The position numbers and the translations under genes were made by a program. A model generated the notes under the pieces. That model worked only from the letters and a program-made list of their open reading frames with translations, did not search any database and was not told the DNA's origin. Below are positions 1 to 64,000 of a DNA stretch of 64,000 nucleotides, one piece after another. Origin of the DNA: Candidatus Rariloculaceae bacterium (GTDB lineage Bacteria > Pseudomonadota > Gammaproteobacteria > Steroidobacterales > Rariloculaceae); NCBI GenBank assembly GCA_965204155.1, contig OZ241971.1, forward strand, positions 128,100-192,099, read 5' to 3'. Each line of letters begins with the position of its first letter. Position 1 is the first letter of the stretch.

Positions 1-303
1 CAGGGCATATCGACGGCCGAATGGATCATGGCCGGCCCCTCCGGCTTCGGTTCCATGAAGTCCGTCACCACCCGGCTGCGGCCCGGGTACCTGCGCAAGA
101 ACGGCGTACCTTACAGCGACAGCACGGTCTTCACCGAGTACTGGGACGTTCATGTCCAGGACAACGGCGACCGGTACCTGGTCGTGACCAACACGGTGGA
201 GGACCCGGTCTATCTGCAGCTCCCGTGGATCACGGCCATCCACTTCAGGAAGGAAGACGATCGCGGCAGGTGGGACCCGACACCCTGCGACGCGCGGTTC
301 TGA
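1..303 (+). CDS. 3' end of a secreted WEG-module family protein; the gene starts upstream of the window
   Basis: Frame 1 is open from nt 1. The translation QGISTAEW...PGYLRKNGVPYSD...EDPVYLQLP...WDPTPC aligns with the C-terminal third of the 4932..5705(-) product (WQGHSAASW...PGYLRKNGVPYSGD...TDPANLTRP...WDPTPC). Confidence 0.65.
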   Translation, partial: QGISTAEWIMAGPSGFGSMKSVTTRLRPGYLRKNGVPYSDSTVFTEYWDVHVQDNGDRYLVVTNTVEDPVYLQLPWITAIHFRKEDDRGRWDPTPCDARF

Positions 304-324
304 CATCCTCAGGAGACAAAGCTG

Positions 325-1335
325 GTGACTCGAACAACTTTCGCTACGGCCCTGACAACCTGTTGCGCGCTGCTGATCGCGGCCGTTTCGGCCCAGTCCC
401 AGGTCCAGCTCACGGGCACGTACGAGGACCGCCTTTACGAGGACTACATCGAGCGCGGCCCCGGTTCGGACCTGGGCGACTACACCGGGATGCCGATGAC
501 CGACGAAGCCCGGGCCAAGGCGCTGAGCTACACGTCGAACATGCCCATGACCATCGAGCGGCAGTGCCTCTCGCAGGCGCCCTGGGTCGGACTCTACCGG
601 CCCCGGCTCTATCGGATCTGGAGCATCAATGACGAAACCGACGGCAGCGTCATCGCCTGGGTGGTGGCTGGCAACTATCTCAGGGACACGATCACGATCT
701 GGATGGACGGGCGCGAGCACCCGTCGGAAAACGCCTGGCACCCGTCCGGCGGATTCGCCACGGGCAAGTGGGAAGGCAATACGCTGACCGCGCGCATGAC
801 CCACGTGAAAACGGCCTGGATCAGGCGCGGCAACGGCATTCCCGGCAGCGATCGGACCACGTTCACGGTACACCTCACCCGCCACGGCGACCTGCTGACC
901 GTCACGGTTATCCAGGAGGACCCGATCTACCTGAGCGAGCCCCACGTCGTGAGCCGGGTCTGGCAGTACGAGCCCAATGGGCGGCAAGGCCCGGAGCGGA
1001 CGCAGTGCAATACGGCGAACGAGATCCCGTATCTCGAGGACAGCGGACTCGTGCCCCACTACCTGCCGGGAGAAAATCCGGAAGAAGACTTCATGGTCCG
1101 CACCTACAACATCCCGAAAGAGGCCGCGATGGGCTATGCCCATACGCTGTATCCGGAGTATCGCAACACCATTCGGGACAGCTACGTGCCGCCGGCCTCG
1201 TGCGGCCGCTACTGCTGCGGCTGGATCGAGCGGCAGGGGCTGCCGGGAGGCGCACCGAACCTGACCTGCAACGACGGTGGCTTTGCCGAACTCGGACCCC
1301 GAGGGCGCCGGCTGATTGAGGAGGCAACCGAATGA
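325..1335 (+). CDS. Secreted WEG-module protein of unknown function with a Cys-rich C-terminus
   Basis: GTG start 8 nt after an AGGAGA Shine-Dalgarno sequence. Signal-peptide-like N-terminus (ALLIAAVSAQSQ). Blocks IWMDGREHP...GFATGKWEGNTLTARMTH...EDPIYLSEP are shared with the N-terminal half of 6123..7967(-) and with the other WEG paralogs. Confidence 0.7.
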   Translation: MTRTTFATALTTCCALLIAAVSAQSQVQLTGTYEDRLYEDYIERGPGSDLGDYTGMPMTDEARAKALSYTSNMPMTIERQCLSQAPWVGLYRPRLYRIWSINDETDGSVIAWVVAGNYLRDTITIWMDGREHPSENAWHPSGGFATGKWEGNTLTARMTHVKTAWIRRGNGIPGSDRTTFTVHLTRHGDLLTVTVIQEDPIYLSEPHVVSRVWQYEPNGRQGPERTQCNTANEIPYLEDSGLVPHYLPGENPEEDFMVRTYNIPKEAAMGYAHTLYPEYRNTIRDSYVPPASCGRYCCGWIERQGLPGGAPNLTCNDGGFAELGPRGRRLIEEATE

Positions 1336-1793
1336 GAACAACTTTCCTGGCAGTCGCCGCGCCGGGCCGCGGGCCGGGCCGCAGTCCGTGGCACAAGATT
1401 TCGATGCAGGCGCTTTCCCTGGCAGGCGCCGCGCTGCTGATGGGCGCAGGAGCCTGGGGCCATCACTCGTTCGCCGCGGTTTATCTTGAAGATCAGGAGG
1501 TGACGATCGAAGGCCGCCTCGTGCAGTTCCTGTGGCGCAATCCGCATACCCTGGTGCACGTCATGGTCGAGCAGGAAGACGGCTCGAACGTGCGCTACGT
1601 GGTCGAATGGGGCTCGGCGACCCAGCTCGGCGCCACCGGGGTGACACAGGCAACGCTGCGGCCCGGCGACTACGTGGTGATCAACGGCAATCCCGGCCGC
1701 AACGTGGAGGACAACCGCGTGCGCCTGCTCAACTTCCTCAGGCCCTCCGACGGCCTGACCTGGGGTCTTCGCCCCGACGAGGTCTTCGACTGA
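1332..1793 (+). CDS. Small secreted HHS-module protein (probably the Pfam family named DUF6152; unverified)
   Basis: ATGA overlap with the stop of the upstream gene. A hydrophobic leader ends ...GAGAWG and is followed by HHSFAAVY...VTIEGRLVQFLWRNPH. An alternative ATG start lies at 1404. Paralogous to 1817..2215, 5712..6107 and the N-termini of 3159..4196 and 59582..60589. Confidence 0.75.
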   Translation: MRTTFLAVAAPGRGPGRSPWHKISMQALSLAGAALLMGAGAWGHHSFAAVYLEDQEVTIEGRLVQFLWRNPHTLVHVMVEQEDGSNVRYVVEWGSATQLGATGVTQATLRPGDYVVINGNPGRNVEDNRVRLLNFLRPSDGLTWGLRPDEVFD

Positions 1794-1816
1794 GGCCTGC
1801 CGGTCCCGGCGCGGTC

Positions 1817-2215
1817 TCAGAACCGCGAGGCCGGGATCACCGTGCCATCTTCCCGGACGATCTCGGGCGAGAACATCCCGTAGACACCCGTGGCCTTGGG
1901 CGGGTGCCCGGTAGCGATAATGGTTTCACCCGGCGTGAAAAACTCCGCCGACCAGCCCATCTTCTGAAGCCGAACGGCACCGGTGAACTCGATGATCCAT
2001 TCCTGTGTCTCGCCCTGCTCGTCGGTCACGTCCACGTAGAGGAACGGGTGGGGGTTCACGAACGTCCATTTCGTCACGACTCCATGGATTTCAACGGTCC
2101 TTTCCTGGTCGTAGAACGGCGCCGTGGAGTGGTGGGCACCGGCCGAACCCGTCAGGACCTGGTACCCTGCGGCGGCCGCGACGAGAGCCGGGAAGGCCAG
2201 GATGTTGCGTTTCAT
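1817..2215 (-). CDS. Small secreted HHS-module protein (DUF6152-like)
   Basis: Signal peptide MKRNILAFPALVAAAAG...SAGA followed by HHSTAPFYD...VEIHGVVTKWTFVNPH. Same architecture as the other HHS paralogs. Lies 28 nt downstream of the WEG gene 2244..3029. Confidence 0.8.
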   Translation of the reverse strand: MKRNILAFPALVAAAAGYQVLTGSAGAHHSTAPFYDQERTVEIHGVVTKWTFVNPHPFLYVDVTDEQGETQEWIIEFTGAVRLQKMGWSAEFFTPGETIIATGHPPKATGVYGMFSPEIVREDGTVIPASRF

Positions 2216-2243
2216 GCGTGCTTGCTCCCTGAATTCGCTCCGG

Positions 2244-3029
2244 TCAGCGAATCCCGTATTTCAAGTCTTCCTCGGGAATATACCGCAGAGGCGCTCGCGC
2301 CTGGGCGGGATCGCACGGCAGCCAATCCACCAATGGGGTGTCCGTCGGCTCGAACTGGTAGCTGAATCGAATGCGTTCGGACAGCATGAGCGGATCCTCC
2401 AGGACAACATCCACCGTGAGAACTTCACCGTCCCTGGAATAACGCTCGACCGTGCGCTTGGACGTTGACGAAGGTGCCATGGGAGACCTGTCGTTGATGC
2501 CGGCAGGATTGAATGCGTACCGGGTGGTCTCGACCAGGAGTTCGCCGTTCTCGTAGCGGCCGGTGGAATAACCCTGGATCGAGTAATCGTTGGCCGTGGG
2601 CTCCCGATGGCCATGCCCTTCAAGCCACACCGTGCGCCTCACGTCATCCTTCTCGAACCGGATGAACACGCGGTCCGCCTGTTGCTCGATGGAGAAATTG
2701 TACGGGTCGCCCAGAATCTGGGGAATGGTCACGGGAACACAGTCATACATCGGGTGCAGGGACTCGTCGAACGCTTCCTGCATTCCGATGCCCCTGGCAT
2801 TGAGCGGGAACTCGCGCGGACTGCCGAAGCCCCTTGCATCCGGTGCGAGTTCGTCCGGTCTGGCAAGTCGGATCCGCTGCCAGGCGGAGGAGAGGTCCGG
2901 AACCTCCGTAGCCTCCTCCTGAGCAGTAAGGTTGCCCGGGAGGGACGCGGCAAGAGCCATCGCAAGCGTCGCGACGGCACTGCCTGCAGTGACCCCTGGC
3001 AGCAAGGCGGGTTTCTCCGTGCAATACAT
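2244..3029 (-). CDS. Secreted WEG-module protein of unknown function
   Basis: Ala-rich leader. Blocks VWLEGHGH...GYSTGRYENGELLVETT...EDPLMLSER are homologous to the WEG blocks of the other paralogs. Co-oriented with the HHS gene and immediately upstream of it. Confidence 0.7.
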   Translation of the reverse strand: MYCTEKPALLPGVTAGSAVATLAMALAASLPGNLTAQEEATEVPDLSSAWQRIRLARPDELAPDARGFGSPREFPLNARGIGMQEAFDESLHPMYDCVPVTIPQILGDPYNFSIEQQADRVFIRFEKDDVRRTVWLEGHGHREPTANDYSIQGYSTGRYENGELLVETTRYAFNPAGINDRSPMAPSSTSKRTVERYSRDGEVLTVDVVLEDPLMLSERIRFSYQFEPTDTPLVDWLPCDPAQARAPLRYIPEEDLKYGIR

Positions 3030-3158
3030 GTTTTTCCCCGGGCGAATCGGTTAGCTGTCGATCAACCGATAGTATCAAACGTTCCGATTGTCGGGGCAGT
3101 GTCGGCGATTCGGGGTAAGATTTGAAGAGCCATCCAATTGAACCATCGGTGAAACCGT

Positions 3159-4196
3159 ATGAGACTGACTCTTGCTCTGACTACGGTCATGCTCCTTCCC
3201 TTCGCCGGACTTGCCCACCATTCGACCGGGGGATTCTACGACACGGGTACGACGATCGAGATCAGCGGAACCGTTACGGAAGTCTTCTGGCGCAATCCTC
3301 ACGTCGGCCTGACGATCGAAGTGGAAAACGACGCCGGCGCGACGGAGCTATGGGAGATCGAGGGCGGCGCCTGGAACACCGTGCAGCGGCGCGGAGTCAC
3401 GTCGCAGACCGTAGCAATCGGCGACATGATCAGGGTCGCCGGCAACCCAGCTACCCGCGGTGTGAAGGCCATCTGGACATCCCACATGCAGGTACCGAGT
3501 GGCGAAGAGTTCACGATTTCCGACCGCCCCGATCCGCCCCGCTGGACCGAACCGTCATCGCCGCCGACTGAGGTCTCCGCCGGCGCTACCGTGGCGGACG
3601 CAGAAGCCCCGAACGGCATATTCCGGGTCTGGAGTTCCGTACGCGGGTTTGGCGGTGGCATCGAGCCGCCCATACTCACGGCAGAGGCACAGGCGCTGAA
3701 AGACCGGTGGGATCAGGCCGTGGACGATCCGGGACTGCGCTGCGATGCGCCGGGAATGCCCAACGCGATCCTCAATCCCTATCCGATTCAGTTCATCGAC
3801 GAGGGCGACCGCATCCGCCTCCTGATCGAGGAGTGGGACGGCAATCGGGTGATCTACATGGATCCCGCGTCGACGCCGGCGGACCCGCCCGTCGATCGTC
3901 TCGGCCACTCCGTCGGCCGATGGGAAGGAAACACGCTGGTGGTCGAAATTGACCACCTGTCATGGCCTTACCTCGATGCGCAGGGTACGCCCATGAGCGA
4001 TGCCGTCACCATGGTCGAGCAATTCATACTTAGCGATGACGAGACGCGTATGAGTTATAAGGTCTCCGTCACCGATCCCGTGTACCTGACCGCACCCGCC
4101 GTATGGCAGAGATCCTACGCCTGGGTGCCGGGCGCCGAAGTCAAGCCCTTCGACTGCACGCTCAGGGAAACGGGCCGGAGCGTCTACGAAAACTGA
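3159..4196 (+). CDS. Secreted fusion protein: N-terminal HHS module plus C-terminal WEG module
   Basis: One continuous 345-aa ORF. Signal peptide ...PFAGLA is followed by HHSTGGFYD...ISGTVTEVFWRNPH (HHS module), a Pro-rich linker, then IYMDPA...GHSVGRWEGNTLVVEIDH...TDPVYLTAP (WEG module). Collinear paralog of 59582..60589(-). Confidence 0.8.
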   Translation: MRLTLALTTVMLLPFAGLAHHSTGGFYDTGTTIEISGTVTEVFWRNPHVGLTIEVENDAGATELWEIEGGAWNTVQRRGVTSQTVAIGDMIRVAGNPATRGVKAIWTSHMQVPSGEEFTISDRPDPPRWTEPSSPPTEVSAGATVADAEAPNGIFRVWSSVRGFGGGIEPPILTAEAQALKDRWDQAVDDPGLRCDAPGMPNAILNPYPIQFIDEGDRIRLLIEEWDGNRVIYMDPASTPADPPVDRLGHSVGRWEGNTLVVEIDHLSWPYLDAQGTPMSDAVTMVEQFILSDDETRMSYKVSVTDPVYLTAPAVWQRSYAWVPGAEVKPFDCTLRETGRSVYEN

Positions 4197-4272
4197 CTGT
4201 TTGCGGAGAAGCATTCGTCGCAAACTGCAGCGTGCATTGCGCAACTTTGCCGTGCGCTTCGAATATCCAGAA

Positions 4273-4572
4273 TCACGGCATGTACCTGTCGATATCCAAA
4301 GCCCCATGGAACACGCCAAGCACATCGATCCGATCCGATTCATCGCGTCGGAGGTAGGCGATTCGATAATGGCCATAGAGCAACACGCGAATTTCTCCTT
4401 CTTCCACAGTACGGTAGCGATAGCCGATATCGGGAAAGTCTCCAAGAACTTGCGCCTTATCGTAAATGCCGTTTACAACCCTGGCAGCGGCGTCGGGATT
4501 CTCCTGTGCGATGTAATCGAAGATGTCATGTAACCACTGTTCCGATTCGTGCGTCCACCTCAGCCGCGCCAT
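4273..4572 (-). CDS. Type II toxin, RelE/ParE superfamily
   Basis: 99-aa product with typical ParE/RelE size and C-terminal pattern (...IRVLLYGHYRIAYLRRDESDRIDVLGVFHGALD). Overlaps the upstream small gene by 13 nt. Local GC is visibly lower than the flanks. Confidence 0.8.
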   Translation of the reverse strand: MARLRWTHESEQWLHDIFDYIAQENPDAAARVVNGIYDKAQVLGDFPDIGYRYRTVEEGEIRVLLYGHYRIAYLRRDESDRIDVLGVFHGALDIDRYMP

Positions 4573-4745
4573 AACCTGATCCGCCGCGCTAATTCCCTGT
4601 CATCGATCACCCGATCGGCCCGGACATCCTCCATCCCTCTCGCAATCATCCGGTCGAAAGTCAGTGCCCGCATGATTTCCTCGTAGGATGCGTCCTCCGG
4701 TTGGGTCTCAACTACCTTTCTCATCAGTTCCTTTGCTGTGGACAT
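4560..4745 (-). CDS. Putative antitoxin partner of the RelE/ParE toxin
   Basis: 61-aa acidic protein directly upstream of the toxin gene and overlapping it, which is the canonical antitoxin-toxin order. The family was not identified from sequence alone. Confidence 0.6.
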   Translation of the reverse strand: MSTAKELMRKVVETQPEDASYEEIMRALTFDRMIARGMEDVRADRVIDDRELARRIRLWRG

Positions 4746-4931
4746 GCTCGGTTCCTCTGTTGAGATTCTGCACTCGTGCTATCACCTTCGCGTTCGGCAG
4801 AGAATGGCTCGTCGACGTCGACGAGAGCATCCATCCAGAACTGCCCTGCTCCGCGAAACCATGCGGATATGATGAAGCATATGCCATGCCGAGCTTGGCC
4901 GAAACCCAGATGGCTATGGCGCAGCGACAAT

Positions 4932-5705
4932 TCAGCGGGGATGGTCCACCCGGCAGGGGGTCGGGTCCCAGCCGCTGCCGTCGTCCACCTGCCTGAAGTG
5001 GTTCGTGACCGCGTAGGGTCGCGTCAGGTTGGCGGGGTCCGTGACGATGCTGGTGACGACCATCCAGCGATCGCCGTTGGGCTCGGTGAAGACGTCGAAG
5101 TGCTCTTCAAGTACCGCATCGCCGCTGTACGGCACGCCGTTCTTGCGCAGGTAGCCCGGCAGCATGTTGGTGGTGGTGACCTTGAGGTAACGGGCATCCT
5201 CGGCGCTGGATTGACTCAACCAGGACGCCGCCGAGTGTCCCTGCCATGAGGGCGGCCCGGCTTCGGTTTCGTCGAAGTGCAGCAGCCGGGTCTGCGTACC
5301 GGAGTCGATGTCGATCTGCAGCGTTTCGTCGTCGGCCCACTGGATGTGCAGCCGCCCCGGCAGGCGCATGATGGAGGCAGCGCCGTAACCCCGGCATTCG
5401 TTCCCGGCGTCGTCGCCGGGGTTCCAGGCATCGGCGTACTCGCGCGACTCGCCTGTCAACGGCAACATGCTGTAGTTGCCCTTCGGCGGCATCAGCATGC
5501 GCAGGTGCCAGTACTCGCTGACCACGGAAACCCAGTACCCCGTCAGGTCCTGGGCGGCGGCTTCGCGTCCGCTGCGGGGGTCGGGGGGTGGTGGAGGCCG
5601 GTCGAAGAACTGGGCAAGCGCATCGCTCGCACTGCCCAGCGTCAGGGTCAGGACGAGCAGGCAAACGGCGCCTTGCATTGAGCCACCCTGTGAACGGCCG
5701 GACAT
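4932..5705 (-). CDS. Secreted WEG-module protein (PGYLRKNGVPYS subtype)
   Basis: Signal peptide (AVCLLVLTLTLGSASDALAQ) and a poly-Pro stretch. The C-terminal part is homologous to 1..303 and more distantly to the other WEG modules. Starts 6 nt after the stop of the HHS gene 5712..6107. Confidence 0.7.
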   Translation of the reverse strand: MSGRSQGGSMQGAVCLLVLTLTLGSASDALAQFFDRPPPPPDPRSGREAAAQDLTGYWVSVVSEYWHLRMLMPPKGNYSMLPLTGESREYADAWNPGDDAGNECRGYGAASIMRLPGRLHIQWADDETLQIDIDSGTQTRLLHFDETEAGPPSWQGHSAASWLSQSSAEDARYLKVTTTNMLPGYLRKNGVPYSGDAVLEEHFDVFTEPNGDRWMVVTSIVTDPANLTRPYAVTNHFRQVDDGSGWDPTPCRVDHPR

Positions 5706-5711
5706 GGCCCG

Positions 5712-6107
5712 CTAGCGGACCCGGCCGCGCCAGGACCACCCGTCGCTGGGGCGCGTGACCTCGTGCAACAGCAGCCTGTTGTACCCGGAATCCCGCGGCG
5801 GAAGGCCGCTGGCCACGATCTGCTGACCGGGCAGCAACGTCGTTCGGGTCAGCCGCGCCTCGGACAACTGGTTGATGGAGGCCCACTCCAGCACCCAGGT
5901 TTCCACGCTCCCGTCGGCGCCGGTGACATCGACGCGAAGAAACGAATGCGGGTTGCGCCACACGAGTTCCTTGACCACCCCCTGGATCTCGATGGGATCG
6001 GAATCTTCGTCGTACGTGGCCTGGAACGAATGGTGCGTCCAGCCGGCGCTCGAAACCGCCAGCGCGGCAGCACCGCCGAGCAGTGTCCTCACATGCACTT
6101 GCGTCAT
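5712..6107 (-). CDS. Small secreted HHS-module protein (DUF6152-like)
   Basis: GAGGAGAG Shine-Dalgarno sequence upstream. Leader ...AVSSAGWT followed by HHSFQATYD...IEIQGVVKELVWRNPH. Lies 15 nt downstream of 6123..7967. Confidence 0.8.
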   Translation of the reverse strand: MTQVHVRTLLGGAAALAVSSAGWTHHSFQATYDEDSDPIEIQGVVKELVWRNPHSFLRVDVTGADGSVETWVLEWASINQLSEARLTRTTLLPGQQIVASGLPPRDSGYNRLLLHEVTRPSDGWSWRGRVR

Positions 6108-6122
6108 CGGATCTCTCCTCGG

Positions 6123-7967
6123 TTATCTCGCCAGGCTGTCGTAGGCAGCCCCGACGAACATGTCGGTGGTCCAGTCCCCGCTGTCGCTGCCATAGCGGGC
6201 ATCGTATCCCCACGTGGGCCCGGCGGCGATGATCGTCTCCCGCGTCATCCCGCTGTCGATCATGGCCAGGATCCGGTCGCGGATCACGCTCACCATGTCA
6301 CGGTAGTAGGCGACTTCCGCGTAGTCGGCGATGCGTCCCCGTCCGGGCACCACGAGCGTGCCGCCGGAGGAGTTCTCCGCCGGTGCAACGATGCTGATCA
6401 GGTAGTTCAGCGCATCCACAAGCGCCTGAATGCCACCGCCCGTGTCCGGGTCGATCCGCGGGAAGCGGGTCAGGTCGAGCAGATCGCCGGCGCTGACCAC
6501 GTCGGACTTTCGAAACAGCACCACGCTGTTGGAATCGCTGGTGCCCGGCCGATGGGTAATGACCACGGGTTCGTCGTTGAAGTGCAGCCGCTTCCATGGC
6601 GTGGAATAGGTATTGTCCGGCCATCCGCCCTCCGGCAGGGGCTCGCCGCCGTCGGGAGGCACGATCATTCGGGCAAATACGCTGAGATAGGCGATGACCG
6701 ACGCCTTGTCCCTGCCCAGCGCACCCTGGGGACCCTGGGCGTAAGTCTCGGCTCGCCAGGGAACCTGCTCCCCGGCTGCGGCGATCAAGTCGTTACCGCC
6801 GGTATGCTCCCGGGTGTGCGTGGTGTTGACGATGTACCGGATCGGGCCGTCGGAGATGGTGCGGATGGCCTCGAGCACTGCCTCGCTCATCGACTCGACC
6901 CCCGTATCCACCACCAGCACGCCGTCCTCGCCGGCCTGCACGGAGATGTTGGCGCCGGCGCCGAAAAGCGCAAACACATTACCCTGCACTGGCAGCACCT
7001 GAATCTCACCCGGCTCCGGCCCTCCCTCCAGTTCGACGCCCCATATGGGTTGGAGCCCGATCTCTTCCCCCTGCGGGCGCATGAACGGCGCGGCAGGGTC
7101 TGCGCCCGCCGGGTTGGTTTCCATGGCTGCCAGGTCGTCGACGTACCCGGGCAACATCGTGCTCGCGCCGCCGAGCTTCGCCTCGTAGGGCGTTTCGAAC
7201 TCGTCGACCCGGTCCGGGTCCAGCCCGGGCAGCGGACTCTGCCCCGGGAGGAAATGGGATACCGAACCGCGGGGGACGACGGTTTCGGTTGCCTCCTCGC
7301 AGGGGTATGGGGCCATGGGACGTTCGGGAGAGTCCACCCACATGTTGGCACTGCGAATATAGGGCTCCGCCAGATAAATGGGGTCGTACATGATCGTGGT
7401 GGCCTGAAGATAGTCGCCGATGCGCCTCCATCGCGTGCGCACCGTCGTGCGGTCGCTGCGCATCAAGCCGGTGCGCCGGATATAGGCCTCCTTGAGGTGG
7501 GTGGTGGTGGTGACCAGGACATCGCCCTCCCACTCGCCCGTGGTGAACCCGCTCCAGGTGTGCGGGGCGTTGGCCGGCGGATGGGGACGGCCGTCCAGCC
7601 AGATGAAGGTTTCCTGTTGCTCCATCTGAATGTGTCCGCGATAGGCGATGATCTGTTGCGTGGCCCGGTCGACGATGGGCAGGAAACGGATCTGGGAAAG
7701 CGGGCCGTCCAGAGAGTAGTCCCACGCGTGGGGCCGGCACACCCACTCGGCCGTGTCGAATTCCTCGGCGGACCAGCTATGGGCGCGCCTGCGTCCGTCG
7801 ACGCTCAATGGAATACCGGCCGCATCGCCGGTGTCACCGCTGCCATCCTGGTCGCGGGGCAACGGAACCCACATGCCGGTGATATCCATCTGCGCAACGG
7901 CCGGTGCAGTCCCGAGCACGCAAAGCAGCGCCCAGATGGTCAGCAGTGCGATTTTCCTTCTCAACAT
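6123..7967 (-). CDS. Secreted fusion protein: WEG module plus metallo-beta-lactamase-fold domain with a non-canonical metal motif
   Basis: Signal peptide (LLTIWALLCVLGTAPAVAQ). The N-terminal half is homologous to 325..1335 (IWLDGRPHP...GFTTGEWEGDVLVTTTTH...YDPIYLAEP). The C-terminal half has an MBL-like layout (VLVVDTG...IVNTTHTREHTGGN...HRPGTSDSN...SAGDLL). Confidence 0.75.
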   Translation of the reverse strand: MLRRKIALLTIWALLCVLGTAPAVAQMDITGMWVPLPRDQDGSGDTGDAAGIPLSVDGRRRAHSWSAEEFDTAEWVCRPHAWDYSLDGPLSQIRFLPIVDRATQQIIAYRGHIQMEQQETFIWLDGRPHPPANAPHTWSGFTTGEWEGDVLVTTTTHLKEAYIRRTGLMRSDRTTVRTRWRRIGDYLQATTIMYDPIYLAEPYIRSANMWVDSPERPMAPYPCEEATETVVPRGSVSHFLPGQSPLPGLDPDRVDEFETPYEAKLGGASTMLPGYVDDLAAMETNPAGADPAAPFMRPQGEEIGLQPIWGVELEGGPEPGEIQVLPVQGNVFALFGAGANISVQAGEDGVLVVDTGVESMSEAVLEAIRTISDGPIRYIVNTTHTREHTGGNDLIAAAGEQVPWRAETYAQGPQGALGRDKASVIAYLSVFARMIVPPDGGEPLPEGGWPDNTYSTPWKRLHFNDEPVVITHRPGTSDSNSVVLFRKSDVVSAGDLLDLTRFPRIDPDTGGGIQALVDALNYLISIVAPAENSSGGTLVVPGRGRIADYAEVAYYRDMVSVIRDRILAMIDSGMTRETIIAAGPTWGYDARYGSDSGDWTTDMFVGAAYDSLAR

Positions 7968-8222
7968 GGCAGGTGGACTCAGCTAGTGAATTCCTTACCC
8001 GTTATGCATTATGTATGGTGACCGGCAATCCGAATTCCGATATGTCGCAGCATAAGCATCTCAGAATATGAACATTATTGCTGAAAGAAGTGTTGAGGAT
8101 TGGTTTACTCTCCATGAAAAGATCGCAATTCTACTGTTTGCGATGACTGGTAGAGTCGGCCCGCACCGTGGTCGAATCGCTGTAGTAAACTCTGCCGCCA
8201 CACGGGTGGGCATGCCACAGGG

Positions 8223-8636
8223 ATGACAATGCATTACTCGAAGTTCGGATTCGCGGCCGCCGTACTGCTGTTTTCACTGCAAGGCGGCGCGCAGGTACCG
8301 GAGGACGGGCTGACGTCCCGCGAGCTCGGCATAAGCCTTGAATCACCGATTTCCCGTGTCGAACTGATCGAGCGCGGCGAAGCCGTATACAATTACTGGT
8401 GCAATACCTGCCACGGACCCGAGATGCTCAAGCCGGGTACCGCAGCGCTTGCAATCAAGTACCGCGGAGAACTCCCGGCCACGTTGACCGAGCGCACCGA
8501 CATGGTGCCGGAATTCGTGGAACTGATGGTCCGCGAGGGTATCTCGATGATGCCGTTTTTCAGGCCGACGGAAATCAGCAATGCGGACCTCGATGCCGTG
8601 ACCGCCTACCTCACACAAAATACCGGAGAACTATGA
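8223..8636 (+). CDS. Monohaem c-type cytochrome, probable small subunit of a p-cresol-methylhydroxylase-type flavocytochrome
   Basis: Signal peptide, a single CNTCH (CxxCH) haem motif, and a downstream Met-rich segment (SMMPFF). The stop overlaps the start of the flavoprotein gene (ATGATG at 8633). An alternative start at 8229 sits behind AGGGA. Confidence 0.75.
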   Translation: MTMHYSKFGFAAAVLLFSLQGGAQVPEDGLTSRELGISLESPISRVELIERGEAVYNYWCNTCHGPEMLKPGTAALAIKYRGELPATLTERTDMVPEFVELMVREGISMMPFFRPTEISNADLDAVTAYLTQNTGEL

Positions 8637-10246
8637 TGGCAATACCCCCGGGCGTTAACGAACAGGACTTCCGGATAGCGCTCGGCGAATTCGAGAGCGC
8701 CGTGGGCAGCGACTGGGTATTCACCGAGGACGAGGACACGCGCCTGTACCGTGACGCCTACTCGCCGGTACAGAACGAGCCCGAAGAGATTCTGGTGTCC
8801 GCCGCCGTCGCGCCGGACAACACGGAGGAGGTCCAGCAGGTCGTTCGCACCGCCAATCGCTATCGCATTCCGATTTATCCGATCTCGACCGGCCGCAACC
8901 TCGGCTATGGCGGTTCCGCGCCCAACCTGTCCGGTAGTGTCGTGCTGGATCTCAAGCGCATGAATCGCGTAATCGAGGTCGACGACAAGCGCCACTACGC
9001 CATCGTCGAACCGGGCGTGTCGTACTTCGACCTGTATCGCTACATCCAGGACCGCAATCTGAAGGTCCTCATCGACTGCCCTGACCCGGGCTGGGGCAGC
9101 GTGGTCGGCAACGCGCTCGATCACGGGGTCGGCTATACGTGGGGCGCCTATCGCGACCATTTCATCTCGCACTGCGGCATGGAAGTGGTCCTGCCGGACG
9201 GCGAGCTGATGCGTACCGGCATGGGCGCGCTGCCCGGCGCCGACACCTGGGGCGAATACCGTTACGGTTTCGGTCCGCACGTCGATGGCCTGTTCTCCCA
9301 GGGCAACTTCGGCGTGGTCACGAAGATGGGGTTTCACCTGTTCCCGGAGCCGGAAGCCTATCTGAAGGGAACCGTGTCCGTACCGGCGCGGCGCGACATC
9401 ATCGATCTTGTCGCGATCGTGAATCAGCTCGAACACGCCGGCCTGATCGGTATGCCGCGCTACAACACGCCGCTGACGGCGCATTTCTCCGAGCCCGAGG
9501 TCGCGGAGATTCTGAATCAGCCGTTCGCCCGTTCCGCGCAGGACCTCGAACGCTGGGCACAGGGCAACGACATGGCCTACTACCGCTGCGAACTCCAGTT
9601 CTACGGGCCCAGGGAAACCGTACGGGCCAACTGGAACTACGCACAGCGGCTGCTCGGCGATATCCCGGGCGCGAGATTCAGCCTCGATCATGAACTTCAG
9701 TGGCCTATCACGGCCGACGAAGTCGAGGGATTACACAAGGTGGCGCTCGGCATTCCGAACATGGAGATCTTCCGGCTGGGGACCCGGCCTGACGCCGACA
9801 CGCTGGGCTGGGACGGCGAGATGTGGTTCGCACCGCTCATCCCGAAGTCGGGGGAAGCCGTTTTGGAAGCGCAGCAAGTCTTCACCGAAGCCTTCAGGGA
9901 AATGGGGATGCGGTCGTTCACCCACCCGGCTTCCACCCCGGCGACCTGGATGTACCGGGCGTTTATCTTCATCATGGGATTCCCGGTATCGCGGATCGAC
10001 GTGGAGGCGAATCAGCGCCAGCGCGAGGCGTTTACGCACCTGGCGAACCTTGGCGCAGAGCGCGGCTGGGGCGAGTATCGAACGCCGCCGATCTTCCAGG
10101 ACCTGATCATGGGGCACTACTCGTTCAACGATCACGCGTTGCGGCGGTTCAGCGAGACCCTGAAGGATGCAGTCGACCCGAACGGTATCATTTCCGCCGG
10201 CCGCGGCGGTATCTGGCCGAAGCACATTCGGGAGCGCAGCGCGTAG
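8633..10246 (+). CDS. FAD-linked oxidase, 4-cresol dehydrogenase / vanillyl-alcohol oxidase family flavoprotein subunit
   Basis: About 537 aa. Family-typical N-terminus (FEDAVGSDWV-like: LGEFESAVGSDWVFTED...YRD) and FAD-binding PCMH-type domain (IPIYPISTGRNLGYGG, VVLDLKRMNRVIEVD). The ORF-track start at 8399 lies inside the cytochrome gene. The ATG at 8633 gives the expected length. Confidence 0.8.
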   Translation: MMAIPPGVNEQDFRIALGEFESAVGSDWVFTEDEDTRLYRDAYSPVQNEPEEILVSAAVAPDNTEEVQQVVRTANRYRIPIYPISTGRNLGYGGSAPNLSGSVVLDLKRMNRVIEVDDKRHYAIVEPGVSYFDLYRYIQDRNLKVLIDCPDPGWGSVVGNALDHGVGYTWGAYRDHFISHCGMEVVLPDGELMRTGMGALPGADTWGEYRYGFGPHVDGLFSQGNFGVVTKMGFHLFPEPEAYLKGTVSVPARRDIIDLVAIVNQLEHAGLIGMPRYNTPLTAHFSEPEVAEILNQPFARSAQDLERWAQGNDMAYYRCELQFYGPRETVRANWNYAQRLLGDIPGARFSLDHELQWPITADEVEGLHKVALGIPNMEIFRLGTRPDADTLGWDGEMWFAPLIPKSGEAVLEAQQVFTEAFREMGMRSFTHPASTPATWMYRAFIFIMGFPVSRIDVEANQRQREAFTHLANLGAERGWGEYRTPPIFQDLIMGHYSFNDHALRRFSETLKDAVDPNGIISAGRGGIWPKHIRERSA

Positions 10247-10374
10247 CCGCCGCCGAAGTGCCAGGACCTGGCAGTCCATTGCGAGAGTGCCCGGACACAC
10301 TGAGTCGCAGTCCGTTGCAGACTACCTGGCGGGCCGCGACCTACACTGAAATCAGACCGACAAGGAGAGTCCAG

Positions 10375-11139
10375 ATGCGATCTTCAATGCTTCTCACCAT
10401 GCTGTTGGCAGCGCCCGCCACATTCGCCCAGTTCGGCGATCCTCCCAACGAACTGCAGCAGGCCGTGATGGACGCCATGCAGAGCGAGATCAGAACCGCG
10501 GAAGAGCGTGCGCGCGACCGCAACCGTCAACCTGCGCAGGTGCTCGATTTCTTCCGGTTCGAACCCGACATGACGGTGATCGAAATCCTCCCGGCGGGCG
10601 GCTGGTACACGAAGATCCTGGGACAATTGCTCGGGGATGAAGGCAAGCTCTACGTGACCCATCCGGCGCCGACGTTTTACAGCGATCTGTTCGCCGGCGT
10701 GACGGACCTGGCCGGCATGGAAGGCGTGGAAGAACTGGACTGGGGCACGATGGCCCCCGCGGACCGTACGCCATGGATCGCCTCGGGCCCCTGGGATGTC
10801 GAGCCCGTGGACATGGTGCTGACGTTCCGCAACTATCACAACTTCACCTACGACGCGCGCATGACCATCAACAAGTCGTCGTTCGACGCGCTGAAGCCGG
10901 GCGGACTGTATGGCATCGTCGATCACACGCGCCGGCACATGGAGCCCGACAACACTGAGAACGGCCGGCGCATGGACCCCGTGCTCGTCATCAAGGAAGT
11001 CCAGGACTCCGGTTTCGTCTTCGTCGACTACAGCACGCTGTTGCGGCGGCCCGATGACGAACTGCGGTTCGAGGTCGGCCGGCGTACGGTGACGGGAAAC
11101 ACGGACCGATTCGCGCTGCTGTTCATGAAACCGGAGTAA
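10375..11139 (+). CDS. Signal-peptide-bearing class I SAM-dependent methyltransferase-like protein
   Basis: AAGGAGAG Shine-Dalgarno sequence 5 nt upstream of the ATG. Leader MRSSMLLTMLLAAPATFAQ. Motif-I-like VIEILPAGGWYTKIL and ALKPGGLYGIVDH, as in the 'predicted methyltransferase' family I recall as COG4798 (unverified). Confidence 0.65.
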   Translation: MRSSMLLTMLLAAPATFAQFGDPPNELQQAVMDAMQSEIRTAEERARDRNRQPAQVLDFFRFEPDMTVIEILPAGGWYTKILGQLLGDEGKLYVTHPAPTFYSDLFAGVTDLAGMEGVEELDWGTMAPADRTPWIASGPWDVEPVDMVLTFRNYHNFTYDARMTINKSSFDALKPGGLYGIVDHTRRHMEPDNTENGRRMDPVLVIKEVQDSGFVFVDYSTLLRRPDDELRFEVGRRTVTGNTDRFALLFMKPE

Positions 11140-11194
11140 TCCGCCCGCACGGACGGTCGACCGCAATCGACCGCGCCGGAAACAATGACCTGCC

Positions 11195-14100
11195 CTATTC
11201 CCTGCCCGCTTCGGCAATCATGACCAGCGAGGGCAGCAGGAACAGGATGAAGAGGCCCGAGAAGATCAGCCCGCCCAGCATGCTGACCACGAAGGGGACC
11301 AGGAACATCAGTATATCGCTTCGCTCATAGAGCAGCGGCGCCAGCGCCAGAACCGTCGTCAGGCTGGTCAGAAAGACTGCGCGGAAGCGATGCCGGGTGG
11401 CGGCCGATGCCGCGGCAATGGCAGGAAGCATCTCGTTCTCGCGGCGCAGGGTGTTGTATCGGTCCATCAGGACCAGCGCGTCATTCACGATCACGCCCGC
11501 AACACCGATCAGGCCGAACAGGGACATGAACCCATAGTCCCATCCCAGTATCCAGTGGCCGAAGACCGAACCGGCAAACGCGATCGGAACCCCGACGACC
11601 GCGATCAGGGGCTTCCAGTAACTCCTGAGAAACGCCGCGATGAGCACGTACATCGCAATCATCACCAGGGGGACGAGGACTCGCAGCGTGTCGAGCATGG
11701 ATCTCTCTTCCCTGGCGCTGCCGTCCGGCTCGATGACCAGGCCGGGGTACATTGCGAGCAGGTCGGGTATCACGTTCTGATTGACTTGCCGCCTGGCCAG
11801 CAGCGGTGTCACCACCGCGGGGTCGGCCTCGCCGGTCACCCTTGCGGTCTGCTGCCCGTCGATACTGGTCAGCGCCGACAACTCCCGTCGCTCAACCAGG
11901 TTCGCCACGGTGGACAGCGGGATCTCGCCAACGCCTCCGGGCCTGAATATTCGTTCGTTGGCCAGTTCGCGAAGGCTTTGGCGCTGCTCCTCGGGGTATC
12001 TCACCACCACCTTGATTTCGTCGGCGCCGCGCTGAAGCCGCTGTACCACCGCTCCGTGGAAATTCGAGCGCAACTGCGCGCCGATCGATCCGGTCGTCAG
12101 GCCGGCGGCGTGCCCTTCCGGCGTGAGCTCGATTTCCAGGTGCCGTTTGCCCAGCGCCTGACTGTTCGCAACCGCATAGACACCCGGTACGTCTTGCATA
12201 CCGGCAACCAGGTTGTTGGCGGCTTGCCGAAGAATCTCGGGATCGTCATGCTTTACGGCATAGGCAATTCCGGACACGGGCCGCGTGACTCCGGTGTAGT
12301 ACCTGATGTTCGCAAGGTATGAGACGTCACCGACATTCTCGCGCAACTGACGCTGGACCTCCTGAATGGACGCCTGGCGCTCCGGTCTGTCGTTCAGGTG
12401 AACCACGACCGAAGCCTGGTGACTGTTGATGCGCGCCAGCGCCTGATTGGGCGGCGCGAAGAAACTGCCGGCCATGACGCTGATCGACTCGATCGGTGTT
12501 CCGGTGCTCTGGCCGTTGATCCGTTGCGCCGCATCCACGAATCGCTCTGCCGTGGCAAGAGTCGTTGCGAAGGGCGTTCCCACCGGTAGCGCCAAGTCCA
12601 CCTGGAGGTCGTCGGACGCATTGATCATTTCATCGAAGTAGACGACCTGTACGGCTTCGCTGCGCATCAGCACCAGGGCAAAGACCACAATCACGGCGCC
12701 GCAGGTCGGCGCGAACCAGACGCGTTGCACCGACCAGGACACCGCCGGGACGACAATATTGTCCCGCATCGCGGCCAGCCGTTTCCGCACCCGGGCCTGA
12801 AAGTCGCTCAGCGGCGGGACGCTCCAATTCCTTTCGTGGGACAGGTGCGACGGCAGGATGAAGAAGGCTTCCACGAGCGAAACGACCAGCACGAAGAACG
12901 CCACGTACGGAAAGACACTGACCATCTGAACCCTGATCGGGGTGACGAACAGGAACGGCAGGAAGGCGAGAATCGTCGTCACGGCGCCGATGGTAATCGG
13001 CCCGACCATGGCTCGCGCTCCCGAAACTGCCGCCTCCAGTGCCCCCTTGCCGCGCTCCCGTTCCGCGGCAATGCTCTCGCCGACCACCACGGCATCGTCC
13101 ACGACGATGCCCACCATCAGGAAGAAGGCAAAGATCGTCCCGAGATTCAGCGTCATGCCCGTGGGAGCGAAGAAGATCAACGATCCCAGGAAGGACAGCG
13201 GAATGCCCACGGTGATCCAGACCGCGACGCGCAGGTCGAAGAACACGATGAGGCAAATGAAGACCAGAATGATCCCGATCACGGCATTCTGAACGATGAG
13301 CGAGATCCGCTCCACGGCATCGCCTGCGCGATCGTTCCACATTTCCACCGCGATACCGGCCGGGGCCGAATAACCGGCAAGCGAGTTCCTGATCTCCTCG
13401 CCCATCGCCACGATCGACTGCTGCTCCGCTGCGTCGACGCGGACGAACACCGCCGGATCGCCGTCCACCCGGGCAATGATGTCCTCGTCCACAAATCCGT
13501 CGCGGATGTCAGCCACATCGCCCAGCGTGAGCATTGTTCCGTCCATCCTGGCGATCAGCGGAATGTCCTCGAATTCTTCTCCGGTCTGCCGTTTCGCCAC
13601 CGTATGCAGTACCAGGCCGCCCGAGTCCGTGCGCAGTTCCCCAAACGTCAGGTTGAGGGACGCGCGCTCCACGGCGTTGGAGATCTGGAGGATGGTGAGC
13701 GAATGCCGCCGCATCTCTTCCTCGCTCAATTCGATGGTAATCTCGCGATCCCTCGTACCGAGCAGCGCCACCTGGGACACGGATGGCAACTCCAGCAGGT
13801 GCACGCGCAGATCCTCGGCCGCGAGCCGCAATTCGTCCTCCGTGGCCGATGCGGACGACACCGCGAGTGTCATGACCTCGATGTCGAGCCTGTCGTACTG
13901 GACTTCCGGTTGTTCGGCCGTCAGCGGCGGGAAATTCTCGATGCGGTCCACCGCACTCTGTACGTCGTCCAGAACCGCGTCGGCATTCGCGAAGGTTGCC
14001 AGCTCGACCCTGATCTCTCCCCGGCCTTCGTACGCCGTCGCTACAACGCGCTCCACGCCCGGCAGACCGACCACGTTCTCCTCTACCCGGCGTACGATGT

Positions 14101-14290
14101 CCTCCTCGACCTCCCTGGGAGAGGAGCCGGGAGAGACAACCGTCACCGATACGGATCTCAGATCGAGATCCGGATAACTCTGAACCGGAAGATTGCGTCC
14201 GGCAATCAAGCCGCCGACGATAAAGAACGCCATGAGCAGATTGGCGGCGATCGGATTCCCGGCGAAATATGCAATCGGCCCTGATCTCAC
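11195..14290 (-). CDS. RND efflux transporter permease (AcrB/AcrD/AcrF family)
   Basis: 1031 aa. Typical N-terminus (FAGNPIAANLLMAFFIVGG), 12-TM layout and two large periplasmic loops. Confidence 0.9.
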   Translation of the reverse strand: MRSGPIAYFAGNPIAANLLMAFFIVGGLIAGRNLPVQSYPDLDLRSVSVTVVSPGSSPREVEEDIVRRVEENVVGLPGVERVVATAYEGRGEIRVELATFANADAVLDDVQSAVDRIENFPPLTAEQPEVQYDRLDIEVMTLAVSSASATEDELRLAAEDLRVHLLELPSVSQVALLGTRDREITIELSEEEMRRHSLTILQISNAVERASLNLTFGELRTDSGGLVLHTVAKRQTGEEFEDIPLIARMDGTMLTLGDVADIRDGFVDEDIIARVDGDPAVFVRVDAAEQQSIVAMGEEIRNSLAGYSAPAGIAVEMWNDRAGDAVERISLIVQNAVIGIILVFICLIVFFDLRVAVWITVGIPLSFLGSLIFFAPTGMTLNLGTIFAFFLMVGIVVDDAVVVGESIAAERERGKGALEAAVSGARAMVGPITIGAVTTILAFLPFLFVTPIRVQMVSVFPYVAFFVLVVSLVEAFFILPSHLSHERNWSVPPLSDFQARVRKRLAAMRDNIVVPAVSWSVQRVWFAPTCGAVIVVFALVLMRSEAVQVVYFDEMINASDDLQVDLALPVGTPFATTLATAERFVDAAQRINGQSTGTPIESISVMAGSFFAPPNQALARINSHQASVVVHLNDRPERQASIQEVQRQLRENVGDVSYLANIRYYTGVTRPVSGIAYAVKHDDPEILRQAANNLVAGMQDVPGVYAVANSQALGKRHLEIELTPEGHAAGLTTGSIGAQLRSNFHGAVVQRLQRGADEIKVVVRYPEEQRQSLRELANERIFRPGGVGEIPLSTVANLVERRELSALTSIDGQQTARVTGEADPAVVTPLLARRQVNQNVIPDLLAMYPGLVIEPDGSAREERSMLDTLRVLVPLVMIAMYVLIAAFLRSYWKPLIAVVGVPIAFAGSVFGHWILGWDYGFMSLFGLIGVAGVIVNDALVLMDRYNTLRRENEMLPAIAAASAATRHRFRAVFLTSLTTVLALAPLLYERSDILMFLVPFVVSMLGGLIFSGLFILFLLPSLVMIAEAGRE

Positions 14291-14377
14291 GGCAGCTCCT
14301 TGAATTTCAACTTTCTGGTCGCGCAGGCGGTCTGGCTGGCAGGGCGGAGTATTTCTTGCCCCACATTTGAGTGGGGG

Positions 14378-15463
14378 CTAGGGCCCGCTTTCCATCACTT
14401 CGACCTGCAGTCCCTCTCGCGCGCCGGGCAACGTGCCGACGACGACCCCCTCTCCACTGTCGAATGCCTCGACCACCAGGCCCGCACTCGTGCGCCCGAT
14501 CGCCCGTGGCGCAACGGAACTCAGGGCGCCATCGCTGACGATCCAGACCGTATCCCTTTCCTGCAGGACGGCTTCGGGCAGCACATACACGTTTTCGAAC
14601 GCGGGCCCGTCGATTTCGACCGCCACGAACGTGTTCGGAAGGGGCAGCGACTCCGTCGGCTGATCGCCCGAAAACTCGAAGAACACCGATGCCAGGCGCG
14701 TCTGCGGCGCGAGTACGGAGGAAACTCGCACGATTTCCGCGTCGTATACGGCCGAATCCGCATAAACTCGAGCGGTGCGCCCGATTGCCGGCTCCAGGTA
14801 GTCCAGGTCGTCCAGGCTGACCGGTGCGTCAACCTCCAGGTCGTCGGGCCGATAAACAACGCCCATGATCGCCTGGGCGTCGACATACTCCTGGGGACCG
14901 ACCAACTCCCCGACACTCGTATCGGCCGCGATGACCCGCACATCGTACGGAAGCGAAATTTCGGTTCGGCTGAGTTCAAGCTCGGCCAGCCCCAACGCCG
15001 CCCGGGCGCTCTCCAGTGCAGCCTGCGCCGCACTACCGCCCTGGGCCGCCACTCTGGCTTCGGCCTCGGCGACCAGGCCTTGAGCCGCCGCGACCTGTAG
15101 TTCGTACTTTGCCGGATCAATCCTGACTATGGGTTCGTTCGCGGCGATCGTTCCCCCGTTGCTGAAGTTTGGCGATACCCAGCTTATGCGGCCCTCCACC
15201 TCGGACATCACCGACACGCGATCCTGCGCTTTCACCGTACCCGTCAGCTCGACCGCAAGCGACTGCGAGGTCGGTGTCGGCTGGATGACGTTGACAACAG
15301 GAGTCCCCGAGCCGCTCGCGACACCGGAACCGACGTCCAGTTCCACGCGAGTCGGAGCCCGCGCAAAGTACAGGGCGACAATCACCACGACCAGTATCAG
15401 GACTGGCTGTGCGTACCCGAGCCACTGGCGGCGGCCGGTGCTATCGGCTGGTTCGTTGGACAT
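14378..15463 (-). CDS. RND efflux periplasmic adaptor (membrane fusion protein, HlyD family)
   Basis: Single N-terminal TM (VLILVVVIVALYF), a coiled-coil Ala-rich hairpin and beta-barrel segments. Lies upstream of the RND permease. The start was chosen at ATG 15463 (MSNEPAD). Confidence 0.8.
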   Translation of the reverse strand: MSNEPADSTGRRQWLGYAQPVLILVVVIVALYFARAPTRVELDVGSGVASGSGTPVVNVIQPTPTSQSLAVELTGTVKAQDRVSVMSEVEGRISWVSPNFSNGGTIAANEPIVRIDPAKYELQVAAAQGLVAEAEARVAAQGGSAAQAALESARAALGLAELELSRTEISLPYDVRVIAADTSVGELVGPQEYVDAQAIMGVVYRPDDLEVDAPVSLDDLDYLEPAIGRTARVYADSAVYDAEIVRVSSVLAPQTRLASVFFEFSGDQPTESLPLPNTFVAVEIDGPAFENVYVLPEAVLQERDTVWIVSDGALSSVAPRAIGRTSAGLVVEAFDSGEGVVVGTLPGAREGLQVEVMESGP

Positions 15464-15681
15464 GTTGGTTTCCGGTGCCCGTTGGAGTGCAGAGTTTACG
15501 TTGTTGCAGTGTTTGTTCTTGCGTTTTGTGCATAACCGAGACCAATATCTCGCGCCTGCCCCAGAGAGAATACCCGCAACATCGGTTCGATAAAAGTCAC
15601 CGGCTCGTTTTGCCATCGGCCGTTGTCTGCAGGATCACTACACACACTCAGTGCAGTGCGCCCGTTGGCAGGGTATCCGCG

Positions 15682-18600
15682 CTAGCGAAAATCCCTCGAC
15701 TGCGTCGGCAGTTCTCCCAGCAGCCCGCTGTGATCGCTGAGCTGCCTGGCGACGATGTGCACCACGGCGCCCTCCCTTTGCACCTCGCCATGGACGCCCA
15801 GCAACGTCGCGCCCAGCAGAACCTGCCGCTGCCGTTCGGCTACCCGCTCCCACACCACCAGGTTCAGATACCCCGTCTCGTCCTCTATGGTCACGAAGAT
15901 GACGCCGGAGGCGCTGGAGGGCCGTTGGCGCGTGATCACCAGGCCCGCGGCATGAACGGCGGCGCCATTGGGGGACTGCAGCACCTCGCCGGCGGGCTGC
16001 AAACCCACCGAGGTCAGCCGGTCCCTGAGCAACGCCAGGGGATGGCGGCGCAGACTGAGGCCCAGATGCTGGTAGTCGGCCAGGACTTCCTGACCTTCCG
16101 TCGGCGCCTTCAGCATGGGAATGCCCTCGGCGATGCGGGGTTGGCCGAGCAGCGGCGTCGGTTTCTCCACGCCGGCAGCATCCCAGTGGGCGCGGTGGCG
16201 GTTCCTTGCCAGCGACTCCAGTGCCCCGGCGCCGGCCAGCACGTCCAGTTCATGGTTGCCGAGCTGCGCCCGCTCCGCCAGTTCCGGCACGGATCCGAAA
16301 GCATTGCCGGGTTGAAAATCCCCGGATCGGGCGTCACTGTGCCGAACATTCCCGGACCGGGCGTTCACCAGCCGCTCGGCGGCATGCTCCGCCAGACCCT
16401 TGACCCGGTTCAATCCCAGCCGCAGCACCGGCCGGCCGGTCGCATCGCGCTCCAGCGTCGACTCCCAGTCGCTACAGTTGACATCCACCGGTCGGACTTC
16501 CACCCCATGCTCCCGGGCACAACGGACCAGTTGAGCAGGTGCGTAGAAGCCCATGGGCTGACTGTTGAGCAACGCACAGAAGAAGACCGCAGGCTCATGA
16601 CACTTGAGCCAGGCGGAGACGTACGCCAGCAACGCGAAGCTCGCGGCATGGGACTCCGGGAAGCCATAGTCTCCAAACCCCTTGATCTGGTTGAAGATCC
16701 GCTCGGCGAATTCCGGCGAATAACCGCGCTCGGCCATGCCAGCCTTAAGAAGGCTTTCAAAGCCTTCCAGCCCTCCCCGCCGCTTCCAGGCCGCCATGGC
16801 CCGGCGCAGCCGATCCGCTTCGCCCGCCGTGAAACCCGCCGCCACCATGGCGATCTGCATGACCTGTTCCTGGAAAATGGGAACCCCCAGCGTTCGCTCC
16901 AGAACCTGCTCGATCTCCGGACTGGGATAGGAGACGGGATCCTCGCCGTTGCGCCGCCTGAGATAGGGATGGACCATGTCGCCCTGGATGGGCCCCGGCC
17001 TGACGATGGCCACTTCGATGACCAGGTCGTAATAGCACCGGGGCCTGAGGCGCGGCAGCATCGCCATCTGCGCCCGGGATTCGATCTGGAACACCCCCAC
17101 CGTGCCGGCCTCGCAGATCATGTCGTAGACCGCCGGATCCTCCGCCGGAAGACTGGCCATGGTGTATTCGCGGCCGTAAAAACCGCGGATCAACTCGAAG
17201 CTGCGGCGAATCGCGCTCAACATCCCCAGCCCGAGCACGTCCACCTTGAGCAGCCCCAGATCCTCCAGATCGTCCTTGTCCCACTGGATGACCGTGCGGT
17301 CCTTCATGGCCGCGTTCTCGATGGGCACCAGCCGGCTCAGCAGCCCCTGCGAAATGACGAATCCCCCCACATGCTGGGAAAGGTGCCGGGGAAACCCCAC
17401 CAGCTCACGAACCAGGCCGGCGAGGCGCCGGATGACGGGGGCCTGCGGGTCGAATCCCGCCTCGACGATCTGTTGCGCGGCGACCTGCGTGCCGTCCCAC
17501 CACTGCACCGACCTGGCCAGAACGCCGACCTGCGCTTCTTCCATCCCCAGGGCCTTGCCCACGTCGCGGACCGCACTCCGGGTGCGATAACTGATGACCG
17601 TGGCGGCCAGCGCGGCGCGTTCGCGCGAGTACTTCCGGTAGATGTATTGAATCACCTCCTCGCGGCGCTGGTGCTCGAAATCCACGTCGATATCGGGCGG
17701 TTCGTTCCTCTCTTTCGAAATGAACCGCTCCATGAGCATTTCCATGCGCGCGGGATCCACTTCGGTGATGCCCAAGCAGTAGCAGACGGCCGAATTGGCC
17801 GCCGAACCGCGGCCCTGGCAGAGGATGCCCCGGCCGCGGGCGAACCGGACGATGTCGTGAACGGTGAGGAAATAGGCCTCGTAGCGAAGCTCGCCGATGA
17901 GCTTCAGTTCGTATTCGACCAGTTCCCTGACCTTCGCAGGCGCTCCGTCCGGCCAGCGCCAGCGCATGCCCTCTTCGGTGAGGTCGCGCAGATGGCTGGC
18001 GGGCGTGGCCCCCTCCGGAACCAGTTCGCGGGGATATTCATAGCGCAGTTCGTCCAGGGAAAAGTCGATGCGCTCGGCGACGGCCAGCGTTTCCTTCAAC
18101 AGGCGCCCGGGATATATCCTGGCGAGTTCCCCGATGGGCCTCAGGTAGCGCTCGCCGTTGGAATAAAGCCCGAAGCCCATCTTCCGCAGCGGCTGCCCGA
18201 GGCGAATGGCGGTGAGCGTATCCTGCAGCCGCCGGCGCTCGCGGCAGTGCATGTGGACGTTGCCGCTGGCGAGCATCGGCAGACCCAGTCTTGCCGCAAC
18301 GTGCCGCCATCGGGTCAACAAGGTCCGGTCCCTGCCCGTCATCAGCAGTTCCGCGGCCAGCCACAGGCGGCGGGAGAAACGTTCCTTGAGCCAGGCGCCT
18401 TCCCGCAGGACCGCCGCCGTCCCCGGCGACGCCCCCGGCAACCACAGGATCAGGCATTCCGAAGGCGCCAGATAGTGCTCGAAGTCTTCCCGGGTCAGGC
18501 AATAGGCACCCTTTTCGGCCGCCCTCCGCGCGTGGCTGATGAGCGCCGAAAGCGTTCCGTAGGCGGCGAGGTCCGGCGCCAGCACGACGGTCCCGATGCC

Positions 18601-18930
18601 TTCTTCCAGACGAAACTCGCTGCCGATGATGAGTTTCAGGGGCAACTCCTTCGCCGCCGTATGGGCCCGCACCACGCCGGCCAGGGAGCACTCGTCGGTC
18701 AGCGCCAGGGCCGCATAGCCCAGTTCGGCGGCCCGTTCCACCTGTTCGCGGGGATGGGACGCCCCGCGGAGAAAGGTGAAATTGCTCAGGCAGTGCAGTT
18801 CCGCATAACCGGGGGACTGCGCCGGGCCGGCGACCGCCGTGGAATCGGCAGTCGCCGCGACGGACCGGCGAGAGGTGCCGGCACCCGCATATCCTCGCGA
18901 TATGCGGGCCGGCTCAACCGAAGATTCCAT
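15682..18930 (-). CDS. dnaE2: Error-prone DNA polymerase III alpha-like subunit DnaE2 (ImuC)
   Basis: PHP-domain N-terminus YAELHCLSNFTFLRGAS and a polymerase core conserved throughout. Last gene of the lexA-imuA-imuB cassette. The start (ATG 18930, overlapping the imuB stop by 17 nt) is uncertain. Confidence 0.9.
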   Translation of the reverse strand: MESSVEPARISRGYAGAGTSRRSVAATADSTAVAGPAQSPGYAELHCLSNFTFLRGASHPREQVERAAELGYAALALTDECSLAGVVRAHTAAKELPLKLIIGSEFRLEEGIGTVVLAPDLAAYGTLSALISHARRAAEKGAYCLTREDFEHYLAPSECLILWLPGASPGTAAVLREGAWLKERFSRRLWLAAELLMTGRDRTLLTRWRHVAARLGLPMLASGNVHMHCRERRRLQDTLTAIRLGQPLRKMGFGLYSNGERYLRPIGELARIYPGRLLKETLAVAERIDFSLDELRYEYPRELVPEGATPASHLRDLTEEGMRWRWPDGAPAKVRELVEYELKLIGELRYEAYFLTVHDIVRFARGRGILCQGRGSAANSAVCYCLGITEVDPARMEMLMERFISKERNEPPDIDVDFEHQRREEVIQYIYRKYSRERAALAATVISYRTRSAVRDVGKALGMEEAQVGVLARSVQWWDGTQVAAQQIVEAGFDPQAPVIRRLAGLVRELVGFPRHLSQHVGGFVISQGLLSRLVPIENAAMKDRTVIQWDKDDLEDLGLLKVDVLGLGMLSAIRRSFELIRGFYGREYTMASLPAEDPAVYDMICEAGTVGVFQIESRAQMAMLPRLRPRCYYDLVIEVAIVRPGPIQGDMVHPYLRRRNGEDPVSYPSPEIEQVLERTLGVPIFQEQVMQIAMVAAGFTAGEADRLRRAMAAWKRRGGLEGFESLLKAGMAERGYSPEFAERIFNQIKGFGDYGFPESHAASFALLAYVSAWLKCHEPAVFFCALLNSQPMGFYAPAQLVRCAREHGVEVRPVDVNCSDWESTLERDATGRPVLRLGLNRVKGLAEHAAERLVNARSGNVRHSDARSGDFQPGNAFGSVPELAERAQLGNHELDVLAGAGALESLARNRHRAHWDAAGVEKPTPLLGQPRIAEGIPMLKAPTEGQEVLADYQHLGLSLRRHPLALLRDRLTSVGLQPAGEVLQSPNGAAVHAAGLVITRQRPSSASGVIFVTIEDETGYLNLVVWERVAERQRQVLLGATLLGVHGEVQREGAVVHIVARQLSDHSGLLGELPTQSRDFR

Positions 18931-20314
18931 GCAGGTACCAATCGCCGCGGCCGGAGCAGCGGTCCCGAAACACCCACAGCCGCCTGCCCCGGCTGCTGCG
19001 GGCGACGTAGTAGTCCCGGCTGGTATCGAGCCCCTCCCACCAGCCGGCTTCAATCCGCTCCGGGCCGGACTCCAGCCGCAAACGCCCCCGCCCGCCATCG
19101 GCGGCCGCGACGCTGACCGGCGCGGACAGCAGCCACAGAGGCCGTTGCGGGCATCCGGGAACCGTCGCCTGACGGGCCGCCGGGCGCCGCCCGGCCGAAA
19201 GGCCGCCTCGGGTATCCGGGACCCTCCCCGCAGCCGCGGGCCCGGACCGCAAATCCTTCACCTTGCTCCAGGCCGCTTCGGGCCGATGATCCTCAGCCAG
19301 CCCGAGGCCATGGATATCCTCCGCGCTGAATCGCACCCGCAAGCGCGCGATCAACTCACCCAGGGTGGTCTTCGGGGGAATCTCCGGGCAAGCCGGAAAC
19401 AACGTCGAATTCAATCCCTTCATGGGAGCGATCTTTCCCGTCCTCAGGCTCAGCGCGGTGACCGGGGCGGGCAGCGAGAGGGTTTCCAGCCGGCTCAGGA
19501 AAAGATCGGCGATCTTCCGCGGCTCATGGGTCGGTACAACCTGGCCGATACGCACCACCGTTGCCGGCCGGTGCAAGTGATGGAAGCCGTACCGGCAGCT
19601 TTCGATCTGTGCCTGATGCCTGTGGAGCGCTTCGGCCAGCCGAAGAATGAGTTTCCCCCCCGCCTCGGCGATGACCTGCGGCTCTGCCACCTCTTCCTGA
19701 AATTCCACGACGGAACTGAAACGCCGGTCCGGGCAAAACGCGGCCCTGAGATCCTGCTGCCGGCCCAGGGATCGGTCGAGATCGTCCAGGCAGCGCTGCC
19801 CCGTTCGCCGAACCAAGCCATCGCGGGGCAGCCGCAGGCAATCGCCCACCGTCCTCATGCCCATCTTTTTCAACAGCCGCCGAGTGGCTTGCGGCCATCC
19901 CGTCACGCGCAGCGGCAATGTACCCAGACGGCCGGACAATTGTTCTGCCGACAGCACATCCTCCCGGCCATCGCGAGCCAGCCAAAGCGCAGCCAGGGCC
20001 GTGGGCGCCGTGCAGAGGTGAGCCGTCAGCCGGCGCCGGCCCAGTTCCCTGTCGAGTGCCTTCCCGATCGAATCGAGGCCCCCCCACAACTTGAGGCTCC
20101 CGCCAACTTCCATGACCAGGGCCTCGGGCGGCTCCAGGCTCACCAGCGGCGTGATTCTCCGCATCCAATACGCCAGGGAGACGAGTTCCCGATCCTCGAC
20201 TTCCGGCAGGTGAACCGCGATCCATAACCGTTTCGCCCGCGGCCTCGGCGAAAGCACGGGTTGCCGGGGTGGGGAAGTCTCCCCGGAACAAGGGGCTCTG
20301 AGCGGCTGGGCCAT
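18914..20314 (-). CDS. imuB: ImuB, Y-family DNA-polymerase-like protein
   Basis: N-terminus LWIAVHLPE...LEPPEALVMEVGGSLKLWGG is typical of ImuB. Sits between imuA and dnaE2, 6 nt after the imuA stop. Confidence 0.85.
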   Translation of the reverse strand: MAQPLRAPCSGETSPPRQPVLSPRPRAKRLWIAVHLPEVEDRELVSLAYWMRRITPLVSLEPPEALVMEVGGSLKLWGGLDSIGKALDRELGRRRLTAHLCTAPTALAALWLARDGREDVLSAEQLSGRLGTLPLRVTGWPQATRRLLKKMGMRTVGDCLRLPRDGLVRRTGQRCLDDLDRSLGRQQDLRAAFCPDRRFSSVVEFQEEVAEPQVIAEAGGKLILRLAEALHRHQAQIESCRYGFHHLHRPATVVRIGQVVPTHEPRKIADLFLSRLETLSLPAPVTALSLRTGKIAPMKGLNSTLFPACPEIPPKTTLGELIARLRVRFSAEDIHGLGLAEDHRPEAAWSKVKDLRSGPAAAGRVPDTRGGLSAGRRPAARQATVPGCPQRPLWLLSAPVSVAAADGGRGRLRLESGPERIEAGWWEGLDTSRDYYVARSSRGRRLWVFRDRCSGRGDWYLHGIFG

Positions 20315-20320
20315 GGCGAG

Positions 20321-21088
20321 CTACAAGTCCGGGACATCCCGATGCGGGCCGGCAGTGCGCCTGCCGTGCTCCATATCGCCTGGATGCCGGTCTTCGAAAC
20401 GGATCGAAACCGTGCCGGGGCGCCCGCCGCGGCACTTGAGTATCTCGATTCGGGTCTGCCCGCCGATGGCCGTGAGGCGCATCCTCAACACCGCGGGCGA
20501 TCGCTGGTGCGAGGCATCCGGCGGCCGAAACAACACCGCCCAGCACTGCCCTGCTTCGGCGGCCAGTTGCAGCCTTCTCAGCGGGACCTGGTCCACGGAG
20601 CGCGCCCAGGCCAGAACGGCCGCACAGGAACCGAAGCGCAGAGCCTGCTCCATGGCCCACAGGACGTCCCGATTCCCCCGGGCACCGGTGCGATCGCGCA
20701 CGACGAGCACCCGGTCCAGGTCGATCCCCTGGCTGTGCAGGGCCGGTGCATAGGGGATATGGGGCGGTGCGACCCAGACGATGCAGCCTGTGCCGCCACC
20801 CTCCCCCAGGCGCGCCAGAGCGGGCATCAACAGGCTGAGTTCGCCGATGCCGCAATGTTCCGTCAGGATCTCGGTCAGCCCTGTGGCCGGCCAGCCGCCG
20901 CCCGGCAAGTGGCGGTCCAGGGCCTCGAAGCCGGTGGGGCAGGTTCTCCAGGAAGCACTGTTCTCCCTCGCCCGCCAGACGAGGGGGTGATCGATGGGTT
21001 GTCCGACACGCTCCCGACCCCCGGGGTCAGCAGTGCTTTGCGCACGCGCCGTCGCGACGAACCTCGGTGAAGCACCCGGGCCGGTCAC
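20321..21088 (-). CDS. imuA: ImuA, RecA/SulA-like SOS mutagenesis protein
   Basis: FEALDRHLPGGGWPATGLTEIL...GIGELSLLMPALARL is typical of ImuA. The start is proposed at GTG 21088, 5 nt after GAAGGAG and 19 nt after the lexA stop. The ORF-track start at 21229 would overlap lexA by 122 nt. Confidence 0.75.
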   Translation of the reverse strand: MTGPGASPRFVATARAQSTADPGGRERVGQPIDHPLVWRARENSASWRTCPTGFEALDRHLPGGGWPATGLTEILTEHCGIGELSLLMPALARLGEGGGTGCIVWVAPPHIPYAPALHSQGIDLDRVLVVRDRTGARGNRDVLWAMEQALRFGSCAAVLAWARSVDQVPLRRLQLAAEAGQCWAVLFRPPDASHQRSPAVLRMRLTAIGGQTRIEILKCRGGRPGTVSIRFEDRHPGDMEHGRRTAGPHRDVPDL

Positions 21089-21107
21089 CAGTGCTCCTTC
21101 AACCGAC

Positions 21108-21716
21108 TCAAACGGTATTGCGCATGACCCCGACCACGATGCCCTCGATGGCCATGTCCTGGGTCCTGAGATCCACCCGGATCGGATCGAAATCCGGGTT
21201 CTCCGGCATGAGCCACACCCGGTGTCCATCCTGTCGATAGCGTTTCACGGTGACTTCGTCTTCCAGGCGGGCCACCACGATTTGCCCGTTCCTGATATCC
21301 ACCGAACGCCGCACCGCCACGAAGTCGCCGTCCAGGATGCCCGCATCCCGCATGCTCATGCCGTGTATCCGGAGCAGGAAGTGGGGTTCCGACCTGAAAA
21401 AGGCCGGATCGATCCGGTAGCGGGCCTCGATATGCTCCTCGGCCAGCATGGGCGCGCCGGCCGCAACCCGGCCTACCATGGGCAGCCCCATTTGCCCGGG
21501 CAGGGGGTCCCGCAAGCGAATTCCCCGGGAAATACCCGGCAACAGTTCGATGACCCCCTTGCGCTCCAGGGCCCGCAAGTGTTCCTCGGCCGCATTCACC
21601 GAACGGAAGCCCAGTTCCCGGGCAATTTCCGCACGCGTGGGCGGCATATTCGATTCAGAGATAACTCTTTGAATCAAAGAGAGAATTTCCTTTTGTCGCG
21701 CAGTCAGTCCGTGCAT
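21108..21716 (-). CDS. lexA: LexA SOS repressor
   Basis: [15 protein letters not shown]...MPPTRAEIA winged-helix N-terminus, VAAG cleavage site, and the GMSM (Ser) and TVKR (Lys) catalytic dyad. The start at 21716 matches canonical LexA N-termini. Confidence 0.9.
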
Positions 21717-21724
21717 GATAATCA

Positions 21725-21759
21725 CTGTATATAAGCACACTGACTGGTATTGTATACAG
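21725..21759 (-). promoter_or_regulatory. Two tandem SOS (LexA) boxes upstream of lexA
   Basis: Plus-strand CTGTATATAAGCACAC (21725-21740) and CTGGTATTGTATACAG (21744-21759). Each is one mismatch from the gammaproteobacterial CTGT-N8-ACAG consensus, and both begin within 45 nt of the lexA ATG. Confidence 0.7.
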
Positions 21760-21871
21760 TGATACGGAAAAATCAAACCCGCGCAAATACGTACCTATAA
21801 CCCGATTGCAATCAAACGTGCTTTGGGAAATAATGCGACGGTCTTTTCAATGTTCACTCAGGGGATAGTCT

Positions 21872-22171
21872 ATGGGCAGAAAACTCCAGCTTGGCGCGCT
21901 TTTGGCCGTCTTGACATTAGCCGGCGGATGCACGCCAGCGTATTACGCATTGGAGGCGCAGTTAGCCGAGATTCGTGCGGTCGCCGAAGCTGCGCAGTCC
22001 GCAGCGGAACAAGCAGCAGCCAGTCAGCCAGATAGTGGGGCCGAGCAGGCAGCGGCACAAGCTCAGGCTGCGGCAAACGAAGCACTTGCGGCTGCCAGTG
22101 CCGCTCAGGCCGGCATCGATGCCACCAACGAGCGCATGGACCGCATGTTCGAGGAAGCGCAAGCCAAATAA
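21872..22171 (+). CDS. lpp: Lpp/OprI-family alanine-zipper outer-membrane lipoprotein
   Basis: Lipobox LAGGC, an Ala/Gln-rich helical body, and a C-terminus NERMDRMFEEAQAK ending in Lys, resembling Pseudomonas OprI (...NERALRMLEKASRK). Confidence 0.8.
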   Translation: MGRKLQLGALLAVLTLAGGCTPAYYALEAQLAEIRAVAEAAQSAAEQAAASQPDSGAEQAAAQAQAAANEALAAASAAQAGIDATNERMDRMFEEAQAK

Positions 22172-22178
22172 CTCATTG

Positions 22179-22202
22179 GGCCGGCCATGACCGTGGCCGG
22201 CC
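22179..22202. terminator. GC-rich hairpin between the convergent lpp and ldt genes
   Basis: GGCCGGCCA-tgaccg-TGGCCGGCC forms a 9-bp perfect stem, 8 nt after the lpp stop. There is no clear U-tract on either strand. Confidence 0.4.
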
Positions 22203-22240
22203 ACAATCTGGCTTGGCCAGAACGCTTGTACGGGGCGCGC

Positions 22241-23182
22241 TTACTCCGGATTTCGATCTGCGACGCTGACCGGCGACACGAATTCCGGAATGCCCCGTGA
22301 TCTCTCTACGGCGAGTTCCGCAAGCTCCCAGTCAAAGCTTGCATCTTGCCCTTCTTCCGTAGCCGCGACGAAAGCGCGGGTCAACTGGGTCATCGCCCAG
22401 GCATCATCCACCCTTTCCTCCTCCAACGGCGGATGGGCCTCAAGATAGAAGCCGTTTTCACTCCACGCCAGCTTGTAGGGCTGATTGACGATATGCACGG
22501 GTGTGCCGATGGGCACGGTCCCGAACAGCCCCTCAATGTCTTCCGGAAACATGCGAATGCACCCGTGCGTCACCCGCATGCCCAGCCCCGACGGCCTGTT
22601 CGTTCCGTGAATCAGGTAACCCGGGATGCTGAGCCGCATCGCATGATCGCCCAGCGGATTGTCGGGCCCCGGAGGCACGACACGGGGCAGGAAATCGCCC
22701 GCCTCCGCGTGCTCCTGGCGAATGGACTCCGGCGGATACCAGGCCGGATTCTCGGCCTTGGCAATGATCTCGGCGCGCCCCAAGGGCGTTTGCCATTCCT
22801 GGCGTCCGATGCTGACCGGATGGGTAATGACACGGTCGGGATCATCCGCCGGGTAATAGTAGAGCCGCAGTTCCGGCAGGTTGATCACCACACCCTGGCG
22901 GGGGGCGCCGGGAAGCACGAACTGGGTCGGCAGGACGATCTGCGTGCCCTCACCGGGCAACCATGGATCGACGTCCGGATTGGCCTGCTTCATTTCCTCG
23001 AAGCCGAGGTTGTACCGCCTGGCCAGCTTGACGAAGGTATCCTCATACTTCGCAGTGATGATCTGCGTCGTACCGACCAGGTTGCTTTCGGCGTCGAGCG
23101 CCAATTCCAGCGCGCCCGATCCGGCGAACGGAATCAAAACCAGCAACAGCAGGCTAGTGGTCTTCCTCATCTGGGACCTCAT
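22241..23182 (-). CDS. L,D-transpeptidase (YkuD domain) with an N-terminal LysM domain
   Basis: Signal peptide, LysM-like segment (YEDTFVKLARRYNLGFEEMKQANP) and YkuD catalytic motif HGTNRPSGLGMRVTHGCIRM. Confidence 0.85.
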   Translation of the reverse strand: MRSQMRKTTSLLLLVLIPFAGSGALELALDAESNLVGTTQIITAKYEDTFVKLARRYNLGFEEMKQANPDVDPWLPGEGTQIVLPTQFVLPGAPRQGVVINLPELRLYYYPADDPDRVITHPVSIGRQEWQTPLGRAEIIAKAENPAWYPPESIRQEHAEAGDFLPRVVPPGPDNPLGDHAMRLSIPGYLIHGTNRPSGLGMRVTHGCIRMFPEDIEGLFGTVPIGTPVHIVNQPYKLAWSENGFYLEAHPPLEEERVDDAWAMTQLTRAFVAATEEGQDASFDWELAELAVERSRGIPEFVSPVSVADRNPE

Positions 23183-23224
23183 TATAACTGAATATGTGAA
23201 TTGGTATGGGCTGAACCCGGGAAT

Positions 23225-24178
23225 TCAATACCTGACCAGCGAGGCGCCCCAGGTGAAACCGCCGCCGAAGGCTTCCATTAGAACCAAGTCCCCCGGCTGA
23301 ATCCGCCCGTCGCGCACCGCCGTATCGAATGCCAGCGGGATGGATGCCGCCGACGTGTTGCCATGATCCCTGACCGTCAGCACCACCCGTTCCATGGGCA
23401 ATCCAAGGCGTCTGGCGGTAGCAGTGATAATGCGCAGGTTTGCCTGGTGCGGGACAAACCAGTCGATCTGGCCCTGCTCAAGTCCATTGTCGGCAAGGAC
23501 ACGGTCCACCATTCGCCCCAGCGTGCGGACGGCCACCTTGAAAACTTCGTTGCCCTTCATGACCAGGGCGGCCGACCCCTCTTCCTTGACTCTGGAAACA
23601 CCGGAATCGGCATAGAGCAGGTTTCGATAACGGCCGTCGGCGCCCAGGTCGGTATAAAGAATGCCGGCTTCTTCGGAGGCTTCAAGCACCACGGCGCCGG
23701 CGCCATCGCCGAACAACACGCAGGTTTCCCGGTCGGTCCAGTCGATGATCCGCGACATGACCTCTGCACCGCACACCAGCGCGCGGCTGGCCTGTCCCGC
23801 GCGAATGAACTTGTCCGCCACGCTCAACGAGTAGATGAATCCGCTGCAGGCGGCCTCGATGCTGAAGGCGGTTCCGGACATCCCCATGCGCTCCTGGAGC
23901 AGACAGGCGACATTGGGAAACACCAGGTCCGGCGTACATGTCCCCACCACCACGAGATCGATATCGGCCGGCGTCATTCCCGCGGCATCAAGCGCCGCCC
24001 GGCAGGCCTGTTCCGACAAGTCGCTGGTAGCCTGATCGTCTGCTGCCAGGTGTCTGCGCTCGATACCGGTGCGTGTCCGAATCCACTCGTCGGTGGTATC
24101 GATCATCTTCTCCAGATCGAAGTTTGTCAGCACCCTTTCGGGCAGATACGCCCCCGTTCCGGCTATGCGCGAGTACAT
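23225..24178 (-). CDS. fabH: Beta-ketoacyl-ACP synthase III
   Basis: Full-length 317 aa, active-site Cys context EAACSGF, and the HQAN and GNTSAAS motifs. Confidence 0.9.
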   Translation of the reverse strand: MYSRIAGTGAYLPERVLTNFDLEKMIDTTDEWIRTRTGIERRHLAADDQATSDLSEQACRAALDAAGMTPADIDLVVVGTCTPDLVFPNVACLLQERMGMSGTAFSIEAACSGFIYSLSVADKFIRAGQASRALVCGAEVMSRIIDWTDRETCVLFGDGAGAVVLEASEEAGILYTDLGADGRYRNLLYADSGVSRVKEEGSAALVMKGNEVFKVAVRTLGRMVDRVLADNGLEQGQIDWFVPHQANLRIITATARRLGLPMERVVLTVRDHGNTSAASIPLAFDTAVRDGRIQPGDLVLMEAFGGGFTWGASLVRY

Positions 24179-25182
24179 TGTTCTTCCATGAGATTGGCGA
24201 TCTGCACCGGAACTCCGTTGCGTGCTTCCGTTATTGCCCTGTTCACGGCAGTTTCGAACGCGATCTCGTCGGCGCCGCCGTGGCTCTTGATGACGATACC
24301 GTTCAACCCCACCAGGCTTGCGCCATTGTAACGGCGCGAATCCAGGCGTTCGCGCACCGCGTGCAGGGCCGTACTCGCAGCGACGCCCTGAACCTGGCGA
24401 AGCGGATTACGCCTGAACTCGTCGCTGAGGATCGTGGCGATAAAGCCGGCCACCCCTTCCATGGTCTTCAACGCGACATTGCCCACGAATCCGTCGCACA
24501 CCACCACATCCGCCTTGCCGTTGAAGATGCCGTCACCCTCGATATAGCCCACGTAGTTGAGGTTACTGTGGCTCAACAGCTCCGCGGCCTCGCGTACGAG
24601 ATCGTCGCCCTTGATGTCCTCGAGCCCGATGTTGAGCAGCGCAACCCGCGCAGCCCGGATATCGAGCATGCCTTCCGCAACAACGGTACCCATGATCGCA
24701 AACTGCAGCAGGTGCTGAGCCGTACAACCGATGTTGGCGCCCAGATCCAGCATGAAGGTATAGCCGCCCATGCCCGGCACGGCAGAGATGATGGCGGGCC
24801 GGTCAACGCCGGGCAGCGTCTTGAGAACGTAGCGGGCGGTCGCCATCAACGCACCGGTATTCCCCGAGCTGACGCAGGCATCCGCTTCACCCTTCCGCAC
24901 TGCCTCGATGGCGAGACGCATGGAAGAATTCTTCTTCCTGCGCAGCGCGTCCGCAGGCGCCTCGTCCATTCCGACAACTTCGGTTGCCTCCAGGAACCGG
25001 AGCCGGCCGCCATAACGGTCGCCCCCTGCCCTTCTCGCGTGCTCCAGAGTATCCGGTAGACCGACCAGCAGAAAATCGGCCGAGTCGTCCGCCTCAAGCA
25101 CCGACAGCGCGGCCGGCACGACGGCGTCCGGACCGCGGTCGCCGCTCATGGCGTCAAGCGCTATCGTTACCTTGGTCGACAT
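24163..25182 (-). CDS. plsX: Phosphate acyltransferase PlsX
   Basis: IALDAMSGDRGP N-terminus and typical length. Sits in the rpmF-plsX-fabH order. Confidence 0.9.
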   Translation of the reverse strand: MSTKVTIALDAMSGDRGPDAVVPAALSVLEADDSADFLLVGLPDTLEHARRAGGDRYGGRLRFLEATEVVGMDEAPADALRRKKNSSMRLAIEAVRKGEADACVSSGNTGALMATARYVLKTLPGVDRPAIISAVPGMGGYTFMLDLGANIGCTAQHLLQFAIMGTVVAEGMLDIRAARVALLNIGLEDIKGDDLVREAAELLSHSNLNYVGYIEGDGIFNGKADVVVCDGFVGNVALKTMEGVAGFIATILSDEFRRNPLRQVQGVAASTALHAVRERLDSRRYNGASLVGLNGIVIKSHGGADEIAFETAVNRAITEARNGVPVQIANLMEEQCTRA

Positions 25183-25327
25183 TCATCCACTACCGGAGAT
25201 GTGGAAGCGCCAGGAGTCGGGTATCGCGTCGGCCACCGGGTCGCACCCTGTAACAGCAATCGGCTCGGCGCGCAGGCCGGACAACGGTTAACGGGCCAAG
25301 CCAGGTACGGGCCTCCGGAACACGGCG

Positions 25328-25522
25328 CTATTCTTCCTGCACTTCGGGCTCGGGCACGTCCACGCGTTTGTGGCCTCGATAGAATCCCTCCGCGGTGACA
25401 TGGTGCCGCTTGTGCAATTCACCCGAGGTGGGATCGATCGCCAGCGCGGCACCCTTCAACGCGTCATGGGACCGTCGCATGTCCCGTCTCGATCGGGTCT
25501 TTCGTCGTTGCTGAACAGCCAT
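25328..25522 (-). CDS. rpmF: 50S ribosomal protein L32
   Basis: [22 protein letters not shown] is the canonical L32 N-terminus. Confidence 0.95.
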
Positions 25523-25535
25523 TACTCAGTTCTCC

Positions 25536-26048
25536 TCAGTGCTTTGCAAGCGGGGTAGTCGTTGAATCCTTGTCGCTCTCGTCTTCGGGCGGCTCGAGGC
25601 TCCGAACCAGCGCGCCACACTGCTCGAGGCGGGCATGCCGCGGGATCAGGGGCAGCGACATGATGAGTTCGTCCTCCACGAATCCAGCCGGCTGGAACCG
25701 GTCGCCGGCAAGTTCGACGGGCTCGTGGTCCTCCGGGATGCCCGCCGGTATCGAATCGCCTCCAACAATCACGAATGAAGCCCCGCGGGAAACCCGCTCC
25801 TCCATCGGTTCCAGGCAACGCTGGCACTGGAGAATGAAGCTTGCGTCGTATTCTAACCGCACGGTGGTATATCCTGCTGTCCGTTGGCCAAATCCGAGTC
25901 CAACTCGTACACTTCCATGCTCCGAGTGCAATAGCTCGCGAAACCGTGTCAATCGCTCGAATTCGATTTCGCCGGCAATCCGAGCCTGGCGTTGACCGAG
26001 TGATTCGAGGGCATTCAAGCTGTACCAAGCGTACAACGAGAGAGGCAT
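25536..26048 (-). CDS. yceD: YceD (DUF177) large-subunit rRNA accumulation protein
   Basis: CQRCLEPM metal-binding-type motif, an acidic C-terminus, and a conserved position directly upstream of rpmF. Confidence 0.85.
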   Translation of the reverse strand: MPLSLYAWYSLNALESLGQRQARIAGEIEFERLTRFRELLHSEHGSVRVGLGFGQRTAGYTTVRLEYDASFILQCQRCLEPMEERVSRGASFVIVGGDSIPAGIPEDHEPVELAGDRFQPAGFVEDELIMSLPLIPRHARLEQCGALVRSLEPPEDESDKDSTTTPLAKH

Positions 26049-26107
26049 AAGCGATTAATGATAGGTAGGCGATTTTCGACTGTCAAAAGCAGGCGAGTAA
26101 CATCCTG

Positions 26108-26725
26108 ATGCCGCGCCTGATCCTCGGGTCCAGTTCGGTGCACCGGAGCCATCTCCTCGGCCGCCTGCACCTGGAATTCGACATCCTCTCCCCCGACGTG
26201 GACGAATCCGCCCTTCCGGGCGAACATGCCCGCGATCTGGCCATCCGGCTCGCCGGGGCCAAGATCGACCGGATCTGCCGATCCGCCGATGTCGCCGATG
26301 CGGTCGTCATCGGCGCAGACCAGACGGCTGCGGCCAACGGGCGGCTGCTCAGGAAGCCCGGCGACCGCAGCACGGCCGTGCGCCAACTCATGGACTGTGC
26401 AGGCAAGACCGTCTCCTTCCATACCGCCTGCGTGGTCCTGGACGGGCCTACGGGCCGCCGCTTCGAAGGCATCGACAGGACCCGCGTGCGGTTTCTGCAC
26501 CTCGAGCGCCCGCGGGTCGAGCGCTACGTGGAGATCGAGCGTCCCTACTCCTGTACCGGCGGATTCCAGGCCGAGGGTCTCGGGATCACGCTTTTCGAAT
26601 CCATCGAATCGACCGATCCCACCGCACTTCTGGGACTGCCCCTGGTCTGGCTCTGCGGCGTGCTCAGGGAGACCGGTCTCGATCCGCTGGGGCCGGACCG
26701 GGCCGTTCCAGCAAGCCCAGGATAG
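26108..26725 (+). CDS. Maf-like nucleoside triphosphate pyrophosphatase (YceF-type)
   Basis: LILGSSS..R..LL N-terminus, IGADQ, and YSCTGGFQAEGLG motifs. Confidence 0.85.
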   Translation: MPRLILGSSSVHRSHLLGRLHLEFDILSPDVDESALPGEHARDLAIRLAGAKIDRICRSADVADAVVIGADQTAAANGRLLRKPGDRSTAVRQLMDCAGKTVSFHTACVVLDGPTGRRFEGIDRTRVRFLHLERPRVERYVEIERPYSCTGGFQAEGLGITLFESIESTDPTALLGLPLVWLCGVLRETGLDPLGPDRAVPASPG

Positions 26726-27647
26726 CGGTCAGTTCCTGCGGCAGCGGCGAACTGATCGCAAACGCCTCGCCGGAACCCGGCCAGTCGAACGCCAGCGCGT
26801 GCGCGTGCAGAAACATCCGTTTCAGGCCCTGCGCCAGCAAGTCGGCATTGAACTTCGGATCGCCGTATCGCGGGTCTCCCGCCAACGGATGGCCGGCGTG
26901 AGCCGCGTGAACGCGAATCTGATGGGTACGGCCCGTCCCGAGCGAGACTTCCACCAGCGTCGCCCGGTCGCCGAGGCGTTCGACGGCACGGAACCAGCTC
27001 AGGGCACGCTTTCCCGCCGGATCGACCCGGACGACGCTCTCGCCCCCGCGGCGCCGGGTGCTCAAACCAGCGTCCACCCTGGAAACCCCTCGTGGCCAGC
27101 GCCCCCGCACCAGGGCCAGGTAGCGCTTGCCCATGCCGCCGGTGCGCAGCAACTCGTGCAACTGCCGCAGCGCGGCACGCCGCTTCGCCACCAGCAGACA
27201 ACCCGAGGTGCCGCGGTCCAGGCGGTGCACCAGGTCCGCCGCGCGCAGTTCCGGCGAGAGGCTCCGCAGGGCCTCGATGCAACCGAAATCGACGCCGGTG
27301 CCTGCATGCACGGGCATGCCGGCCGGCTTGTCCAGCACCAGGATCCTGCGATCCTCGTACAGGATCCTGTCCGCCAGCCAGCGGACGCGGTTCGAAGCAA
27401 CCTCCGCCGGCCTTGAGCCGCGCCGGGATACCGGTGGCACGCGGACGCGATCGCCCTCCTTGAGGCGATAGCCGGCACGTACCCTGCCGCTGTTCACCCG
27501 CACCTGCCCCGAACGGATCAATCGGTAGACATGGCTGCGGGGAACCCCGGAGAGAGCGCCGAGAAGGAAGTTGTCCAGTCGTTGACCCACCGAACCCGCG
27601 TCAATGTCTCGGTAGTGGGCGGGTGGACGAGTGGCGGTCTGCTTCAT
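26664..27647 (-). CDS. rluC: 23S rRNA pseudouridine synthase RluC (RluA family)
   Basis: S4 domain (GQRLDNFLL...VYRLIRSGQVRVN) and catalytic HRLDRGTSGCLLVAK. Start at ATG 27647. Divergent from rne as in E. coli. The 3' end overlaps the convergent maf gene by 62 nt. Confidence 0.85.
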   Translation of the reverse strand: MKQTATRPPAHYRDIDAGSVGQRLDNFLLGALSGVPRSHVYRLIRSGQVRVNSGRVRAGYRLKEGDRVRVPPVSRRGSRPAEVASNRVRWLADRILYEDRRILVLDKPAGMPVHAGTGVDFGCIEALRSLSPELRAADLVHRLDRGTSGCLLVAKRRAALRQLHELLRTGGMGKRYLALVRGRWPRGVSRVDAGLSTRRRGGESVVRVDPAGKRALSWFRAVERLGDRATLVEVSLGTGRTHQIRVHAAHAGHPLAGDPRYGDPKFNADLLAQGLKRMFLHAHALAFDWPGSGEAFAISSPLPQELTAILGLLERPGPAPADRDRSP

Positions 27648-28163
27648 CGAATTCGGCTTCAGGGGGCTATGATATAGTACGCGACGCGACCCGGCGGCGC
27701 TGAAGCGCCGAGAAGGGGGTCCAGGCAATGGGGCGTGCCGGAAGGCACGCCAGCAATTACGGTTAATTTCGGCGGGTCCCGCAAGGATTGGCCCGCGGTT
27801 GTGTCCAGGCGATCGCGTTCTGTTCAGGATACGCTCCGAAGCGGGTCCATGTGTTTGACAAGCGGAACGTCGAGTCGCTGAGCTAGTTAGTGAAACAGTT
27901 TCCTGCCCGAATTTCCCGCCGGCAACCTGACGCGTGCGCCGGCTCAATCGCCATTGGAGGGCCCGCTTCCTCCCACGGATCACGGGTCGGCGCATCGCCT
28001 GTATTCCCCGGATCCGTCCAAGCGGAAATCCGCCCCCGGCGACATCCAGCCTGCTTCCACGGCAATGTCCGTGCGGCAGGCGGGCTCGAACACCTCAGTG
28101 CCGCCGCCTGGCAGACCGCGTTGCCGAACTCACGAGGGTTCGCCACCAACGGATCGAAACATC
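27648..28163 (+). promoter_or_regulatory. Long rne upstream region: rluC/rne divergent promoters and probable structured rne 5' leader
   Basis: 516-nt non-coding gap before rne. It contains perfect tetraloop hairpins such as GGCGTGCC-GGAA-GGCACGCC (27732-27751) and GGCGC-TGAA-GCGCC (about 27695). E. coli rne has a long autoregulatory 5' UTR. Confidence 0.4.
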
Positions 28164-30221
28164 ATGAAGCGAATGCTGGTAAATGCAACTCAGGAAGAAG
28201 AGTTGCGCGTGGCCATCGTGGATGGCCAGAGACTGTACGACCTTGACATAGAGGTACCTACAAGAGAACAACGCAAGTCCAACATCTACAAGGGGCGCAT
28301 TACCCGGCTGGAACCCAGCCTCGAGGCCGCCTTTGTAGACTACGGCGCCGCCCGCCACGGGTTCCTGCCTCTGAAGGAGGTCTCCAGGGAATATTTCCTC
28401 AGCGAACCCGCCGAGGGCGAGCGGGTCCACATCAAGGACGTCCTGAAGGAAAACCAGGACATCGTCGTCCAGGTGGAGAAGGAGGAACGCGGCAACAAGG
28501 GCGCCGCCCTGACCACCTTCGTCAGCCTGGCGGGCCGGTTCCTCGTACTGATGCCCAACAACCCCCGCGCGGGAGGCGTATCCCGGCGAATCACCGGCGA
28601 GGGCCGGGACTCGGTGCGCAAGGCGCTGGAAGAGTTGCAGCCCCCGGAGGAGATGGGCTGTATCGTCCGCACCGCAGGTGTGGGCAGAAGCATCGAGGAA
28701 CTGCGCTGGGACCTGGACTACCTGCTGAATGTCTGGGAAGCGATCAAGCAGGTGGTGGTCAGCCGGCCGTCGCCGTTCCTGATCTACCAGGAGGGCAACG
28801 CCATCGTGCGCGCCATCCGCGACCATTTCTCCAAGGAAATCGGCGAGATCCTCGTCGACCGTGAAGACATCTACGAGCAGGCCCGCGAATTCATGGAACA
28901 GGTGATGCCGCATAACCTGCGCAAGCTCAAGCACTACGACAACGCGCCCGTGCCGCTGTTTGCGCGATTCCAGATCGAGAGCCAGATCGAGTCGGCGTTC
29001 GCGCATACGGTCACGCTGCCATCCGGCGGAAGCATCGTCATCGATCACGCCGAGGCGCTGACGGCGATCGACATCAACTCCGCCCGCGCGACCAAGGGCG
29101 AGGATATCGAGTCCACGGCGCTGAATACCAATCTGGAGGCGGCCGAAGAGGTCGGACGCCAACTGCGAATTCGCGACCTGGGCGGTCTGATCGTGATCGA
29201 TTTCATCGACATGAGCGCCCACAAGCACCAGCGGGAGGTGGAAGGCCGTTTGCGGGCAGTGGTCAAGCTGGACCGGGCCCGCATCCAGATCGGCCGCATC
29301 TCGCGTTTCGGCCTGCTGGAGATGTCGCGGCAGCGATTGCGCCCATCCCTGGAGGAGTCGACACAGTCCGTGTGCGGGCGCTGCAACGGGATCGGACATG
29401 TGCGAAGCGTTGAATCGCTGGCGCTGGCGACCCTGCGCCTTGTCGGCGAGGAAGCTCGCAAGGAGCGCACTTCGAGGGTCGTCGCGCAGTTGCCGGTCGA
29501 AGTGAGCAACTACGTGCTCAACGAGAAACGGGACTGGATCAACCGGATCCAGCAAAGCAACAACGTGGATATCGTGCTCGTTGGCGACCGGTCTCTCGAG
29601 ACCCCCAACTACACCATCACACGCCTGCGGGACGACGAAGCCGGTCAGCCGGAGCATGCCGTGTCCAGCTACAAGCTGATGGAGTCGAAGCAGGACCCAT
29701 CGGACACCTACCGCAAACCGCCCAAGCATCCCAAACCCGAAAAGGCCGCTGTTGCGGGCGTTGTGCATCGCAAACCCGCGCCGAAACCCGCCAAGCGCAA
29801 GGCGAGTTCGAAACCCCGGCCCACCGGTTTGTGGCGCCGCCTGTTCGGATGGATGCTGCCCGAACCCGGGAAGCAGCGTCGCTCCGGTTCGAAACGATCC
29901 CGCAAGCGCAGTTCCCGCGGCGGCAAGCGTCAGGACCGCCGCCCGCGGCGGCCGAAGCGATCGCGCGGGCCGGCGAAGGGCCGGTCCGGCGGCACCTCCG
30001 ACGGCGGCAGGAAGAAAGCCCGGGGCGGCGGCAATCCGGAAGAACGCCGCAGCCGGCGATCCCGCAGGAGACGATCTTCGGGCGGTCGAAAGAGCGCACA
30101 GAAAAAGGCCGACAAGCAGCGCGGGCCGGAGCGCAAGGACAAGCAGAAGCCGGCACCGAAATCGCCACCGGCCGGATCCGGGAAGCCCGCAGCGCCACCG
30201 CCGGCCGCCGGTCAGGAATAG
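28164..30221 (+). CDS. rne: Ribonuclease E
   Basis: [30 protein letters not shown] canonical N-terminus, S1 and catalytic domains, [10 protein letters not shown] Zn-link, and an Arg/Lys/Pro-rich C-terminal tail. Confidence 0.9.
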
Positions 30222-30296
30222 TCAGTCCATTGAATCCGGACTGTCACGTCCGGGTCACGAGGGAGTCACACCAAACGGGCGCCCATCGGGTCCCGG

Positions 30297-31391
30297 CTAT
30301 TGCGACAGCCAGACGATGAACCGTTCGTTCATTTCATCGGCGTTGTCGCTCCACCAGTTCCAGTCATTTCGCAAGGCGCGTTGTGTATGCTCCGGCGTGT
30401 TGGGCATGTGCGGCCGCATCTCCACCCCGGTCTCCAGGTGCGTCGACACCAGCGCCTCCGCGGACCTGCGCACCGGGCTGTAGGCAATGTACCGAGTAAT
30501 CCTGGCCATGGAGGCCGGCCGCGCGACAAAGTGCACGAACTCAAGCGCCTCGGCCAGCCGGGGCGTCCCGGCCACGATGCCCATGGGACCCGAATCGAGG
30601 ACCTGCCCGTCCCAGACAATCACGAACGGTTGATCCTCCAGCACCTGGGCATTGAAGATTCGCCCGTTGTACGCCGTACTCATGACGACCTCGCCGTCGG
30701 CGAGCATCTGCGGCGGCTGGGCCCCCGCTTCCCACCAGACGATCCGGTCCTTGATGGTATCGAGCTTGCGGAATGCCCGGGCCAGACCCTCCTCCGTGTC
30801 CAGCACGGCGTAAACGACTTCGATCGCCACACCGTCGGCCATGAGCGCGAATTCCAGGTTCACCTGCGGCGAGCGGCGCATGCCCCGCCTGCCCGGAAAA
30901 CGTTCCAGGTCGAAGAAATCGTTGATCGTTTCCGGCTTCTCGCCGGTGATAACGTCAGAGTTGTATGCGTACACCGTGGAGTAGAAGAGCGTTCCGGCGC
31001 CGCACTCGCTGAGCGTTTCCGGATAGTAGTCCTCCTCGGGGCTGGACCCGTCCGCGCCCGGCGGCAGGTCCGCGTAATCGATGAGCTCCAACAGGCCCTC
31101 GTCGCAACCGCGAACGGCGTCGGCCAGTTCCAGGTCCACCACGTCCCAGTACACGGCCCCCGACTCGACCTGCGCGCGAATCTGGGCGAGGCCTCCGTTG
31201 TAGGCCTCGAGCCGGATTTCAATCCCGGTCTCTTCCGTAAACGGCTTGTGGTACGCCTCCTCGCTGGCCCGGGCGTAGGAGCCGCCCCAGGACACTACGG
31301 TGATGGACTGTGCCGGCAATGGGGCGCTCAGGAAACAAAGCGCCAATGCCGCTGTCATTGATGCAAACGGACGCGGGAACGGATACTTCAT
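30297..31391 (-). CDS. Periplasmic solute-binding protein of an ABC transporter (family 1, polyamine-binding-like)
   Basis: Signal peptide, then ITVVSWGGSYARASEEAYHKPFTEETGIEI, typical of PotD/PotF-like binding proteins. No permease or ATPase gene is adjacent. Confidence 0.7.
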   Translation of the reverse strand: MKYPFPRPFASMTAALALCFLSAPLPAQSITVVSWGGSYARASEEAYHKPFTEETGIEIRLEAYNGGLAQIRAQVESGAVYWDVVDLELADAVRGCDEGLLELIDYADLPPGADGSSPEEDYYPETLSECGAGTLFYSTVYAYNSDVITGEKPETINDFFDLERFPGRRGMRRSPQVNLEFALMADGVAIEVVYAVLDTEEGLARAFRKLDTIKDRIVWWEAGAQPPQMLADGEVVMSTAYNGRIFNAQVLEDQPFVIVWDGQVLDSGPMGIVAGTPRLAEALEFVHFVARPASMARITRYIAYSPVRRSAEALVSTHLETGVEMRPHMPNTPEHTQRALRNDWNWWSDNADEMNERFIVWLSQ

Positions 31392-31445
31392 GGTCTAATT
31401 TCCTCTTCAGGGGCCGTTGCCGCGGCCCGCAGGTACGATACGCGC

Positions 31446-32039
31446 CTACCTCTGAAGGTACGCAAGCAAGCCCAGAGACGCCTCTTCGACGAGGTCGAGT
31501 ACGTACTCGAAACCCGTCGCACCGCCATAGTAGGGATCCGGCACGCTGTCGCGTCCCGCCTCCGGCGCGAATTCCAGGAACAACCGGATACGGGATCGAT
31601 ACTCGGGCGGGCTGATTCCCGACAGCATCCGGAAATTGTCCTCATCCATGGCCAGCACCAGGTCGAACGCGGAGAAATCCGCGGTGCTCACCCGTCGCGC
31701 CCTCTGGTCGGTGAGGTCGATCCCGCGCCGGGCAGCGGCGCGGCAGGCGCGATGGTCCGGCGGCTCGCCCACGTGGTAGGCGTGAGTGCCCGCCGAGTCC
31801 ACATGCACGTTCAGATCCGGCGCACGCGTTTGCAGAGTCTGCCTGAAAACACCTTCCGCGGTGGGCGAACGGCAAATGTTCCCCATGCACACGAACAGGA
31901 CCCGTGCTGTCGGCTCCGACTCACCCGACTTTGCCGCCGTGCCGGCGAATCTGCCGCGCTCGCCCGCACGGCGATTATCTATGGGTCCCTTCACTTGACT
32001 GCCCGTCGCACGCACTCGGTCAATGAAATTTGCGCACAA
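31446..32039 (-). CDS. Low-molecular-weight protein-tyrosine phosphatase
   Basis: VLFVCMGNICRSPTAEG P-loop (CX5R-S) and the DPYYG motif. The start is uncertain: the ORF-track start is a TTG about 55 codons before the P-loop, and an in-frame GTG lies at 31994. Confidence 0.85.
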   Translation of the reverse strand: MCANFIDRVRATGSQVKGPIDNRRAGERGRFAGTAAKSGESEPTARVLFVCMGNICRSPTAEGVFRQTLQTRAPDLNVHVDSAGTHAYHVGEPPDHRACRAAARRGIDLTDQRARRVSTADFSAFDLVLAMDEDNFRMLSGISPPEYRSRIRLFLEFAPEAGRDSVPDPYYGGATGFEYVLDLVEEASLGLLAYLQR

Positions 32040-32112
32040 GTCTTGGTTACTTCGCCGGTGGCGTCAAGAGCGGCGCAGACCTGTGCCCATGGGCTTGGAT
32101 AGAATACGGTGA

Positions 32113-33294
32113 ATGCGTCTCCGGCTCGCAATCCTCTGTCTCCTGCTCTGTCTGGCGAACGGCGAACAGATCGCCTTCGGCCACGGTGGCGTGGTGCTGG
32201 AAGAGGACCTCTGCGTCATCAACATCGGTTACCTCCAGGCGCACTTCAAGATCTATCTCCCCCAGGAACATCAGCGGCAGGAGTTCTGCGAAGACATTCC
32301 TTCCACCGGCGAAAGCCTGTTCGTCATGGAGTACCTCCATCCGGGACTGGATGAGGCGACCATCGACTTCCGCGTGATCAGGAATGTCACCGGACTGGGG
32401 CGTTTTGCGATGTGGGAGGATGTGGCCCGGATTGCCGATCTGGATGAAGTCACGGTTTTCTACCATGCGCCTGCCATCGTCCCGGGCGTTTACAGCGTGG
32501 TCCATCGCTTTGACGAACCCGGCGAGTTCATCGGCATCGTCACCGCGGCGCCAGGCGATGGAGGCGCGCCATACACCGTTGTATTTCCCTTCGAGGTGGG
32601 GTTCACCGGATTCGGAACATGGCCGCTCATCCTGATCGCCATCGCCGTCCTGCAACTGCACCTCTGGTATTCCGGCGGACGTTTACAACGCCGGTTCGGA
32701 TGGGTGCGGCACCGCTTCGGATGGTTTCAGCGCCGATTCGGATGGCCGCAACGCCGGCTCGGATTGTTGCGGCGCCGGCTCGGACGCTTGAGCCCGTGGG
32801 GTATCGGCGCTGTCGCAATATTGGGGTGCGCGTTCTGGTTTGCCTCCGTGGCACAGGGAAACCAGGCCAACGGCCTGTCCGAAGCCGAATCCCGGATACC
32901 ATCACGTGCCGGCCTCTCCGAAGCCGAATCCGGAATACCTTCGCGTTCCGGCTTCTCCGAAATCGAATCCCGGATAGCTTCGCGTGCCGGTCACTTTCAG
33001 GTGGCCGTTGCGCCCGACCTGGAACCGCTGGCCATCAACACGATCCACCGCTGGGTCGTGGAGGTACTGTCCGCCGAAGGCGCGCCGGCGCCGTCCGCGG
33101 AAATCACCGTCCGCGGCGGCATGCCGGCTCACGACCACGGATTGCCGACACGCCCGGAGGCGACCCGCTACCTCGGGGAAGGCCGTTACCTCATCGAGGG
33201 CATGCGCTTTCACATGGCCGGGTACTGGCAAGTGATCCTCGGCATCGAAACGGACGCGCACAACGACGAAGTCGTGATCCCCCTGGAGTTGTAG
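32113..33294 (+). CDS. Two-TM membrane protein with two periplasmic domains (the C-terminal one YtkA/FixH-like) and two internal tandem repeats
   Basis: Signal peptide plus a roughly 150-aa N-terminal domain. TM1 is WPLILIAIAVLQL and is followed by an Arg-rich repeat loop. TM2 is GIGAVAILGCAFWF and is followed by a 13-aa x3 repeat. The C-terminal segment VAPDLEPLAINTIHRWVVEV...GGMPAHDHGL...GMRFHMAGYWQV resembles YtkA-like domains. Assignment by recollection only. Confidence 0.6.
   Translation: MRLRLAILCLLLCLANGEQIAFGHGGVVLEEDLCVINIGYLQAHFKIYLPQEHQRQEFCEDIPSTGESLFVMEYLHPGLDEATIDFRVIRNVTGLGRFAMWEDVARIADLDEVTVFYHAPAIVPGVYSVVHRFDEPGEFIGIVTAAPGDGGAPYTVVFPFEVGFTGFGTWPLILIAIAVLQLHLWYSGGRLQRRFGWVRHRFGWFQRRFGWPQRRLGLLRRRLGRLSPWGIGAVAILGCAFWFASVAQGNQANGLSEAESRIPSRAGLSEAESGIPSRSGFSEIESRIASRAGHFQVAVAPDLEPLAINTIHRWVVEVLSAEGAPAPSAEITVRGGMPAHDHGLPTRPEATRYLGEGRYLIEGMRFHMAGYWQVILGIETDAHNDEVVIPLEL
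32686..32790 (+). repeat. 5 x 21-nt in-frame tandem repeat inside CDS 32113..33294
   Basis: Units caacgccggttcggatgggtg / cggcaccgcttcggatggttt / cagcgccgattcggatggccg / caacgccggctcggattgttg / cggcgccggctcggacgcttg encode QRRFGWV RHRFGWF QRRFGWP QRRLGLL RRRLGRL. Confidence 0.9.
32872..32988 (+). repeat. 3 x 39-nt in-frame tandem repeat inside CDS 32113..33294
   Basis: Units encode GLSEAESRIPSRA / GLSEAESGIPSRS / GFSEIESRIASRA. Confidence 0.9.
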
Positions 33295-34607
33295 TGTCGC
33301 GCGCCGGATTCGCGAGCATCGCCATCGGCCTTGCTGTCGCGCTGGCTGGCGCGGCGTGGTACTCCCTGCGGCCGGCAGAACAGCCGGTCTGGACGGACCA
33401 TGAGCTGGACATGATGGAATCGCTGTGGATCGCCAATCTGCCTCCCCTGCCTCCGGACCCATCCAATGCCGTCGCCGACGACCCCCGTGCCGCCCGATTC
33501 GGTCATCGCCTGTTCTTCGATCCCCGCCTCAGCGGCAACGGCGAATTCGCGTGCTCGAGTTGCCATCAACCGGAGCGCCGCTTCACCGACGGCCGTCTCA
33601 TCGGCGCGGCGCTGGGCGAGTCGAAGCGCAATACGCCGAGCATCGTGGGCACGGCCTACAGTCCCTGGCTCTACTGGGACGGACGCAAGGACAGCCAATG
33701 GTCCCAGGCATTGTCGCCGCTTGAAGACCCCAACGAACAGGGCGGTAACCGGGTCGCTCTCGCCCGGCTCATCGCCGGCGATCCGGAGTACCGCCAAGCC
33801 TATACGGCGTTGTTCGGCACACTGCCCGATCTGTCGGATGCCGATCGGATTCCGGTCGCGGCAGGACCGATTCCCGGTACGTCGCTGGAAACCGACTGGA
33901 ACGCGATGGATCCCGCCGACCGGGAGGCGATCACGCGCGTCTTCGTGAATATCGGCAAGGCCATCGCGGCCTACGAGCGGCTGCTCGTGCCCGGGCCGTC
34001 GCGGCTCGACCGCTACATCGAGGCGATCTCCCAGGGACATGCGTCGCAGGCCGGCAACATTCTGACTACTGAAGAGGCCACCGGATTGCGCCTGTTCATG
34101 GGCAAGGCCCGCTGCATCGAATGCCACAACGGGCCGCTGCTGACCAACAACGAATTTCACAACACGGGGATCATTTCCGCGGCGGGGAAGATTCCCGATC
34201 GGGGCCGAATCGACGGTATTCGCCTGGTGCGGAACGACCCCTTCAATTGCCTGAGCGACTTCAGCGACGACCCGGTGAAGGATTGCGCCGAGCTTCGTTT
34301 CGCCCGCACGGGGGCCGAGGTCGTGGGCGCGCTACGGACACCGTCGCTGCGTAACCTGCAAGGTACAGCGCCCTACTCGCACCAGGGGCAGATACCATCC
34401 CTGGAACAGATGATGCTGCACTACGATCGCGCACCGCTCTCCATGATCGGCCACAACGAGGCCAAGCCGCTGGGCCTGAGTCGGCGGGAACGCGCCCAGC
34501 TCGAAGCATTCCTCGCAACCCTGGACGCACTGCCGGCAACCGCTGCACAGTGGCTGGCCCCACCGGCCGAATCGGTGGCGGGTACCGGGAACCCGGCGAC
34601 TCCGTGA
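33294..34607 (+). CDS. Di-haem cytochrome c peroxidase / MauG-family enzyme
   Basis: Two CxxCH motifs (CSSCHQPE, CIECHNGP), the LYWDGRKDS family motif and an N-terminal TM/signal anchor. The GTG start at 33294 overlaps the TAG of the upstream gene (TAGTG). Confidence 0.85.
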   Translation: MSRAGFASIAIGLAVALAGAAWYSLRPAEQPVWTDHELDMMESLWIANLPPLPPDPSNAVADDPRAARFGHRLFFDPRLSGNGEFACSSCHQPERRFTDGRLIGAALGESKRNTPSIVGTAYSPWLYWDGRKDSQWSQALSPLEDPNEQGGNRVALARLIAGDPEYRQAYTALFGTLPDLSDADRIPVAAGPIPGTSLETDWNAMDPADREAITRVFVNIGKAIAAYERLLVPGPSRLDRYIEAISQGHASQAGNILTTEEATGLRLFMGKARCIECHNGPLLTNNEFHNTGIISAAGKIPDRGRIDGIRLVRNDPFNCLSDFSDDPVKDCAELRFARTGAEVVGALRTPSLRNLQGTAPYSHQGQIPSLEQMMLHYDRAPLSMIGHNEAKPLGLSRRERAQLEAFLATLDALPATAAQWLAPPAESVAGTGNPATP

Positions 34608-34693
34608 AACTTGCCTGGGCAGGCGTTGCTTGCCATTGGCGGAGGGATGCACTGACCGGGACCCCGCCGACGCCCTGAATCCCGGGCCGGCCG

Positions 34694-35440
34694 TCAGGTT
34701 GCGCGCTGCGACAACAGACGGCGCACGGTGTGCAGGTCCTCCTCCGTATCCACGCCCCTGGGGGGGATTTCACAGGCCTGGGCAACAACAATCGGGATGC
34801 CGAGCCATAACGCGCGAAGCTGTTCCAGCCGCTCCTGCAGCTCCAGGCCGCAAGGCCCCGCCCCGGTGAATGCTCTCAGCGCCGCGACACGATAGCCGTA
34901 CAGTCCCACATGGCGCATCGCATTCGCGACCGGCCCTTCGCCGCCGCGCGGCCAGGGAATTCGCGCGCGACTGAAGTACAGGGCCCTGGAACGCCTGTCC
35001 GTGACCACCTTGACCACGTTGGGATCGTCCCACTCGGCGAGATCCGCGATCGGCGTTGCAAGCGTCGCCATTCCCGCCTCGGGATCGCCATCCAGCAGCC
35101 CCGCAACCTGTGACACCAGCGCCGGCGGCAACAAGGGTTCATCGCCCTGGACGTTGACGACCACCCGCTCGTCGGGCCAGCCGAGGCGTCTCGCCACCTC
35201 CGCTATCCGGTCAGTACCGCTGGCGTGGGTGCTGTCGGTCATCTCCGCCCGGGCGCCGAAACGGCCGCACGCTTCGGCGATGCGCGTGTCATCGGTGGCC
35301 ACGAGCACCTCCACCGCACCACAGGCCGCGGCAGCTTCGTAGACCCACTGGATCATCGGCCGGCCGCAGAGGTCGGCAAGCGGTTTGCCGGGAAGCCGCG
35401 CGGCGCCGTGGCGCGCCGGAATCACTACGGCGAAATCCAC
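34694..35440 (-). CDS. kdsB: 3-deoxy-manno-octulosonate cytidylyltransferase
   Basis: [18 protein letters not shown]-terminal motif. GTG start at 35440, 5 nt after GAGGAG, overlapping the lpxK stop by 16 nt. Confidence 0.85.
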   Translation of the reverse strand: MDFAVVIPARHGAARLPGKPLADLCGRPMIQWVYEAAAACGAVEVLVATDDTRIAEACGRFGARAEMTDSTHASGTDRIAEVARRLGWPDERVVVNVQGDEPLLPPALVSQVAGLLDGDPEAGMATLATPIADLAEWDDPNVVKVVTDRRSRALYFSRARIPWPRGGEGPVANAMRHVGLYGYRVAALRAFTGAGPCGLELQERLEQLRALWLGIPIVVAQACEIPPRGVDTEEDLHTVRRLLSQRAT

Positions 35441-36450
35441 TGCCGCTCCTCGATGCGTTTCAGCACCCGGTCCATCAGTCCGGCGGAGGCCTCCGGCCGT
35501 AACGACAGCTTGATGGGGACGCACCACACGTCGTCATGGGCGATGCCCTCGCACTTGACCGCATCCTTTTCCGTCAACAGTACGGGCGCCGAATCGTCGA
35601 AGCGCAGATCGGCGGCGTCGATGGACGCATGATCGGGTAACGGATGCTCGATCACCTGCAGACCGGCCGCCGTCAACATGCGAAAAAACCGTTCCGGATG
35701 ACCGATCGCCGCGACGGCGTGAACCGGCATCCCCCGAAACGACTCCAGCGATTTGAGGGCAATCCCCGTCAACTGGCGCACGTCCTGCACGCTCGGCTCT
35801 GCGCGAAAGTTTTCCCCGATATCTTCATCCGGTAACCAATTGCCCCCGTTGACCACCACGGCACCCGCTTTGGCGAGCCGGTCGCGTCCCTCCCGCAGGG
35901 GACCCGCCGGCAGGCACATCCCGTTGCCGAGGCCCCGCGCGCCGTCCACCACCACGATCTCCATGATCCGTCCCAGCGCGAGGTGCTGCAAGCCGTCGTC
36001 GGCCAGCAGGACGTCCACCTGCTCGCGGTCCAGGAGTGCCTGCGCGGCCTTCACTCGATTCGGGCCGACGCTGACGGGACAGTTCGCGGTACGCGCCAGC
36101 AACACGGCCTCGTCCCCGACCCGGGCCGGATCGCTGTCGCGATGGACCGCCTGCGGCCATGTCCCCGCTCGGCCCCGGTATCCGCGGCTGACGATGCCGA
36201 CACTGAATCCCCGCTGCCGCAACTCCTCGGCCAGCCAGATGACCAGCGGCGTCTTGCCGGTACCGCCCACCGTGAGGTTTCCGACCACCACGACCGGCAC
36301 GGGCAATTTCGTCACCGGCCTGATGCGCCAGCGGTACATCAGACGCCTGAGGCCGGCGATCCACCGGTAACAGACGCCAAGGGGCCACAGCAACCAGCGG
36401 CATGGACTTCGCCCATACCAGATCCGATCCATGACCCGCGACAGGCTCAT
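35425..36450 (-). CDS. lpxK: Tetraacyldisaccharide 4'-kinase
   Basis: MDRIWY...[20 protein letters not shown]-loop. Start at ATG 36450 (alternative 36432). Confidence 0.85.
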
Positions 36451-36517
36451 CGGGGCGTGCACACATTCCGGAGAATCATTCGGGACCGTTCTGTCCGGAA
36501 AGCACGCCCACCGGGCC

Positions 36518-38263
36518 TCAGTCCGCGAACTGCATGCGATAGAGGCTGCTGTAGATACCGCCACGGTCCAGAAGCTCCGCGTGGGTGCCATGCTCCACTG
36601 CCTCGCCTTCCCGGAGCACGACGATCAAGTCTGCGTTTTCCACCGTGGACAGCCTGTGGGCGATGACGAGCGTCGTGCACCCGGTCATCAGCGACTCGAG
36701 TGCCCGCTGCACGATTCGCTCCGATTCGGTATCCAGCGCCGACGTGGCTTCGTCCAGTATCAGGACGGGCGCGTTCTTGAGCACCGCCCGGGCGATGGCC
36801 ACGCGCTGCCGCTGCCCGCCGGAGAGCAGCATGCCGCGCTGCCCCACCGGCGTATCCAGCCCCTGGGGCAGTCCGGCAGCGAATTCGGTCACGAAGGCGG
36901 CCTCGGCTGCCGCCTCCACGGCCTCCCGCGGCGCATCCCCCAGCGCCCCAAGGGCAATATTGTGGGCAATGGTGTCGTCGAAGAGCAGCACATCCTGGCT
37001 GACAAGGCTCAGTTGACGGCGCAGGTCCCTGAGCCGATATTGCCGGATGTCCACACCGTCGAGCCGCACGTCACCTGCCTCCACATCGTAGAACCGGGGC
37101 AGCAAACCAACCAGCGTGCTCTTGCCGCTGCCGGACCGCCCGACGATCGCCACCGTGCTCCCCGCCGGAACCCGCAGACTGACGTCGTGCAGCACCCGGC
37201 CCTTGGCTTCGTCGTACGTGAAGCAGGCGCCGCGAAACTCCACGTCGCCCTGCGCGCGCTCCAACCGCCGCGTTCCGGTATCCGGCTCGCCGGGTTCATC
37301 CAGCGTCTCGAACAGCGTGATACCGGCGGCGATACCCCGTTGCAGGACAGCGTTGATGTTGACGAGCCGCTTCATGGGCGTGAGCATCATGCCCAGCGCA
37401 ACCAGGAAGCCGATGAACACGGGGGCATCCAGTCCCTGCAGCAGCGTCTCCGAAAACGCCAGCGCGATCATCGCACTGACGGCGATCGTCAACGTGTACT
37501 GAGAAAGGGCATCGCCTCCTGCGCGGGTCGCCACGAGCTTCATGAACTGCCTGCGATTGTGCTCGTTGATCTCCGAGAACCGCTGTTGCTGGTGCTTCTG
37601 GCCCTCGAATACCTTCACGATCCGCGCGCCCGACAAGGCTTCCTCGGTCACCCGCGTGGCATCGCCCATGGATGTCTGGATGCGCAATCCGTAACGCCGG
37701 AACGCGCGGCTCATGACAGCGACCAGCCCCGCGACGACCGGCGCGGCCACGGCCACCATGGCCGTCAGCAGGGGGCTGAACCAGATCATTGCACCGATTA
37801 GGACCACTACGGTCAGCGAATCGCGAATGGCGACCACCACGGCATTGGAAATGGCCTCGGCAACCTGCTCGGTGTTGTAGGTCAACTTTGATACCAGCGC
37901 ACCGGAGGAGTGGTTCTCGAAATACGAGATCGGCAGTTCCGTATAGCGCTCGAAGATCTGCGCGCGCAGGTCCCTGACCACCGACCGCCCCAGCCAGCCG
38001 AGGCCATAGACGGCGATGAAGTCCACGGTGGCGCGAACCATGAACGTGACGAACAACAGCAGCGGCACCAGCAGCGAGCCCGCGCCGCGGCCCTCGGACT
38101 CCAGCACCTCCACCACCTCGCTCATCAGGTAGGGCACGACCCCGTTGCTGCCGGCAGCCACAACCATCGCAACCATCGCGATCGGGAGCACCTTCCAGTG
38201 AGGCGCCACGTAGCTCAACAGGCGCCGGTAGACCAGCATGACTTGTGGGCGGGAATGCGGCAT
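36518..38263 (-). CDS. msbA: Lipid A export ABC transporter MsbA (fused permease/ATPase)
   Basis: 6-TM N-terminal half, Walker A GRSGSGKST, signature LSGGQRQR and Walker B ILILDEATS. Upstream of lpxK-kdsB as in E. coli. Start at ATG 38263. Confidence 0.9.
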   Translation of the reverse strand: MPHSRPQVMLVYRRLLSYVAPHWKVLPIAMVAMVVAAGSNGVVPYLMSEVVEVLESEGRGAGSLLVPLLLFVTFMVRATVDFIAVYGLGWLGRSVVRDLRAQIFERYTELPISYFENHSSGALVSKLTYNTEQVAEAISNAVVVAIRDSLTVVVLIGAMIWFSPLLTAMVAVAAPVVAGLVAVMSRAFRRYGLRIQTSMGDATRVTEEALSGARIVKVFEGQKHQQQRFSEINEHNRRQFMKLVATRAGGDALSQYTLTIAVSAMIALAFSETLLQGLDAPVFIGFLVALGMMLTPMKRLVNINAVLQRGIAAGITLFETLDEPGEPDTGTRRLERAQGDVEFRGACFTYDEAKGRVLHDVSLRVPAGSTVAIVGRSGSGKSTLVGLLPRFYDVEAGDVRLDGVDIRQYRLRDLRRQLSLVSQDVLLFDDTIAHNIALGALGDAPREAVEAAAEAAFVTEFAAGLPQGLDTPVGQRGMLLSGGQRQRVAIARAVLKNAPVLILDEATSALDTESERIVQRALESLMTGCTTLVIAHRLSTVENADLIVVLREGEAVEHGTHAELLDRGGIYSSLYRMQFAD

Positions 38264-38268
38264 CGGGC
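38232..38268. repeat. Direct repeat copy 1 (37 nt), covering the msbA start codon and first 10 codons
   Basis: accagcatgacTtgtgggcgggaatgcggcatcgggc matches 39576-39612 at 36 of 37 positions. Confidence 0.85.
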
Positions 38269-38471
38269 GCCCGAATAACAGCGAAGTGCGGCTCCGCACT
38301 ATAGCGCGCGCCTTGTATGCTCACAATGAAACCACCGGGATCGTGGCCTGTTCCGCCACGGATCATTGAAGTTCCAATATCGGCCCTGCGCTTGGCGCAG
38401 TCTTCAGGTGAGGGAATTTGCTGTCATTCGCCTGACAGGCTCGAAATTGGGCTGAAGGAACCTGTTTCGGC

Positions 38472-39509
38472 ATGGATGGGGAAAGGCTTGCGCGGGTAGA
38501 ATGGGGCTCGTTGAAAAGAATCAGGCTGATGAATCCTGCAGAGCCGAAACTTCACCCGACCGGTCCAGCCCTGGCGGATTGCCGGACTCCGCCTATCCTG
38601 CCGGGGCTCGAGTTCCCGGGCTGCACGCCCATCCCCTTGACGCGCTCCGATCTCGATGTTTACGAGGGCCGCCTGGAGTTCTGGGACGCCGAGGCGGCAA
38701 CGGCCTGGGTTGCCGAGCCGCCGGTGACGGCGGCCCACGAGCGCCCGTCGCATCGGCTGGCCGGGCTGGCCGAGCGCATCGCGCAGGTGCGCGGCTCGCC
38801 CATCGCCTGCCTGGGGCCGGTGGGCCTGGTCGTGCAGGACGCGGACCGTGCCCCCCGGCGCATCATGCAGGCGGACCAGTCGCTGTACCTGCGCCCGCTG
38901 TCGGCGAACCTGCCCTGGGACGTGTCGATGGTGGTCGGCGAGCACGATTTCCCCGATGTGGTGGTGGAGGTCGATCACTCCACGGACGCGCGCAGGGGAA
39001 AGCTGAAGCTGTACGAGGCGTGGGGCTTCCCGGAGGTGTGGATTCAGGTGCCGAGCGCGGCGTCGCCGAGCCGCCCGAAGAGCCGCCTGCCGGGGTTGAC
39101 CGTTTATTTGCTGGACGAAGGCGCGTACCGGGTTTCCGGAGAGAGCCGGGCGTTTCCGGGCTGGACAGCGGGTGAGATTCATGCCGCCCTGGACGAGCCG
39201 GTGCCGTCGGCTGCGACGATCGCGGTTCTGGAGCGTGTGGGCGCGGTGCTGGGCGCGCGCGAAGGTACCGGGCCGGACGACGACCCACTGATGCGCTCGC
39301 AGCGCCAGCAGGCCAGGGAGCAGAGCCTGGCAGCCCATCGGGAAACGCTGCGCCGCCTCGCGGAGCCGAAGTTCGGCAACGTGGCCGCGTCGGAATTCGC
39401 CCGCCGGCTGGAATCCGTCACCAACCCGGTACTTCTTTCCAAAGCCGGCGAACGAATCATCGCCTGCGAGACGGCGGATGAGCTGCTGGACCATCCAACT
39501 GCCCGTTAG
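38472..39509 (+). CDS. Uma2-family (DUF820-type, PD-(D/E)XK-like) putative endonuclease with a DUF4351/Rpn-like C-terminal tail
   Basis: Core FPDVVVEVDHSTDARRGKLKLYEAWGFPEVWIQV matches the Uma2 pattern (PD..vEv.S....d...K...Y...G..EyW). The tail RRLAEPKFGNVAASEFARRLESVTNP..L...GERIIACETADELL aligns with the tail of 52773..53825. The start is uncertain (38472 or 38529). Confidence 0.6.
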   Translation: MDGERLARVEWGSLKRIRLMNPAEPKLHPTGPALADCRTPPILPGLEFPGCTPIPLTRSDLDVYEGRLEFWDAEAATAWVAEPPVTAAHERPSHRLAGLAERIAQVRGSPIACLGPVGLVVQDADRAPRRIMQADQSLYLRPLSANLPWDVSMVVGEHDFPDVVVEVDHSTDARRGKLKLYEAWGFPEVWIQVPSAASPSRPKSRLPGLTVYLLDEGAYRVSGESRAFPGWTAGEIHAALDEPVPSAATIAVLERVGAVLGAREGTGPDDDPLMRSQRQQAREQSLAAHRETLRRLAEPKFGNVAASEFARRLESVTNPVLLSKAGERIIACETADELLDHPTAR

Positions 39510-39575
39510 CCCGAGCCAAGGCGTTTAACCGCTGGCCTGCGATCATTCGAGACGTTTGGCGAAGATCACGAACAA

Positions 39576-39612
39576 ACCAGCATGACTCGTGGGCGGGAAT
39601 GCGGCATCGGGC
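39576..39612. repeat. Direct repeat copy 2 (37 nt), a relic copy of the msbA 5' end
   Basis: accagcatgacCcgtgggcgggaatgcggcatcgggc-type copy. On the minus strand it reads ATG CCG CAT TCC CGC CCA CGA GTC ATG CTG GT, then diverges and hits a stop after 13 codons. Confidence 0.85.
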
Positions 39613-39765
39613 AGCAGCAGGCGGGGAGAGAAGTTGTTTTGACAATGCCGGTACGGATGCGTGCGAGCGTCTGCGCTGCATCATTCGCTTCTTTTAGGCA
39701 TCCTTCACGCCGGTCCCCCGGCAGATCGCGCGCGCCCCATCAGCGACTTGTTTCCAGGCACGGTT

Positions 39766-41739
39766 TCAATTCTCAGGATGCTCAGCTCTCAAGTACCGAT
39801 CGAGAAAACGAACGTACGCCTCGGAAGCTGCAATCCGGTTTTCGCGTTTTCTGAACCCGTGGCCCTCGTCGGGAAACACCAGGTATTCCACCGGCACGCC
39901 GTTGTTCCGCACCGCGGCTACCAGTTCGTCGCTCTCCACCTGCAGAACGCGCGGATCGTTGGCGCCCTGCACCACGAGCATGGGTCTTGCAATCCGATGC
40001 GCATGAAACAGCGGCGAGATGCGTCGATGGCGTTCGATGTCGGTCGCAGGGTCTCCCATCTCATCGTACAGCGCTTCCCTGAATGACGCCCACCAGGGCG
40101 GGATGCTCTGAAGAGTTCGCACCCAGTTCGTGACACCGAAAATGTCGATGCCGACGTCGAAGGCATCTGGTTCGAATGCGAGCGCCGCCGCCACCATGAA
40201 GCCGCCATACGAACCACCGATAACGCCGACTCGAGTGCCGTCGATCCAGTCCTGCGATGCGAGGTACGTTCTGGCGTGGACGATATCGCCGAGATCTTCC
40301 TCGCCGTGACGCCTGTCGTCCAGATGAAAGAAAGTCTTGCCGTAACCGGAAGAGCCGCGGTTGTTCGCGGCCAGGACGGCAAAACCGTGATTCACCAGAT
40401 GCTGGATCACCGCGCGGTACCCGGTCACGCTCTGGCCTCCCGGTCCCCCGTGCACCCACACCATCGCCGGCACCGGATGCTGCGCGTTTGCGCCGTGGGG
40501 TCGATAAAGAATCGACGGAATCTCGAGATCGTCGAAGCTGCGATAACGAATGATCTCGCCTCGAACCAGATGAGAGGGATCAATCTCGGGATTAAGCGCC
40601 TGTGTCAGCTGTCGCGAAGCGCCTTCGACAAGATCGACGAGATGAATGTTCGGGGGCGAGTCATCTGCGTCCACGATAAGGGCGAGCGCTGTCTCGTCGG
40701 CGGAGAAACCCACGCTGCCGAGATTGCCTTGTGGCAGCGCCGGCAGGTCCAGGTCGCTTCCGGCGCCCATGTCGTGCAGCGTGAGCTGGGTTGTCGCATC
40801 CGCGTTGATTGCTGACACCCGGTAGCGACCTGACGGCGAGTAGTCGACGTAGCTGACATCCCAGGGCGCCTCGATCAGCCGCGATCGCGTGCCGTTCTGA
40901 AGATCATACCGCCACGCCTGGCGGAACTCGCCGTGTTCATCCGTCCCGTACACCAGATATCGGCTGTCTGGTGTGAAATCAAACGTCCGATGCTCGATGT
41001 TCCCGGCGTGTGCGGTAATCAGAACCGGAGTCTGCGGTTCACGGCCAAGATCGACGAGGTAGATGTCGGAATCGGCGCTGGTTCGCGGCTTGTCCAGTGC
41101 CAGCCAGCGCCCGTCCGGGCTGAGGTCTGCGATCTCGAAACCGGTGTTCTCGTAGAGTAGTTCGCGTTCGTAGTCGGCCGTCGCGTAGCGGTACAGATCG
41201 AAGTTTCGTTGATCGCGCTCGGTGGAAAGAACGAAAAAGCTCGCTCTGTCTGCACTCCATTTGAAGAACGACGCCTTCAACGCGTCTCCCGGCGTCAGAT
41301 CGCGAACACGGCCATCAGCCTCGCGGACGAAGACGTGATTGAGTTCGTCGCCGCCGTTGTCGGCGGTGTAGAGGATTCGATCATCGTCGGGGAACCAGCT
41401 AAGCGCGAAGATCGCGTCGTCTTCGGAGTGCGTCAGCGGCTGCGGTGGCGTCCCATCAAGTGGCAGTACCCAGGCGTTGTAGACTCCGGTCTGATCCGAA
41501 GAGATGAGCAATGAACGGTCGTCGGAGGAAAATGCCCGGCCTTCCGGCGGCACCAGATCGTAGCTTGTGGTTTCGTAAAAGGCTCGCGCGCTGTATCTCG
41601 GGACGGATACCGGTTCCGCAGACTGCGGCGACTCGGCTGGCGACTCAGCCATATGTTCTCCGCAAGCCGCAACAAACAGGCTGGTGAAAATCCACAGAAC
41701 GTTTCCAATAAATCTGGATGGTGCTCCGGAGCTTGCCAT
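39766..41739 (-). CDS. S9-family serine peptidase (prolyl oligopeptidase / dipeptidyl peptidase type) with an N-terminal beta-propeller; probable lipoprotein
   Basis: Lipobox-like LFVAAC. Catalytic triad contexts GGSYGGFM (Ser), GANDPRV (Asp) and DEGHGF (His). Confidence 0.8.
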   Translation of the reverse strand: MASSGAPSRFIGNVLWIFTSLFVAACGEHMAESPAESPQSAEPVSVPRYSARAFYETTSYDLVPPEGRAFSSDDRSLLISSDQTGVYNAWVLPLDGTPPQPLTHSEDDAIFALSWFPDDDRILYTADNGGDELNHVFVREADGRVRDLTPGDALKASFFKWSADRASFFVLSTERDQRNFDLYRYATADYERELLYENTGFEIADLSPDGRWLALDKPRTSADSDIYLVDLGREPQTPVLITAHAGNIEHRTFDFTPDSRYLVYGTDEHGEFRQAWRYDLQNGTRSRLIEAPWDVSYVDYSPSGRYRVSAINADATTQLTLHDMGAGSDLDLPALPQGNLGSVGFSADETALALIVDADDSPPNIHLVDLVEGASRQLTQALNPEIDPSHLVRGEIIRYRSFDDLEIPSILYRPHGANAQHPVPAMVWVHGGPGGQSVTGYRAVIQHLVNHGFAVLAANNRGSSGYGKTFFHLDDRRHGEEDLGDIVHARTYLASQDWIDGTRVGVIGGSYGGFMVAAALAFEPDAFDVGIDIFGVTNWVRTLQSIPPWWASFREALYDEMGDPATDIERHRRISPLFHAHRIARPMLVVQGANDPRVLQVESDELVAAVRNNGVPVEYLVFPDEGHGFRKRENRIAASEAYVRFLDRYLRAEHPEN

Positions 41740-41900
41740 GCCGGGATTCTAGCCCAGAAAACGGGATGGTTCACAGCTCGCGCTCGGATTGACGTGCTAT
41801 CCAATTGACGGCGCGATGCAAGGGAGCATGCTTGACCAAATTGGTCGACCGAAGTGAACAACATCCAATGTTCGCTGCACCTGGACGTTCATGAGTCAGG

Positions 41901-44222
41901 TCAGTTCCAATATCGACGCTGCCTGGCACGCTGTCCTTGCACTTGAACGGGCTTGCCGGGCTCGAATATCACCCGAACTGCGCCCGTATCGCCAGTCGAC
42001 ATGATCGCCGCCGCAGCGCCCTGCCAGCGTTGGACGACCTGCGGTTTCGGGAACCCCCAGTGGTTCAGATGGCCGGCGGAGTTGATCGCGTAGCTGGCTC
42101 CAACGGCGCCGACGAGCGCAGACGAAGACGAAGTCGCGCTGCCGTGATGGGGTACGACGACGACATCGCTGGACAGCGCGGCGGCATCGGCCATGAGCGC
42201 GCGTTCTCCGGCCTTCTCCACATCACCCGTCAGCAGCAGGCTGCCGGCAAGCGTGACGACCTTGAGCACACAGGAACTGTCGTTTCCTCGGTGGTGAAAC
42301 GCCGGATAGGGATGCAGGACCTCGAAGTGCACTTCATCCCACGTCCAGGCCTGCCCGGTCTGGCAGATCTCCCCGCCCGGCAGTTCCACATCCGGCCCCA
42401 TGACCAATCTGGCTTCGGGAAATGCTTCCAGCACGGCCGGCACGCCGCCCGCGTGATCGTTGTCTGAGTGGCTGACCATCACCATATCCAGCGATTTCCA
42501 CGACTTCGCGCGCATGGCCGGGAGGACTATTTCCCGGCCGGTGTCGAATCCGGAGCGGTACAGCGCCCCGGCATCGTAGAGCAGCGTGTGGGAACGGGTT
42601 TCGACCAGCACCGCCAATCCGTGGCCCACGTCGAGGACGTCGACCTCGGCACCCCCCTTGTCGGGTCGAGCCGGCTCCCACCAGAGGATCGGCACCAGCG
42701 TCAGCCACGCCAGGTTGCGGGCAGGCAGGGGAAACGCCGCCAGCGCCGCGGCGGTACCCAGGGCAGCGCCCCCCAGAACCCAAAGCGGCGGAGGCGCCAG
42801 GAGGACCGAGGACCCGGGCCATTCACCGGCCGCGGCCATGAGGTCCCACGTCCATTGCATGGGGAAACCGGCGAGAGCGACCAGATGCTCCCCCGCCGGA
42901 TGCAACTGCACCACAGCCGCGGAAGCCAGCGTCAGCGGCACCAACACGAAGCTGAACAGGGGAATGGCAATGACGTTGACAAGGGGCGAGATCAGTGAAA
43001 CCTGGTTGAAGAACAGTGCCGTGACCGGTACCAGACCCAGGCTCATGCACCATTGCACGCGTGCGATAGTGGCAACCGGACGCAATGCGCCGCGCGCCTG
43101 TCCGCGTGCCTGCTCGCTGCGCGCCAGTTGCCAGAGCAGCGCCACCGCGACGAACGACAACCAGAACGAGGCGCTTAGCGGCGCAACCGGATCCCACGCA
43201 ACCACCAGCAGAACGGCAGCCGAAAGCCCGCTGGACATGCTCACCGAACGCCGGCTGAGCAATGCCAGTTGCGCCACGATCAGCATGATCAGCGCGCGCT
43301 GCGTGGGGACGGTGAATCCGGCCAGCGCCGCGTACAGGGCCGCCGCGAGGATACTGGCCCACGCCGCCAGTTCCGCATTGCGCGTGGCTGCTTCCGCAGG
43401 CAGCCGCAAGGCCGCCCGGCGGACGACCAGAAACACCAATCCCGCCACCAGGCCGACGTGCAGGCCCGAGATCGCCACCAGGTGACTGGTGCCCGTGCGC
43501 TGCAACGTGCGCCAGTGCGAATCCTCAAACCCGAATCGTTCGCCGATACTCAGCGCCACCTGCAATGCCGCCGCGTCCGGCGTCGCCGCCGCCGCCCGTA
43601 TCGATTCGGCGAGACGGGCACGGAACATCAGCCACCGCCTTGGAATTCCGCCGGTCTCTTGCACGGCGGCGCTGCCCTCCCGGACGTATCCCGTCGCCCC
43701 ATAGCCCTCCTGAAAGAGCCACCGTGCATAGTCGAATCCGCCAGGATTCACCAGGCCGCGGGGCCGCTTGAGCCTGACAACCAGATCGAGAGCGCTGCCG
43801 GGCGCGATTGCGTCCGGCGGCGGGTCGTACCAGGTCAAACGCAGCCGGTCCGGCACGGTTCCCTCGGGTTCACCGGCCTGCACCCGAAACGAAAAGCTCA
43901 CCTGCTCCGCCGATTCGTTGGGAAAACCGTCTACCCAGCCCGATACGGCGAAGTCCTGGCCCTGAAGCTCGATCGGCAACCAGTCGGACAAGTGCGAGTG
44001 AATGTGCCCGGCCGTCCAGACCGCCCCGGCGGCAAACCACAGCAGCCACCGCCAGCGCGCGAACCACCAGGCGCACGCCACGGCGGCCAGCAACCCCAGG
44101 GCCTGCAGCCATCCCAAGGACTCGGGCATTCGGTGGACAATTACGGTGGCTGCCAGCCACGCCGTGGCAGCGGCGACTACGCCGCCGGACGGGACTCGCG
44201 GAAGATTCCAGGTGCGCCGCAT
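41901..44222 (-). CDS. comEC: DNA internalisation-related competence protein ComEC/Rec2
   Basis: Multi-TM competence domain followed by an MBL domain (VLDVGHGLAVLV, VSHSDNDHAGG). Confidence 0.85.
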   Translation of the reverse strand: MRRTWNLPRVPSGGVVAAATAWLAATVIVHRMPESLGWLQALGLLAAVACAWWFARWRWLLWFAAGAVWTAGHIHSHLSDWLPIELQGQDFAVSGWVDGFPNESAEQVSFSFRVQAGEPEGTVPDRLRLTWYDPPPDAIAPGSALDLVVRLKRPRGLVNPGGFDYARWLFQEGYGATGYVREGSAAVQETGGIPRRWLMFRARLAESIRAAAATPDAAALQVALSIGERFGFEDSHWRTLQRTGTSHLVAISGLHVGLVAGLVFLVVRRAALRLPAEAATRNAELAAWASILAAALYAALAGFTVPTQRALIMLIVAQLALLSRRSVSMSSGLSAAVLLVVAWDPVAPLSASFWLSFVAVALLWQLARSEQARGQARGALRPVATIARVQWCMSLGLVPVTALFFNQVSLISPLVNVIAIPLFSFVLVPLTLASAAVVQLHPAGEHLVALAGFPMQWTWDLMAAAGEWPGSSVLLAPPPLWVLGGAALGTAAALAAFPLPARNLAWLTLVPILWWEPARPDKGGAEVDVLDVGHGLAVLVETRSHTLLYDAGALYRSGFDTGREIVLPAMRAKSWKSLDMVMVSHSDNDHAGGVPAVLEAFPEARLVMGPDVELPGGEICQTGQAWTWDEVHFEVLHPYPAFHHRGNDSSCVLKVVTLAGSLLLTGDVEKAGERALMADAAALSSDVVVVPHHGSATSSSSALVGAVGASYAINSAGHLNHWGFPKPQVVQRWQGAAAAIMSTGDTGAVRVIFEPGKPVQVQGQRARQRRYWN

Positions 44223-44238
44223 GGCTTGCTGCCCGCCT

Positions 44239-44922
44239 TCAGTTCAGCGCGTACAACACTCCGTCGCGCAGTTCCAGCGTTCGATCCATGCGGGCAGCCA
44301 GGTCCGGATCGTGCGTTACGACCACCAGGCTGGTGCCCAGGTCCGCGTTGAGTTCGAGCATGAGGTCGAATACCCGGGCGCCGGTGGGGCGATCCAGGTT
44401 GCCGGTGGGCTCATCGGCCAGTACCACGGCGGGGCGGGTCACCAGCGCTCGCGCTACGGCGGTCCGCTGGCGTTCGCCGCCGGATAGTTGCCCGGGCCGA
44501 TGTGTCAGCCGTTCCTCGAGGCCCACGCGCACGAGCAATTCCTCGGCTCGGGCGGCGGCCTCCGCCGGCGCATCGCCCCGGACCAGCAAGGGCATGGCCA
44601 CGTTCTCCAGCGTGCTGAACTCCGGCAGCAGGTGATGGAACTGGTAGACAAACCCTAGCGCCCGGTTGCGCAGCGCGCCCCTGCGGTTGTTGCTCAATCG
44701 GGTCATCGCCTCGCCGCACACCCGGACCTCGCCCGCGGTGGCCTTGTCCAGGCCGCCCAGCAACTGCAGCAGCGTACTCTTGCCGGAACCCGAGGCGCCG
44801 ACAATGGCGACACGATCCCCGGTATCCACGCTCAGATCCACCCCGCGCAGGACTTCGAGCGTGCGGCCGGCTTCCGTGAAATGCTTGACCAGGCCTTCGA
44901 CTGCGAGCACCGGTTCATTCAT
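44239..44922 (-). CDS. lolD: Lipoprotein-releasing system ATP-binding protein LolD
   Basis: Walker [12 protein letters not shown], signature LSGGERQR and Walker [13 protein letters not shown]. Start at ATG 44922, overlapping the upstream permease stop by 8 nt. Confidence 0.9.
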
Positions 44923-46162
44923 GGCGCAAAGCCTCCACCGGCGGTTGCCTGGATGCGCTGAACGCGGGATACAACGTGGCCGAAATCGCCAGCACAACGG
45001 CGAGCACGGCAATCTGAATCACCTCTGCGGGGCGAATGTCCGTCGGCAGGTCGCTGATGAAGTACACCTCTTCCGACAGCAGGTCGATGCCCAGCACGGT
45101 CTCGAGGATTGCCACCATGCCGCCCAGTTGGCTGGCGATGAGGATTCCCAGCGCGACGCCGAATGCCGTACCGATCACGCCGATCATCGTGCCCTGGGTC
45201 GCGAACAGTGCGGTGATGCTGCGCGAGGAGGCGCCGAAACTCTGCAGAATGGCGATGTCCGAGCGCTTGTCGCGCACCACCATGACGAGGGTGGACAGGA
45301 TGTTGAATACCGCCACCGCGATCACCAGGGAAAAGATGACGAACATGATGGACTTGGTGAGCTGGATGGACCGGAAGAAATTGACGTGCTGCCCGGTCCA
45401 GTCCCCGATGTAGAACCCGCCGCCCAGAGCCCGGGCCAGGTCCAGCGCGACACTGCCCGCCCGGAAGATATCCGCAACCGCAAGGCGCAGCCCGGTAGCC
45501 TCGCCGCCAGTGCGGAACAACCGTGCAGCGTCTTCCAGGTGAATGTAGACGAGCCCGCGATCGTACTCGAACATGCCGGCCTCGAACGTACCGGCGATGT
45601 GCAAGACCCGCGTCCGGGGCGTCAGGCCCACGGGCGTGACCGTGCCCTGGGCCAGGATAAGGACCACGGAGTCGCCGACGCCGACATCCAGTTCCTCTGC
45701 AAGCGCAGTGCCGATGAGCGTCCGGTAGGCCCCCTGCTGAAGGTCTTCCAGGCTGCCTTGCCCGAGTAGCGTTTCAATCACCGACACGTCGGACTCAAGC
45801 TCAGGGTCGATACCGCGCACCTGGACGCCCGCAAGCGCTTCCTCGGCCATCAACAAACCCTGGCCGTCCACATAGGGCGCCGCGCCGATCACGTCCGGGC
45901 TCGCCAGAACGCTGTCACGCATGCTCCGCCAATCCTCGAGCGGCGCATCCACCCCGCTGATCGTCGCGTGGGACACGATGTTGAGAATTCTTTGCCGCAG
46001 CTCATGTTCAAATCCGTTCATTACCGAGAGCACGACAATTAATACCGCGACTGCAAGGCCGATGCCTACCATCGAAACCAGCGATATGAACGAGATAAAG
46101 CCGTTTTTGCCCCGCACACGCAGGTAACGCAGGGCCATGGAAATCTCATAGGGCTGTCTCAT
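44915..46162 (-). CDS. Lipoprotein-releasing ABC transporter permease, LolC/LolE family
   Basis: 415 aa. MacB-like periplasmic domain between TM1 and TM2 and a C-terminal FtsX domain. Paralog of the adjacent 46159..47406 gene. Confidence 0.85.
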
Positions 46163-47406
46163 GGCCGTTCGTACCTCAGGGCCTCGGCCGGTTCGACGGC
46201 GGCGGCGCGGCGCGCCGGGTAGATCGTCGCCCCGACGGCCACGGCCAGCGCGAGGGCCGGTACGAGAATGAGATCGGCCAGGTGGATTTCGGAGGGAATC
46301 TCCGTCACGTAGTACACGTCGCCCGGCATGATGCGGAAGTTGAAGGTCATTTCAAGCCACGGAACGATGGTTTCCACGTTTGCCGCCAGCAGAATGCCCA
46401 GCGCAACGCCGATGGCCGTGCCCCCGATGCCCAGGACCGACCCCTGTACGATGAAGACTCGCGCGACCCGGCCGGCCGCAAGGCCATGGGTGCGCAGGAT
46501 GGCGATGTCCCTGTGCCGGTCGGTCACCGTCATCGTCAGCGACGCGACCACGTTGAAGGCGGCTACGGCCACAATGAGCATCAGGAGCACCGTCATCATC
46601 ACTTTCTCGATGTTGATGGCGCGAAAGAAACTCTGGTTCTGCAGGGTCCAGTCCGTGTACCGGAGTCCGGGTTCATCGCGTTGCAGCGCTTCGCGAAGCT
46701 GACCGGCGGCCAGCGGGTCCTGCAGGCGAATGCCCAGGCTCTCGGGGCGCGTCCCAAGCCCCTTGAGCCGGCTGGCGTCATCCAGGTGGACCAAGGCCAG
46801 TTCTACATCGTGTTCCTGGACCCCGGCCTGAAACAGCCCGATGACGACGAAACCGGCCAGCCTCGGCGTGAGCCTTCCGTCCTCGACCGCGGGCGCCAGC
46901 AGCGTGACGCGGTCACCCACGCCGACGCCGAGAGCCGACGCCAGGAACCGCCCGAGAATGATGCGCTGCACGCCCGGCTGCAGGTCGCCGATGCTGCCGA
47001 CGGTAAGCAATCCCTCCAGTTGCGAAACGGCGGCCTCCTCCGCGGGCACGATGCCGCGGACCACCACCGGACGCAGGATTGAGTTCGACGATGCCAGCAT
47101 GCCCTCGATCTGCGTGAAGGGCGCCGTGGCGTCCACTCCGGGCTGCGCCGCGACCCGGGTAGCCAGCGCTGACCAGTCCGGCAGACCTTCGGATGGGGCG
47201 GACAGGCTCGCGTGGGCGCCGATACTGAGCAGCCGGGCCCGCAACTCGGACTCGAACCCGTTCATCACCGACAGGATGACGATCAGCGCGGCCACGCCCA
47301 GGCCGATGCCCGACAGCGAAGCCAGGCTGATGAAGGAGACAAGGCCGCGTTGCGCACGCGCGCGAACGTAGCGCAGCCCAATGAAGCATTCAAGCGGACG
47401 AAACAT
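46159..47406 (-). CDS. Lipoprotein-releasing ABC transporter permease, LolC/LolE family
   Basis: 415 aa with the same architecture. 4-nt overlap with the next permease gene. Confidence 0.85.
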   Translation of the reverse strand: MFRPLECFIGLRYVRARAQRGLVSFISLASLSGIGLGVAALIVILSVMNGFESELRARLLSIGAHASLSAPSEGLPDWSALATRVAAQPGVDATAPFTQIEGMLASSNSILRPVVVRGIVPAEEAAVSQLEGLLTVGSIGDLQPGVQRIILGRFLASALGVGVGDRVTLLAPAVEDGRLTPRLAGFVVIGLFQAGVQEHDVELALVHLDDASRLKGLGTRPESLGIRLQDPLAAGQLREALQRDEPGLRYTDWTLQNQSFFRAINIEKVMMTVLLMLIVAVAAFNVVASLTMTVTDRHRDIAILRTHGLAAGRVARVFIVQGSVLGIGGTAIGVALGILLAANVETIVPWLEMTFNFRIMPGDVYYVTEIPSEIHLADLILVPALALAVAVGATIYPARRAAAVEPAEALRYERP

Positions 47407-47458
47407 CGGCCAGCATTAAATCACAGTGGGCGCCGCGAACCCGAATACTGGACTGCTT

Positions 47459-48196
47459 TCAGCCCAGGTCCACAGGAATCCGATGCTCGAGGCGCACATC
47501 CGCCGTGGTGACCTCCGCGCGCAGTGCATAGACCTCGACGCCGCCGGCGACGGCCCGGCGCAAGGCCCGCCCGTACGCAGGATCGATCTCGTCGGCCGGC
47601 CGGACGGCGCTGACGTCGGCGCGCTGCACGCAGAAGCACATCGCGCTGCGCTGCCCCCGGGCTGCCCGCCCGGCCAACTCGTCCACATGACGGACAGCCC
47701 GGATACTCACCGCGTCCGGGAAGAACGCGATGCCGCCGCTGACCGCCGCGGTGACGTTCTTGACCTCCAGGTAGCAGTCGCGGTCCGTTGGGTGACCCTC
47801 AAGGAGAAAGTCGATCCTCGACCGGGTCCCCGGCACCTTCACTTCCCGCCGCAAGCTGCCGTAGCCGGCCAGCTCTGAAATCATCCTTCGCTCCAGCGCC
47901 TCCGCCACCAAGGCGTTGCTGCGGCCCGTGTTGATTCCCACCAGCACCCCGGCAGCTCTTGAAAAGGGTCCGGCCGGGTCGACTTCGACCAGTTCCCAGC
48001 CCAGCGGGTACTTTCGGGCGGGATTGCTCGCGGGCATCAGCCAGACAGTGGCTCCCGGCGTCATGCAACCCAGCATGGAACCGGTGTTGGGGCAGTGAAC
48101 CGTGGTCTGGGATCCGCCTTCGAGCACCACATCCGCCAGAAAGCGCTTGTAGCGGCGCACCAGCGTCCCGCGAATAAGCGGAGCCTCAAACTGCAT
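47459..48196 (-). CDS. sfsA: Sugar fermentation stimulation protein SfsA
   Basis: GTLVRRYKRFLADV...HCPNTGSM N-terminus and CYLEVKNVT are typical of SfsA. Start at ATG 48196. Confidence 0.85.
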   Translation of the reverse strand: MQFEAPLIRGTLVRRYKRFLADVVLEGGSQTTVHCPNTGSMLGCMTPGATVWLMPASNPARKYPLGWELVEVDPAGPFSRAAGVLVGINTGRSNALVAEALERRMISELAGYGSLRREVKVPGTRSRIDFLLEGHPTDRDCYLEVKNVTAAVSGGIAFFPDAVSIRAVRHVDELAGRAARGQRSAMCFCVQRADVSAVRPADEIDPAYGRALRRAVAGGVEVYALRAEVTTADVRLEHRIPVDLG

Positions 48197-48283
48197 GCGC
48201 TTGCGCCCCGGCAATCCGTGGCAAGAGTCCTGCGATGCACCTGGAACGAGTCCGGCCGTTGGTCCGGAACGCGGGCCGCAGGT

Positions 48284-51200
48284 TCAACTGTCGGATTCCA
48301 GCGAAAGCAATTCGGCGTTGCCTCCGGTGGCGGTCGTATTGAGCGTCAGCGTCTTTTCGGTGGCGAACCGGAGCAGGTAGTGGGGTCCGCCGGCCTTGGG
48401 CCCCGTGCCGGACAGTCCTTGCCCCCCGAACGGCTGCGACCCCACGACGGCGCCGATCATGTTGCGATTGACGTAGACGTTTCCCACCGGCACCAGTTCG
48501 AACAGCTTGTTGGCGCGGGCCTCGATTCGGCTGTGCAGTCCCAGCGTCAGGCCGTAGCCCGAACTCATCGCATCCCGCACGGCCGAGGCGAATCCGCTGC
48601 CCGGATAGCGGACCACGTGAAGAATCGGGCCGAAATGCTCCTGCGTCAGTGCACTCATGCTGTCGATTTCCAGCAGGGCCGGCGCCACGAACGTGCCCTT
48701 CGCGCATTCCTCGGCGAGCGGCGCCACGTGCCGGCAGGCGCCCTGCGCCGCCATCTCGCTTACGTGGGCGCGCAGGCCTGACGCCGCGGCTTCGGTGATG
48801 ACGGGGCCGACATCCGTATCGAGCCTTGCGGGGTTGCCGACGCGCAGTTCGTCCATCGCGCCGGCGATCATGTCGATGGCCTTGCCGGCGATGTCCTCCT
48901 GAAGGTACAGCACCCGCAGTGCCGAACAGCGCTGCCCGCAACTCCCGAACGCCGACTGGATCACATCGTCGGTCACCTGTTCCAGCAGCGCGCTGGAATC
49001 CACCAGCATGGCGTTCTGCCCGCCGGTCTCGGCGATCAGCGGCGCCACCGGCCCATCCCGCGCCGCCAGCGTGCGATTGATCGACCGCGCGGCCCCGGTA
49101 CTTCCGGTGAACGCCACGCCGGCGGTCTGCGGATGCCGCACCAGCGCCTCGCCCACGGCCGCGCCGCCCGTGACGAGATTGAGCGCGTTGACCGGAATTC
49201 CGGCGGCATGCATGAGCCGAACCGCCTCGAAGGCGATCAGCGGCGTTTCCTCCGCCGGTTTTGCGATGACGGTGTTGCCGGCCATCAGCGCCGCGGAAAT
49301 CTGTCCCGCAAAGATGGCCAGCGGAAAGTTCCAGGGACTGATGCAGACGAACACGCCGCGGCCGTGCAAGCTGAGCTGATTGGACTCGCCGGTGGGCCCC
49401 GGAAGCCGTCGCGGCCCGGCAAACAGCCGCTTCGCTTCGGCCGCGTAGTAGCGGCAGAAGTCCACCGCTTCACGGATTTCGGCGATCGCATCGGGCAGGG
49501 TCTTGCCGGCTTCCTTGACCAGGATCGGGATCAACCGCTCGCGTTCGTCCTCGAGCTTGTCGGCCACCGCTTCCAGCATCCGGGCGCGCCCTTCCCCGCC
49601 CGCGGCCTCCCAGTCCGGCTGCGCCCCCGATGCCAGTTCGAATGCACGCCCGATTTCCTCCCGCTCGGCATCGGCGCAATAGCCCAGGTGCTCGTCGCGG
49701 TTCGCCGGATTGAATACGGCGCGCCCGGCGCCCCCTCCGGGGTGCCCGCGGAGGATAGACGCCGCCCGCAGTGGCGAACTCAACGACCGTACGCAGCGGC
49801 GCTGCAAGCGGCCCGCGTGGTCGGGGTCGGTCAGGTCGAGGCCGGACGAATTCCTCCGCTTCGGCCCGAACAGCGCGCCGGGATGGGCGATTCCGGGATG
49901 CGCCGCCGGGCGGGTGGCGCGTACCGCGCCGACAGGATCCACAGCGATCCGTTCGGGAGGCAGCCGCTCGTTGAGTACTCGGTTGACGAAGGATGTGTTG
50001 GCGCCGTTCTCCAGCAGGCGCCGAACCAGGTACGCGAGCAGATCCTCATGGGAGCCGACGGGCGCATAGACACGCAGCGCCGGAAAGCTTTCGTACTGCT
50101 TCGCTGCCGCGCGATACAGCGATTCGCCCATGCCGTGCAGGCGCTGGAACTCGAAGTTTCGCGACGCCCCGGCAAGCGCCATGACGGCGGCGACCGTGTG
50201 CGCATTGTGGGTCGCAAACTGGCCCGCGATTTCACCCGGATGCGCGAGGATCTTGCGGGCGCAGACCAGGTAGGAAAGGTCGGTGGCTGCCTTGCGGGTA
50301 AACACCGGGAAATCCGGGTAGCCCATGACCTGCGAGTGCTTGATCTCGGCATCCCAGTACGCGCCCTTCACCAGCCGCACCGGTATGGGCCGGCCGATCT
50401 CGCGGGCCAGCGCGACCGTCCAGTCGATGACCGGCCGGGCCCGCTTGCCATAGGCCTGGATGACGATGCCCACGCCGGGACCTCCGCCCGGCGGCACGTT
50501 TTTCGCGACCCGTTCGAAGAGATCCAGGGAGATATCCAGGCGGTCGGCTTCCTCGGCGTCGATGGTCAGCCCGATCCCGATTTCCGCCGCCCGTTCGGCC
50601 AGGGCGCTGAGGCGCGTCCCGAGTTCCTCCAGCACACGCTGCCGCTGCGCGAATTCGTAGCGCGGATGCAGCGCGGAGAGCTTGACCGATACCGATGGCG
50701 GTTCGGCGGCGGCGTCCGTCGCCGCGTCCCGCAGCGACTCGACCGCGTGCAGGTAGGCGTCGAAGTAACGCTCTGCAGAGGCACCGTCGCGCGCGGCCTC
50801 GCCGAGCATGTCGTAGGAATAGCTCTGGCCGGCCGAACTTCGTTTCAGGGCTTCCCCGATGGTACGGCCCAGTACGAACTCGGTGCCGAGAATCCGCATC
50901 GCCTGGCGTACCGCCCCCTGGATCACCGGCTCGCCCAGCCTGTTGGCAAGCTGGCGCAGCCACGTGGCCGGATTGGCGGAGAAAGCGCGCTCCACGGAGA
51001 CGACCTGCCCGGTGAGGATCAGCGCCCAGGTGGAGGCGTTCACCAACAGGTCGTCGGAATGCCCCAGGTGTGCGGACCACTCGCCCACACCAATCTTGTC
51101 GGCAATCAGCCGGTCCGCCGTGGCGCTGTCCGGAATGCGCAGGAGCGCCTCGGCCAGGCACATCAGGGCGATCCCTTCCCGGTTGCTCAGGCCGTACTCC

Positions 51201-51523
51201 GCCAGGAACCGGTCGAGTACGGTCCGGTTGGCCCGGTCCGCGCGCACGGCGACGATGATGGCCGCGGCTGCGTCCTCGATCGACGCGGCAAAGGCGTCGT
51301 CGAACGGCCACTCTTCAAGCAAGGCGTCGACCACTTCCCGCTCGGGCGTGAACTTGGCGCGCCGGATCGCCGCACGCAGTTGCTCAAGGTTGGCGCCGGA
51401 ACCATCCCCCGCAACGCGCTGATCTGCGCGTTCGGGAGGCTGAACGGTCAGATCACTCAACTGAGGTGCCGATCGCCTCTCGTGCCTTGCGGGTGAGCGC
51501 CTTCCCCGCCCTGGTTGCAGCAT
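48284..51523 (-). CDS. putA: Bifunctional proline dehydrogenase / L-glutamate-gamma-semialdehyde dehydrogenase PutA
   Basis: Proline dehydrogenase barrel followed by an aldehyde dehydrogenase domain (catalytic Cys context FGSCGQRCSALR). The start is uncertain because the ORF-track start overlaps the upstream LysR gene by 71 nt. An in-frame TTG lies near 51460. Confidence 0.9.
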   Translation of the reverse strand: MLQPGRGRRSPARHERRSAPQLSDLTVQPPERADQRVAGDGSGANLEQLRAAIRRAKFTPEREVVDALLEEWPFDDAFAASIEDAAAAIIVAVRADRANRTVLDRFLAEYGLSNREGIALMCLAEALLRIPDSATADRLIADKIGVGEWSAHLGHSDDLLVNASTWALILTGQVVSVERAFSANPATWLRQLANRLGEPVIQGAVRQAMRILGTEFVLGRTIGEALKRSSAGQSYSYDMLGEAARDGASAERYFDAYLHAVESLRDAATDAAAEPPSVSVKLSALHPRYEFAQRQRVLEELGTRLSALAERAAEIGIGLTIDAEEADRLDISLDLFERVAKNVPPGGGPGVGIVIQAYGKRARPVIDWTVALAREIGRPIPVRLVKGAYWDAEIKHSQVMGYPDFPVFTRKAATDLSYLVCARKILAHPGEIAGQFATHNAHTVAAVMALAGASRNFEFQRLHGMGESLYRAAAKQYESFPALRVYAPVGSHEDLLAYLVRRLLENGANTSFVNRVLNERLPPERIAVDPVGAVRATRPAAHPGIAHPGALFGPKRRNSSGLDLTDPDHAGRLQRRCVRSLSSPLRAASILRGHPGGGAGRAVFNPANRDEHLGYCADAEREEIGRAFELASGAQPDWEAAGGEGRARMLEAVADKLEDERERLIPILVKEAGKTLPDAIAEIREAVDFCRYYAAEAKRLFAGPRRLPGPTGESNQLSLHGRGVFVCISPWNFPLAIFAGQISAALMAGNTVIAKPAEETPLIAFEAVRLMHAAGIPVNALNLVTGGAAVGEALVRHPQTAGVAFTGSTGAARSINRTLAARDGPVAPLIAETGGQNAMLVDSSALLEQVTDDVIQSAFGSCGQRCSALRVLYLQEDIAGKAIDMIAGAMDELRVGNPARLDTDVGPVITEAAASGLRAHVSEMAAQGACRHVAPLAEECAKGTFVAPALLEIDSMSALTQEHFGPILHVVRYPGSGFASAVRDAMSSGYGLTLGLHSRIEARANKLFELVPVGNVYVNRNMIGAVVGSQPFGGQGLSGTGPKAGGPHYLLRFATEKTLTLNTTATGGNAELLSLESDS

Positions 51524-52403
51524 CTACCAGCAACTCGATCCAGGGCTGGTTGTGCGAAGCGACGCGGTGGGTGAAGCCAATCTGCCGCGACGGTTCGGGC
51601 GGGGCAAGACGCAGGTAGCTCAACCCGGGCGTTGCAGCCTTTTCGCACAGTGCAGCAGTCTCCGGCATCAGCGTCAAACCCGCACCGTTCGCAACCAGCC
51701 GGGCCAGTGTGGCCAGGGATTCGGAGCCGCGGCGAATGTCTTCCACGCGCCACATGGAGCAGGCGCCCACGACCTGATCGCCCAGGCAGTGATTTTCCCC
51801 GAGGGTCAGCAGCGGACCGATGTCGGACTTGGCCAGGTCCGCGGCCCGCGGCGTGTCCTCCAGCCCGCTGAACGTGACCAACCGCTGCGCACGGCCGGCA
51901 ACCAGGAAGCGGTCCTCGAAGAGCGGCCGCTCCTCCAGTTCCAGCAATCCCAGCGGCAGCGAGACGATGGCGGCATCGAGCCGGCCTGCGAGAAGCGCGG
52001 AGACGATCTCGCTGCTGGGCGCTTCGAGAACATCCAGTTCCACACGGCTGGGTGCACTCTCCAGTTCCTTCAGCAGTTCCGCCATCACGTACGGCGCCAT
52101 TGTGGAGACGACGCCCAGGGCCACGCGAAACGGCCCTTCCCCGAAGCGCTGCCCCATGGTTTCCAGCAGCAGCGCCTCGTCCAGTATTCTGAGGGTCTGC
52201 TCGTGAGCCGCCCGGCCCAGCGGCGTGAGCATGACGCCGTGGCTGTCGCGTTCGAACAGGAGCGAGCCCATCCCTGCCTCAAGTTCGCGAATCTGCAGCG
52301 ACAGCGCCGGCTGGGAGACATGGACACCCTCCGCGGCCCGGCTGAACGAGCCGTACTCGACCACCGCCTTGAAGTAGCGCAACTGACGCAGGGTGACTGG
52401 CAA
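51453..52403 (-). CDS. LysR-family transcriptional regulator
   Basis: N-terminal HTH LRQLRYFKAVVEYGSFSRAAEGVHVSQPALSLQIRELE plus a LysR substrate-binding domain. Confidence 0.85.
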   Translation of the reverse strand: MPVTLRQLRYFKAVVEYGSFSRAAEGVHVSQPALSLQIRELEAGMGSLLFERDSHGVMLTPLGRAAHEQTLRILDEALLLETMGQRFGEGPFRVALGVVSTMAPYVMAELLKELESAPSRVELDVLEAPSSEIVSALLAGRLDAAIVSLPLGLLELEERPLFEDRFLVAGRAQRLVTFSGLEDTPRAADLAKSDIGPLLTLGENHCLGDQVVGACSMWRVEDIRRGSESLATLARLVANGAGLTLMPETAALCEKAATPGLSYLRLAPPEPSRQIGFTHRVASHNQPWIELLVDAATRAGKALTRKAREAIGTSVE

Positions 52404-52772
52404 GATCCACCTCTTCCGGAGCGAATTACAAGTGCAAACCGGCGCGCGACTCGACGCCGAAAAAGGCCGTCGCCCCTATTGGTATGAGCCGTTCCGGATG
52501 GGCGTCAATCCTAGCATAGGCCGGCGCAGCCCCGGGTTCCGTCCCTTTCCTTGTCGCACAGCGAATCTGGTGGCCGTCTATGCCGTCACGGTCGCCGGTC
52601 CGACCGGCAGTCAGGACCTGCGGGTGGTTCGGTCCGGTGCAACAGGCGCCCGGTTGCCGCGAATCCGGCGTTATTGCGCAAAAATGCCATGCGGCGGCGC
52701 ACAAATCGGTCCGTACAATCTGGCATTCCAAGACGTGCCGTACGCACGTCGACCCATGCCGGAGCCACCCTT

Positions 52773-53825
52773 ATGCACGACGCCGCCTACAAACTACTGT
52801 ACTCGCACCACCACATGGTCGCGGAGTTGCTGCGCGGGTTCCTGCCCGACGGCGAGGCGGCCGGATTCGACTTCGACACCCTGGAACCGCTGCCGGCGTC
52901 GCATGTCGGACCGGCTCTGGAACGGCGCGAGGGCGACCTGATCTGGCGGCTGCGCGCCCGAGCCGCACGGGAAGATAGCTGGGTGTACGTGCTGGTGCTG
53001 CTGGAGTTCCAGTCCGGCGTGGACCGGCGCATGGCCTTGCGGGTACTGACCTACACGGGGCTGGCCTGGGAGGGGTTGCTGCGCCGCGGGGAGTGGTCCG
53101 GCGAGGATTCGCGTTCGATGACGCCCCTGCCGCCGGTGATTCCGTTAGTGGTCTACAATGGCGCCTCGCCCTGGACGGCGCCGGTGGACGTGTCGAAGCT
53201 GGTCGCCCCGGCGGCTCGGGCGTTGGCGCGACTGCAGCCAAAGAATCGCTACGTGCTGCTCGACATGCACCGGGCGGAACTCGGCAGCGTGCCGGAGGAC
53301 AACGCGGTCGGCTTGCAGGTGGCCCTGGAACGCGCTACGCCGGAGGAGGCGCTGGCGCTACTGCACCGGCTGGGCGCGGTGCTGGCGGGACCGGAGCATG
53401 TGGGGCTGAGGTCGGCATTCGCCGAGTGGTTGCGGCGCTCGTGGGACGAGGACTACGATTTGGAGTCGGGCGCGGACGATGAGTTGCGCGGAGAGTTGGA
53501 CCGGTTGGTGGCGGCGGGAGAGGTAGAAGCGATGGGATCTTTGACGGCGGAAAGGTGGAAAGAGCGCCAGCGGCAGAAAGAGGCGCAGATTCGCGCCCGG
53601 GCGATGGCGGAGGGCCGTGCGGAAGGCCTTGAATTTGATCGCCGCCTGCTGGGGAGTCAGGCAGCACGCCGGTTCGGCGCAGACACGGGCAAACGTCTGT
53701 CGGCGCTGCTGGCGAGCGTATCGGAACCGGAGCGCCTGGCGGCGGTGGGCGATGCGATCATTGATTGCGGCACGGGCGCGGAATTGCTCGCGGCAGTGAA
53801 GCGCATTGTCGGCGTGGCGAATTGA
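52773..53825 (+). CDS. Rpn/YhgA-like recombination-promoting nuclease (PD-(D/E)XK putative transposase family) with a DUF4351-like tail
   Basis: N-terminus HDAAYKLLYSHHHMVAELLRGFLP, core EGDLIWRL...VYVLVLLEFQS...MALRVLTYT and VIPLVVYNGASPW are typical of the family. The C-terminal RRFGADTGKRLSALLASVSEPERLAAVGDAIIDCGTGAELL is DUF4351-like. Confidence 0.7.
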   Translation: MHDAAYKLLYSHHHMVAELLRGFLPDGEAAGFDFDTLEPLPASHVGPALERREGDLIWRLRARAAREDSWVYVLVLLEFQSGVDRRMALRVLTYTGLAWEGLLRRGEWSGEDSRSMTPLPPVIPLVVYNGASPWTAPVDVSKLVAPAARALARLQPKNRYVLLDMHRAELGSVPEDNAVGLQVALERATPEEALALLHRLGAVLAGPEHVGLRSAFAEWLRRSWDEDYDLESGADDELRGELDRLVAAGEVEAMGSLTAERWKERQRQKEAQIRARAMAEGRAEGLEFDRRLLGSQAARRFGADTGKRLSALLASVSEPERLAAVGDAIIDCGTGAELLAAVKRIVGVAN

Positions 53826-53997
53826 ACGCCGATCTGAGCCCGCGAGTTCGGATTGAACGACCGGGTTGCGGCGAATGCCCCGGATTGTCTTGTTGGCGGA
53901 AGGCGATCACCGCCCCGTGCAGCGCCTCGACGATGCGGTCGAAGGCGTCGAAAGGATTGAGGATACGTACGCTCCGATGACGGCAACGGGAACGACA

Positions 53998-55245
53998 ATG
54001 AGGATCGCAACGCTGGCCGCGGCCTCGCTGGCCTTCTGGGCCGCCGGCATCGGAGCCCAGACGGCGCCGGACTACTATCTGGACCCGACCTGGCCAAAGC
54101 CGTTGCCGAACAACTGGAAGTTCGGCGGCATTACCGGACTGGCCGTCGACGCGGACGGTAACGTCTGGGTACTCAACCGTCCCAACGACCTGTCGGACAT
54201 GGAATTGCTGGCCGAACTGACACCGCCGGTTTCCGAGTGCTGCACGCGCCCGCCTTCGATGCTGCACTTTGACCGGTCCGGAACCGTCATCGGATGGTTC
54301 GACCCGCCGCAGGGGCACGGCATGGATGTCGACGATGACGGGTACGTCTACATCGGCCAGGATACAGTGCGCAAATACGATCCACGAACGGGTGAATTAG
54401 TTGCCGAGGTGGCGCGCACCCCCGAGCGGGAGGGCGGGGGCCAGGTGGGACTCCCGCCGCTGGTGGAACGCGTTCCGGGCCAGGGCACGCTGGAGCACGC
54501 CGAGGTGTTCATGCCCTCCTCTCCCCCGGACCCCCAAAGGCGCGCCGAACGGGCCGCCGCCGCGGCCGAGTTCCGCGAGCGCTATCCGCCCGGGACGCCG
54601 ATGATCGTCGGTGGAATCGAGGAGATTCGCATCGTCGAGGCCGATGGCGAGATGTACGTCGCCGACAACTACCTGGGCGGGCGCGTGCTGGTATTCGACC
54701 TGGACACGTTCGAGTTCAAGCGCGGCTGGGGCGCCTACGGCAAGCCCCTCGCCGACATCAGCACCGACGACGCCGATCATACGTACACGCCCAACGGCCC
54801 GATGCCGCGCGATTTCGTCGGCCACCTGACCCTGATCGTCTCCAACGACGGCCTGGTGTATGCGGCCGACCGTCGCGCCAACAGGATTCATGTCACCACC
54901 CGCACGGGCGAGTTCCTCCAGGAGATCGTGCTCGCCCCCGGCACGGGCGGCGGCGGATCGACAGGCGGAGTGGCATTTTCTCCCGACCCCGAGCAGCGAT
55001 TCCTCTACATTTCCGACCGGATGAACAACAAGGTCTGGTTCCTCAACCGGGAGAACGGCGAAGTCGTGGGCGAACTGGGCAGCATGGGCGAAGCCGGCGG
55101 CCAGTTCTTCGGCCTGCACATGATCGCCGTGGACGCCGGGGGATTCATCTACACGGGAGAAGTCGACTCCTTCCGAGTGCAGCGGTTTGCGCCGTCGAGT
55201 ACGCCCAGGGGGCAATTGCTTCAGCAACTGGCGGAGTTGCCGTAG
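53998..55245 (+). CDS. Secreted NHL-repeat six-bladed beta-propeller protein (peptidyl-alpha-hydroxyglycine lyase-like)
   Basis: Signal peptide MRIATLAAASLAFWAAGIGAQ. Repeated blade motifs: GLAVDADGNVWVLN, GMDVDDDGYVYIG, MYVADNYLGGRVLVFD, LVYAADRRANRIHV, LYISDRMNNKVWFL and FIYTGEVDSFRVQRF. Confidence 0.65.
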   Translation: MRIATLAAASLAFWAAGIGAQTAPDYYLDPTWPKPLPNNWKFGGITGLAVDADGNVWVLNRPNDLSDMELLAELTPPVSECCTRPPSMLHFDRSGTVIGWFDPPQGHGMDVDDDGYVYIGQDTVRKYDPRTGELVAEVARTPEREGGGQVGLPPLVERVPGQGTLEHAEVFMPSSPPDPQRRAERAAAAAEFRERYPPGTPMIVGGIEEIRIVEADGEMYVADNYLGGRVLVFDLDTFEFKRGWGAYGKPLADISTDDADHTYTPNGPMPRDFVGHLTLIVSNDGLVYAADRRANRIHVTTRTGEFLQEIVLAPGTGGGGSTGGVAFSPDPEQRFLYISDRMNNKVWFLNRENGEVVGELGSMGEAGGQFFGLHMIAVDAGGFIYTGEVDSFRVQRFAPSSTPRGQLLQQLAELP

Positions 55246-55314
55246 CGGCAAATTCGGCAGCACAGGACCATTGCCACCCGCCGGCAATCCGCATCGAGGA
55301 CTGACCCGGTCTGA

Positions 55315-55368
55315 TTGCCCTGCCCCCATCGGTGACCGACCTGAGGTGCTTGCCCTGCCCCCATCGGT
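55315..55368. repeat. Two perfect 19-nt direct repeats (ttgccctgcccccatcggt) 35 nt apart in the intergenic region upstream of mfd
   Basis: Copies at 55315-55333 and 55350-55368, read directly from the sequence. Confidence 0.85.
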
Positions 55369-55460
55369 CGCGGTACCGGGTTTGATAGCGCATCCGCACC
55401 CTCCGGCGACCATTTCCCGTGTGATAATCCCGCCCTTTCGCAGGCGCGAGGGTCTTTTTC

Positions 55461-58400
55461 TTGAACTGGGTGTTCCCTAATCTGAAATTGCCGGGCAAGA
55501 CGCCCCGGGCGGCGCGAACGGTACGCTGGGGGCAACTCTATGGCTCCGCCGGCAGTCTTGCGGCAAGCCAGGTCCTTGGGCGGCACCGGGGATCCGTGTG
55601 CATCGTCACCGGCTCCGCATCGGCTGCCGATTCGGTGGAGCACGAACTGAAGTTTTTCGCACCGGAAGTGCATCTGCGGCGCTTCTGCGACTATGAAACG
55701 CTTCCGTACGACGCGTTCTCGCCACCTTCGGAGCTGCTTGCCGAACGGCTGTCGGTCCTCTATCGCCTCGTCGCCGGCGGCCCGGAAGCGGTCGTCGTCA
55801 ACGCCCAGGCGCTGCTGAACCGGCTGCCGCCGCCGGACTTCATTACCAGTCGGTCGTTGATATTGAAGGCAGGCGACCGGCTTGACGTCCGGGCGCTTCG
55901 GGAACGATTCGTCAGCCAGGGGTACCTGCATGTCGAGCAGGTACTCGATCCCGGGGATTTCGCGGTCAGGGGCTCGCTCATCGATGTCTTTCCGACCGGG
56001 GCGGAATGCCCGGTCAGGGTCGATCTCTTCGATGACGAAATCGAGAACCTGCGGCTCTTCGACCCGCACACCCAACTCAGTACGGATCAGGTGTCCGAGA
56101 TTCGCATCCTGCCGGCGCGGGAATTTCCCTTCGATACCGAGGACATCCGCAGCTTCAGGCGGCGCTTTCGGGAACACGTGCCCGGCGAACCGGCCCGTGC
56201 CTCGATCTACAGGGACATTTCCGATGCCCAGTTGCCGGCCGGGATCGAGTACTACCTGCCGCTTTTCTTCGATTCGACCGTGTCGCTGGCGGACTACCTG
56301 CCGGCCGATACGCTGATCGTGTTCATGGACGGGGCGCGGGAGGGACTGGAAGCGGGGGCGGACCTGATCCGGGAGCGCTACGAGCAACTTCGCGGCGACC
56401 CGGAACGGCCCATCCTCGAGCCGGAGCTTGCGTTCTGGGAACCGGCGGAAATCCTGAAGCGCATCGCGGCCTTTCCACGACTGGAACTGGCCGCCCGTGA
56501 ACTGGAGGAAGGTACCGGGCATGGCAATTTCAATGCCGGAACCCGGCATCCCCTGAATCCGGCCGCCGCCCAGGACACGGACCCGATCGCGCGCTGGCTG
56601 GATCGCGATGGCGGGTCGAGAACGCTCGTTGTCGCTTCCTCGCCGGGGCGCCGCGAGGTGGTGAAGGAACTCCTGGCAGGCAGGGGACTCGGGCCAGTGC
56701 CCGTGGACAGTTGGCGGGAATTCCTCGATGGGGACGCGCCGCTGGCGCTTGGCGTCGGCGAGCCGGATGCAGGCCTGATCCTGCCGGACCGGGCCGTGCG
56801 TGTCGTGACCGCCGAGCAACTGGGGCTGGACCGGCCCAGGCAGCGCAGCCGGCGACGGCGTCCGTCGCGGGACCCCGAGGCCATCATCCGCGACCTGACC
56901 CACCTGCGCATCGGCGCCCCCGTGGTGCACGAAGAGTACGGCATTGGGCGTTACAGAGGTCTCAAGAACCTCGAGGTGGATGCGACCATGACCGAGTTCC
57001 TGATGCTGGAGTACGCGGACTCGGACAAGCTCTACGTACCCGTTCACAGCCTGCACCTGATCAGCCGATACACCGGCGCGGCGCCGGAACAGGCGCCGTT
57101 GCACCGGCTGGGTTCGGATCAATGGCTCAAGGCGAAGCGCAAGGCCGCCCAAAAGGCACGGGACACGGCCGCGGAGCTGCTGGAACTCTACGCCAGGCGG
57201 GCCGCGCGTCGCGGGGTTGCGTTCAGCCTGACCGATGACCTGTACCAGCGCTTTACCCTGGAGTTTCCGTTCCGGGAAACCGACGATCAGCTCAAGGCCA
57301 TCGACGATGTCATCGAGGATCTGACGAGCGACAGCCCGATGGATCGGGTAATCTGCGGTGACGTGGGATTCGGCAAGACGGAGGTGGCGCTGCGCGCAGC
57401 CTTTGTCGCCGCGCAGGCCGGCTACCAGACCGCCCTGCTGGCGCCCACCACCCTGCTCGCCCAGCAGCACCACCGCACCTTCGCGGACCGGTTCGGCGCC
57501 TGGCCCGTCCGGGTGGAACTGCTGTCGCGCTTCAGAAGCACAAAGGGCATGCGCGGGGTGAACGCCGGGCTGGCGGACGGCACCGTGGACATCGTCATCG
57601 GTACGCACAGGCTCCTGTCGGGCGACATCCGGTTCAAGCGGCTCGGGCTGGTGATCGTGGATGAAGAGCACCGCTTCGGCGTGCGCCAAAAGGAGAGGCT
57701 CAAGCGCCTGCGCACGGAGGTGGACCTGCTGACGCTGACGGCCACGCCCATCCCGAGGACGCTGAACATGGCTCTGGGCGGGCTTCGGGACCTCTCGCTC
57801 ATCGGCACGCCGCCGGCGGCCCGGCTCTCGGTGAAGACGTTCGTGGGCCAGTGGAACCGGCAGTCCGTGCGCGAGGCCGTGCTTCGCGAGTTGCGCCGCG
57901 GCGGCCAGGTCTACTTCGTGCACAACCGGGTCAAGGACATCGACTCCGTCGCCGCGAACCTGGAGCGCCTGCTGCCCGAAGCCGACATCCGGGTCGCCCA
58001 CGGCCAGATGCCCGAACGCACGCTGGAAAGCGTCATGCTGGATTTCTATCATCGCCGTTTCAACGTGCTGGTCTGCACGACGATCATCGAGAGCGGCATC
58101 GACATACCCACCGCCAACACCATCATCATCAACCGGGCCGACCGCCTCGGACTGGCGCAGTTGCACCAGATCCGGGGCCGGGTGGGCCGGTCACACCATC
58201 AGGCCTACGCCTACCTGATCGCACCGCCTGCACGAGCGCTGACGGCCGACGCGGCCAAGCGGTTGGAGGCCATCGAGGCCCTGGAGGAACTGGGATCGGG
58301 GTTCACCCTGGCCACCCACGACCTGGAAATCCGCGGCGCCGGCGAGTTGCTGGGGGAAGACCAGAGCGGGCAGATCCAGGCGATCGGATTCGCGCTCTAC

Positions 58401-58925
58401 AACGAACTGCTGGGCCGGGCCATCGCCTCGCTGCGGGAGGGCCGGGAACCGGACCTCGAGGCCCCCATGACAGCAGGGCCTGAGGTCGAGATCGGCCTGC
58501 CGGCGCTGATCCCGGAAGACTACATGCCGGATGTGCACATGCGGCTGGTCCAGTACAAGCGCATCGCCAGCGCCGCTTCGGAAGATGAACTGCGGGAACT
58601 GCAGGTCGAGTTCATCAACCGCTTCGGGCTGCTGCCGGCGCCGGCCGGGACGTTGTTCGAACTGGCCCGGCTCAAGTTGATGGCGCAAGGGCTGGGCATC
58701 GAAAAGATTCGCGCTGGCGATACCGGGGGCGTAATCCAATTCGGCGAAGACGCATCCGTCAACCCGGTGCGACTGGTGGAGCTGGTGGGCGACGAATCCG
58801 GCGCGTACCGAATGGATGGCCCGTTCAAGCTCAGATTCAAGTGGTCGCTGCGGACCGATGCAGACGCCACCGACGCTCTCGACAATCTACTGAAACGGAT
58901 CGGCGCTCGCGGCGAACCCCAGTAG
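55461..58925 (+). CDS. mfd: Transcription-repair coupling factor Mfd
   Basis: UvrB-homology N-terminus, RNAP-interaction domain, superfamily-2 translocase motifs GDVGFGKTEVA and DEEHRFGV, and a TRG motif region. TTG start at 55461 is uncertain. Confidence 0.9.
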   Translation: MNWVFPNLKLPGKTPRAARTVRWGQLYGSAGSLAASQVLGRHRGSVCIVTGSASAADSVEHELKFFAPEVHLRRFCDYETLPYDAFSPPSELLAERLSVLYRLVAGGPEAVVVNAQALLNRLPPPDFITSRSLILKAGDRLDVRALRERFVSQGYLHVEQVLDPGDFAVRGSLIDVFPTGAECPVRVDLFDDEIENLRLFDPHTQLSTDQVSEIRILPAREFPFDTEDIRSFRRRFREHVPGEPARASIYRDISDAQLPAGIEYYLPLFFDSTVSLADYLPADTLIVFMDGAREGLEAGADLIRERYEQLRGDPERPILEPELAFWEPAEILKRIAAFPRLELAARELEEGTGHGNFNAGTRHPLNPAAAQDTDPIARWLDRDGGSRTLVVASSPGRREVVKELLAGRGLGPVPVDSWREFLDGDAPLALGVGEPDAGLILPDRAVRVVTAEQLGLDRPRQRSRRRRPSRDPEAIIRDLTHLRIGAPVVHEEYGIGRYRGLKNLEVDATMTEFLMLEYADSDKLYVPVHSLHLISRYTGAAPEQAPLHRLGSDQWLKAKRKAAQKARDTAAELLELYARRAARRGVAFSLTDDLYQRFTLEFPFRETDDQLKAIDDVIEDLTSDSPMDRVICGDVGFGKTEVALRAAFVAAQAGYQTALLAPTTLLAQQHHRTFADRFGAWPVRVELLSRFRSTKGMRGVNAGLADGTVDIVIGTHRLLSGDIRFKRLGLVIVDEEHRFGVRQKERLKRLRTEVDLLTLTATPIPRTLNMALGGLRDLSLIGTPPAARLSVKTFVGQWNRQSVREAVLRELRRGGQVYFVHNRVKDIDSVAANLERLLPEADIRVAHGQMPERTLESVMLDFYHRRFNVLVCTTIIESGIDIPTANTIIINRADRLGLAQLHQIRGRVGRSHHQAYAYLIAPPARALTADAAKRLEAIEALEELGSGFTLATHDLEIRGAGELLGEDQSGQIQAIGFALYNELLGRAIASLREGREPDLEAPMTAGPEVEIGLPALIPEDYMPDVHMRLVQYKRIASAASEDELRELQVEFINRFGLLPAPAGTLFELARLKLMAQGLGIEKIRAGDTGGVIQFGEDASVNPVRLVELVGDESGAYRMDGPFKLRFKWSLRTDADATDALDNLLKRIGARGEPQ

Positions 58926-59054
58926 CTGCGCCGCAAATAAAATCACAGCTGCAGATTCGCTCTCATCCCTGGCTTTCGCTCGTTGTTTGAGGCGAATATC
59001 GGGCAACATTCAATGAGAATGACAGGCGAAAGCCACGCGTTGAATGGCTCACCG

Positions 59055-59585
59055 TTACGCTGCCTGCGTGCGTGCCGGCCTCCCTTCGAACTCGAGCAGG
59101 TACTCCTTGCGCCAGAGGCCCCCGCCGTAGCCGCCCAGGCCGCCGCCGGTCCGGACGACCCGATGGCACGGCACCAGCACGCTCACCGGGTTGCGACCGA
59201 TGGCGCTGCCCACCGCCCGGACGGCCGCAGGATTGCCGACGGCGCCGGCTATCTCCGCATAGGTTCGGGTCTCGCCGTGGGGTATCCCCAGCAATGCCTG
59301 CCAGACGGCCACCTGAAAGGCTGTCCCGCGCAGGTCCAGGGGAATGGCAGGAGGACCAGACGCACGCGCCGAACCGGCAAAGTACGCGGCCAGTTCGCTT
59401 TCCACCTGCCTGAACAGCGCCTGGTCGGCGTCGCTGACCCGCAGGTTGTACGGCAGCGCGGCCAGCGAACGGCGCGCGTCGCTGCGGTCGGCGAACTCGA
59501 TGAGGCGGCAACCGCCCCGGCCTACGCCCAGTATCAGTTCACCAATGGGGCTGGAAATTCGCTTGACGGAAATACTGTCGTTCAT
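59055..59585 (-). CDS. ogt: Methylated-DNA--protein-cysteine methyltransferase (Ogt/Ada C-domain type)
   Basis: Active-site PCHRVV and FQVAVWQALLGIPHGETRTYAEIA. The ATG at 59585 overlaps the TGA of the upstream gene (ATGA). Confidence 0.85.
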   Translation of the reverse strand: MNDSISVKRISSPIGELILGVGRGGCRLIEFADRSDARRSLAALPYNLRVSDADQALFRQVESELAAYFAGSARASGPPAIPLDLRGTAFQVAVWQALLGIPHGETRTYAEIAGAVGNPAAVRAVGSAIGRNPVSVLVPCHRVVRTGGGLGGYGGGLWRKEYLLEFEGRPARTQAA

Positions 59586-60589
59586 TCGGCACTCCAAAGC
59601 TGGCAGTCGTAAGGGTTGATCGTCTCGCCGGGCCGGTATGCCCAGGTCTTGGTCATCACCACGGGCTCGGTGAAGATGGCGGGATCCGTGACCGTCACGG
59701 AGTACTCGAGTCGACTGCCCTCGTCATTGACCCTGAATCGCTCCAGGTTGTGGACGGCTTCGGTCTGGGGAATGCCGGTCTTGTCGAAATGCGCGTAGTT
59801 GATGTGCGTTGTTTCCACGACCAACACATCGCCCTCCCATCGCCCCACCGAATGGCCGAGCAGGCCCGGCTCGGGGTTCGCGGGCACTGCCTCCGGTGTC
59901 ATGTAGATGGTGCGAACCAGATCGTATTCCTCGATGTAGAGCAGGATCCTGTCGCCCTCGTCCACGAACTCCATGGGATACGGGTTCTCCATGATGAAGG
60001 CCATCCCCTTCGGCGCGCAGTTGGCGGTGGGCTCGTCGGCGATGGGATCCCAGCCGGCGCGAGCGGTTCGCGCAAACTCCGTCAGCGGATAACTGTTGTT
60101 CCACAGCCGCCCGGCGCTGGTCCAGACCCGGAACAGGCCGAGTTCCGGATCGGCGGCGACCTCGCCCCGCAGGTCTTCGCCGATGGTGTTGTCGGACCAG
60201 CGGGGGCGTGAAGACAGCAGGACTTCCTGCCCTGACGGCAGCAGCATGTTGCTCACCCACATGGCGGTATCCGACTGCCTGCCGGCGCGGCCGGCCAGGC
60301 GAACGCGGGTACCGACCTCGACAACATCTTCGTCCAGGCCCCATCGGCTCAGTATCGAAACCGACGTGGTTTCGATATCCCAGTCCCGACCGTCATCGTC
60401 CCGCAGGGTGAAGCGGATGTGCGGGTTTTGCCAGAGGACTTCGGTGATTTCCCCTTCGACCTCGACCTCTCGGTTTTCGTAGAAGGGCGCCGAGGAGTGA
60501 TGGGCATTGACAGGGGATCCGGGAAGGATCAGCAAGCTGCACGCGCCCCAAATCGTGACTTGTCCGACCCGACGTATCAAGCTGTTCAT
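59582..60589 (-). CDS. Secreted fusion protein: HHS module plus WEG module (paralog of 3159..4196)
   Basis: Leader ...LILPGSPVNA followed by HHSSAPFYE...VEGEITEVLWQNPH. The C-terminal part carries IYMTPE...GHSVGRWEGDVLVVETTH...TDPAIFTEP. Collinear with 3159..4196 over its full length. Confidence 0.8.
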   Translation of the reverse strand: MNSLIRRVGQVTIWGACSLLILPGSPVNAHHSSAPFYENREVEVEGEITEVLWQNPHIRFTLRDDDGRDWDIETTSVSILSRWGLDEDVVEVGTRVRLAGRAGRQSDTAMWVSNMLLPSGQEVLLSSRPRWSDNTIGEDLRGEVAADPELGLFRVWTSAGRLWNNSYPLTEFARTARAGWDPIADEPTANCAPKGMAFIMENPYPMEFVDEGDRILLYIEEYDLVRTIYMTPEAVPANPEPGLLGHSVGRWEGDVLVVETTHINYAHFDKTGIPQTEAVHNLERFRVNDEGSRLEYSVTVTDPAIFTEPVVMTKTWAYRPGETINPYDCQLWSAE

Positions 60590-60671
60590 GATTTCGACTC
60601 CGGGGTTTTGGCGTTCGAACCCGCTCAGTTTACGCCATTGCAAGGCGATCCGGTGTGCTGGCCGCCGTGCC

Positions 60672-60685
60672 TGTCGCTCGCGACA
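60672..60685. promoter_or_regulatory. 14-bp perfect palindrome TGTCGCTCGCGACA in a divergent intergenic region (candidate operator)
   Basis: Lies between the divergent genes 59582..60589(-) and 60773..62554(+). A 2-nt centre makes a protein-binding site likelier than an RNA hairpin. Confidence 0.25.
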
Positions 60686-60772
60686 CGGCCATCAGCACGC
60701 AGCATTAGTGATACACCTTCGAATTATCTATGCTATCGGCCCCGAACGTCACAAGAATTGCAAGGATTCACC

Positions 60773-62554
60773 ATGCCGATCCACCCAACCCGCCGCTCTG
60801 CGGCTGCCCGATGCCCGTTCGTTGCCTCACGGCAATTCCCTCTCCTTTCGGGTTCGCTACTCATCATGCTCGGTTCGGCACTGACCAGCGTCGGCACGGC
60901 ACAGACGACCGACGCGGACAGTGAGGACTGGTGCGCCATCAGCGGCGATCTCGTGCTGACGAACGGGCGGTTCCTGACCGTGGACGCAGACGATTCCATC
61001 CAGTCCACGGTCAGGATCCGAGGCGACCGCATTGTCGCGGCCGGAGACGACGTGGGCAGTTACGACTGCGATCGGCAGATCGATCTGGGCGGGCGAACCG
61101 CGGTCCCCGGACTCATCAACAATCACCTGCATTTCCTGCGCGCCGGCATCCGGCCCGGCCATGACGTCAGGGCGGTTGAAATGTCCACGTCGATAGGCGA
61201 GCTGCAGGAGGCCATCGCCGCCCGCGCCGCCGGGCTGCCACCGGCAACGGACGCACTGGGCGGCGGCGACTTTATTTCAATCGTCGATTCGTGGAGCCCG
61301 CGGCAGTTCGCCGAACAGCGCCGGCCGACGCTGGCGGAACTGGACGAGGCGGCGCCGGATCACGCCGTGTACATGATGGGCTATCCCTTCGGTCCCGGCG
61401 TCACCAACTCCATCGGCAAGCGGTTCTTCGAAGCGGCGGGCGTCGCGGTGAGCGACGAAGGGGCCATCGCCGGCCAGCCGGGTCCGGAACTGAACGAAGC
61501 CCAGCAAGCCTACGAGGTATTGAAGCAAGGCCAGACACTCGATGACAAGCGCCGTTCCCTACGCGAACTCATGCAATTCTCCAACAGCGTGGGCCTGTCC
61601 ACCGTGCTGGAAGGCGGCGGATCGTTCCCCGGGCCCGGCGTGTTCGACGAATACGGCGACTACGACGCCGTCATGGCACTTTGGCGTGAACGCGAGCTGA
61701 CCGTGAGATTCCGGCTGTTCTTCCAGGGATGGGCCACCGTAGACGGCGGCATCGAGACCATCCAGCAGAGGGTGGACAACACGTACATGGGCCTCGGCGA
61801 CGACATGCTGAAAGTCTCGGGATTCGGCGAGAACGTCGTGGCCAATACCACGCCCATCCAGCCGCTGGAGCTGTTTGTCGACGCATACACCATTGCCGCC
61901 GAGCACGGCTGGCTGATCCACCAGCACTCCGTCAACGTGCTGGAGCTGGAGACTCACACCACCGCCTTCGAGCGCGTCAACGAAATCATCCCCATCGCCG
62001 ACCTGCACTGGAACCTGTCCCACGTGCAGGAAATCGACGAAGGCATTCTCGAGCGGCTCAAGGCCATCGGCGCCGGGGTCGCCGTCCAGAATCACTACTA
62101 CCACGGCAGCTTCGCCATGGGCGACGTCGGACCGCCCTACCGCCTGATCCTCGACAGCGGCGCCCACATGAGCGCCGGCAGCGACGGCGGCCCGTTCTCT
62201 CCGTGGGTTTCCATCTACCACATGACCACGGGCCTGACGTCCTACGGCGACCCGATTCTCGCGGACCAGGCCATCACCCGCATGGAAGCGCTGCGCGCCT
62301 GGACCCTGGGCAGCGCCTGGGACGCCCACAGCGAGGACGACCTGGGTTCCATCGAACCGGGGAAACTGGCGGACATCGTGGTGCTCTCCGACGACTACCT
62401 GTCGGTGCCGGATGAGGAGCTGAAGCGACTCAAGTCCGTGCTGACGCTGATCGGCGGCGAGATCGTCTACTCGGACGGTAACCTGGTGGCCTGCGGGGGC
62501 AACCGGGGGACATGGTTCCGGGACCGGGCGGAGTCGCGTTGCCAGCTTCCGTGA
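60773..62554 (+). CDS. Secreted metal-dependent amidohydrolase (amidohydrolase family 3, YtcJ-like)
   Basis: N-terminal export signal with an RR (TRRSAAA...LIMLGSALTSVGTAQ). GLINNHLHFL (HxH metal motif). The C-terminal GSIEPGKLADIVVLSDD is typical of the family. Confidence 0.8.
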   Translation: MPIHPTRRSAAARCPFVASRQFPLLSGSLLIMLGSALTSVGTAQTTDADSEDWCAISGDLVLTNGRFLTVDADDSIQSTVRIRGDRIVAAGDDVGSYDCDRQIDLGGRTAVPGLINNHLHFLRAGIRPGHDVRAVEMSTSIGELQEAIAARAAGLPPATDALGGGDFISIVDSWSPRQFAEQRRPTLAELDEAAPDHAVYMMGYPFGPGVTNSIGKRFFEAAGVAVSDEGAIAGQPGPELNEAQQAYEVLKQGQTLDDKRRSLRELMQFSNSVGLSTVLEGGGSFPGPGVFDEYGDYDAVMALWRERELTVRFRLFFQGWATVDGGIETIQQRVDNTYMGLGDDMLKVSGFGENVVANTTPIQPLELFVDAYTIAAEHGWLIHQHSVNVLELETHTTAFERVNEIIPIADLHWNLSHVQEIDEGILERLKAIGAGVAVQNHYYHGSFAMGDVGPPYRLILDSGAHMSAGSDGGPFSPWVSIYHMTTGLTSYGDPILADQAITRMEALRAWTLGSAWDAHSEDDLGSIEPGKLADIVVLSDDYLSVPDEELKRLKSVLTLIGGEIVYSDGNLVACGGNRGTWFRDRAESRCQLP

Positions 62555-62636
62555 CGCCCGCCAGGCACGCCATTTCCGGACGTTCCACAGAGAAACGAAC
62601 GTTTGGGCCTGCAGTCGATACTGCTATGCTACGCGC

Positions 62637-62792
62637 ATGGATACTACCTGGCTTCAATTGGCGGGAATCGTCGCGATACTGGCGTTCCTGTGGACACTTC
62701 ACCGCGATATTTCGGATTTGCGCGAACGCATGGCGCGGCTGGAAGGCTTGTTTGAAGGCTTCACACGGCGTGACGGCGTGCCGGACGGGTAG
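62637..62792 (+). CDS. Possible small (51 aa) single-TM protein
   Basis: ATG-initiated ORF below the track threshold: MDTTWLQLAGIVAILAFLWTLHRDISDLRERMARLEGLFEGFTRRDGVPDG. It has a hydrophobic helix followed by an amphipathic helix. No clear Shine-Dalgarno sequence. Confidence 0.35.
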   Translation: MDTTWLQLAGIVAILAFLWTLHRDISDLRERMARLEGLFEGFTRRDGVPDG

Positions 62793-62816
62793 TCGCCGCC
62801 AACGGATGGAGCACAA

Positions 62817-62909
62817 TGGCGGAGGTGGATGGGAATCGAACCCACCAGCCGGGTTCGCCGGCTCACTGGTTTTGAAGACCAGGGGAGTCACCAGACTCCA
62901 TTCACCTCC
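62817..62909 (-). tRNA. selC: tRNA-Sec (anticodon UCA)
   Basis: The reverse complement reads GGAGGTGAATGGAGTCTGGTGACTCCCCTGGTCTTCAAAACCAGTGAGCCGGCGAACCCGGCTGGTGGGTTCGATTCCCATCCACCTCCGCCA. It shows a 6-bp D-stem with a 4-nt loop (GGAGTC-TGGT-GACTCC) and an anticodon arm CTGGT-CTTCAAA-ACCAG with TCA. It also has a long variable arm, a GGTTCGATTCC T-loop and an encoded CCA, and lies directly downstream of selB. Confidence 0.9.
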
Positions 62910-63023
62910 ATGACGCGTAGCGCTCGGCCCGCTCGAAAACGAACCCGGGACGTCCGGGCTCGCGCCAAAGCCGCTCGCGCGACATCGGGACTCGCGGCCC
63001 CACCCGCCTATTTTACCAATGCT

Positions 63024-64000
63024 TCAGTGATCCCGGAGCCGGCGGATGTTGCCGGTGCGGATTGTGACGCCTGACGCGTCCAGGTGCTCCATCAACGGTA
63101 CGATGTACTTGCGGGTCGTGCCCAGCAGGTCCCTGACATCCGCCACGGTGAATTCGCCCGGATAGGGGAAGCATTCCGCGAGTCTCTGCTGCACGTCGAG
63201 CAATACGTCCCTGTGCATCACCAAGTGTCGACTGCGGTCATAGGTCTTGAGGCGCACCAGTGCGCCGGTGTCGGTCAGCAGCCGCAGCACGCCGGTTCGG
63301 ACCCGGTCGCCTCTCAGCACGGATTCCACCGGCGGCGGCATCAGCCCGCACGCTTGAAACGACTCCTCGATCTCCTTCGCCACGCGCCGTTCGTCGGCAG
63401 AGAGGCTCGCCAGCGGATCGAAGCCGGTCCGGCTCAGAATGGAAGCGTCATTGCGCAGTTCGCCGCGCGACTGAAGTTCGTTCACGGCATGCTGCAACGC
63501 GGCTTCATCGATATCGACCTTCAGCAGCGTGGGGATACCGGCCATGGCCAGTCCCTGCCGGCGCGGGTATTGGCGATGGAATCGCTCGATGGCAGCGCGG
63601 ATGTCATCCACGAGCCGGTCATGGGCCATTGCATCCATCAGCCGCCCGTCAGACACCTCGATGGCGCCCACGGAGCGAACCGCTGCCTCCATGTCGGCCT
63701 CGGCGATTCCCAACCTCTGCCTCAGCTCCTCGCGATCGACGCTTTCGAACCCCGATTCCTGCAGGCTGGCGCGCACCAGCGCCACGGTATCGCCCGCCGC
63801 CGCACTCTTGAGGCGTGTGACGACCGCGGAATCGAACCGGCGATGCCTGGGTGCGCCGACGTCCAGCATGCTGCCGCCGCCCAGGGTCACCACGGGCGTA
63901 AGGCCGCGCACGATGAATCGCTCTCCCTTCTGAGCGACAACGCCGCGGCGAAAGCGCAGTTGTACCAATCCGGATTCACCCGGTTCCAAGGCGTTCGTCC
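63024..64000 (-). CDS. selB: Selenocysteine-specific elongation factor SelB, C-terminal part (gene continues beyond the window end)
   Basis: The frame is open to nt 64000. The beta-barrel domain end (ERFIVRGLTPVVTLGGGSMLD) is followed by about 250 aa of winged-helix-like repeats. Adjacent to tRNA-Sec. Confidence 0.8.
   Translation of the reverse strand, partial: TNALEPGESGLVQLRFRRGVVAQKGERFIVRGLTPVVTLGGGSMLDVGAPRHRRFDSAVVTRLKSAAAGDTVALVRASLQESGFESVDREELRQRLGIAEADMEAAVRSVGAIEVSDGRLMDAMAHDRLVDDIRAAIERFHRQYPRRQGLAMAGIPTLLKVDIDEAALQHAVNELQSRGELRNDASILSRTGFDPLASLSADERRVAKEIEESFQACGLMPPPVESVLRGDRVRTGVLRLLTDTGALVRLKTYDRSRHLVMHRDVLLDVQQRLAECFPYPGEFTVADVRDLLGTTRKYIVPLMEHLDASGVTIRTGNIRRLRDH

Follow-up and report, generated by a model that had tools for sequence, protein, structure and literature searches.

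A Rariloculaceae array of DUF6152, calycin-like barrel and degenerate metallo-beta-lactamase modules may encode subunits of a conserved periplasmic complex

The left end of the 64-kb window (the whole stretch of DNA analysed, from a Candidatus Rariloculaceae bacterium) carries an array of genes built from two modules, DUF6152 (module A, five copies in the window) and a module of ~200 aa (module B, seven copies), with a metallo-beta-lactamase (MBL) half in one of them. The genes of the array, its neighbours and a distant fusion gene are as follows:

1..303, plus strand: B0, module-B gene of which only the 3′ part lies inside the window (module-B HMM E 5e-35; 48% identity to B3)
325..1335, plus: B1, module B with a ~100-aa Cys-rich C-terminal extension (YCCGWIERQG...LTCNDGG)
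1332..1793, plus: A1, stand-alone DUF6152 (predicted OB-fold), predicted cleavage AWG/HHS (PF19649, 70 bits)
1817..2215, minus: A2, stand-alone DUF6152, predicted cleavage AGA/HHS (PF19649, 82 bits)
2244..3029, minus: B2, stand-alone module B (module-B HMM E 7e-82; BLASTP to AB2 1e-7)
3159..4196, plus: AB1, natural A-B fusion (PF19649, 74 bits), with A at ~3159-3560, a low-confidence linker and B at ~3600-4196
4273..4745, minus: ParE/antitoxin pair within the array
4932..5705, minus: B3, final gene of a conserved B-MBL-A-B cassette (module-B HMM E 7e-80)
5712..6107, minus: A3, DUF6152 of the B-MBL-A-B cassette, predicted cleavage GWT/HHS (PF19649, 73 bits)
6123..7967, minus: B4-MBL, fusion of module B (N-terminal, ~7200-7967) and a degenerate MBL (~6123-7130) (module-B HMM E 8e-91; Lactamase_B 30.7 bits)
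8223..8636, plus: cytochrome c subunit of a p-cresol methylhydroxylase-type flavocytochrome c (Cytochrome_CBB3 match)
8636..10246, plus: flavoprotein of the same flavocytochrome c type (FAD_binding_4 match; PDB 9h40_A, E 3e-173)
59582..60589, minus: AB2, second A-B fusion, apart from the array, predicted cleavage VNA/HHS (PF19649, 52 bits; 39% identity to AB1 over 329 aa, E 8e-75)

All ten module-bearing open reading frames were confirmed at the coordinates and on the strands originally predicted, as were the five A and seven B copies (by ORF, Pfam, BLASTP and a module-B HMM), and a profile built from the window copies found no extra A or B copy in the rest of the 64-kb window. The frames are intact and show gene-like codon-position GC, the contrast between GC3 (0.74-0.89) and GC2 (0.46-0.51) being that expected for real genes in a GC-rich genome. 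The proteins carry Sec-type leaders, and the intergenic gaps of 21, 28, 6 and 15 nt, with an ATGA overlap at 1332, match the predicted spacing of 6-28 nt or ATGA overlap. B1 starts with GTG, with AGGAG ~10 nt upstream, A2 follows B2 within one transcription unit, and the leader of A1 is unusually long when read from 1332, so its start possibly lies further downstream. The array is truncated by the left edge of the window; in a relative that is 96% identical, the upstream part holds three further A/B genes beside an MBL and a LysR gene. A B gene of 260-286 aa always stands directly upstream of B1 in relatives, and B0 is the first B of a conserved MBL-B0-B1 operon.

Module A is Pfam PF19649 (DUF6152), as the original prediction had surmised: all five copies match the profile at 52-82 bits (cut-off 27), and they find one another by BLASTP at E 1e-6 to 1e-25, with a single weak pair (0.016). 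A search of the literature found no paper mentioning the family. Invariant in the five copies are HHS, a Tyr, a Gly, NPH, a Glu and two more Gly; of the WxNPH block described at the outset NPH stands, but the Trp is variable, A2 having FVNPH. HH[STAG] directly follows an AxA-like cleavage site in ~85 A proteins, and H20, H21, S22, W44, P47 and H48 are invariant in 66 A-B fusions; the mature N-terminus of module A is accordingly predicted, from sequence, to be His-His after signal-peptide cleavage. The module offers no Met or Cys ligands. The AlphaFold2 model of AB1 (pLDDT 87, pTM 0.84) combines an OB-fold with a 10-strand barrel, and with Foldseek the fold of module A is predicted to be an OB-fold.

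The seven B copies are 20-48% identical to one another and are connected transitively in BLASTP (B1-B4 at 1e-28, B0-B3 at 5e-25, AB1-AB2 at 8e-75, cross-links at 1e-7 to 3e-4). No Pfam or NCBIfam model matches module B, there is no sequence similarity to the calycin families of Pfam even at E <= 10, and searches of both modules against Pfam, NCBIfam and PDB sequences returned nothing except DUF6152, so that the description of the modules as uncharacterised holds. Two Cys are kept in every complete copy (the first lies upstream of the truncated fragment at 1..303), which suggests a disulfide; the B invariants of the 66 A-B fusions are mostly Gly, Pro and Cys, and the consensus has GxW at the first strand. 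The best PDB matches of the AB1 barrel in Foldseek are CRABP, FABP and SAHS, with probability 1.0, and the core barrel of an independent, low-confidence AlphaFold2 model of B1 (pLDDT 67) matches FABP, CRBP, avidin and lipocalin, with TM-scores for the calycin matches of only ~0.5-0.6 relative to the target. These models predict that module B is a calycin-type (FABP/avidin-like) beta-barrel. Clustering at 50% identity divides the family into 12,177 groups, and at 45% identity 60 loci yielded 23 subtypes. B1 itself has >2,400 homologues, without a Pfam domain, 120 columns invariant across phyla and six invariant Cys, four of them in the C-terminal tail; such extra Cys occur only in the B1 subtype, A and the other B subtypes having none beyond the disulfide pair.

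The gene at 6123..7967 had been described as a module-B gene, which is true of its N-terminal part, but the C-terminal ~335 aa, not named then, form a Lactamase_B domain (30.7 bits against a cut-off of 22.7) in which THTREH stands for HxHxDH, GTSDSN for H and PGRG for PGHG. B4-MBL is a fusion of two genes that stand separate, side by side, in Acidobacteriota, and is colinear with B-MBL-A-B cassettes elsewhere. HxHxDH is intact in just 5 of 111 array MBLs, and zinc ligands are lost in ~95%. As 53 of 60 loci have an array-type MBL, the MBL is a third core component beside A and B, and the two-component system first proposed has to be given up. By sequence, these MBLs come closest to the unpublished PDB 8d2z and, among curated families, to TIGR04558 and TIGR04559, SoxH-related hydrolases of the ‘quinoprotein relay system’. 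The two groups share a periplasmic location and the vicinity of cytochromes c, in one locus also of a PQQ dehydrogenase; the array MBLs, however, are not members of these families, since they score 34-78 bits against cut-offs of 280-300, have mostly lost HxHxDH and are found without a SoxYZ-like carrier. TIGR04558 and TIGR04559 are themselves uncharacterised. The MBL profile also matches, weakly (~E 1e-4), the type III alkylsulfatases (SdsA1, Pisa1, YjcS), which like B4-MBL join an MBL and a hydrophobic-ligand-binding domain in one secreted protein; in B4-MBL this domain is a predicted N-terminal calycin barrel instead of a C-terminal SCP2, and the binuclear Zn site is lost.

Two recurrent cassettes, B-MBL-A-B and MBL-B-B(-A), were found in Acidobacteriota, Gammaproteobacteria and Alphaproteobacteria, and the gene order is repeated across at least three phyla or classes. 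The A/B/MBL set is found across soil and marine bacteria, and the B-MBL-A-B order recurs in metagenomes. Of the 56 testable loci of a metagenome sample anchored on A, 48 (86%) have B as the next gene downstream of A and 42 have an MBL as the gene directly before the A-type anchor; some B is within 3 kb of A in ~90% of testable loci. A-B fusions form >500 clusters of full-length homologues, and the only further domains seen in long B-family proteins are Lactamase_B (14 of 30), DUF6152 and a second B. The adjacency of A and B is thus kept in other genomes, and neither module matched a characterised family; the pairing is obligate from one side only, A being nearly always with B but B often without A: 15 of 54 B1-anchored genome loci, nine of them spanning at least 13 kb, have a B-B pair with no A within the fetched locus. 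As there are many such B-B-MBL operons without A, A is not the only functional centre. Fusions of A and B also stand alone in unrelated contexts, as do single A-B pairs in varied ones. B1 and A1 have orthologues ~65-75% identical between Gammaproteobacteria and Acidobacteriota (~64% for A1 against its Acidobacteriota orthologues), and every window copy falls in an old orthogroup; judged by these identities, the array genes are old conserved subunits and not a recent paralog expansion.

Several links to neighbouring genes go beyond what was originally predicted. Outside Rariloculaceae, a TonB-dependent receptor-like outer-membrane protein is found nearby in 39 of 49 loci, in most of these as an orthologous protein of ~1,130 aa 1-3 genes off. 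Orthologues of A2 stand in B-A-TonB-receptor operons in other Gammaproteobacteria, and a Croceibacterium plasmid has the arrangement A-A-B-TonB-receptor-MarR. No TonB-dependent receptor is present within the 64-kb window, and of the 17 A-anchored metagenome loci in which it could be tested, just 4 showed such adjacency. Proteins with CxxCH are enriched within two genes of A/B (31/456 vs 5/247, odds ratio 3.5, p = 0.006), the adjacency being modest: ~20% of MBL-A-B cassettes have one as the next gene. The families of these cytochromes differ from lineage to lineage (class I, Cytochrome_CBB3 plus DUF11, or CytoC_RC-like), and in one locus (L002) a PQQ dehydrogenase is nearby as well. In the window, the p-cresol methylhydroxylase genes (8223..10246) are divergent from B4-MBL; in the relative L001 the genes for the cytochrome c and the flavoprotein come next after an AB1 orthologue on the same strand, and the three may form an operon. 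This adjacency is confined to the Rariloculaceae lineage, and the enzyme is possibly a functional partner of the array. Regulators adjacent to arrays are of the LysR (closest PcaQ), MarR (closest BilQ/HpaR) and TetR types; on a Novosphingobium plasmid a TetR gene and beta-oxidation genes lie beside a B-A pair, and the RND pump of the window is of the multidrug type, not CzcA/CusA. Among 144 immediate neighbours no inner-membrane importer recurs.

The folds, fusions, operon structure and neighbour-gene enrichment come directly from the tools. On them we would tentatively build a metalloprotein complex of the periplasm, linked to cytochromes and handling cargo from an outer-membrane receptor, a reading we hold at well under even confidence. 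The array would encode the subunits, of three module types, supplied either as B-MBL-A-B or as MBL-B-B(-A), both fixed sets. The His-His N-terminus of A, with the invariant NPH His, Glu and Tyr, most likely would form a metal site; B, as a disulfide-stapled calycin-type barrel, would dock onto A and probably provide a pocket for a small, presumably hydrophobic or aromatic organic ligand, at which the LysR/MarR/TetR regulators, the multidrug-type RND pump and the missing recurrent inner-membrane importer hint. The SoxH-like MBL would most likely serve as a scaffold or anion-binding pseudoenzyme. Cargo would enter the periplasm through the dedicated TonB-dependent transporter, and the complex may exchange electrons with a c-type cytochrome, in Rariloculaceae presumably the neighbouring p-cresol-methylhydroxylase flavocytochrome. 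TonB-borne cargo and electron exchange with cytochromes would together make the role one of cargo capture and redox processing, not of hand-over to an inner-membrane importer. Against this reading count the low TM-scores of the calycin matches and the low confidence of the B1 model, the lack of a TonB-dependent receptor in the window and the few receptors next to A in metagenome loci, the modest cytochrome adjacency, the restriction of the p-cresol methylhydroxylase neighbour to Rariloculaceae, the A-B fusions that stand alone and the B-B-MBL operons that have no A.

Parts of this arrangement have precedents. Like the predicted B, the calycins (FABP/CRABP, avidins, lipocalins) have an antiparallel barrel in which a helical insert follows the first strands; the predicted B barrel is larger (~190 aa), has the conserved disulfide and resembles them at TM-scores of 0.5-0.6, with no sequence similarity detected. 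ZinT/YodA, a calycin-like periplasmic zinc chaperone, has a His-rich N-terminus bared by signal-peptide cleavage (PMC9175090), whereas the His motif of the array sits on the separate OB-fold partner. In all known histidine-brace copper proteins signal-peptide cleavage is needed to unmask His1 (PMC10952591), and these secreted proteins (LPMOs, CopC, YcnI, PmoB, X325/Bim1) share with the predicted A an invariant His that becomes residue 1 on cleavage and, elsewhere in the domain, an invariant Tyr and another invariant His. A differs in its predicted OB-fold, which is not an Ig-like/cupredoxin-like sandwich, in its two adjacent invariant N-terminal His, in having no sequence relationship to them and in that its metal site is putative. 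The redox neighbours of the arrays (cytochrome, flavocytochrome, PQQ enzyme) resemble LPMO electron donors (PMC10952591). The gene layout is that of MbnT-MbnP-MbnH copper acquisition, in which TonB-dependent transporter loci hold periplasmic accessory proteins and a haem partner (PMC3621798, PMC9426467): a TonB transporter is accompanied by a c-type haem protein and by small, beta-rich secreted proteins that have His ligands, and no inner-membrane importer is adjacent. The arrays, however, have no MbnP/MbnH homology and no copper-marker genes among the 25 commonest neighbour families, and their cytochromes are not MauG-like di-haem peroxidases.

The same precedents would also fit metal acquisition or chaperoning with no catalysis, which we consider a real though unlikely explanation. 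The receptor would import a metal ion or chelate (Cu, Zn, Ni or Fe), A would capture the metal by its N-terminal His-His/His site, and the calycin-like B and the MBL remnant would hold it or deliver it to periplasmic metalloenzymes, as in the ZinT-ZnuA and MbnT-MbnP-MbnH systems. The mature His-His N-terminus with the invariant His and Glu, the adjacent receptors, the cytochrome c neighbours (cf. MbnPH loci), the lack of a dedicated inner-membrane importer nearby and the precedents of ZinT (PMC9175090) and the histidine-brace copper proteins (PMC10952591) suit it; but the adjacent LysR, MarR and TetR regulators are of organic-ligand types and not metal sensors, the usual copper-locus markers CopC, PCuAC, Sco, YcnI, DUF2946 and MbnPH (PMC9426467) are absent from the 25 commonest Pfam families among the 144 neighbours, and the RND pump is not a metal pump of the CzcA/CusA type. 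A chaperone, moreover, would hardly seem to need four subunits in a fixed cassette, two of them different B proteins, and A has neither Met nor Cys to offer a metal.

Were the B barrels instead FABP/LolA-like carriers, taking a poorly soluble compound such as a lipid, a sterol or an aromatic through the periplasm once it has passed the outer membrane, with A and the MBL structural and without chemistry of their own, the calycin fold, the large diversification of B (12,177 clusters; 23 subtypes in 60 loci), the Novosphingobium TetR and beta-oxidation genes, and the multidrug-type pump and phenol-oxidising p-cresol methylhydroxylase nearby would all find a place. Such a redox-inert carrier is improbable, as it explains neither the invariant polar His/His/His/Glu/Tyr cluster of A, nor why B1 is so highly conserved (120 invariant columns), nor the enrichment of c-type cytochromes, and a conserved inner-membrane acceptor is missing. 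It is very doubtful that the SoxH-related MBL and the Cys-rich B1 tail (YCCGW...LTCNDGG) form a Sox-like relay of sulfur or thiols, carrying or processing sulfane sulfur and giving electrons to cytochrome c: the TIGR04558/TIGR04559 kinship, the six B1 Cys (four in the tail), the nearby cytochromes and the PQQ dehydrogenase of L002 recall one, yet the MBLs fall far short of membership (34-78 bits against 280-300) and have a degenerate metal site, the extra Cys are confined to B1, and the neighbour survey found no recurrent Sox, Dsr or rhodanese genes near arrays. That the genes have no joint function, being unrelated secreted paralogs clustered by chance or decaying copies, has next to no probability; the A-B fusions and single pairs alone in varied contexts and the toxin-antitoxin pair inserted into the array could be read so, against which stand the gene order shared across at least three phyla or classes, fusions restricted to A, B and MBL modules, the intact frames with gene-like codon-position GC and orthologues 65-75% identical across phyla.

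The cytochrome-linked complex thus stays our tentative choice. For DUF6152, a family for which no fold, partner or function had been described before, the new elements are a predicted OB-fold, a His-His predicted to be exposed by signal-peptide cleavage, a near-constant partner in module B and a genomic context of MBL, TonB-dependent receptor and cytochrome genes.

The array is made from three module types, A, B and a metallo-beta-lactamase (MBL), all of which are secreted and are naturally fused to each other and to nothing else. The modules are set in fixed multi-gene cassettes and are statistically tied to a specific outer-membrane TonB-type protein and to c-type cytochromes. The open reading frames (ORFs) of the original prediction were all present, with coordinates and strands as described, A1 being confirmed as an ORF with an uncertain start position. 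The codon-position GC of the array ORFs (GC3 of 0.74–0.89 versus GC2 of 0.46–0.51) follows the pattern of real genes in a GC-rich genome, and the gene spacing was also borne out, matching its earlier description. The genes concerned are the following.

1..303: B0, module B
325..1335: B1, module B with a Cys-rich tail
1332..1793: A1, module A
1817..2215: A2, module A
2244..3029: B2, module B
3159..4196: AB1, natural fusion, A N-terminal and B C-terminal
4932..5705: B3, module B
5712..6107: A3, module A
6123..7967: B4-MBL, module B (B4) followed by a degenerate MBL domain
8223..8636, + strand: cytochrome c subunit of a p-cresol methylhydroxylase-type flavocytochrome c
8636..10246, + strand: flavoprotein of the same flavocytochrome, the pair lying divergent from B4-MBL
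59582..60589, − strand: AB2, natural A–B fusion

Module A had been likened to the Pfam family DUF6152, and all five copies indeed match its model PF19649 (70.3, 82.3, 73.6, 73.1 and 52.1 bits, with a gathering threshold of 27 bits). By this profile, module A belongs to DUF6152, a family without described function, for which no paper mentioning the name was found. The residues HHS, Y, G, NPH, E and two more G are invariant among the five copies; the WxNPH block had been given as conserved, but its Trp is not invariant. In 5/5 window copies and in about 85 homologues of A, HH[STAG] stands directly behind an AxA-like signal-peptidase site (−3/−1), from which mature A is predicted to start with His-His. 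Across 66 fusion proteins, H20, H21, S22, W44 and H48 are invariant, all of them in A, where D28, E34, R45, N46 and E68 are nearly so; in B, invariant positions are mostly taken by Gly, Pro and Cys. This clustering of invariant polar residues points to A as the seat of the functional, probably metal-binding, site, with B as a binding or scaffold barrel.

The AB1 fusion was modelled by AlphaFold2 from a 66-sequence alignment (pLDDT 87, pTM 0.84), and with Foldseek the A part of this model fell among OB-folds (SSB, PriB and the LysRS N-domain). In the Pfam scan AB2 matched DUF4131 weakly, which is explained by the shared OB-fold, and a relationship of AB2 to ComEC was rejected on this ground. 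The B part of the AB1 model returned the calycins CRABP, FABP and SAHS with a probability of 1.0; normalised to the target, the TM-score is about 0.5. Calycins are closed antiparallel beta-barrels of 8–10 strands, in which FABP-type helices follow the first strands. A second and weaker model, that of B1 (reduced alignment, pLDDT 67), independently returned FABP, CRBP, avidin and lipocalin. In both models B is strand-rich, and the top PDB matches have probabilities of 0.97–1.0, yet their TM-scores are 0.50–0.59 and their rmsd 5–8 Å. Any likeness of module B to calycins is one of predicted fold; by sequence it belongs to no described family.

Pfam and NCBIfam have no model for module B, a Pfam search with 28 diverse B members matched no family at E <= 10, and PDB sequence and profile searches with A and with B gave no relative, so that the claim of a B module matching no characterised family was upheld. 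The seven window copies share only 20–48% pairwise identity and are linked in BLASTP by B1–B4 (1e-28), B0–B3 (5e-25), AB1–AB2 (8e-75) and cross-links of 1e-7 to 3e-4; each complete copy has two conserved cysteines. A profile made from the seven recovered exactly the copies listed originally and no additional ones in the 64-kb window. The B profile found 12,177 cluster representatives (50% identity) at E <= 1e-3 and 5,324 at E <= 1e-10, and the long members of the family are fused only to Lactamase_B (14/30), DUF6152 or a second B. For B1, over 2,400 homologues were found; across Gammaproteobacteria, Acidobacteriota (Vicinamibacterales) and Acidimicrobiia it keeps 65–75% identity and 120 invariant columns. 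The paralogs are ancient, and the idea of a recent expansion was not sustained. Gammaproteobacteria and Acidobacteriota alike conserve the Cys-rich tail of B1, a C-terminal extension (residues ~230–336) in which four cysteines are invariant (SCGRYCCGWIERQGLPGGAPNLTCNDGG) and the AlphaFold2 confidence is low; it shows an adjacent Cys-Cys and a Gly-rich Cys tail.

A third component had escaped the original prediction of a two-component system, namely the MBL domain that forms the C-terminal half of 6123..7967. Residues 339–511 of the product score 30.7 bits against PF00753 (gathering threshold 22.7 bits), and orthologues of the array MBL score 28–50 bits. The motifs of the window protein are THTREH, GTSDSN, AGD and PGRG, nearly all metal ligands being gone, and HxHxDH is kept in only 5/111 array-type MBLs. 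The remainder fall into two classes, one with SADADH, followed by a B gene in 25/32, and the other with x[H/E]R[D/E][D/E][H/Y/F], in which Arg takes the third-ligand position and an A gene follows in 63/74. MBLs of the second class were seen in L012, L016, L034 and L050, in the metagenome loci L065–L144 and at 6123..7130 in the window. The Arg in place of a zinc ligand hints at a pseudoenzyme with a pocket for an anion and not for a metal. The nearest models of the array MBLs are those of the SoxH-related "quinoprotein relay", TIGR04558 and TIGR04559; at 34–78 bits the array proteins lie far under the curated cut-offs of 300 and 280 bits, and membership in that relay hydrolase group was rejected. 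The closest structure is the unpublished PDB entry 8d2z, for which no paper was found. By profile, then, the MBL is a member of the superfamily that fails both the metal-motif test and the SoxH-related cut-offs.

To follow the gene order, profiles of all three modules were run on 59 fetched loci, with genes called by a simple GC3-based method that replaced raw six-frame ORF clustering, swamped by alternative-frame ORFs in the GC-rich genomes. The genome loci were anchored on B1, and the metagenome set (80 loci) on a four-sequence A alignment. Two cassettes recur in the 59 loci, MBL(I)–B0–B1(–A1) and B4–MBL(II)–A3–B3, where MBL(I) and MBL(II) denote the MBL types of the two cassettes; the first two genes of the latter are fused in the window as 6123..7967. 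In the A-anchored metagenome sample, which is independent of these loci, 56 loci were testable: 48 have B directly downstream of A, 3 have another B no more than 3 kb away and 5 have none; 42 of the same 56 have an array-type MBL directly upstream of A. The A–B pairing, described as obligate, stands from the side of A but not from that of B, since B–B pairs without A inside the fetched locus were found in 15 of 54 B1-anchored loci, nine of these 15 being at least 13 kb long. Taken as a whole, the original observation was confirmed and its interpretation only in part, to which three components, ancient paralogs, a one-way dependence and the outer-membrane and cytochrome links have now been added.

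The closest relatives are metagenome-assembled genomes of Candidatus Rariloculaceae (Gammaproteobacteria). The array is cut by the window edge, and in a 96%-identical relative (L006) the region upstream of B0 has three further A/B genes besides genes for an MBL and a LysR regulator. In other Gammaproteobacteria the A–B pairs occur as B–A–TonB receptor and as A–B, and on plasmids of cultured Sphingomonadales as A–A–B–TonB receptor–MarR (Croceibacterium) and as B–A–TetR next to beta-oxidation genes (Novosphingobium). Between AB1 and B3, inside the array, there is a ParE-family toxin gene (4273..4572, − strand; PF05016, E 6e-14) with a 61-aa ORF upstream as its partner (4560..4745, − strand), a pair on which the original prediction was silent. 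Its region has a GC of ~0.55–0.57 versus 0.64–0.68, and in L006 the AB1–B3 gap is ~60 nt with no such pair; by these sequence features it looks like a toxin–antitoxin pair recently inserted into the array.

AB2 has neither an MBL or cytochrome gene nor a further A/B gene nearby. This fusion gene overlaps by 16 nt the start of the downstream O6-methylguanine-DNA methyltransferase gene (59055..59597, − strand; PF01035), and an Amidohydro_3 gene (~60770..62554) is divergent from it. Elsewhere, the window carries a DnaE2-like error-prone polymerase gene (15682..19098, − strand; PHP, DNA_pol3_alpha, finger and OB domains), preceded by ORFs 18914..20314 and 20321..21229 (− strand), which have no Pfam match and by position would take the imuB/imuA places of mutagenesis cassettes. 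Housekeeping functions are represented by ComEC (41901..44222; DUF4131, Competence and Lactamase_B domains), by what is, from its translation alone, probably the transcription-repair coupling factor Mfd (55461..58925) and by the C-terminus of SelB (63024..63989).

A Pfam census of 144 immediate non-A/non-B neighbours returned MBLs (41) and PEBP (8) as the commonest families, together with fragments of one outer-membrane protein combining CarboxypepD_reg and OMP_b-brl_4 and several c-type cytochromes; there was no recurrent inner-membrane transporter, no copper-locus marker among the 25 most frequent Pfam families and no MbnP/MbnH family. The PEBP gene, of YbhB/YbcL type (PF01161), is the direct upstream neighbour of the DUF6152 gene of A1 type in L002, L004/L005, L030 and L034 (Acidobacteriota and unbinned), and the window has none. 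An orthologous TonB-receptor-like protein of ~1,130 aa was found in 39 of the 49 loci from outside Rariloculaceae, mostly 1–3 genes from the array; no TonB-dependent receptor was found inside the 64-kb window. Up to two genes away from A or B, CxxCH proteins are over-represented (31/456 versus 5/247, odds ratio 3.5, p = 0.006) and differ by lineage, being Cytochrome_CBB3 with DUF11, CytoC_RC-like, multihaem or PSCyt1. An 825-aa radical-SAM and methyltransferase fusion recurs at a distance of a few genes from the arrays of unrelated genomes (L004/L005, 14082..16559; L012, 16556..19033), preceded in L004/L005 by a 538-aa pyridine-nucleotide-disulfide oxidoreductase, and may be part of the wider neighbourhood.

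The flavoprotein at 8636..10246 matches PDB 9h40_A (E 3e-173), and in the relative L001 the AB1 orthologue is followed, all on one strand, by the cytochrome c gene and then the flavoprotein gene. From its sequence, the flavocytochrome indicates periplasmic 4-alkylphenol oxidation in the host. It is adjoined, in an order kept in L001, by an RND efflux pump (11195..15616, − strand; 1,031-aa permease and 412-aa adaptor). The permease is closest to multidrug HAE-1 models, nearer than to CusA/CzcA, and with copper-locus markers missing from the census a heavy-metal context was rejected. Three regulator types adjoin the arrays: LysR, with PcaQ as its closest match, MarR, nearest to BilQ/HpaR, and TetR. 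A perfect palindrome in the B2/AB1 divergent promoter (ATCGGTT-N11-AACCGAT, 3046..3070) was rejected as an operator, being absent from all 147 fetched loci; with two mismatches allowed, it was matched in 14 of 100 shuffles. Promoter and terminator scans gave no higher match counts than shuffled controls.

It is tentatively proposed that a cytochrome-linked complex captures a small organic cargo arriving through the TonB-dependent transporter and processes it by redox chemistry. In such a complex, A, B and MBL would form a periplasmic hetero-oligomer, in which A would bind metal through its N-terminal amine, the His-His pair and the NPH histidine, B would provide a ligand pocket and the MBL would serve as a pseudoenzyme scaffold. 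The metal-binding proposal follows the logic of histidine-brace proteins, where cleavage of the leader unmasks a metal ligand (PMC10952591). In histidine-brace copper proteins, His is residue 1 of the mature secreted protein, as it would be in A by the sequence-predicted cleavage. They have a T-shaped N3 site with a second His, for which the invariant NPH histidine of A would be the candidate; they are Ig-like or cupredoxin-like beta-sandwiches, whereas A is a predicted OB-fold. The main rival, to which we would give rather doubtful standing, is pure metal acquisition or chaperoning, for which ZinT (PMC9175090) and MbnT–MbnPH (PMC3621798, PMC9426467) are precedents. It is weakened by adjoining regulators of organic-ligand type and by the lack of the usual copper-locus markers among the frequent families of the neighbour census. 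ZinT/YodA has no sequence homology to the array modules (Pfam, NCBIfam and PDB searched), and MbnT–MbnP–MbnH loci place a MauG-like di-haem peroxidase and MbnP by the transporter, whereas the array cytochromes are Cytochrome_CBB3 with DUF11 or CytoC_RC-like. The likeness to all three is one of functional analogy, not membership.

A redox-inert carrier of a lipid or an aromatic is unlikely; the calycin-like prediction for B speaks for it, and it leaves the enrichment of CxxCH proteins unexplained. A Sox-like sulfur relay is very improbable, the array MBLs missing by far the cut-offs of their nearest, SoxH-related models, and that the modules have no joint function is hardly credible in view of the recurring gene orders and of fusions confined to the three modules. 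A bolder reading, and an unlikely one, makes DUF6152, calycin-like B and pseudo-MBL a new class of periplasmic metalloenzyme. Its metal centre would come from the His-His N-terminus that cleavage exposes on the OB-fold subunit, and the enzyme would oxidise small imported substrates, hydrophobic or phenolic. Its site would be histidine-brace-like on a new fold, possibly inserted in the MBL pocket that lacks His-x-His. Substrates would come through a dedicated TonB-dependent transporter, a dedicated c-type cytochrome would carry the electrons, and the class would be widespread among the Acidobacteriota of soils. If the His-His of A replaced the lost His-x-His, an intact MBL would be expected without A; only five intact MBLs were found, two of them followed by A, a split that speaks neither for the replacement nor against it.

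No publication was found on the B family or the cassette, which is rated on this account as a system without known counterpart; it may yet prove to be a variant among the TonB-transporter-linked acquisition systems. The literature on Rariloculaceae yielded nothing useful. There are cultured carriers, Croceibacterium atlanticum 26DY36 (plasmid NZ_CP011453.2, WYH_RS16150–16165) and Novosphingobium humi (NYQ05_RS20620–20630), so that genetics can address the question, and the predicted His-His N-terminus is a cheap and decisive handle for a biochemical test. Should A prove to hold copper or iron, its OB-fold would be a new scaffold among the few proteins that ligate metal with an N-terminal histidine. 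Module B is a very large family without a Pfam or NCBIfam model, tied to DUF6152 and the degenerate MBL in conserved cassettes; the family is conserved, ecologically widespread and unannotated. The carriers include Vicinamibacterales, soil bacteria which are among the most numerous and the least represented in culture, and marine Gammaproteobacteria, and the company of a dedicated outer-membrane receptor and of c-type cytochromes points to an unrecognised periplasmic activity, be it the uptake or oxidation of an environmental compound or the handling of a metal.

Follow-up and report, generated by a model that had tools for sequence, protein, structure and literature searches.

Five DUF6152 proteins suggest a new type of N-terminal-histidine metal site with a partner barrel

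Histidine-brace and related N-terminal-histidine sites are rare and chemically powerful, and to our knowledge they are currently known on few folds only. The window analyzed here, a 64,000-nucleotide stretch of contig OZ241971.1 from a Candidatus Rariloculaceae bacterium, encodes five paralogous proteins in which a His-His-Ser string follows the leader, and it raises the question of whether the mature proteins begin with histidine and whether that histidine takes part in a metal site. The five strings and the leader contexts quoted for them in the initial annotation were all found exactly in the ORFs. All five copies belong to Pfam DUF6152 (PF19649), with scores of 52.0-82.3 bits against a gathering threshold of 27 bits, and the window also holds seven copies of a second domain, here called domain X, which were scored with an HMM built in this analysis from fused proteins. 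The relevant features are the following.

1..303, + strand: C-terminal fragment of a further domain X gene that runs over the boundary of the window (domain X HMM E 7e-4)
325..1335, + strand: stand-alone domain X, exported, 336 aa (domain X HMM E 9e-12; aligned, with the conserved Cys pair present)
1332..1793, + strand: DUF6152 copy 1, 153 aa (PF19649 E 1.5e-19, 70.3 bits)
1817..2215, - strand: DUF6152 copy 2, 132 aa, ...GSAGA/HHST (PF19649 E 2.7e-23)
2244..3029, - strand: stand-alone domain X, exported, 261 aa (domain X HMM E 7e-16)
3159..4196, + strand: DUF6152 copy 3 fused to domain X, 345 aa, ...FAGLA/HHST (PF19649 E 1.4e-20)
4932..5705, - strand: stand-alone domain X, exported, 257 aa (domain X HMM E 1.4e-11)
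5712..6107, - strand: DUF6152 copy 4, 131 aa, ...SAGWT/HHSF (PF19649 E 2e-20)
6123..7967, - strand: domain X (N-terminal part) fused to a metallo-beta-lactamase-fold (MBL) domain, exported, 614 aa (domain X HMM E 8e-11, PF00753 E 3.8e-07)
59582..60589, - strand: DUF6152 copy 5 fused to domain X, 335 aa from the ATG at 60589, ...SPVNA/HHSS (PF19649 E 7.9e-14, domain X HMM E 3.5e-74)

Copy 1 has a long leader with predicted cleavage at ...GAGAWG/HHSF and its NPH at residues 70-72; its gene is preceded by a GAGGAGG Shine-Dalgarno sequence and is translationally coupled, through an ATGA overlap, to the domain X gene immediately upstream (325..1335). Copies 1 and 2 are convergent and 23 nt apart, as first described, with stops at 1791-1793 and 1817-1819 on either side of the gap (1794-1816). 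A bidirectional terminator in this gap was considered and rejected, there being no terminator-like site and a fold z-score of -0.6. The domain X gene at 2244..3029, whose product has no Pfam or NCBIfam match, precedes copy 2 on the - strand, and the two are therefore probably co-transcribed. Copy 3 has 510 homologues of identical architecture. A further - strand run of three genes starts with the domain X-MBL fusion, a type of about 585 aa that recurs in databases, and continues through copy 4 to the domain X gene downstream of it on the same strand (4932..5705). The latter and the fragment at 1..303 have a YLRKNGVPYS...DP motif in common.

The mature N-terminus

As a bare DNA pattern, CAYCAYTC is not enriched (9 observed against 8.75 expected), and the signal is positional: the five HHS strings stand at the equivalent place in paralogues of only 22-30% identity, and the paralogue alignment bears out the earlier observation that the leaders diverge and yet His-His is kept. 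Related loci were gathered with the alignment of the fused DUF6152-domain X protein. An HH...NPH motif is present in 185 of the 191 ORFs in 79 such loci, the other six being four truncated ORFs and two with an HHG variant, and in 145 of 148 cluster representatives, where two of the exceptions are N-terminally truncated or chimeric and the third reads HHS...EPH. His-His directly follows an AXA-type signal-peptidase site in every full-length homologue examined, a set of some 340 relatives in which representatives of clusters at 50% identity, and Sphingomonadales too, are included. The invariance originally ascribed to HHS belongs to the two histidines alone, for the third residue is Ser in 417, Ala in 51 and Gly in 20 of 495 sequences (about 15% Ala or Gly).

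Family-wide statistics define the context of cleavage. At position -1, Ala stands in 82% and Gly in 13% of sequences, and 491 of the 495 have A, G, S or T there; at -3 the residue is A, V, L, G, S or T; and Pro, Ala or Ser are frequent at -4 to -6. An AXA context immediately precedes His-His in approximately 99% of the 495, no spacer between the two was ever seen, and the leaders measure about 19-24 residues (median 21-24). Apparent internal copies of His-His turned out to be miscalled starts, each with a preceding signal peptide. A third histidine, that of the NPH, lies 24 +/- 1 residues downstream of His-His (spacing of 24 in 386, 23 in 77, 22 in 16 and 25 in 13 sequences), within a W-x-N-P-H motif in the predicted loop between strands 1 and 2. 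In alignments with a mean column identity of 18%, HH and NPH are invariant and conservation elsewhere is confined to Gly, Trp and Pro; the three histidines are the only chemically reactive residues conserved throughout the family. The motif is kept in distant Sphingomonadales relatives, and a subfamily devoid of NPH retains His-His together with a His in the same loop.

Judging from these sequences, it is very probable that the two invariant histidines open the mature DUF6152 chain. The proposal that His is residue 1 of the mature protein is hence strongly supported, as a prediction from family-wide signal-peptidase I statistics. In copies 1 and 4, position -1 is Gly and Thr, respectively, and an AXA site that could plausibly be used instead lies 2-3 residues before it; their exact cleavage is therefore less certain than the family consensus.

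Predicted fold and partner domain

AlphaFold (AF2) models with pLDDT values of 88-91 give DUF6152 an OB-fold, that is, a five-stranded closed barrel with a helix between strands 3 and 4 (beta1-beta2-beta3-alpha-beta4-beta5). The model of copy 2 reaches a pLDDT of 91.1, and that of copy 3 (pLDDT 87.9, pTM 0.84) contains two packed domains. Foldseek returns matches at probability 1.00 to SSB, PriB, the anticodon-binding OB of LysRS and Stn1 (target-normalized TM 0.5-0.68, E around 1e-3), with SSB, LysRS OB and PriB as the best matches of copy 2. This likeness of the predicted models is at the level of fold only, without detectable homology. No metalloprotein was retrieved by Foldseek with the DUF6152 model, and CusF was absent from the top 50. 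PDB searches with a single sequence and with a profile yielded no relevant match and no solved DUF6152 structure, NCBIfam has no model for DUF6152, and our literature search found no paper on DUF6152 or PF19649 and none on a histidine brace on an OB-fold. In the model of copy 3, residues 21-30 average a pLDDT of 84 and values fall below 50 only at residues 12-19. The post-cleavage residues are thus modelled at moderate to high confidence, and the N-terminus is accordingly predicted to be ordered on the OB barrel instead of forming a floppy tail.

Domain X, an exported domain that no Pfam model matches, is predicted by AF2 and Foldseek to be an FABP/calycin-like barrel resembling fatty-acid and retinoid carriers. 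Apart from a conserved Cys pair and one Asp, its alignment contains no universally conserved polar residue, and no conserved His. In 134 of the 191 ORFs (116 in filtered gene calls) DUF6152 is fused to domain X, which is then C-terminal, and 22 of the 39 stand-alone DUF6152 copies adjoin a stand-alone domain X. No other partner is universal among the loci.

These observations suggest the following model. Signal peptidase I would cut an exported OB-fold domain of about 105 residues directly before His-His, and the mature protein would therefore start with His1-His2. We infer that His1, through its free alpha-amine and its imidazole, may bind a single transition-metal ion in concert with His2 and/or the His of the W-x-N-P-H loop. 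Such a mononuclear site would resemble a histidine brace, as an N-terminal chelate on a scaffold new to this kind of site, and Cu, Ni and Zn are the candidate metals. DUF6152 would work as a unit with the disulfide-bearing calycin/FABP-like barrel of domain X, fused to it or encoded adjacently. The use of the alpha-amine, the spatial convergence of the three histidines, the binding of metal and the physiological role are all plausible components of this model.

Comparison with known metalloproteins

A precedent for such a site is provided by protein families of several folds that combine a signal peptide with His1 and bind Ni, Zn or Cu (Franco Cairo et al. 2025, Nat Commun, PMC12537917). Among them, DUF4198 binds Ni with a Kd of 18 nM in a facial brace and has TonB neighbours, and DUF6702 and the anglerases also bind metal (PMC12537917). 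These N-terminal-His, or signal-strapped, secreted metalloproteins are a functional class and not a homologous family, and DUF6152 shows the features that define it, namely a conserved His directly after the signal peptide and further conserved putative ligands. Like DUF4198, DUF6702 and the anglerases, DUF6152 is bacterial and exported, adds further conserved His, as putative ligands, to that at the N-terminus, has a non-LPMO fold and resides in loci with TonB-receptor and metallo-hydrolase neighbours; the link of anglerases to a small membrane permease may likewise be compared with the DUF6644 proteins found beside sphingomonad DUF6152. On the other hand, those three families are beta-sandwiches, with no kinship in sequence or fold to the predicted OB-fold of DUF6152, which is absent from the text and supplements of PMC12537917. 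DUF6152 also differs from the families of that study in its conservation of His1 (approximately 100% against 79% and 65%), in the His at position 2, in its apparently obligatory calycin-like partner and in its very large paralogue expansion.

The parallel initially drawn with LPMO and CopC-type proteins holds for the type of ligand but not for family membership. As in LPMOs (AA9-AA17), CopC/PcoC, YcnI and the CuB site of pMMO PmoB, predicted cleavage (for DUF6152, from the AXA/HH statistics) frees an N-terminal His that is accompanied by at least one distal His, and the putative ligand set of DUF6152, an N-terminal His plus two His, formally equals that of pMMO CuB and is formally similar to the Ni site of DUF4198. 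For a T-shaped Cu site of the LPMO kind (NH2 and N-delta of His1, N-epsilon of a second His), DUF6152 has a conserved second and third His as candidate ligands. In contrast with the Ig/cupredoxin-like sandwich of those copper proteins, however, DUF6152 is predicted to be an OB-fold, and it has no Pfam match to their families, PF19649 being the only Pfam match of the five copies. Neither an LPMO sequence match nor an LPMO structure was found, the latter among the Foldseek matches, and the models lack the Ig/FnIII-like beta-sandwich with a flat substrate face. The cupredoxin-like fold, PF04234 match and CopD/YcnJ link of CopC/PcoC are equally missing, and the loci show no carbohydrate-binding module or pmoCAB context. 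Because of its predicted OB-fold, instead of the beta-sandwich of LPMO, CopC and YcnI, DUF6152 falls outside the known histidine-brace families, and because copper genes are also lacking nearby, the comparison with CopC and LPMO is one of ligand type only.

Among OB-fold proteins, the Cu(I)/Ag(I) chaperone CusF is likewise small, periplasmic and provided with a signal peptide, and in E. coli a His-rich NEHHHE follows its cleavage site. Hhalign aligns the strands of DUF6152 and CusF topologically and places the invariant Trp of DUF6152 on CusF Trp44, at a probability of only 19.6%. CusF binds Cu(I) through His36, Met47 and Met49, whereas DUF6152 has no Met-x-Met motif and its loci no cusCBA linkage; only the Trp aligns, and homology to CusF was kept as a weak lead. 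ZinT (YodA), a periplasmic Zn-binding protein involved in metal acquisition, has a His-rich and disordered mature N-terminus (HGHHSHG) and a main site of three His inside its barrel. The DUF6152 unit resembles it in pairing a His-start N-terminus with a calycin-like barrel, but the barrel of domain X has no conserved His and the histidines sit on a separate OB domain; neither a Pfam match to ZinT nor a ZinT structure among the Foldseek matches was found. A resemblance to the H-x-S/T motifs of 2H phosphoesterases was rejected by eye, because the positions that follow the NPH His vary.

Gene neighbourhoods and competing explanations

The neighbourhoods of DUF6152 are hydrolase-rich catabolic islands, with recurrent exported metal-dependent hydrolases (MBL, amidohydrolase 1/2/3, M28/M20 peptidases and sulfatases). 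An apparent occurrence of MBL in 27 loci proved to be an artefact of antisense shadow ORFs of DUF6152-domain X genes that had joined a single-linkage cluster, and about 13 loci retain MBL genes once these are removed. Sulfatases (17 genes in 9 loci), TRAP DctPM and TonB receptors recur as well. Sphingomonads display a TonB receptor, DUF6152/domain X and paired 4-TM DUF6644 proteins in an arrangement that resembles an uptake route; the link to DUF6644, a family unrelated to CopD, occurs in 7 loci, all outside the window. Neither in the window nor among recurrent neighbours did we find homeostasis genes, regulators or metallochaperones for Cu, Ni or Zn (CopA, CueO, CusCBA partners, NikR, Zur), or CopD. 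The window does encode an RND pump (11195-15616), but its genes do not adjoin those of DUF6152 and differ in orientation from most of them.

Taken together, an N-terminal-His metal site on an OB-fold that works with domain X is the best explanation and, on balance, a moderately probable one. Such a unit would most likely capture metal in the periplasm or pass it on, or else carry out a metal-dependent reaction on small molecules bound in the barrel, and would thereby serve the uptake systems and exported metallo-hydrolases of the islands around it. The paralogue number in Rariloculaceae-like Gammaproteobacteria, at least 10-16 per genome, is atypical of a metal chaperone.

The leading alternative, which we regard as unlikely, is that His-His and the NPH His bind or gate a ligand other than metal, such as an anionic sulfated or sulfonated organic molecule or a tetrapyrrole, and that DUF6152/domain X is a periplasmic carrier or solute-binding unit passing TonB- or TRAP-imported substrates to hydrolases. 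The large number of divergent paralogues in each genome, reminiscent of solute-binding families, the carrier-like fold of domain X, the sulfatases and transport genes just described, the location of the module inside an organosulfur-utilization cluster in Sphingobium TomTYG65 and the surroundings free of metal-homeostasis genes are all consistent with it. Nonetheless, a strict His at +1 without a spacer would make little sense if neither the alpha-amine nor the precise geometry of the N-terminus were important, a trio of invariant imidazoles is what classically marks a metal site, and the invariant chemistry resides in DUF6152 and not in domain X, although specificity could sit in the latter.

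Less likely still is a copper histidine-brace oxidoreductase. Here His1 (through its NH2 and N-delta) and the NPH His would hold Cu(II/I), His2 would supply a fourth ligand in the manner of pMMO CuB, and the copper would activate O2 or H2O2 on a substrate bound in the domain X barrel; the unit would then be a periplasmic oxygenase akin to LPMO or pMMO that acts on small or hydrophobic compounds. The ligand set equals that of known braces (PMC12537917), the paralogues have expanded strongly, as LPMOs have in fungi, the partner barrel is of a lipid- or ligand-binding calycin type, and the catabolic neighbours include an FAD oxidase, a PQQ dehydrogenase, SsuD-type monooxygenases and a LigB dioxygenase. 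Against this reading stand the predicted OB-fold in place of a beta-sandwich, the lack of an LPMO Pfam match and of copper supply or resistance genes nearby, the finding of one invariant Trp but no conserved axial Tyr or Phe, the lack of a consistently linked redox partner, and the fact that the N-terminal His site of DUF4198 can prefer Ni and be non-catalytic (PMC12537917). Finally, cleavage elsewhere or no cleavage at all, which would make His-His a conserved internal or membrane-proximal motif, is very improbable: the less favoured residues at -1 in copies 1 and 4, with alternative sites upstream (GAGA/WG and VSSA/GWT), speak for it, but the family-wide residues at -1, -3 and -4 to -6, the leader length and the invariance of His-His behind divergent leaders speak against it.

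The DUF6152 family comprises at least 15,542 clusters at 50% identity. If the N-terminal-His metal site is real, DUF6152, with its more than 15,000 clusters and its invariant His1-His2, would rank with the largest families of its kind and be the first on an OB scaffold, and DUF6152 and the unmodelled domain X, two large families of unassigned function, would merge into one testable system. Croceibacterium atlanticum, Novosphingobium humi and Novosphingobium sp. PP1Y are cultured hosts suited to genetics and biochemistry. Should metal binding be absent, the strict His at +1 would itself need a new explanation. More speculatively, and with considerable doubt on our part, DUF6152 and domain X might constitute a very large and hitherto unrecognized class of two-part periplasmic metalloproteins, in which an OB-fold with a brace of His1, His2 and the loop His is docked on a calycin-like ligand barrel. 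The pair would serve as a Cu- or Ni-dependent oxygenase, or would process imported organic substrates in some other metal-dependent way, and in sphingomonads and in Gammaproteobacteria of marine or sponge-associated origin it would have diversified into dozens of specificities within single genomes.

Distribution of DUF6152 and its partner domain

When the entire window was translated and scanned for His-His-Ser followed about 25 residues later by Asn-Pro-His (NPH), exactly five ORFs were returned, all of which match the Pfam family DUF6152 (PF19649) with 52-82 bits over a cut-off of 27 bits, and purpose-built HMMs also put the number of copies in the window at five. Their leader and motif strings are those quoted by the initial annotation, which also rightly described the first two genes as convergent and 23 nt apart.

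DUF6152 copies in the window (HHS...NPH ORFs; / marks the predicted cleavage site)
1332-1793, + strand: copy 1, GAWG/HHSF
1817-2215, - strand: copy 2, GSAGA/HHST
3159-4196, + strand: copy 3, FAGLA/HHST
5712-6107, - strand: copy 4, SAGWT/HHSF
59582-60589, - strand: copy 5, SPVNA/HHSS, ATG at 60589

Pairwise identity among these paralogues is only 22-30%, with His-His and NPH falling within some ten invariant columns. The DNA word CAYCAYTC is not enriched in the window (9 observed, 8.75 expected), and its significance lies in its position within homologous proteins, not in word frequency. The stop codon of copy 5 is overlapped by the ATGA start of an ogt/MGMT-type methyltransferase gene (59058-59585, - strand); MGMT genes of the same cluster occur in four related loci, adjoining a DUF6152 gene at least in locus L056.

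Copies 3 and 5 end in a second domain of 190 residues, here called domain X, for which neither Pfam nor NCBIfam holds a model. An HMM built from this part of the fused proteins detects seven copies in the window.

Domain X copies in the window
1-303: partial domain X
325-1335: domain X
2244-3029: domain X
3600-4196: C-terminus of ORF 3159-4196
4932-5705: domain X
6123-7070: N-terminus of ORF 6123-7967, followed by a metallo-beta-lactamase (MBL) fold
59582-60130: C-terminus of ORF 59582-60589

Domain X is exported, spans about 190 residues and carries a signal peptide and a conserved Cys...Cys pair in all copies. Its profile search yielded more than 4,469 proteins, with Pfam domains only in recurrent domain X-MBL fusions of about 585 aa, such as ORF 6123-7967. 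Across 79 loci drawn from the genomes of GTDB species representatives, 134 of the 191 DUF6152 ORFs carry domain X as a fusion partner and 22 of the 39 stand-alone copies adjoin a stand-alone domain X. In the window, the cluster at 1-8000 consists of DUF6152/domain X pairs with a ParE toxin gene in between (4273-4745, - strand; PF05016, E 6e-14). A small ORF upstream of and overlapping the latter, with no Pfam match, is a probable antitoxin. Since DUF6152 and domain X are fused or neighbouring both in the loci and in the window, they are one functional unit; in the fused subfamily, the two halves evolve at equal rate (mean pairwise identity 54% and 58%).

The AlphaFold2 model of domain X resembles the FABP, CRABP and SAHS calycin barrels (target-normalised TM about 0.5-0.58), and the pair might accordingly be a non-metal ligand-binding or carrier unit. 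Set against this is the broad DUF6152 alignment, in which, besides Gly, Pro and Trp, only His1, His2 and the Asn and His of NPH are conserved, and we consider such a carrier unlikely.

Genomic surroundings

The window is chromosomal (plsX, fabH, RNase E/G, mfd, dnaE2, comEC, putA, selB), and its best-matching related loci, from Candidatus Rariloculaceae MAGs, show 89% identity. DUF6152 genes are numerous: six 17-kb samples of one 6-Mb genome contain at least 16 such ORFs. Once antisense shadow ORFs are removed, no universal neighbour besides domain X is found in the loci. Recurrent neighbours are Amidohydrolase_3 (11 loci), NHL propellers (10), sulfatases (9 loci, 17 genes, among the commonest in MAG loci), MBL (8 + 5), Amidohydrolase_1 and lactonase propellers (8 each), Amidohydrolase_2 and Abhydrolase_10 (7 each), TRAP DctP/DctM (6-7), M28 peptidases (6), and TonB receptors and PQQ dehydrogenases (5 each). 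An apparent presence of MBL in 27 loci was a false signal, generated by BLAST-clustered antisense shadow ORFs of the DUF6152-domain X genes; these are long and conserved in GC-rich DNA (59567-60208, + strand, in the window; at about 8000-9000 in many loci).

Two other window regions may be recorded. ORF 32113-33294 (+ strand) has a C-terminal YtkA-like domain (PF13115), is otherwise unannotated and is unrelated to the DUF6152 cluster. Region 15682-21229 (- strand), encoding a DnaE2-like error-prone polymerase (PHP, pol III alpha and OB domains) and then two ORFs without Pfam matches, is possibly an imuA-imuB-dnaE2 mutagenesis cassette.

On plasmids of cultured Sphingomonadales, a TonB-dependent receptor is accompanied by one or two DUF6152/domain X pairs and a regulator, and three of the four Sphingomonadales loci contain paired 4-TM DUF6644 proteins. 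These small proteins, with weak DUF2214 similarity, adjoin DUF6152/domain X genes in related loci; none is present in the window.

DUF6644 genes (locus-internal positions)
L081, 6014-6989
L084, 8081-9099: with TonB-dependent receptor, Sphingomonadales plasmid
L085, 5821-6830: with TonB-dependent receptor, Sphingomonadales plasmid
L024, 5433-7064
L036, 1-1647
L045, 149-1753
L033, 3727-4008

The combination of TonB receptor, DUF6152/domain X and DUF6644 suggests a route through outer membrane, periplasm and inner membrane. An organosulfur-utilisation cluster surrounds two DUF6152/domain X pairs in L084 (Sphingobium sp. TomTYG65 plasmid AP027331.1, 294120-309068); its annotated genes encode monooxygenases, an alkanesulfonate monooxygenase among them, as well as TauD, a TonB receptor and sulfonate-binding proteins.

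Predicted fold of DUF6152

DUF6152 is already catalogued in Pfam, as a DUF, and neither a paper nor a solved structure was found in the literature and PDB. AlphaFold2 models of the fused copy 3 (111 homologues; pLDDT 87.9, pTM 0.84) and of copy 2 (117 diverse representatives; pLDDT 91.1) show, for the DUF6152 part, the strand order beta1-beta2-beta3-helix-beta4-beta5, with NPH in the loop joining strands 1 and 2. Confidence drops below 50 only at residues 12-19, within the signal peptide. Since the approximately 12 residues that lead from His1 into strand 1 are modelled with fair confidence (block 21-30 averages 84), the N-terminus is predicted to be an ordered element on the barrel.

Foldseek against PDB retrieved generic OB-folds only (SSB, PriB, the LysRS anticodon-binding domain and Stn1; E about 1e-3), with no LPMO, CopC, YcnI or CusF in the top 50, and PDB sequence searches gave no match. 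The likeness to LPMOs and CopC drawn by the initial annotation thus fails, as family membership, on both fold and sequence. Neither the window nor the recurrent neighbours yielded genes for copper, nickel or zinc homeostasis, which leaves copper in particular without gene-context support there. Even with a predicted histidine N-terminus of the kind found in LPMOs, a genuine Cu oxygenase is therefore improbable.

The mature N-terminus as a candidate metal site

A profile search over 1.84 billion cluster representatives recovered 15,542 DUF6152 clusters at E <= 1e-3 and 8,742 at E <= 1e-10. The HHx...NPH pattern is present in 145 of 148 retrieved representatives (two of the exceptions are N-terminally truncated or chimeric; the third reads HHS...EPH) and in 185 of the 191 locus ORFs. 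Four of these six exceptions are truncated; the other two form a variant subfamily (L005 2615-3103, L008 2187-2741) in which the cleavage site still reads A/HHG and the loop that otherwise holds NPH contains a His, within HLGAAHD. In 495 pooled unique sequences, residue -1 is Ala (407), Gly (64), Thr (10) or Ser (10), residue -3 is Ala, Val, Leu, Gly, Ser or Thr, and residues -4 to -6 are rich in Pro, Ala and Ser. The Ser of HHS, initially taken as invariant, is replaced by Ala in 51 and Gly in 20 sequences (Ser in 417), and HH-to-NPH spacing is 24 (386), 23 (77), 22 (16) or 25 (13). The leader ahead of HH has a median of 21-24 residues in representatives and locus ORFs, and Sphingomonadales homologues read ...A/HHSFAMFD...W-x-NPH. 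Apparently internal DUF6152 domains are miscalled starts, since all show a typical signal peptide and AXA directly before HH. A spacer between cleavage context and HH is never present in the sequences examined, which points to the precise N-terminus being important. The AXA-type context strongly supports the prediction of His as mature residue 1, and cleavage elsewhere is highly improbable, even though copies 1 and 4, with Gly and Thr respectively in position -1, offer possible alternative sites 2-3 residues upstream.

Two chelation modes for Cu(II) or Ni(II) are available to a protein that starts with His-His: NH2 with the His1 imidazole (brace mode), or NH2, amide N and the His2 imidazole (the X-His mode of GHK). 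Either mode tolerates a small residue (Ser, Ala, Gly) in third place. Protein families in which a His comes after the signal peptide bind transition metals on unrelated folds (Franco Cairo et al. 2025, PMC12537917); among them, DUF4198 binds Ni with a Kd of 18 nM through a facial, not T-shaped, brace and has TonB neighbours (PMC12537917). DUF6152 fits the signal peptide and His premise of that study, which does not mention it in text or supplements. An N-terminal metal site, as initially proposed, is hence a reasonable reading that the family-wide data strengthen. Beyond sequence and fold prediction, what we say of DUF6152 we infer. Judging from their fixed spacing, His1, His2 and the NPH His would converge, and we lean towards a single mononuclear metal site on the OB scaffold, with ligands from the N-terminal His-His and the NPH loop; this site would work in a periplasmic complex with the domain X barrel, either in metal capture and hand-off or in catalysis. 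If this holds, the N-terminal-His site would sit on an OB-fold that is always accompanied by a calycin-like domain and occurs in many copies per genome, a new variation on a known type of metal site.
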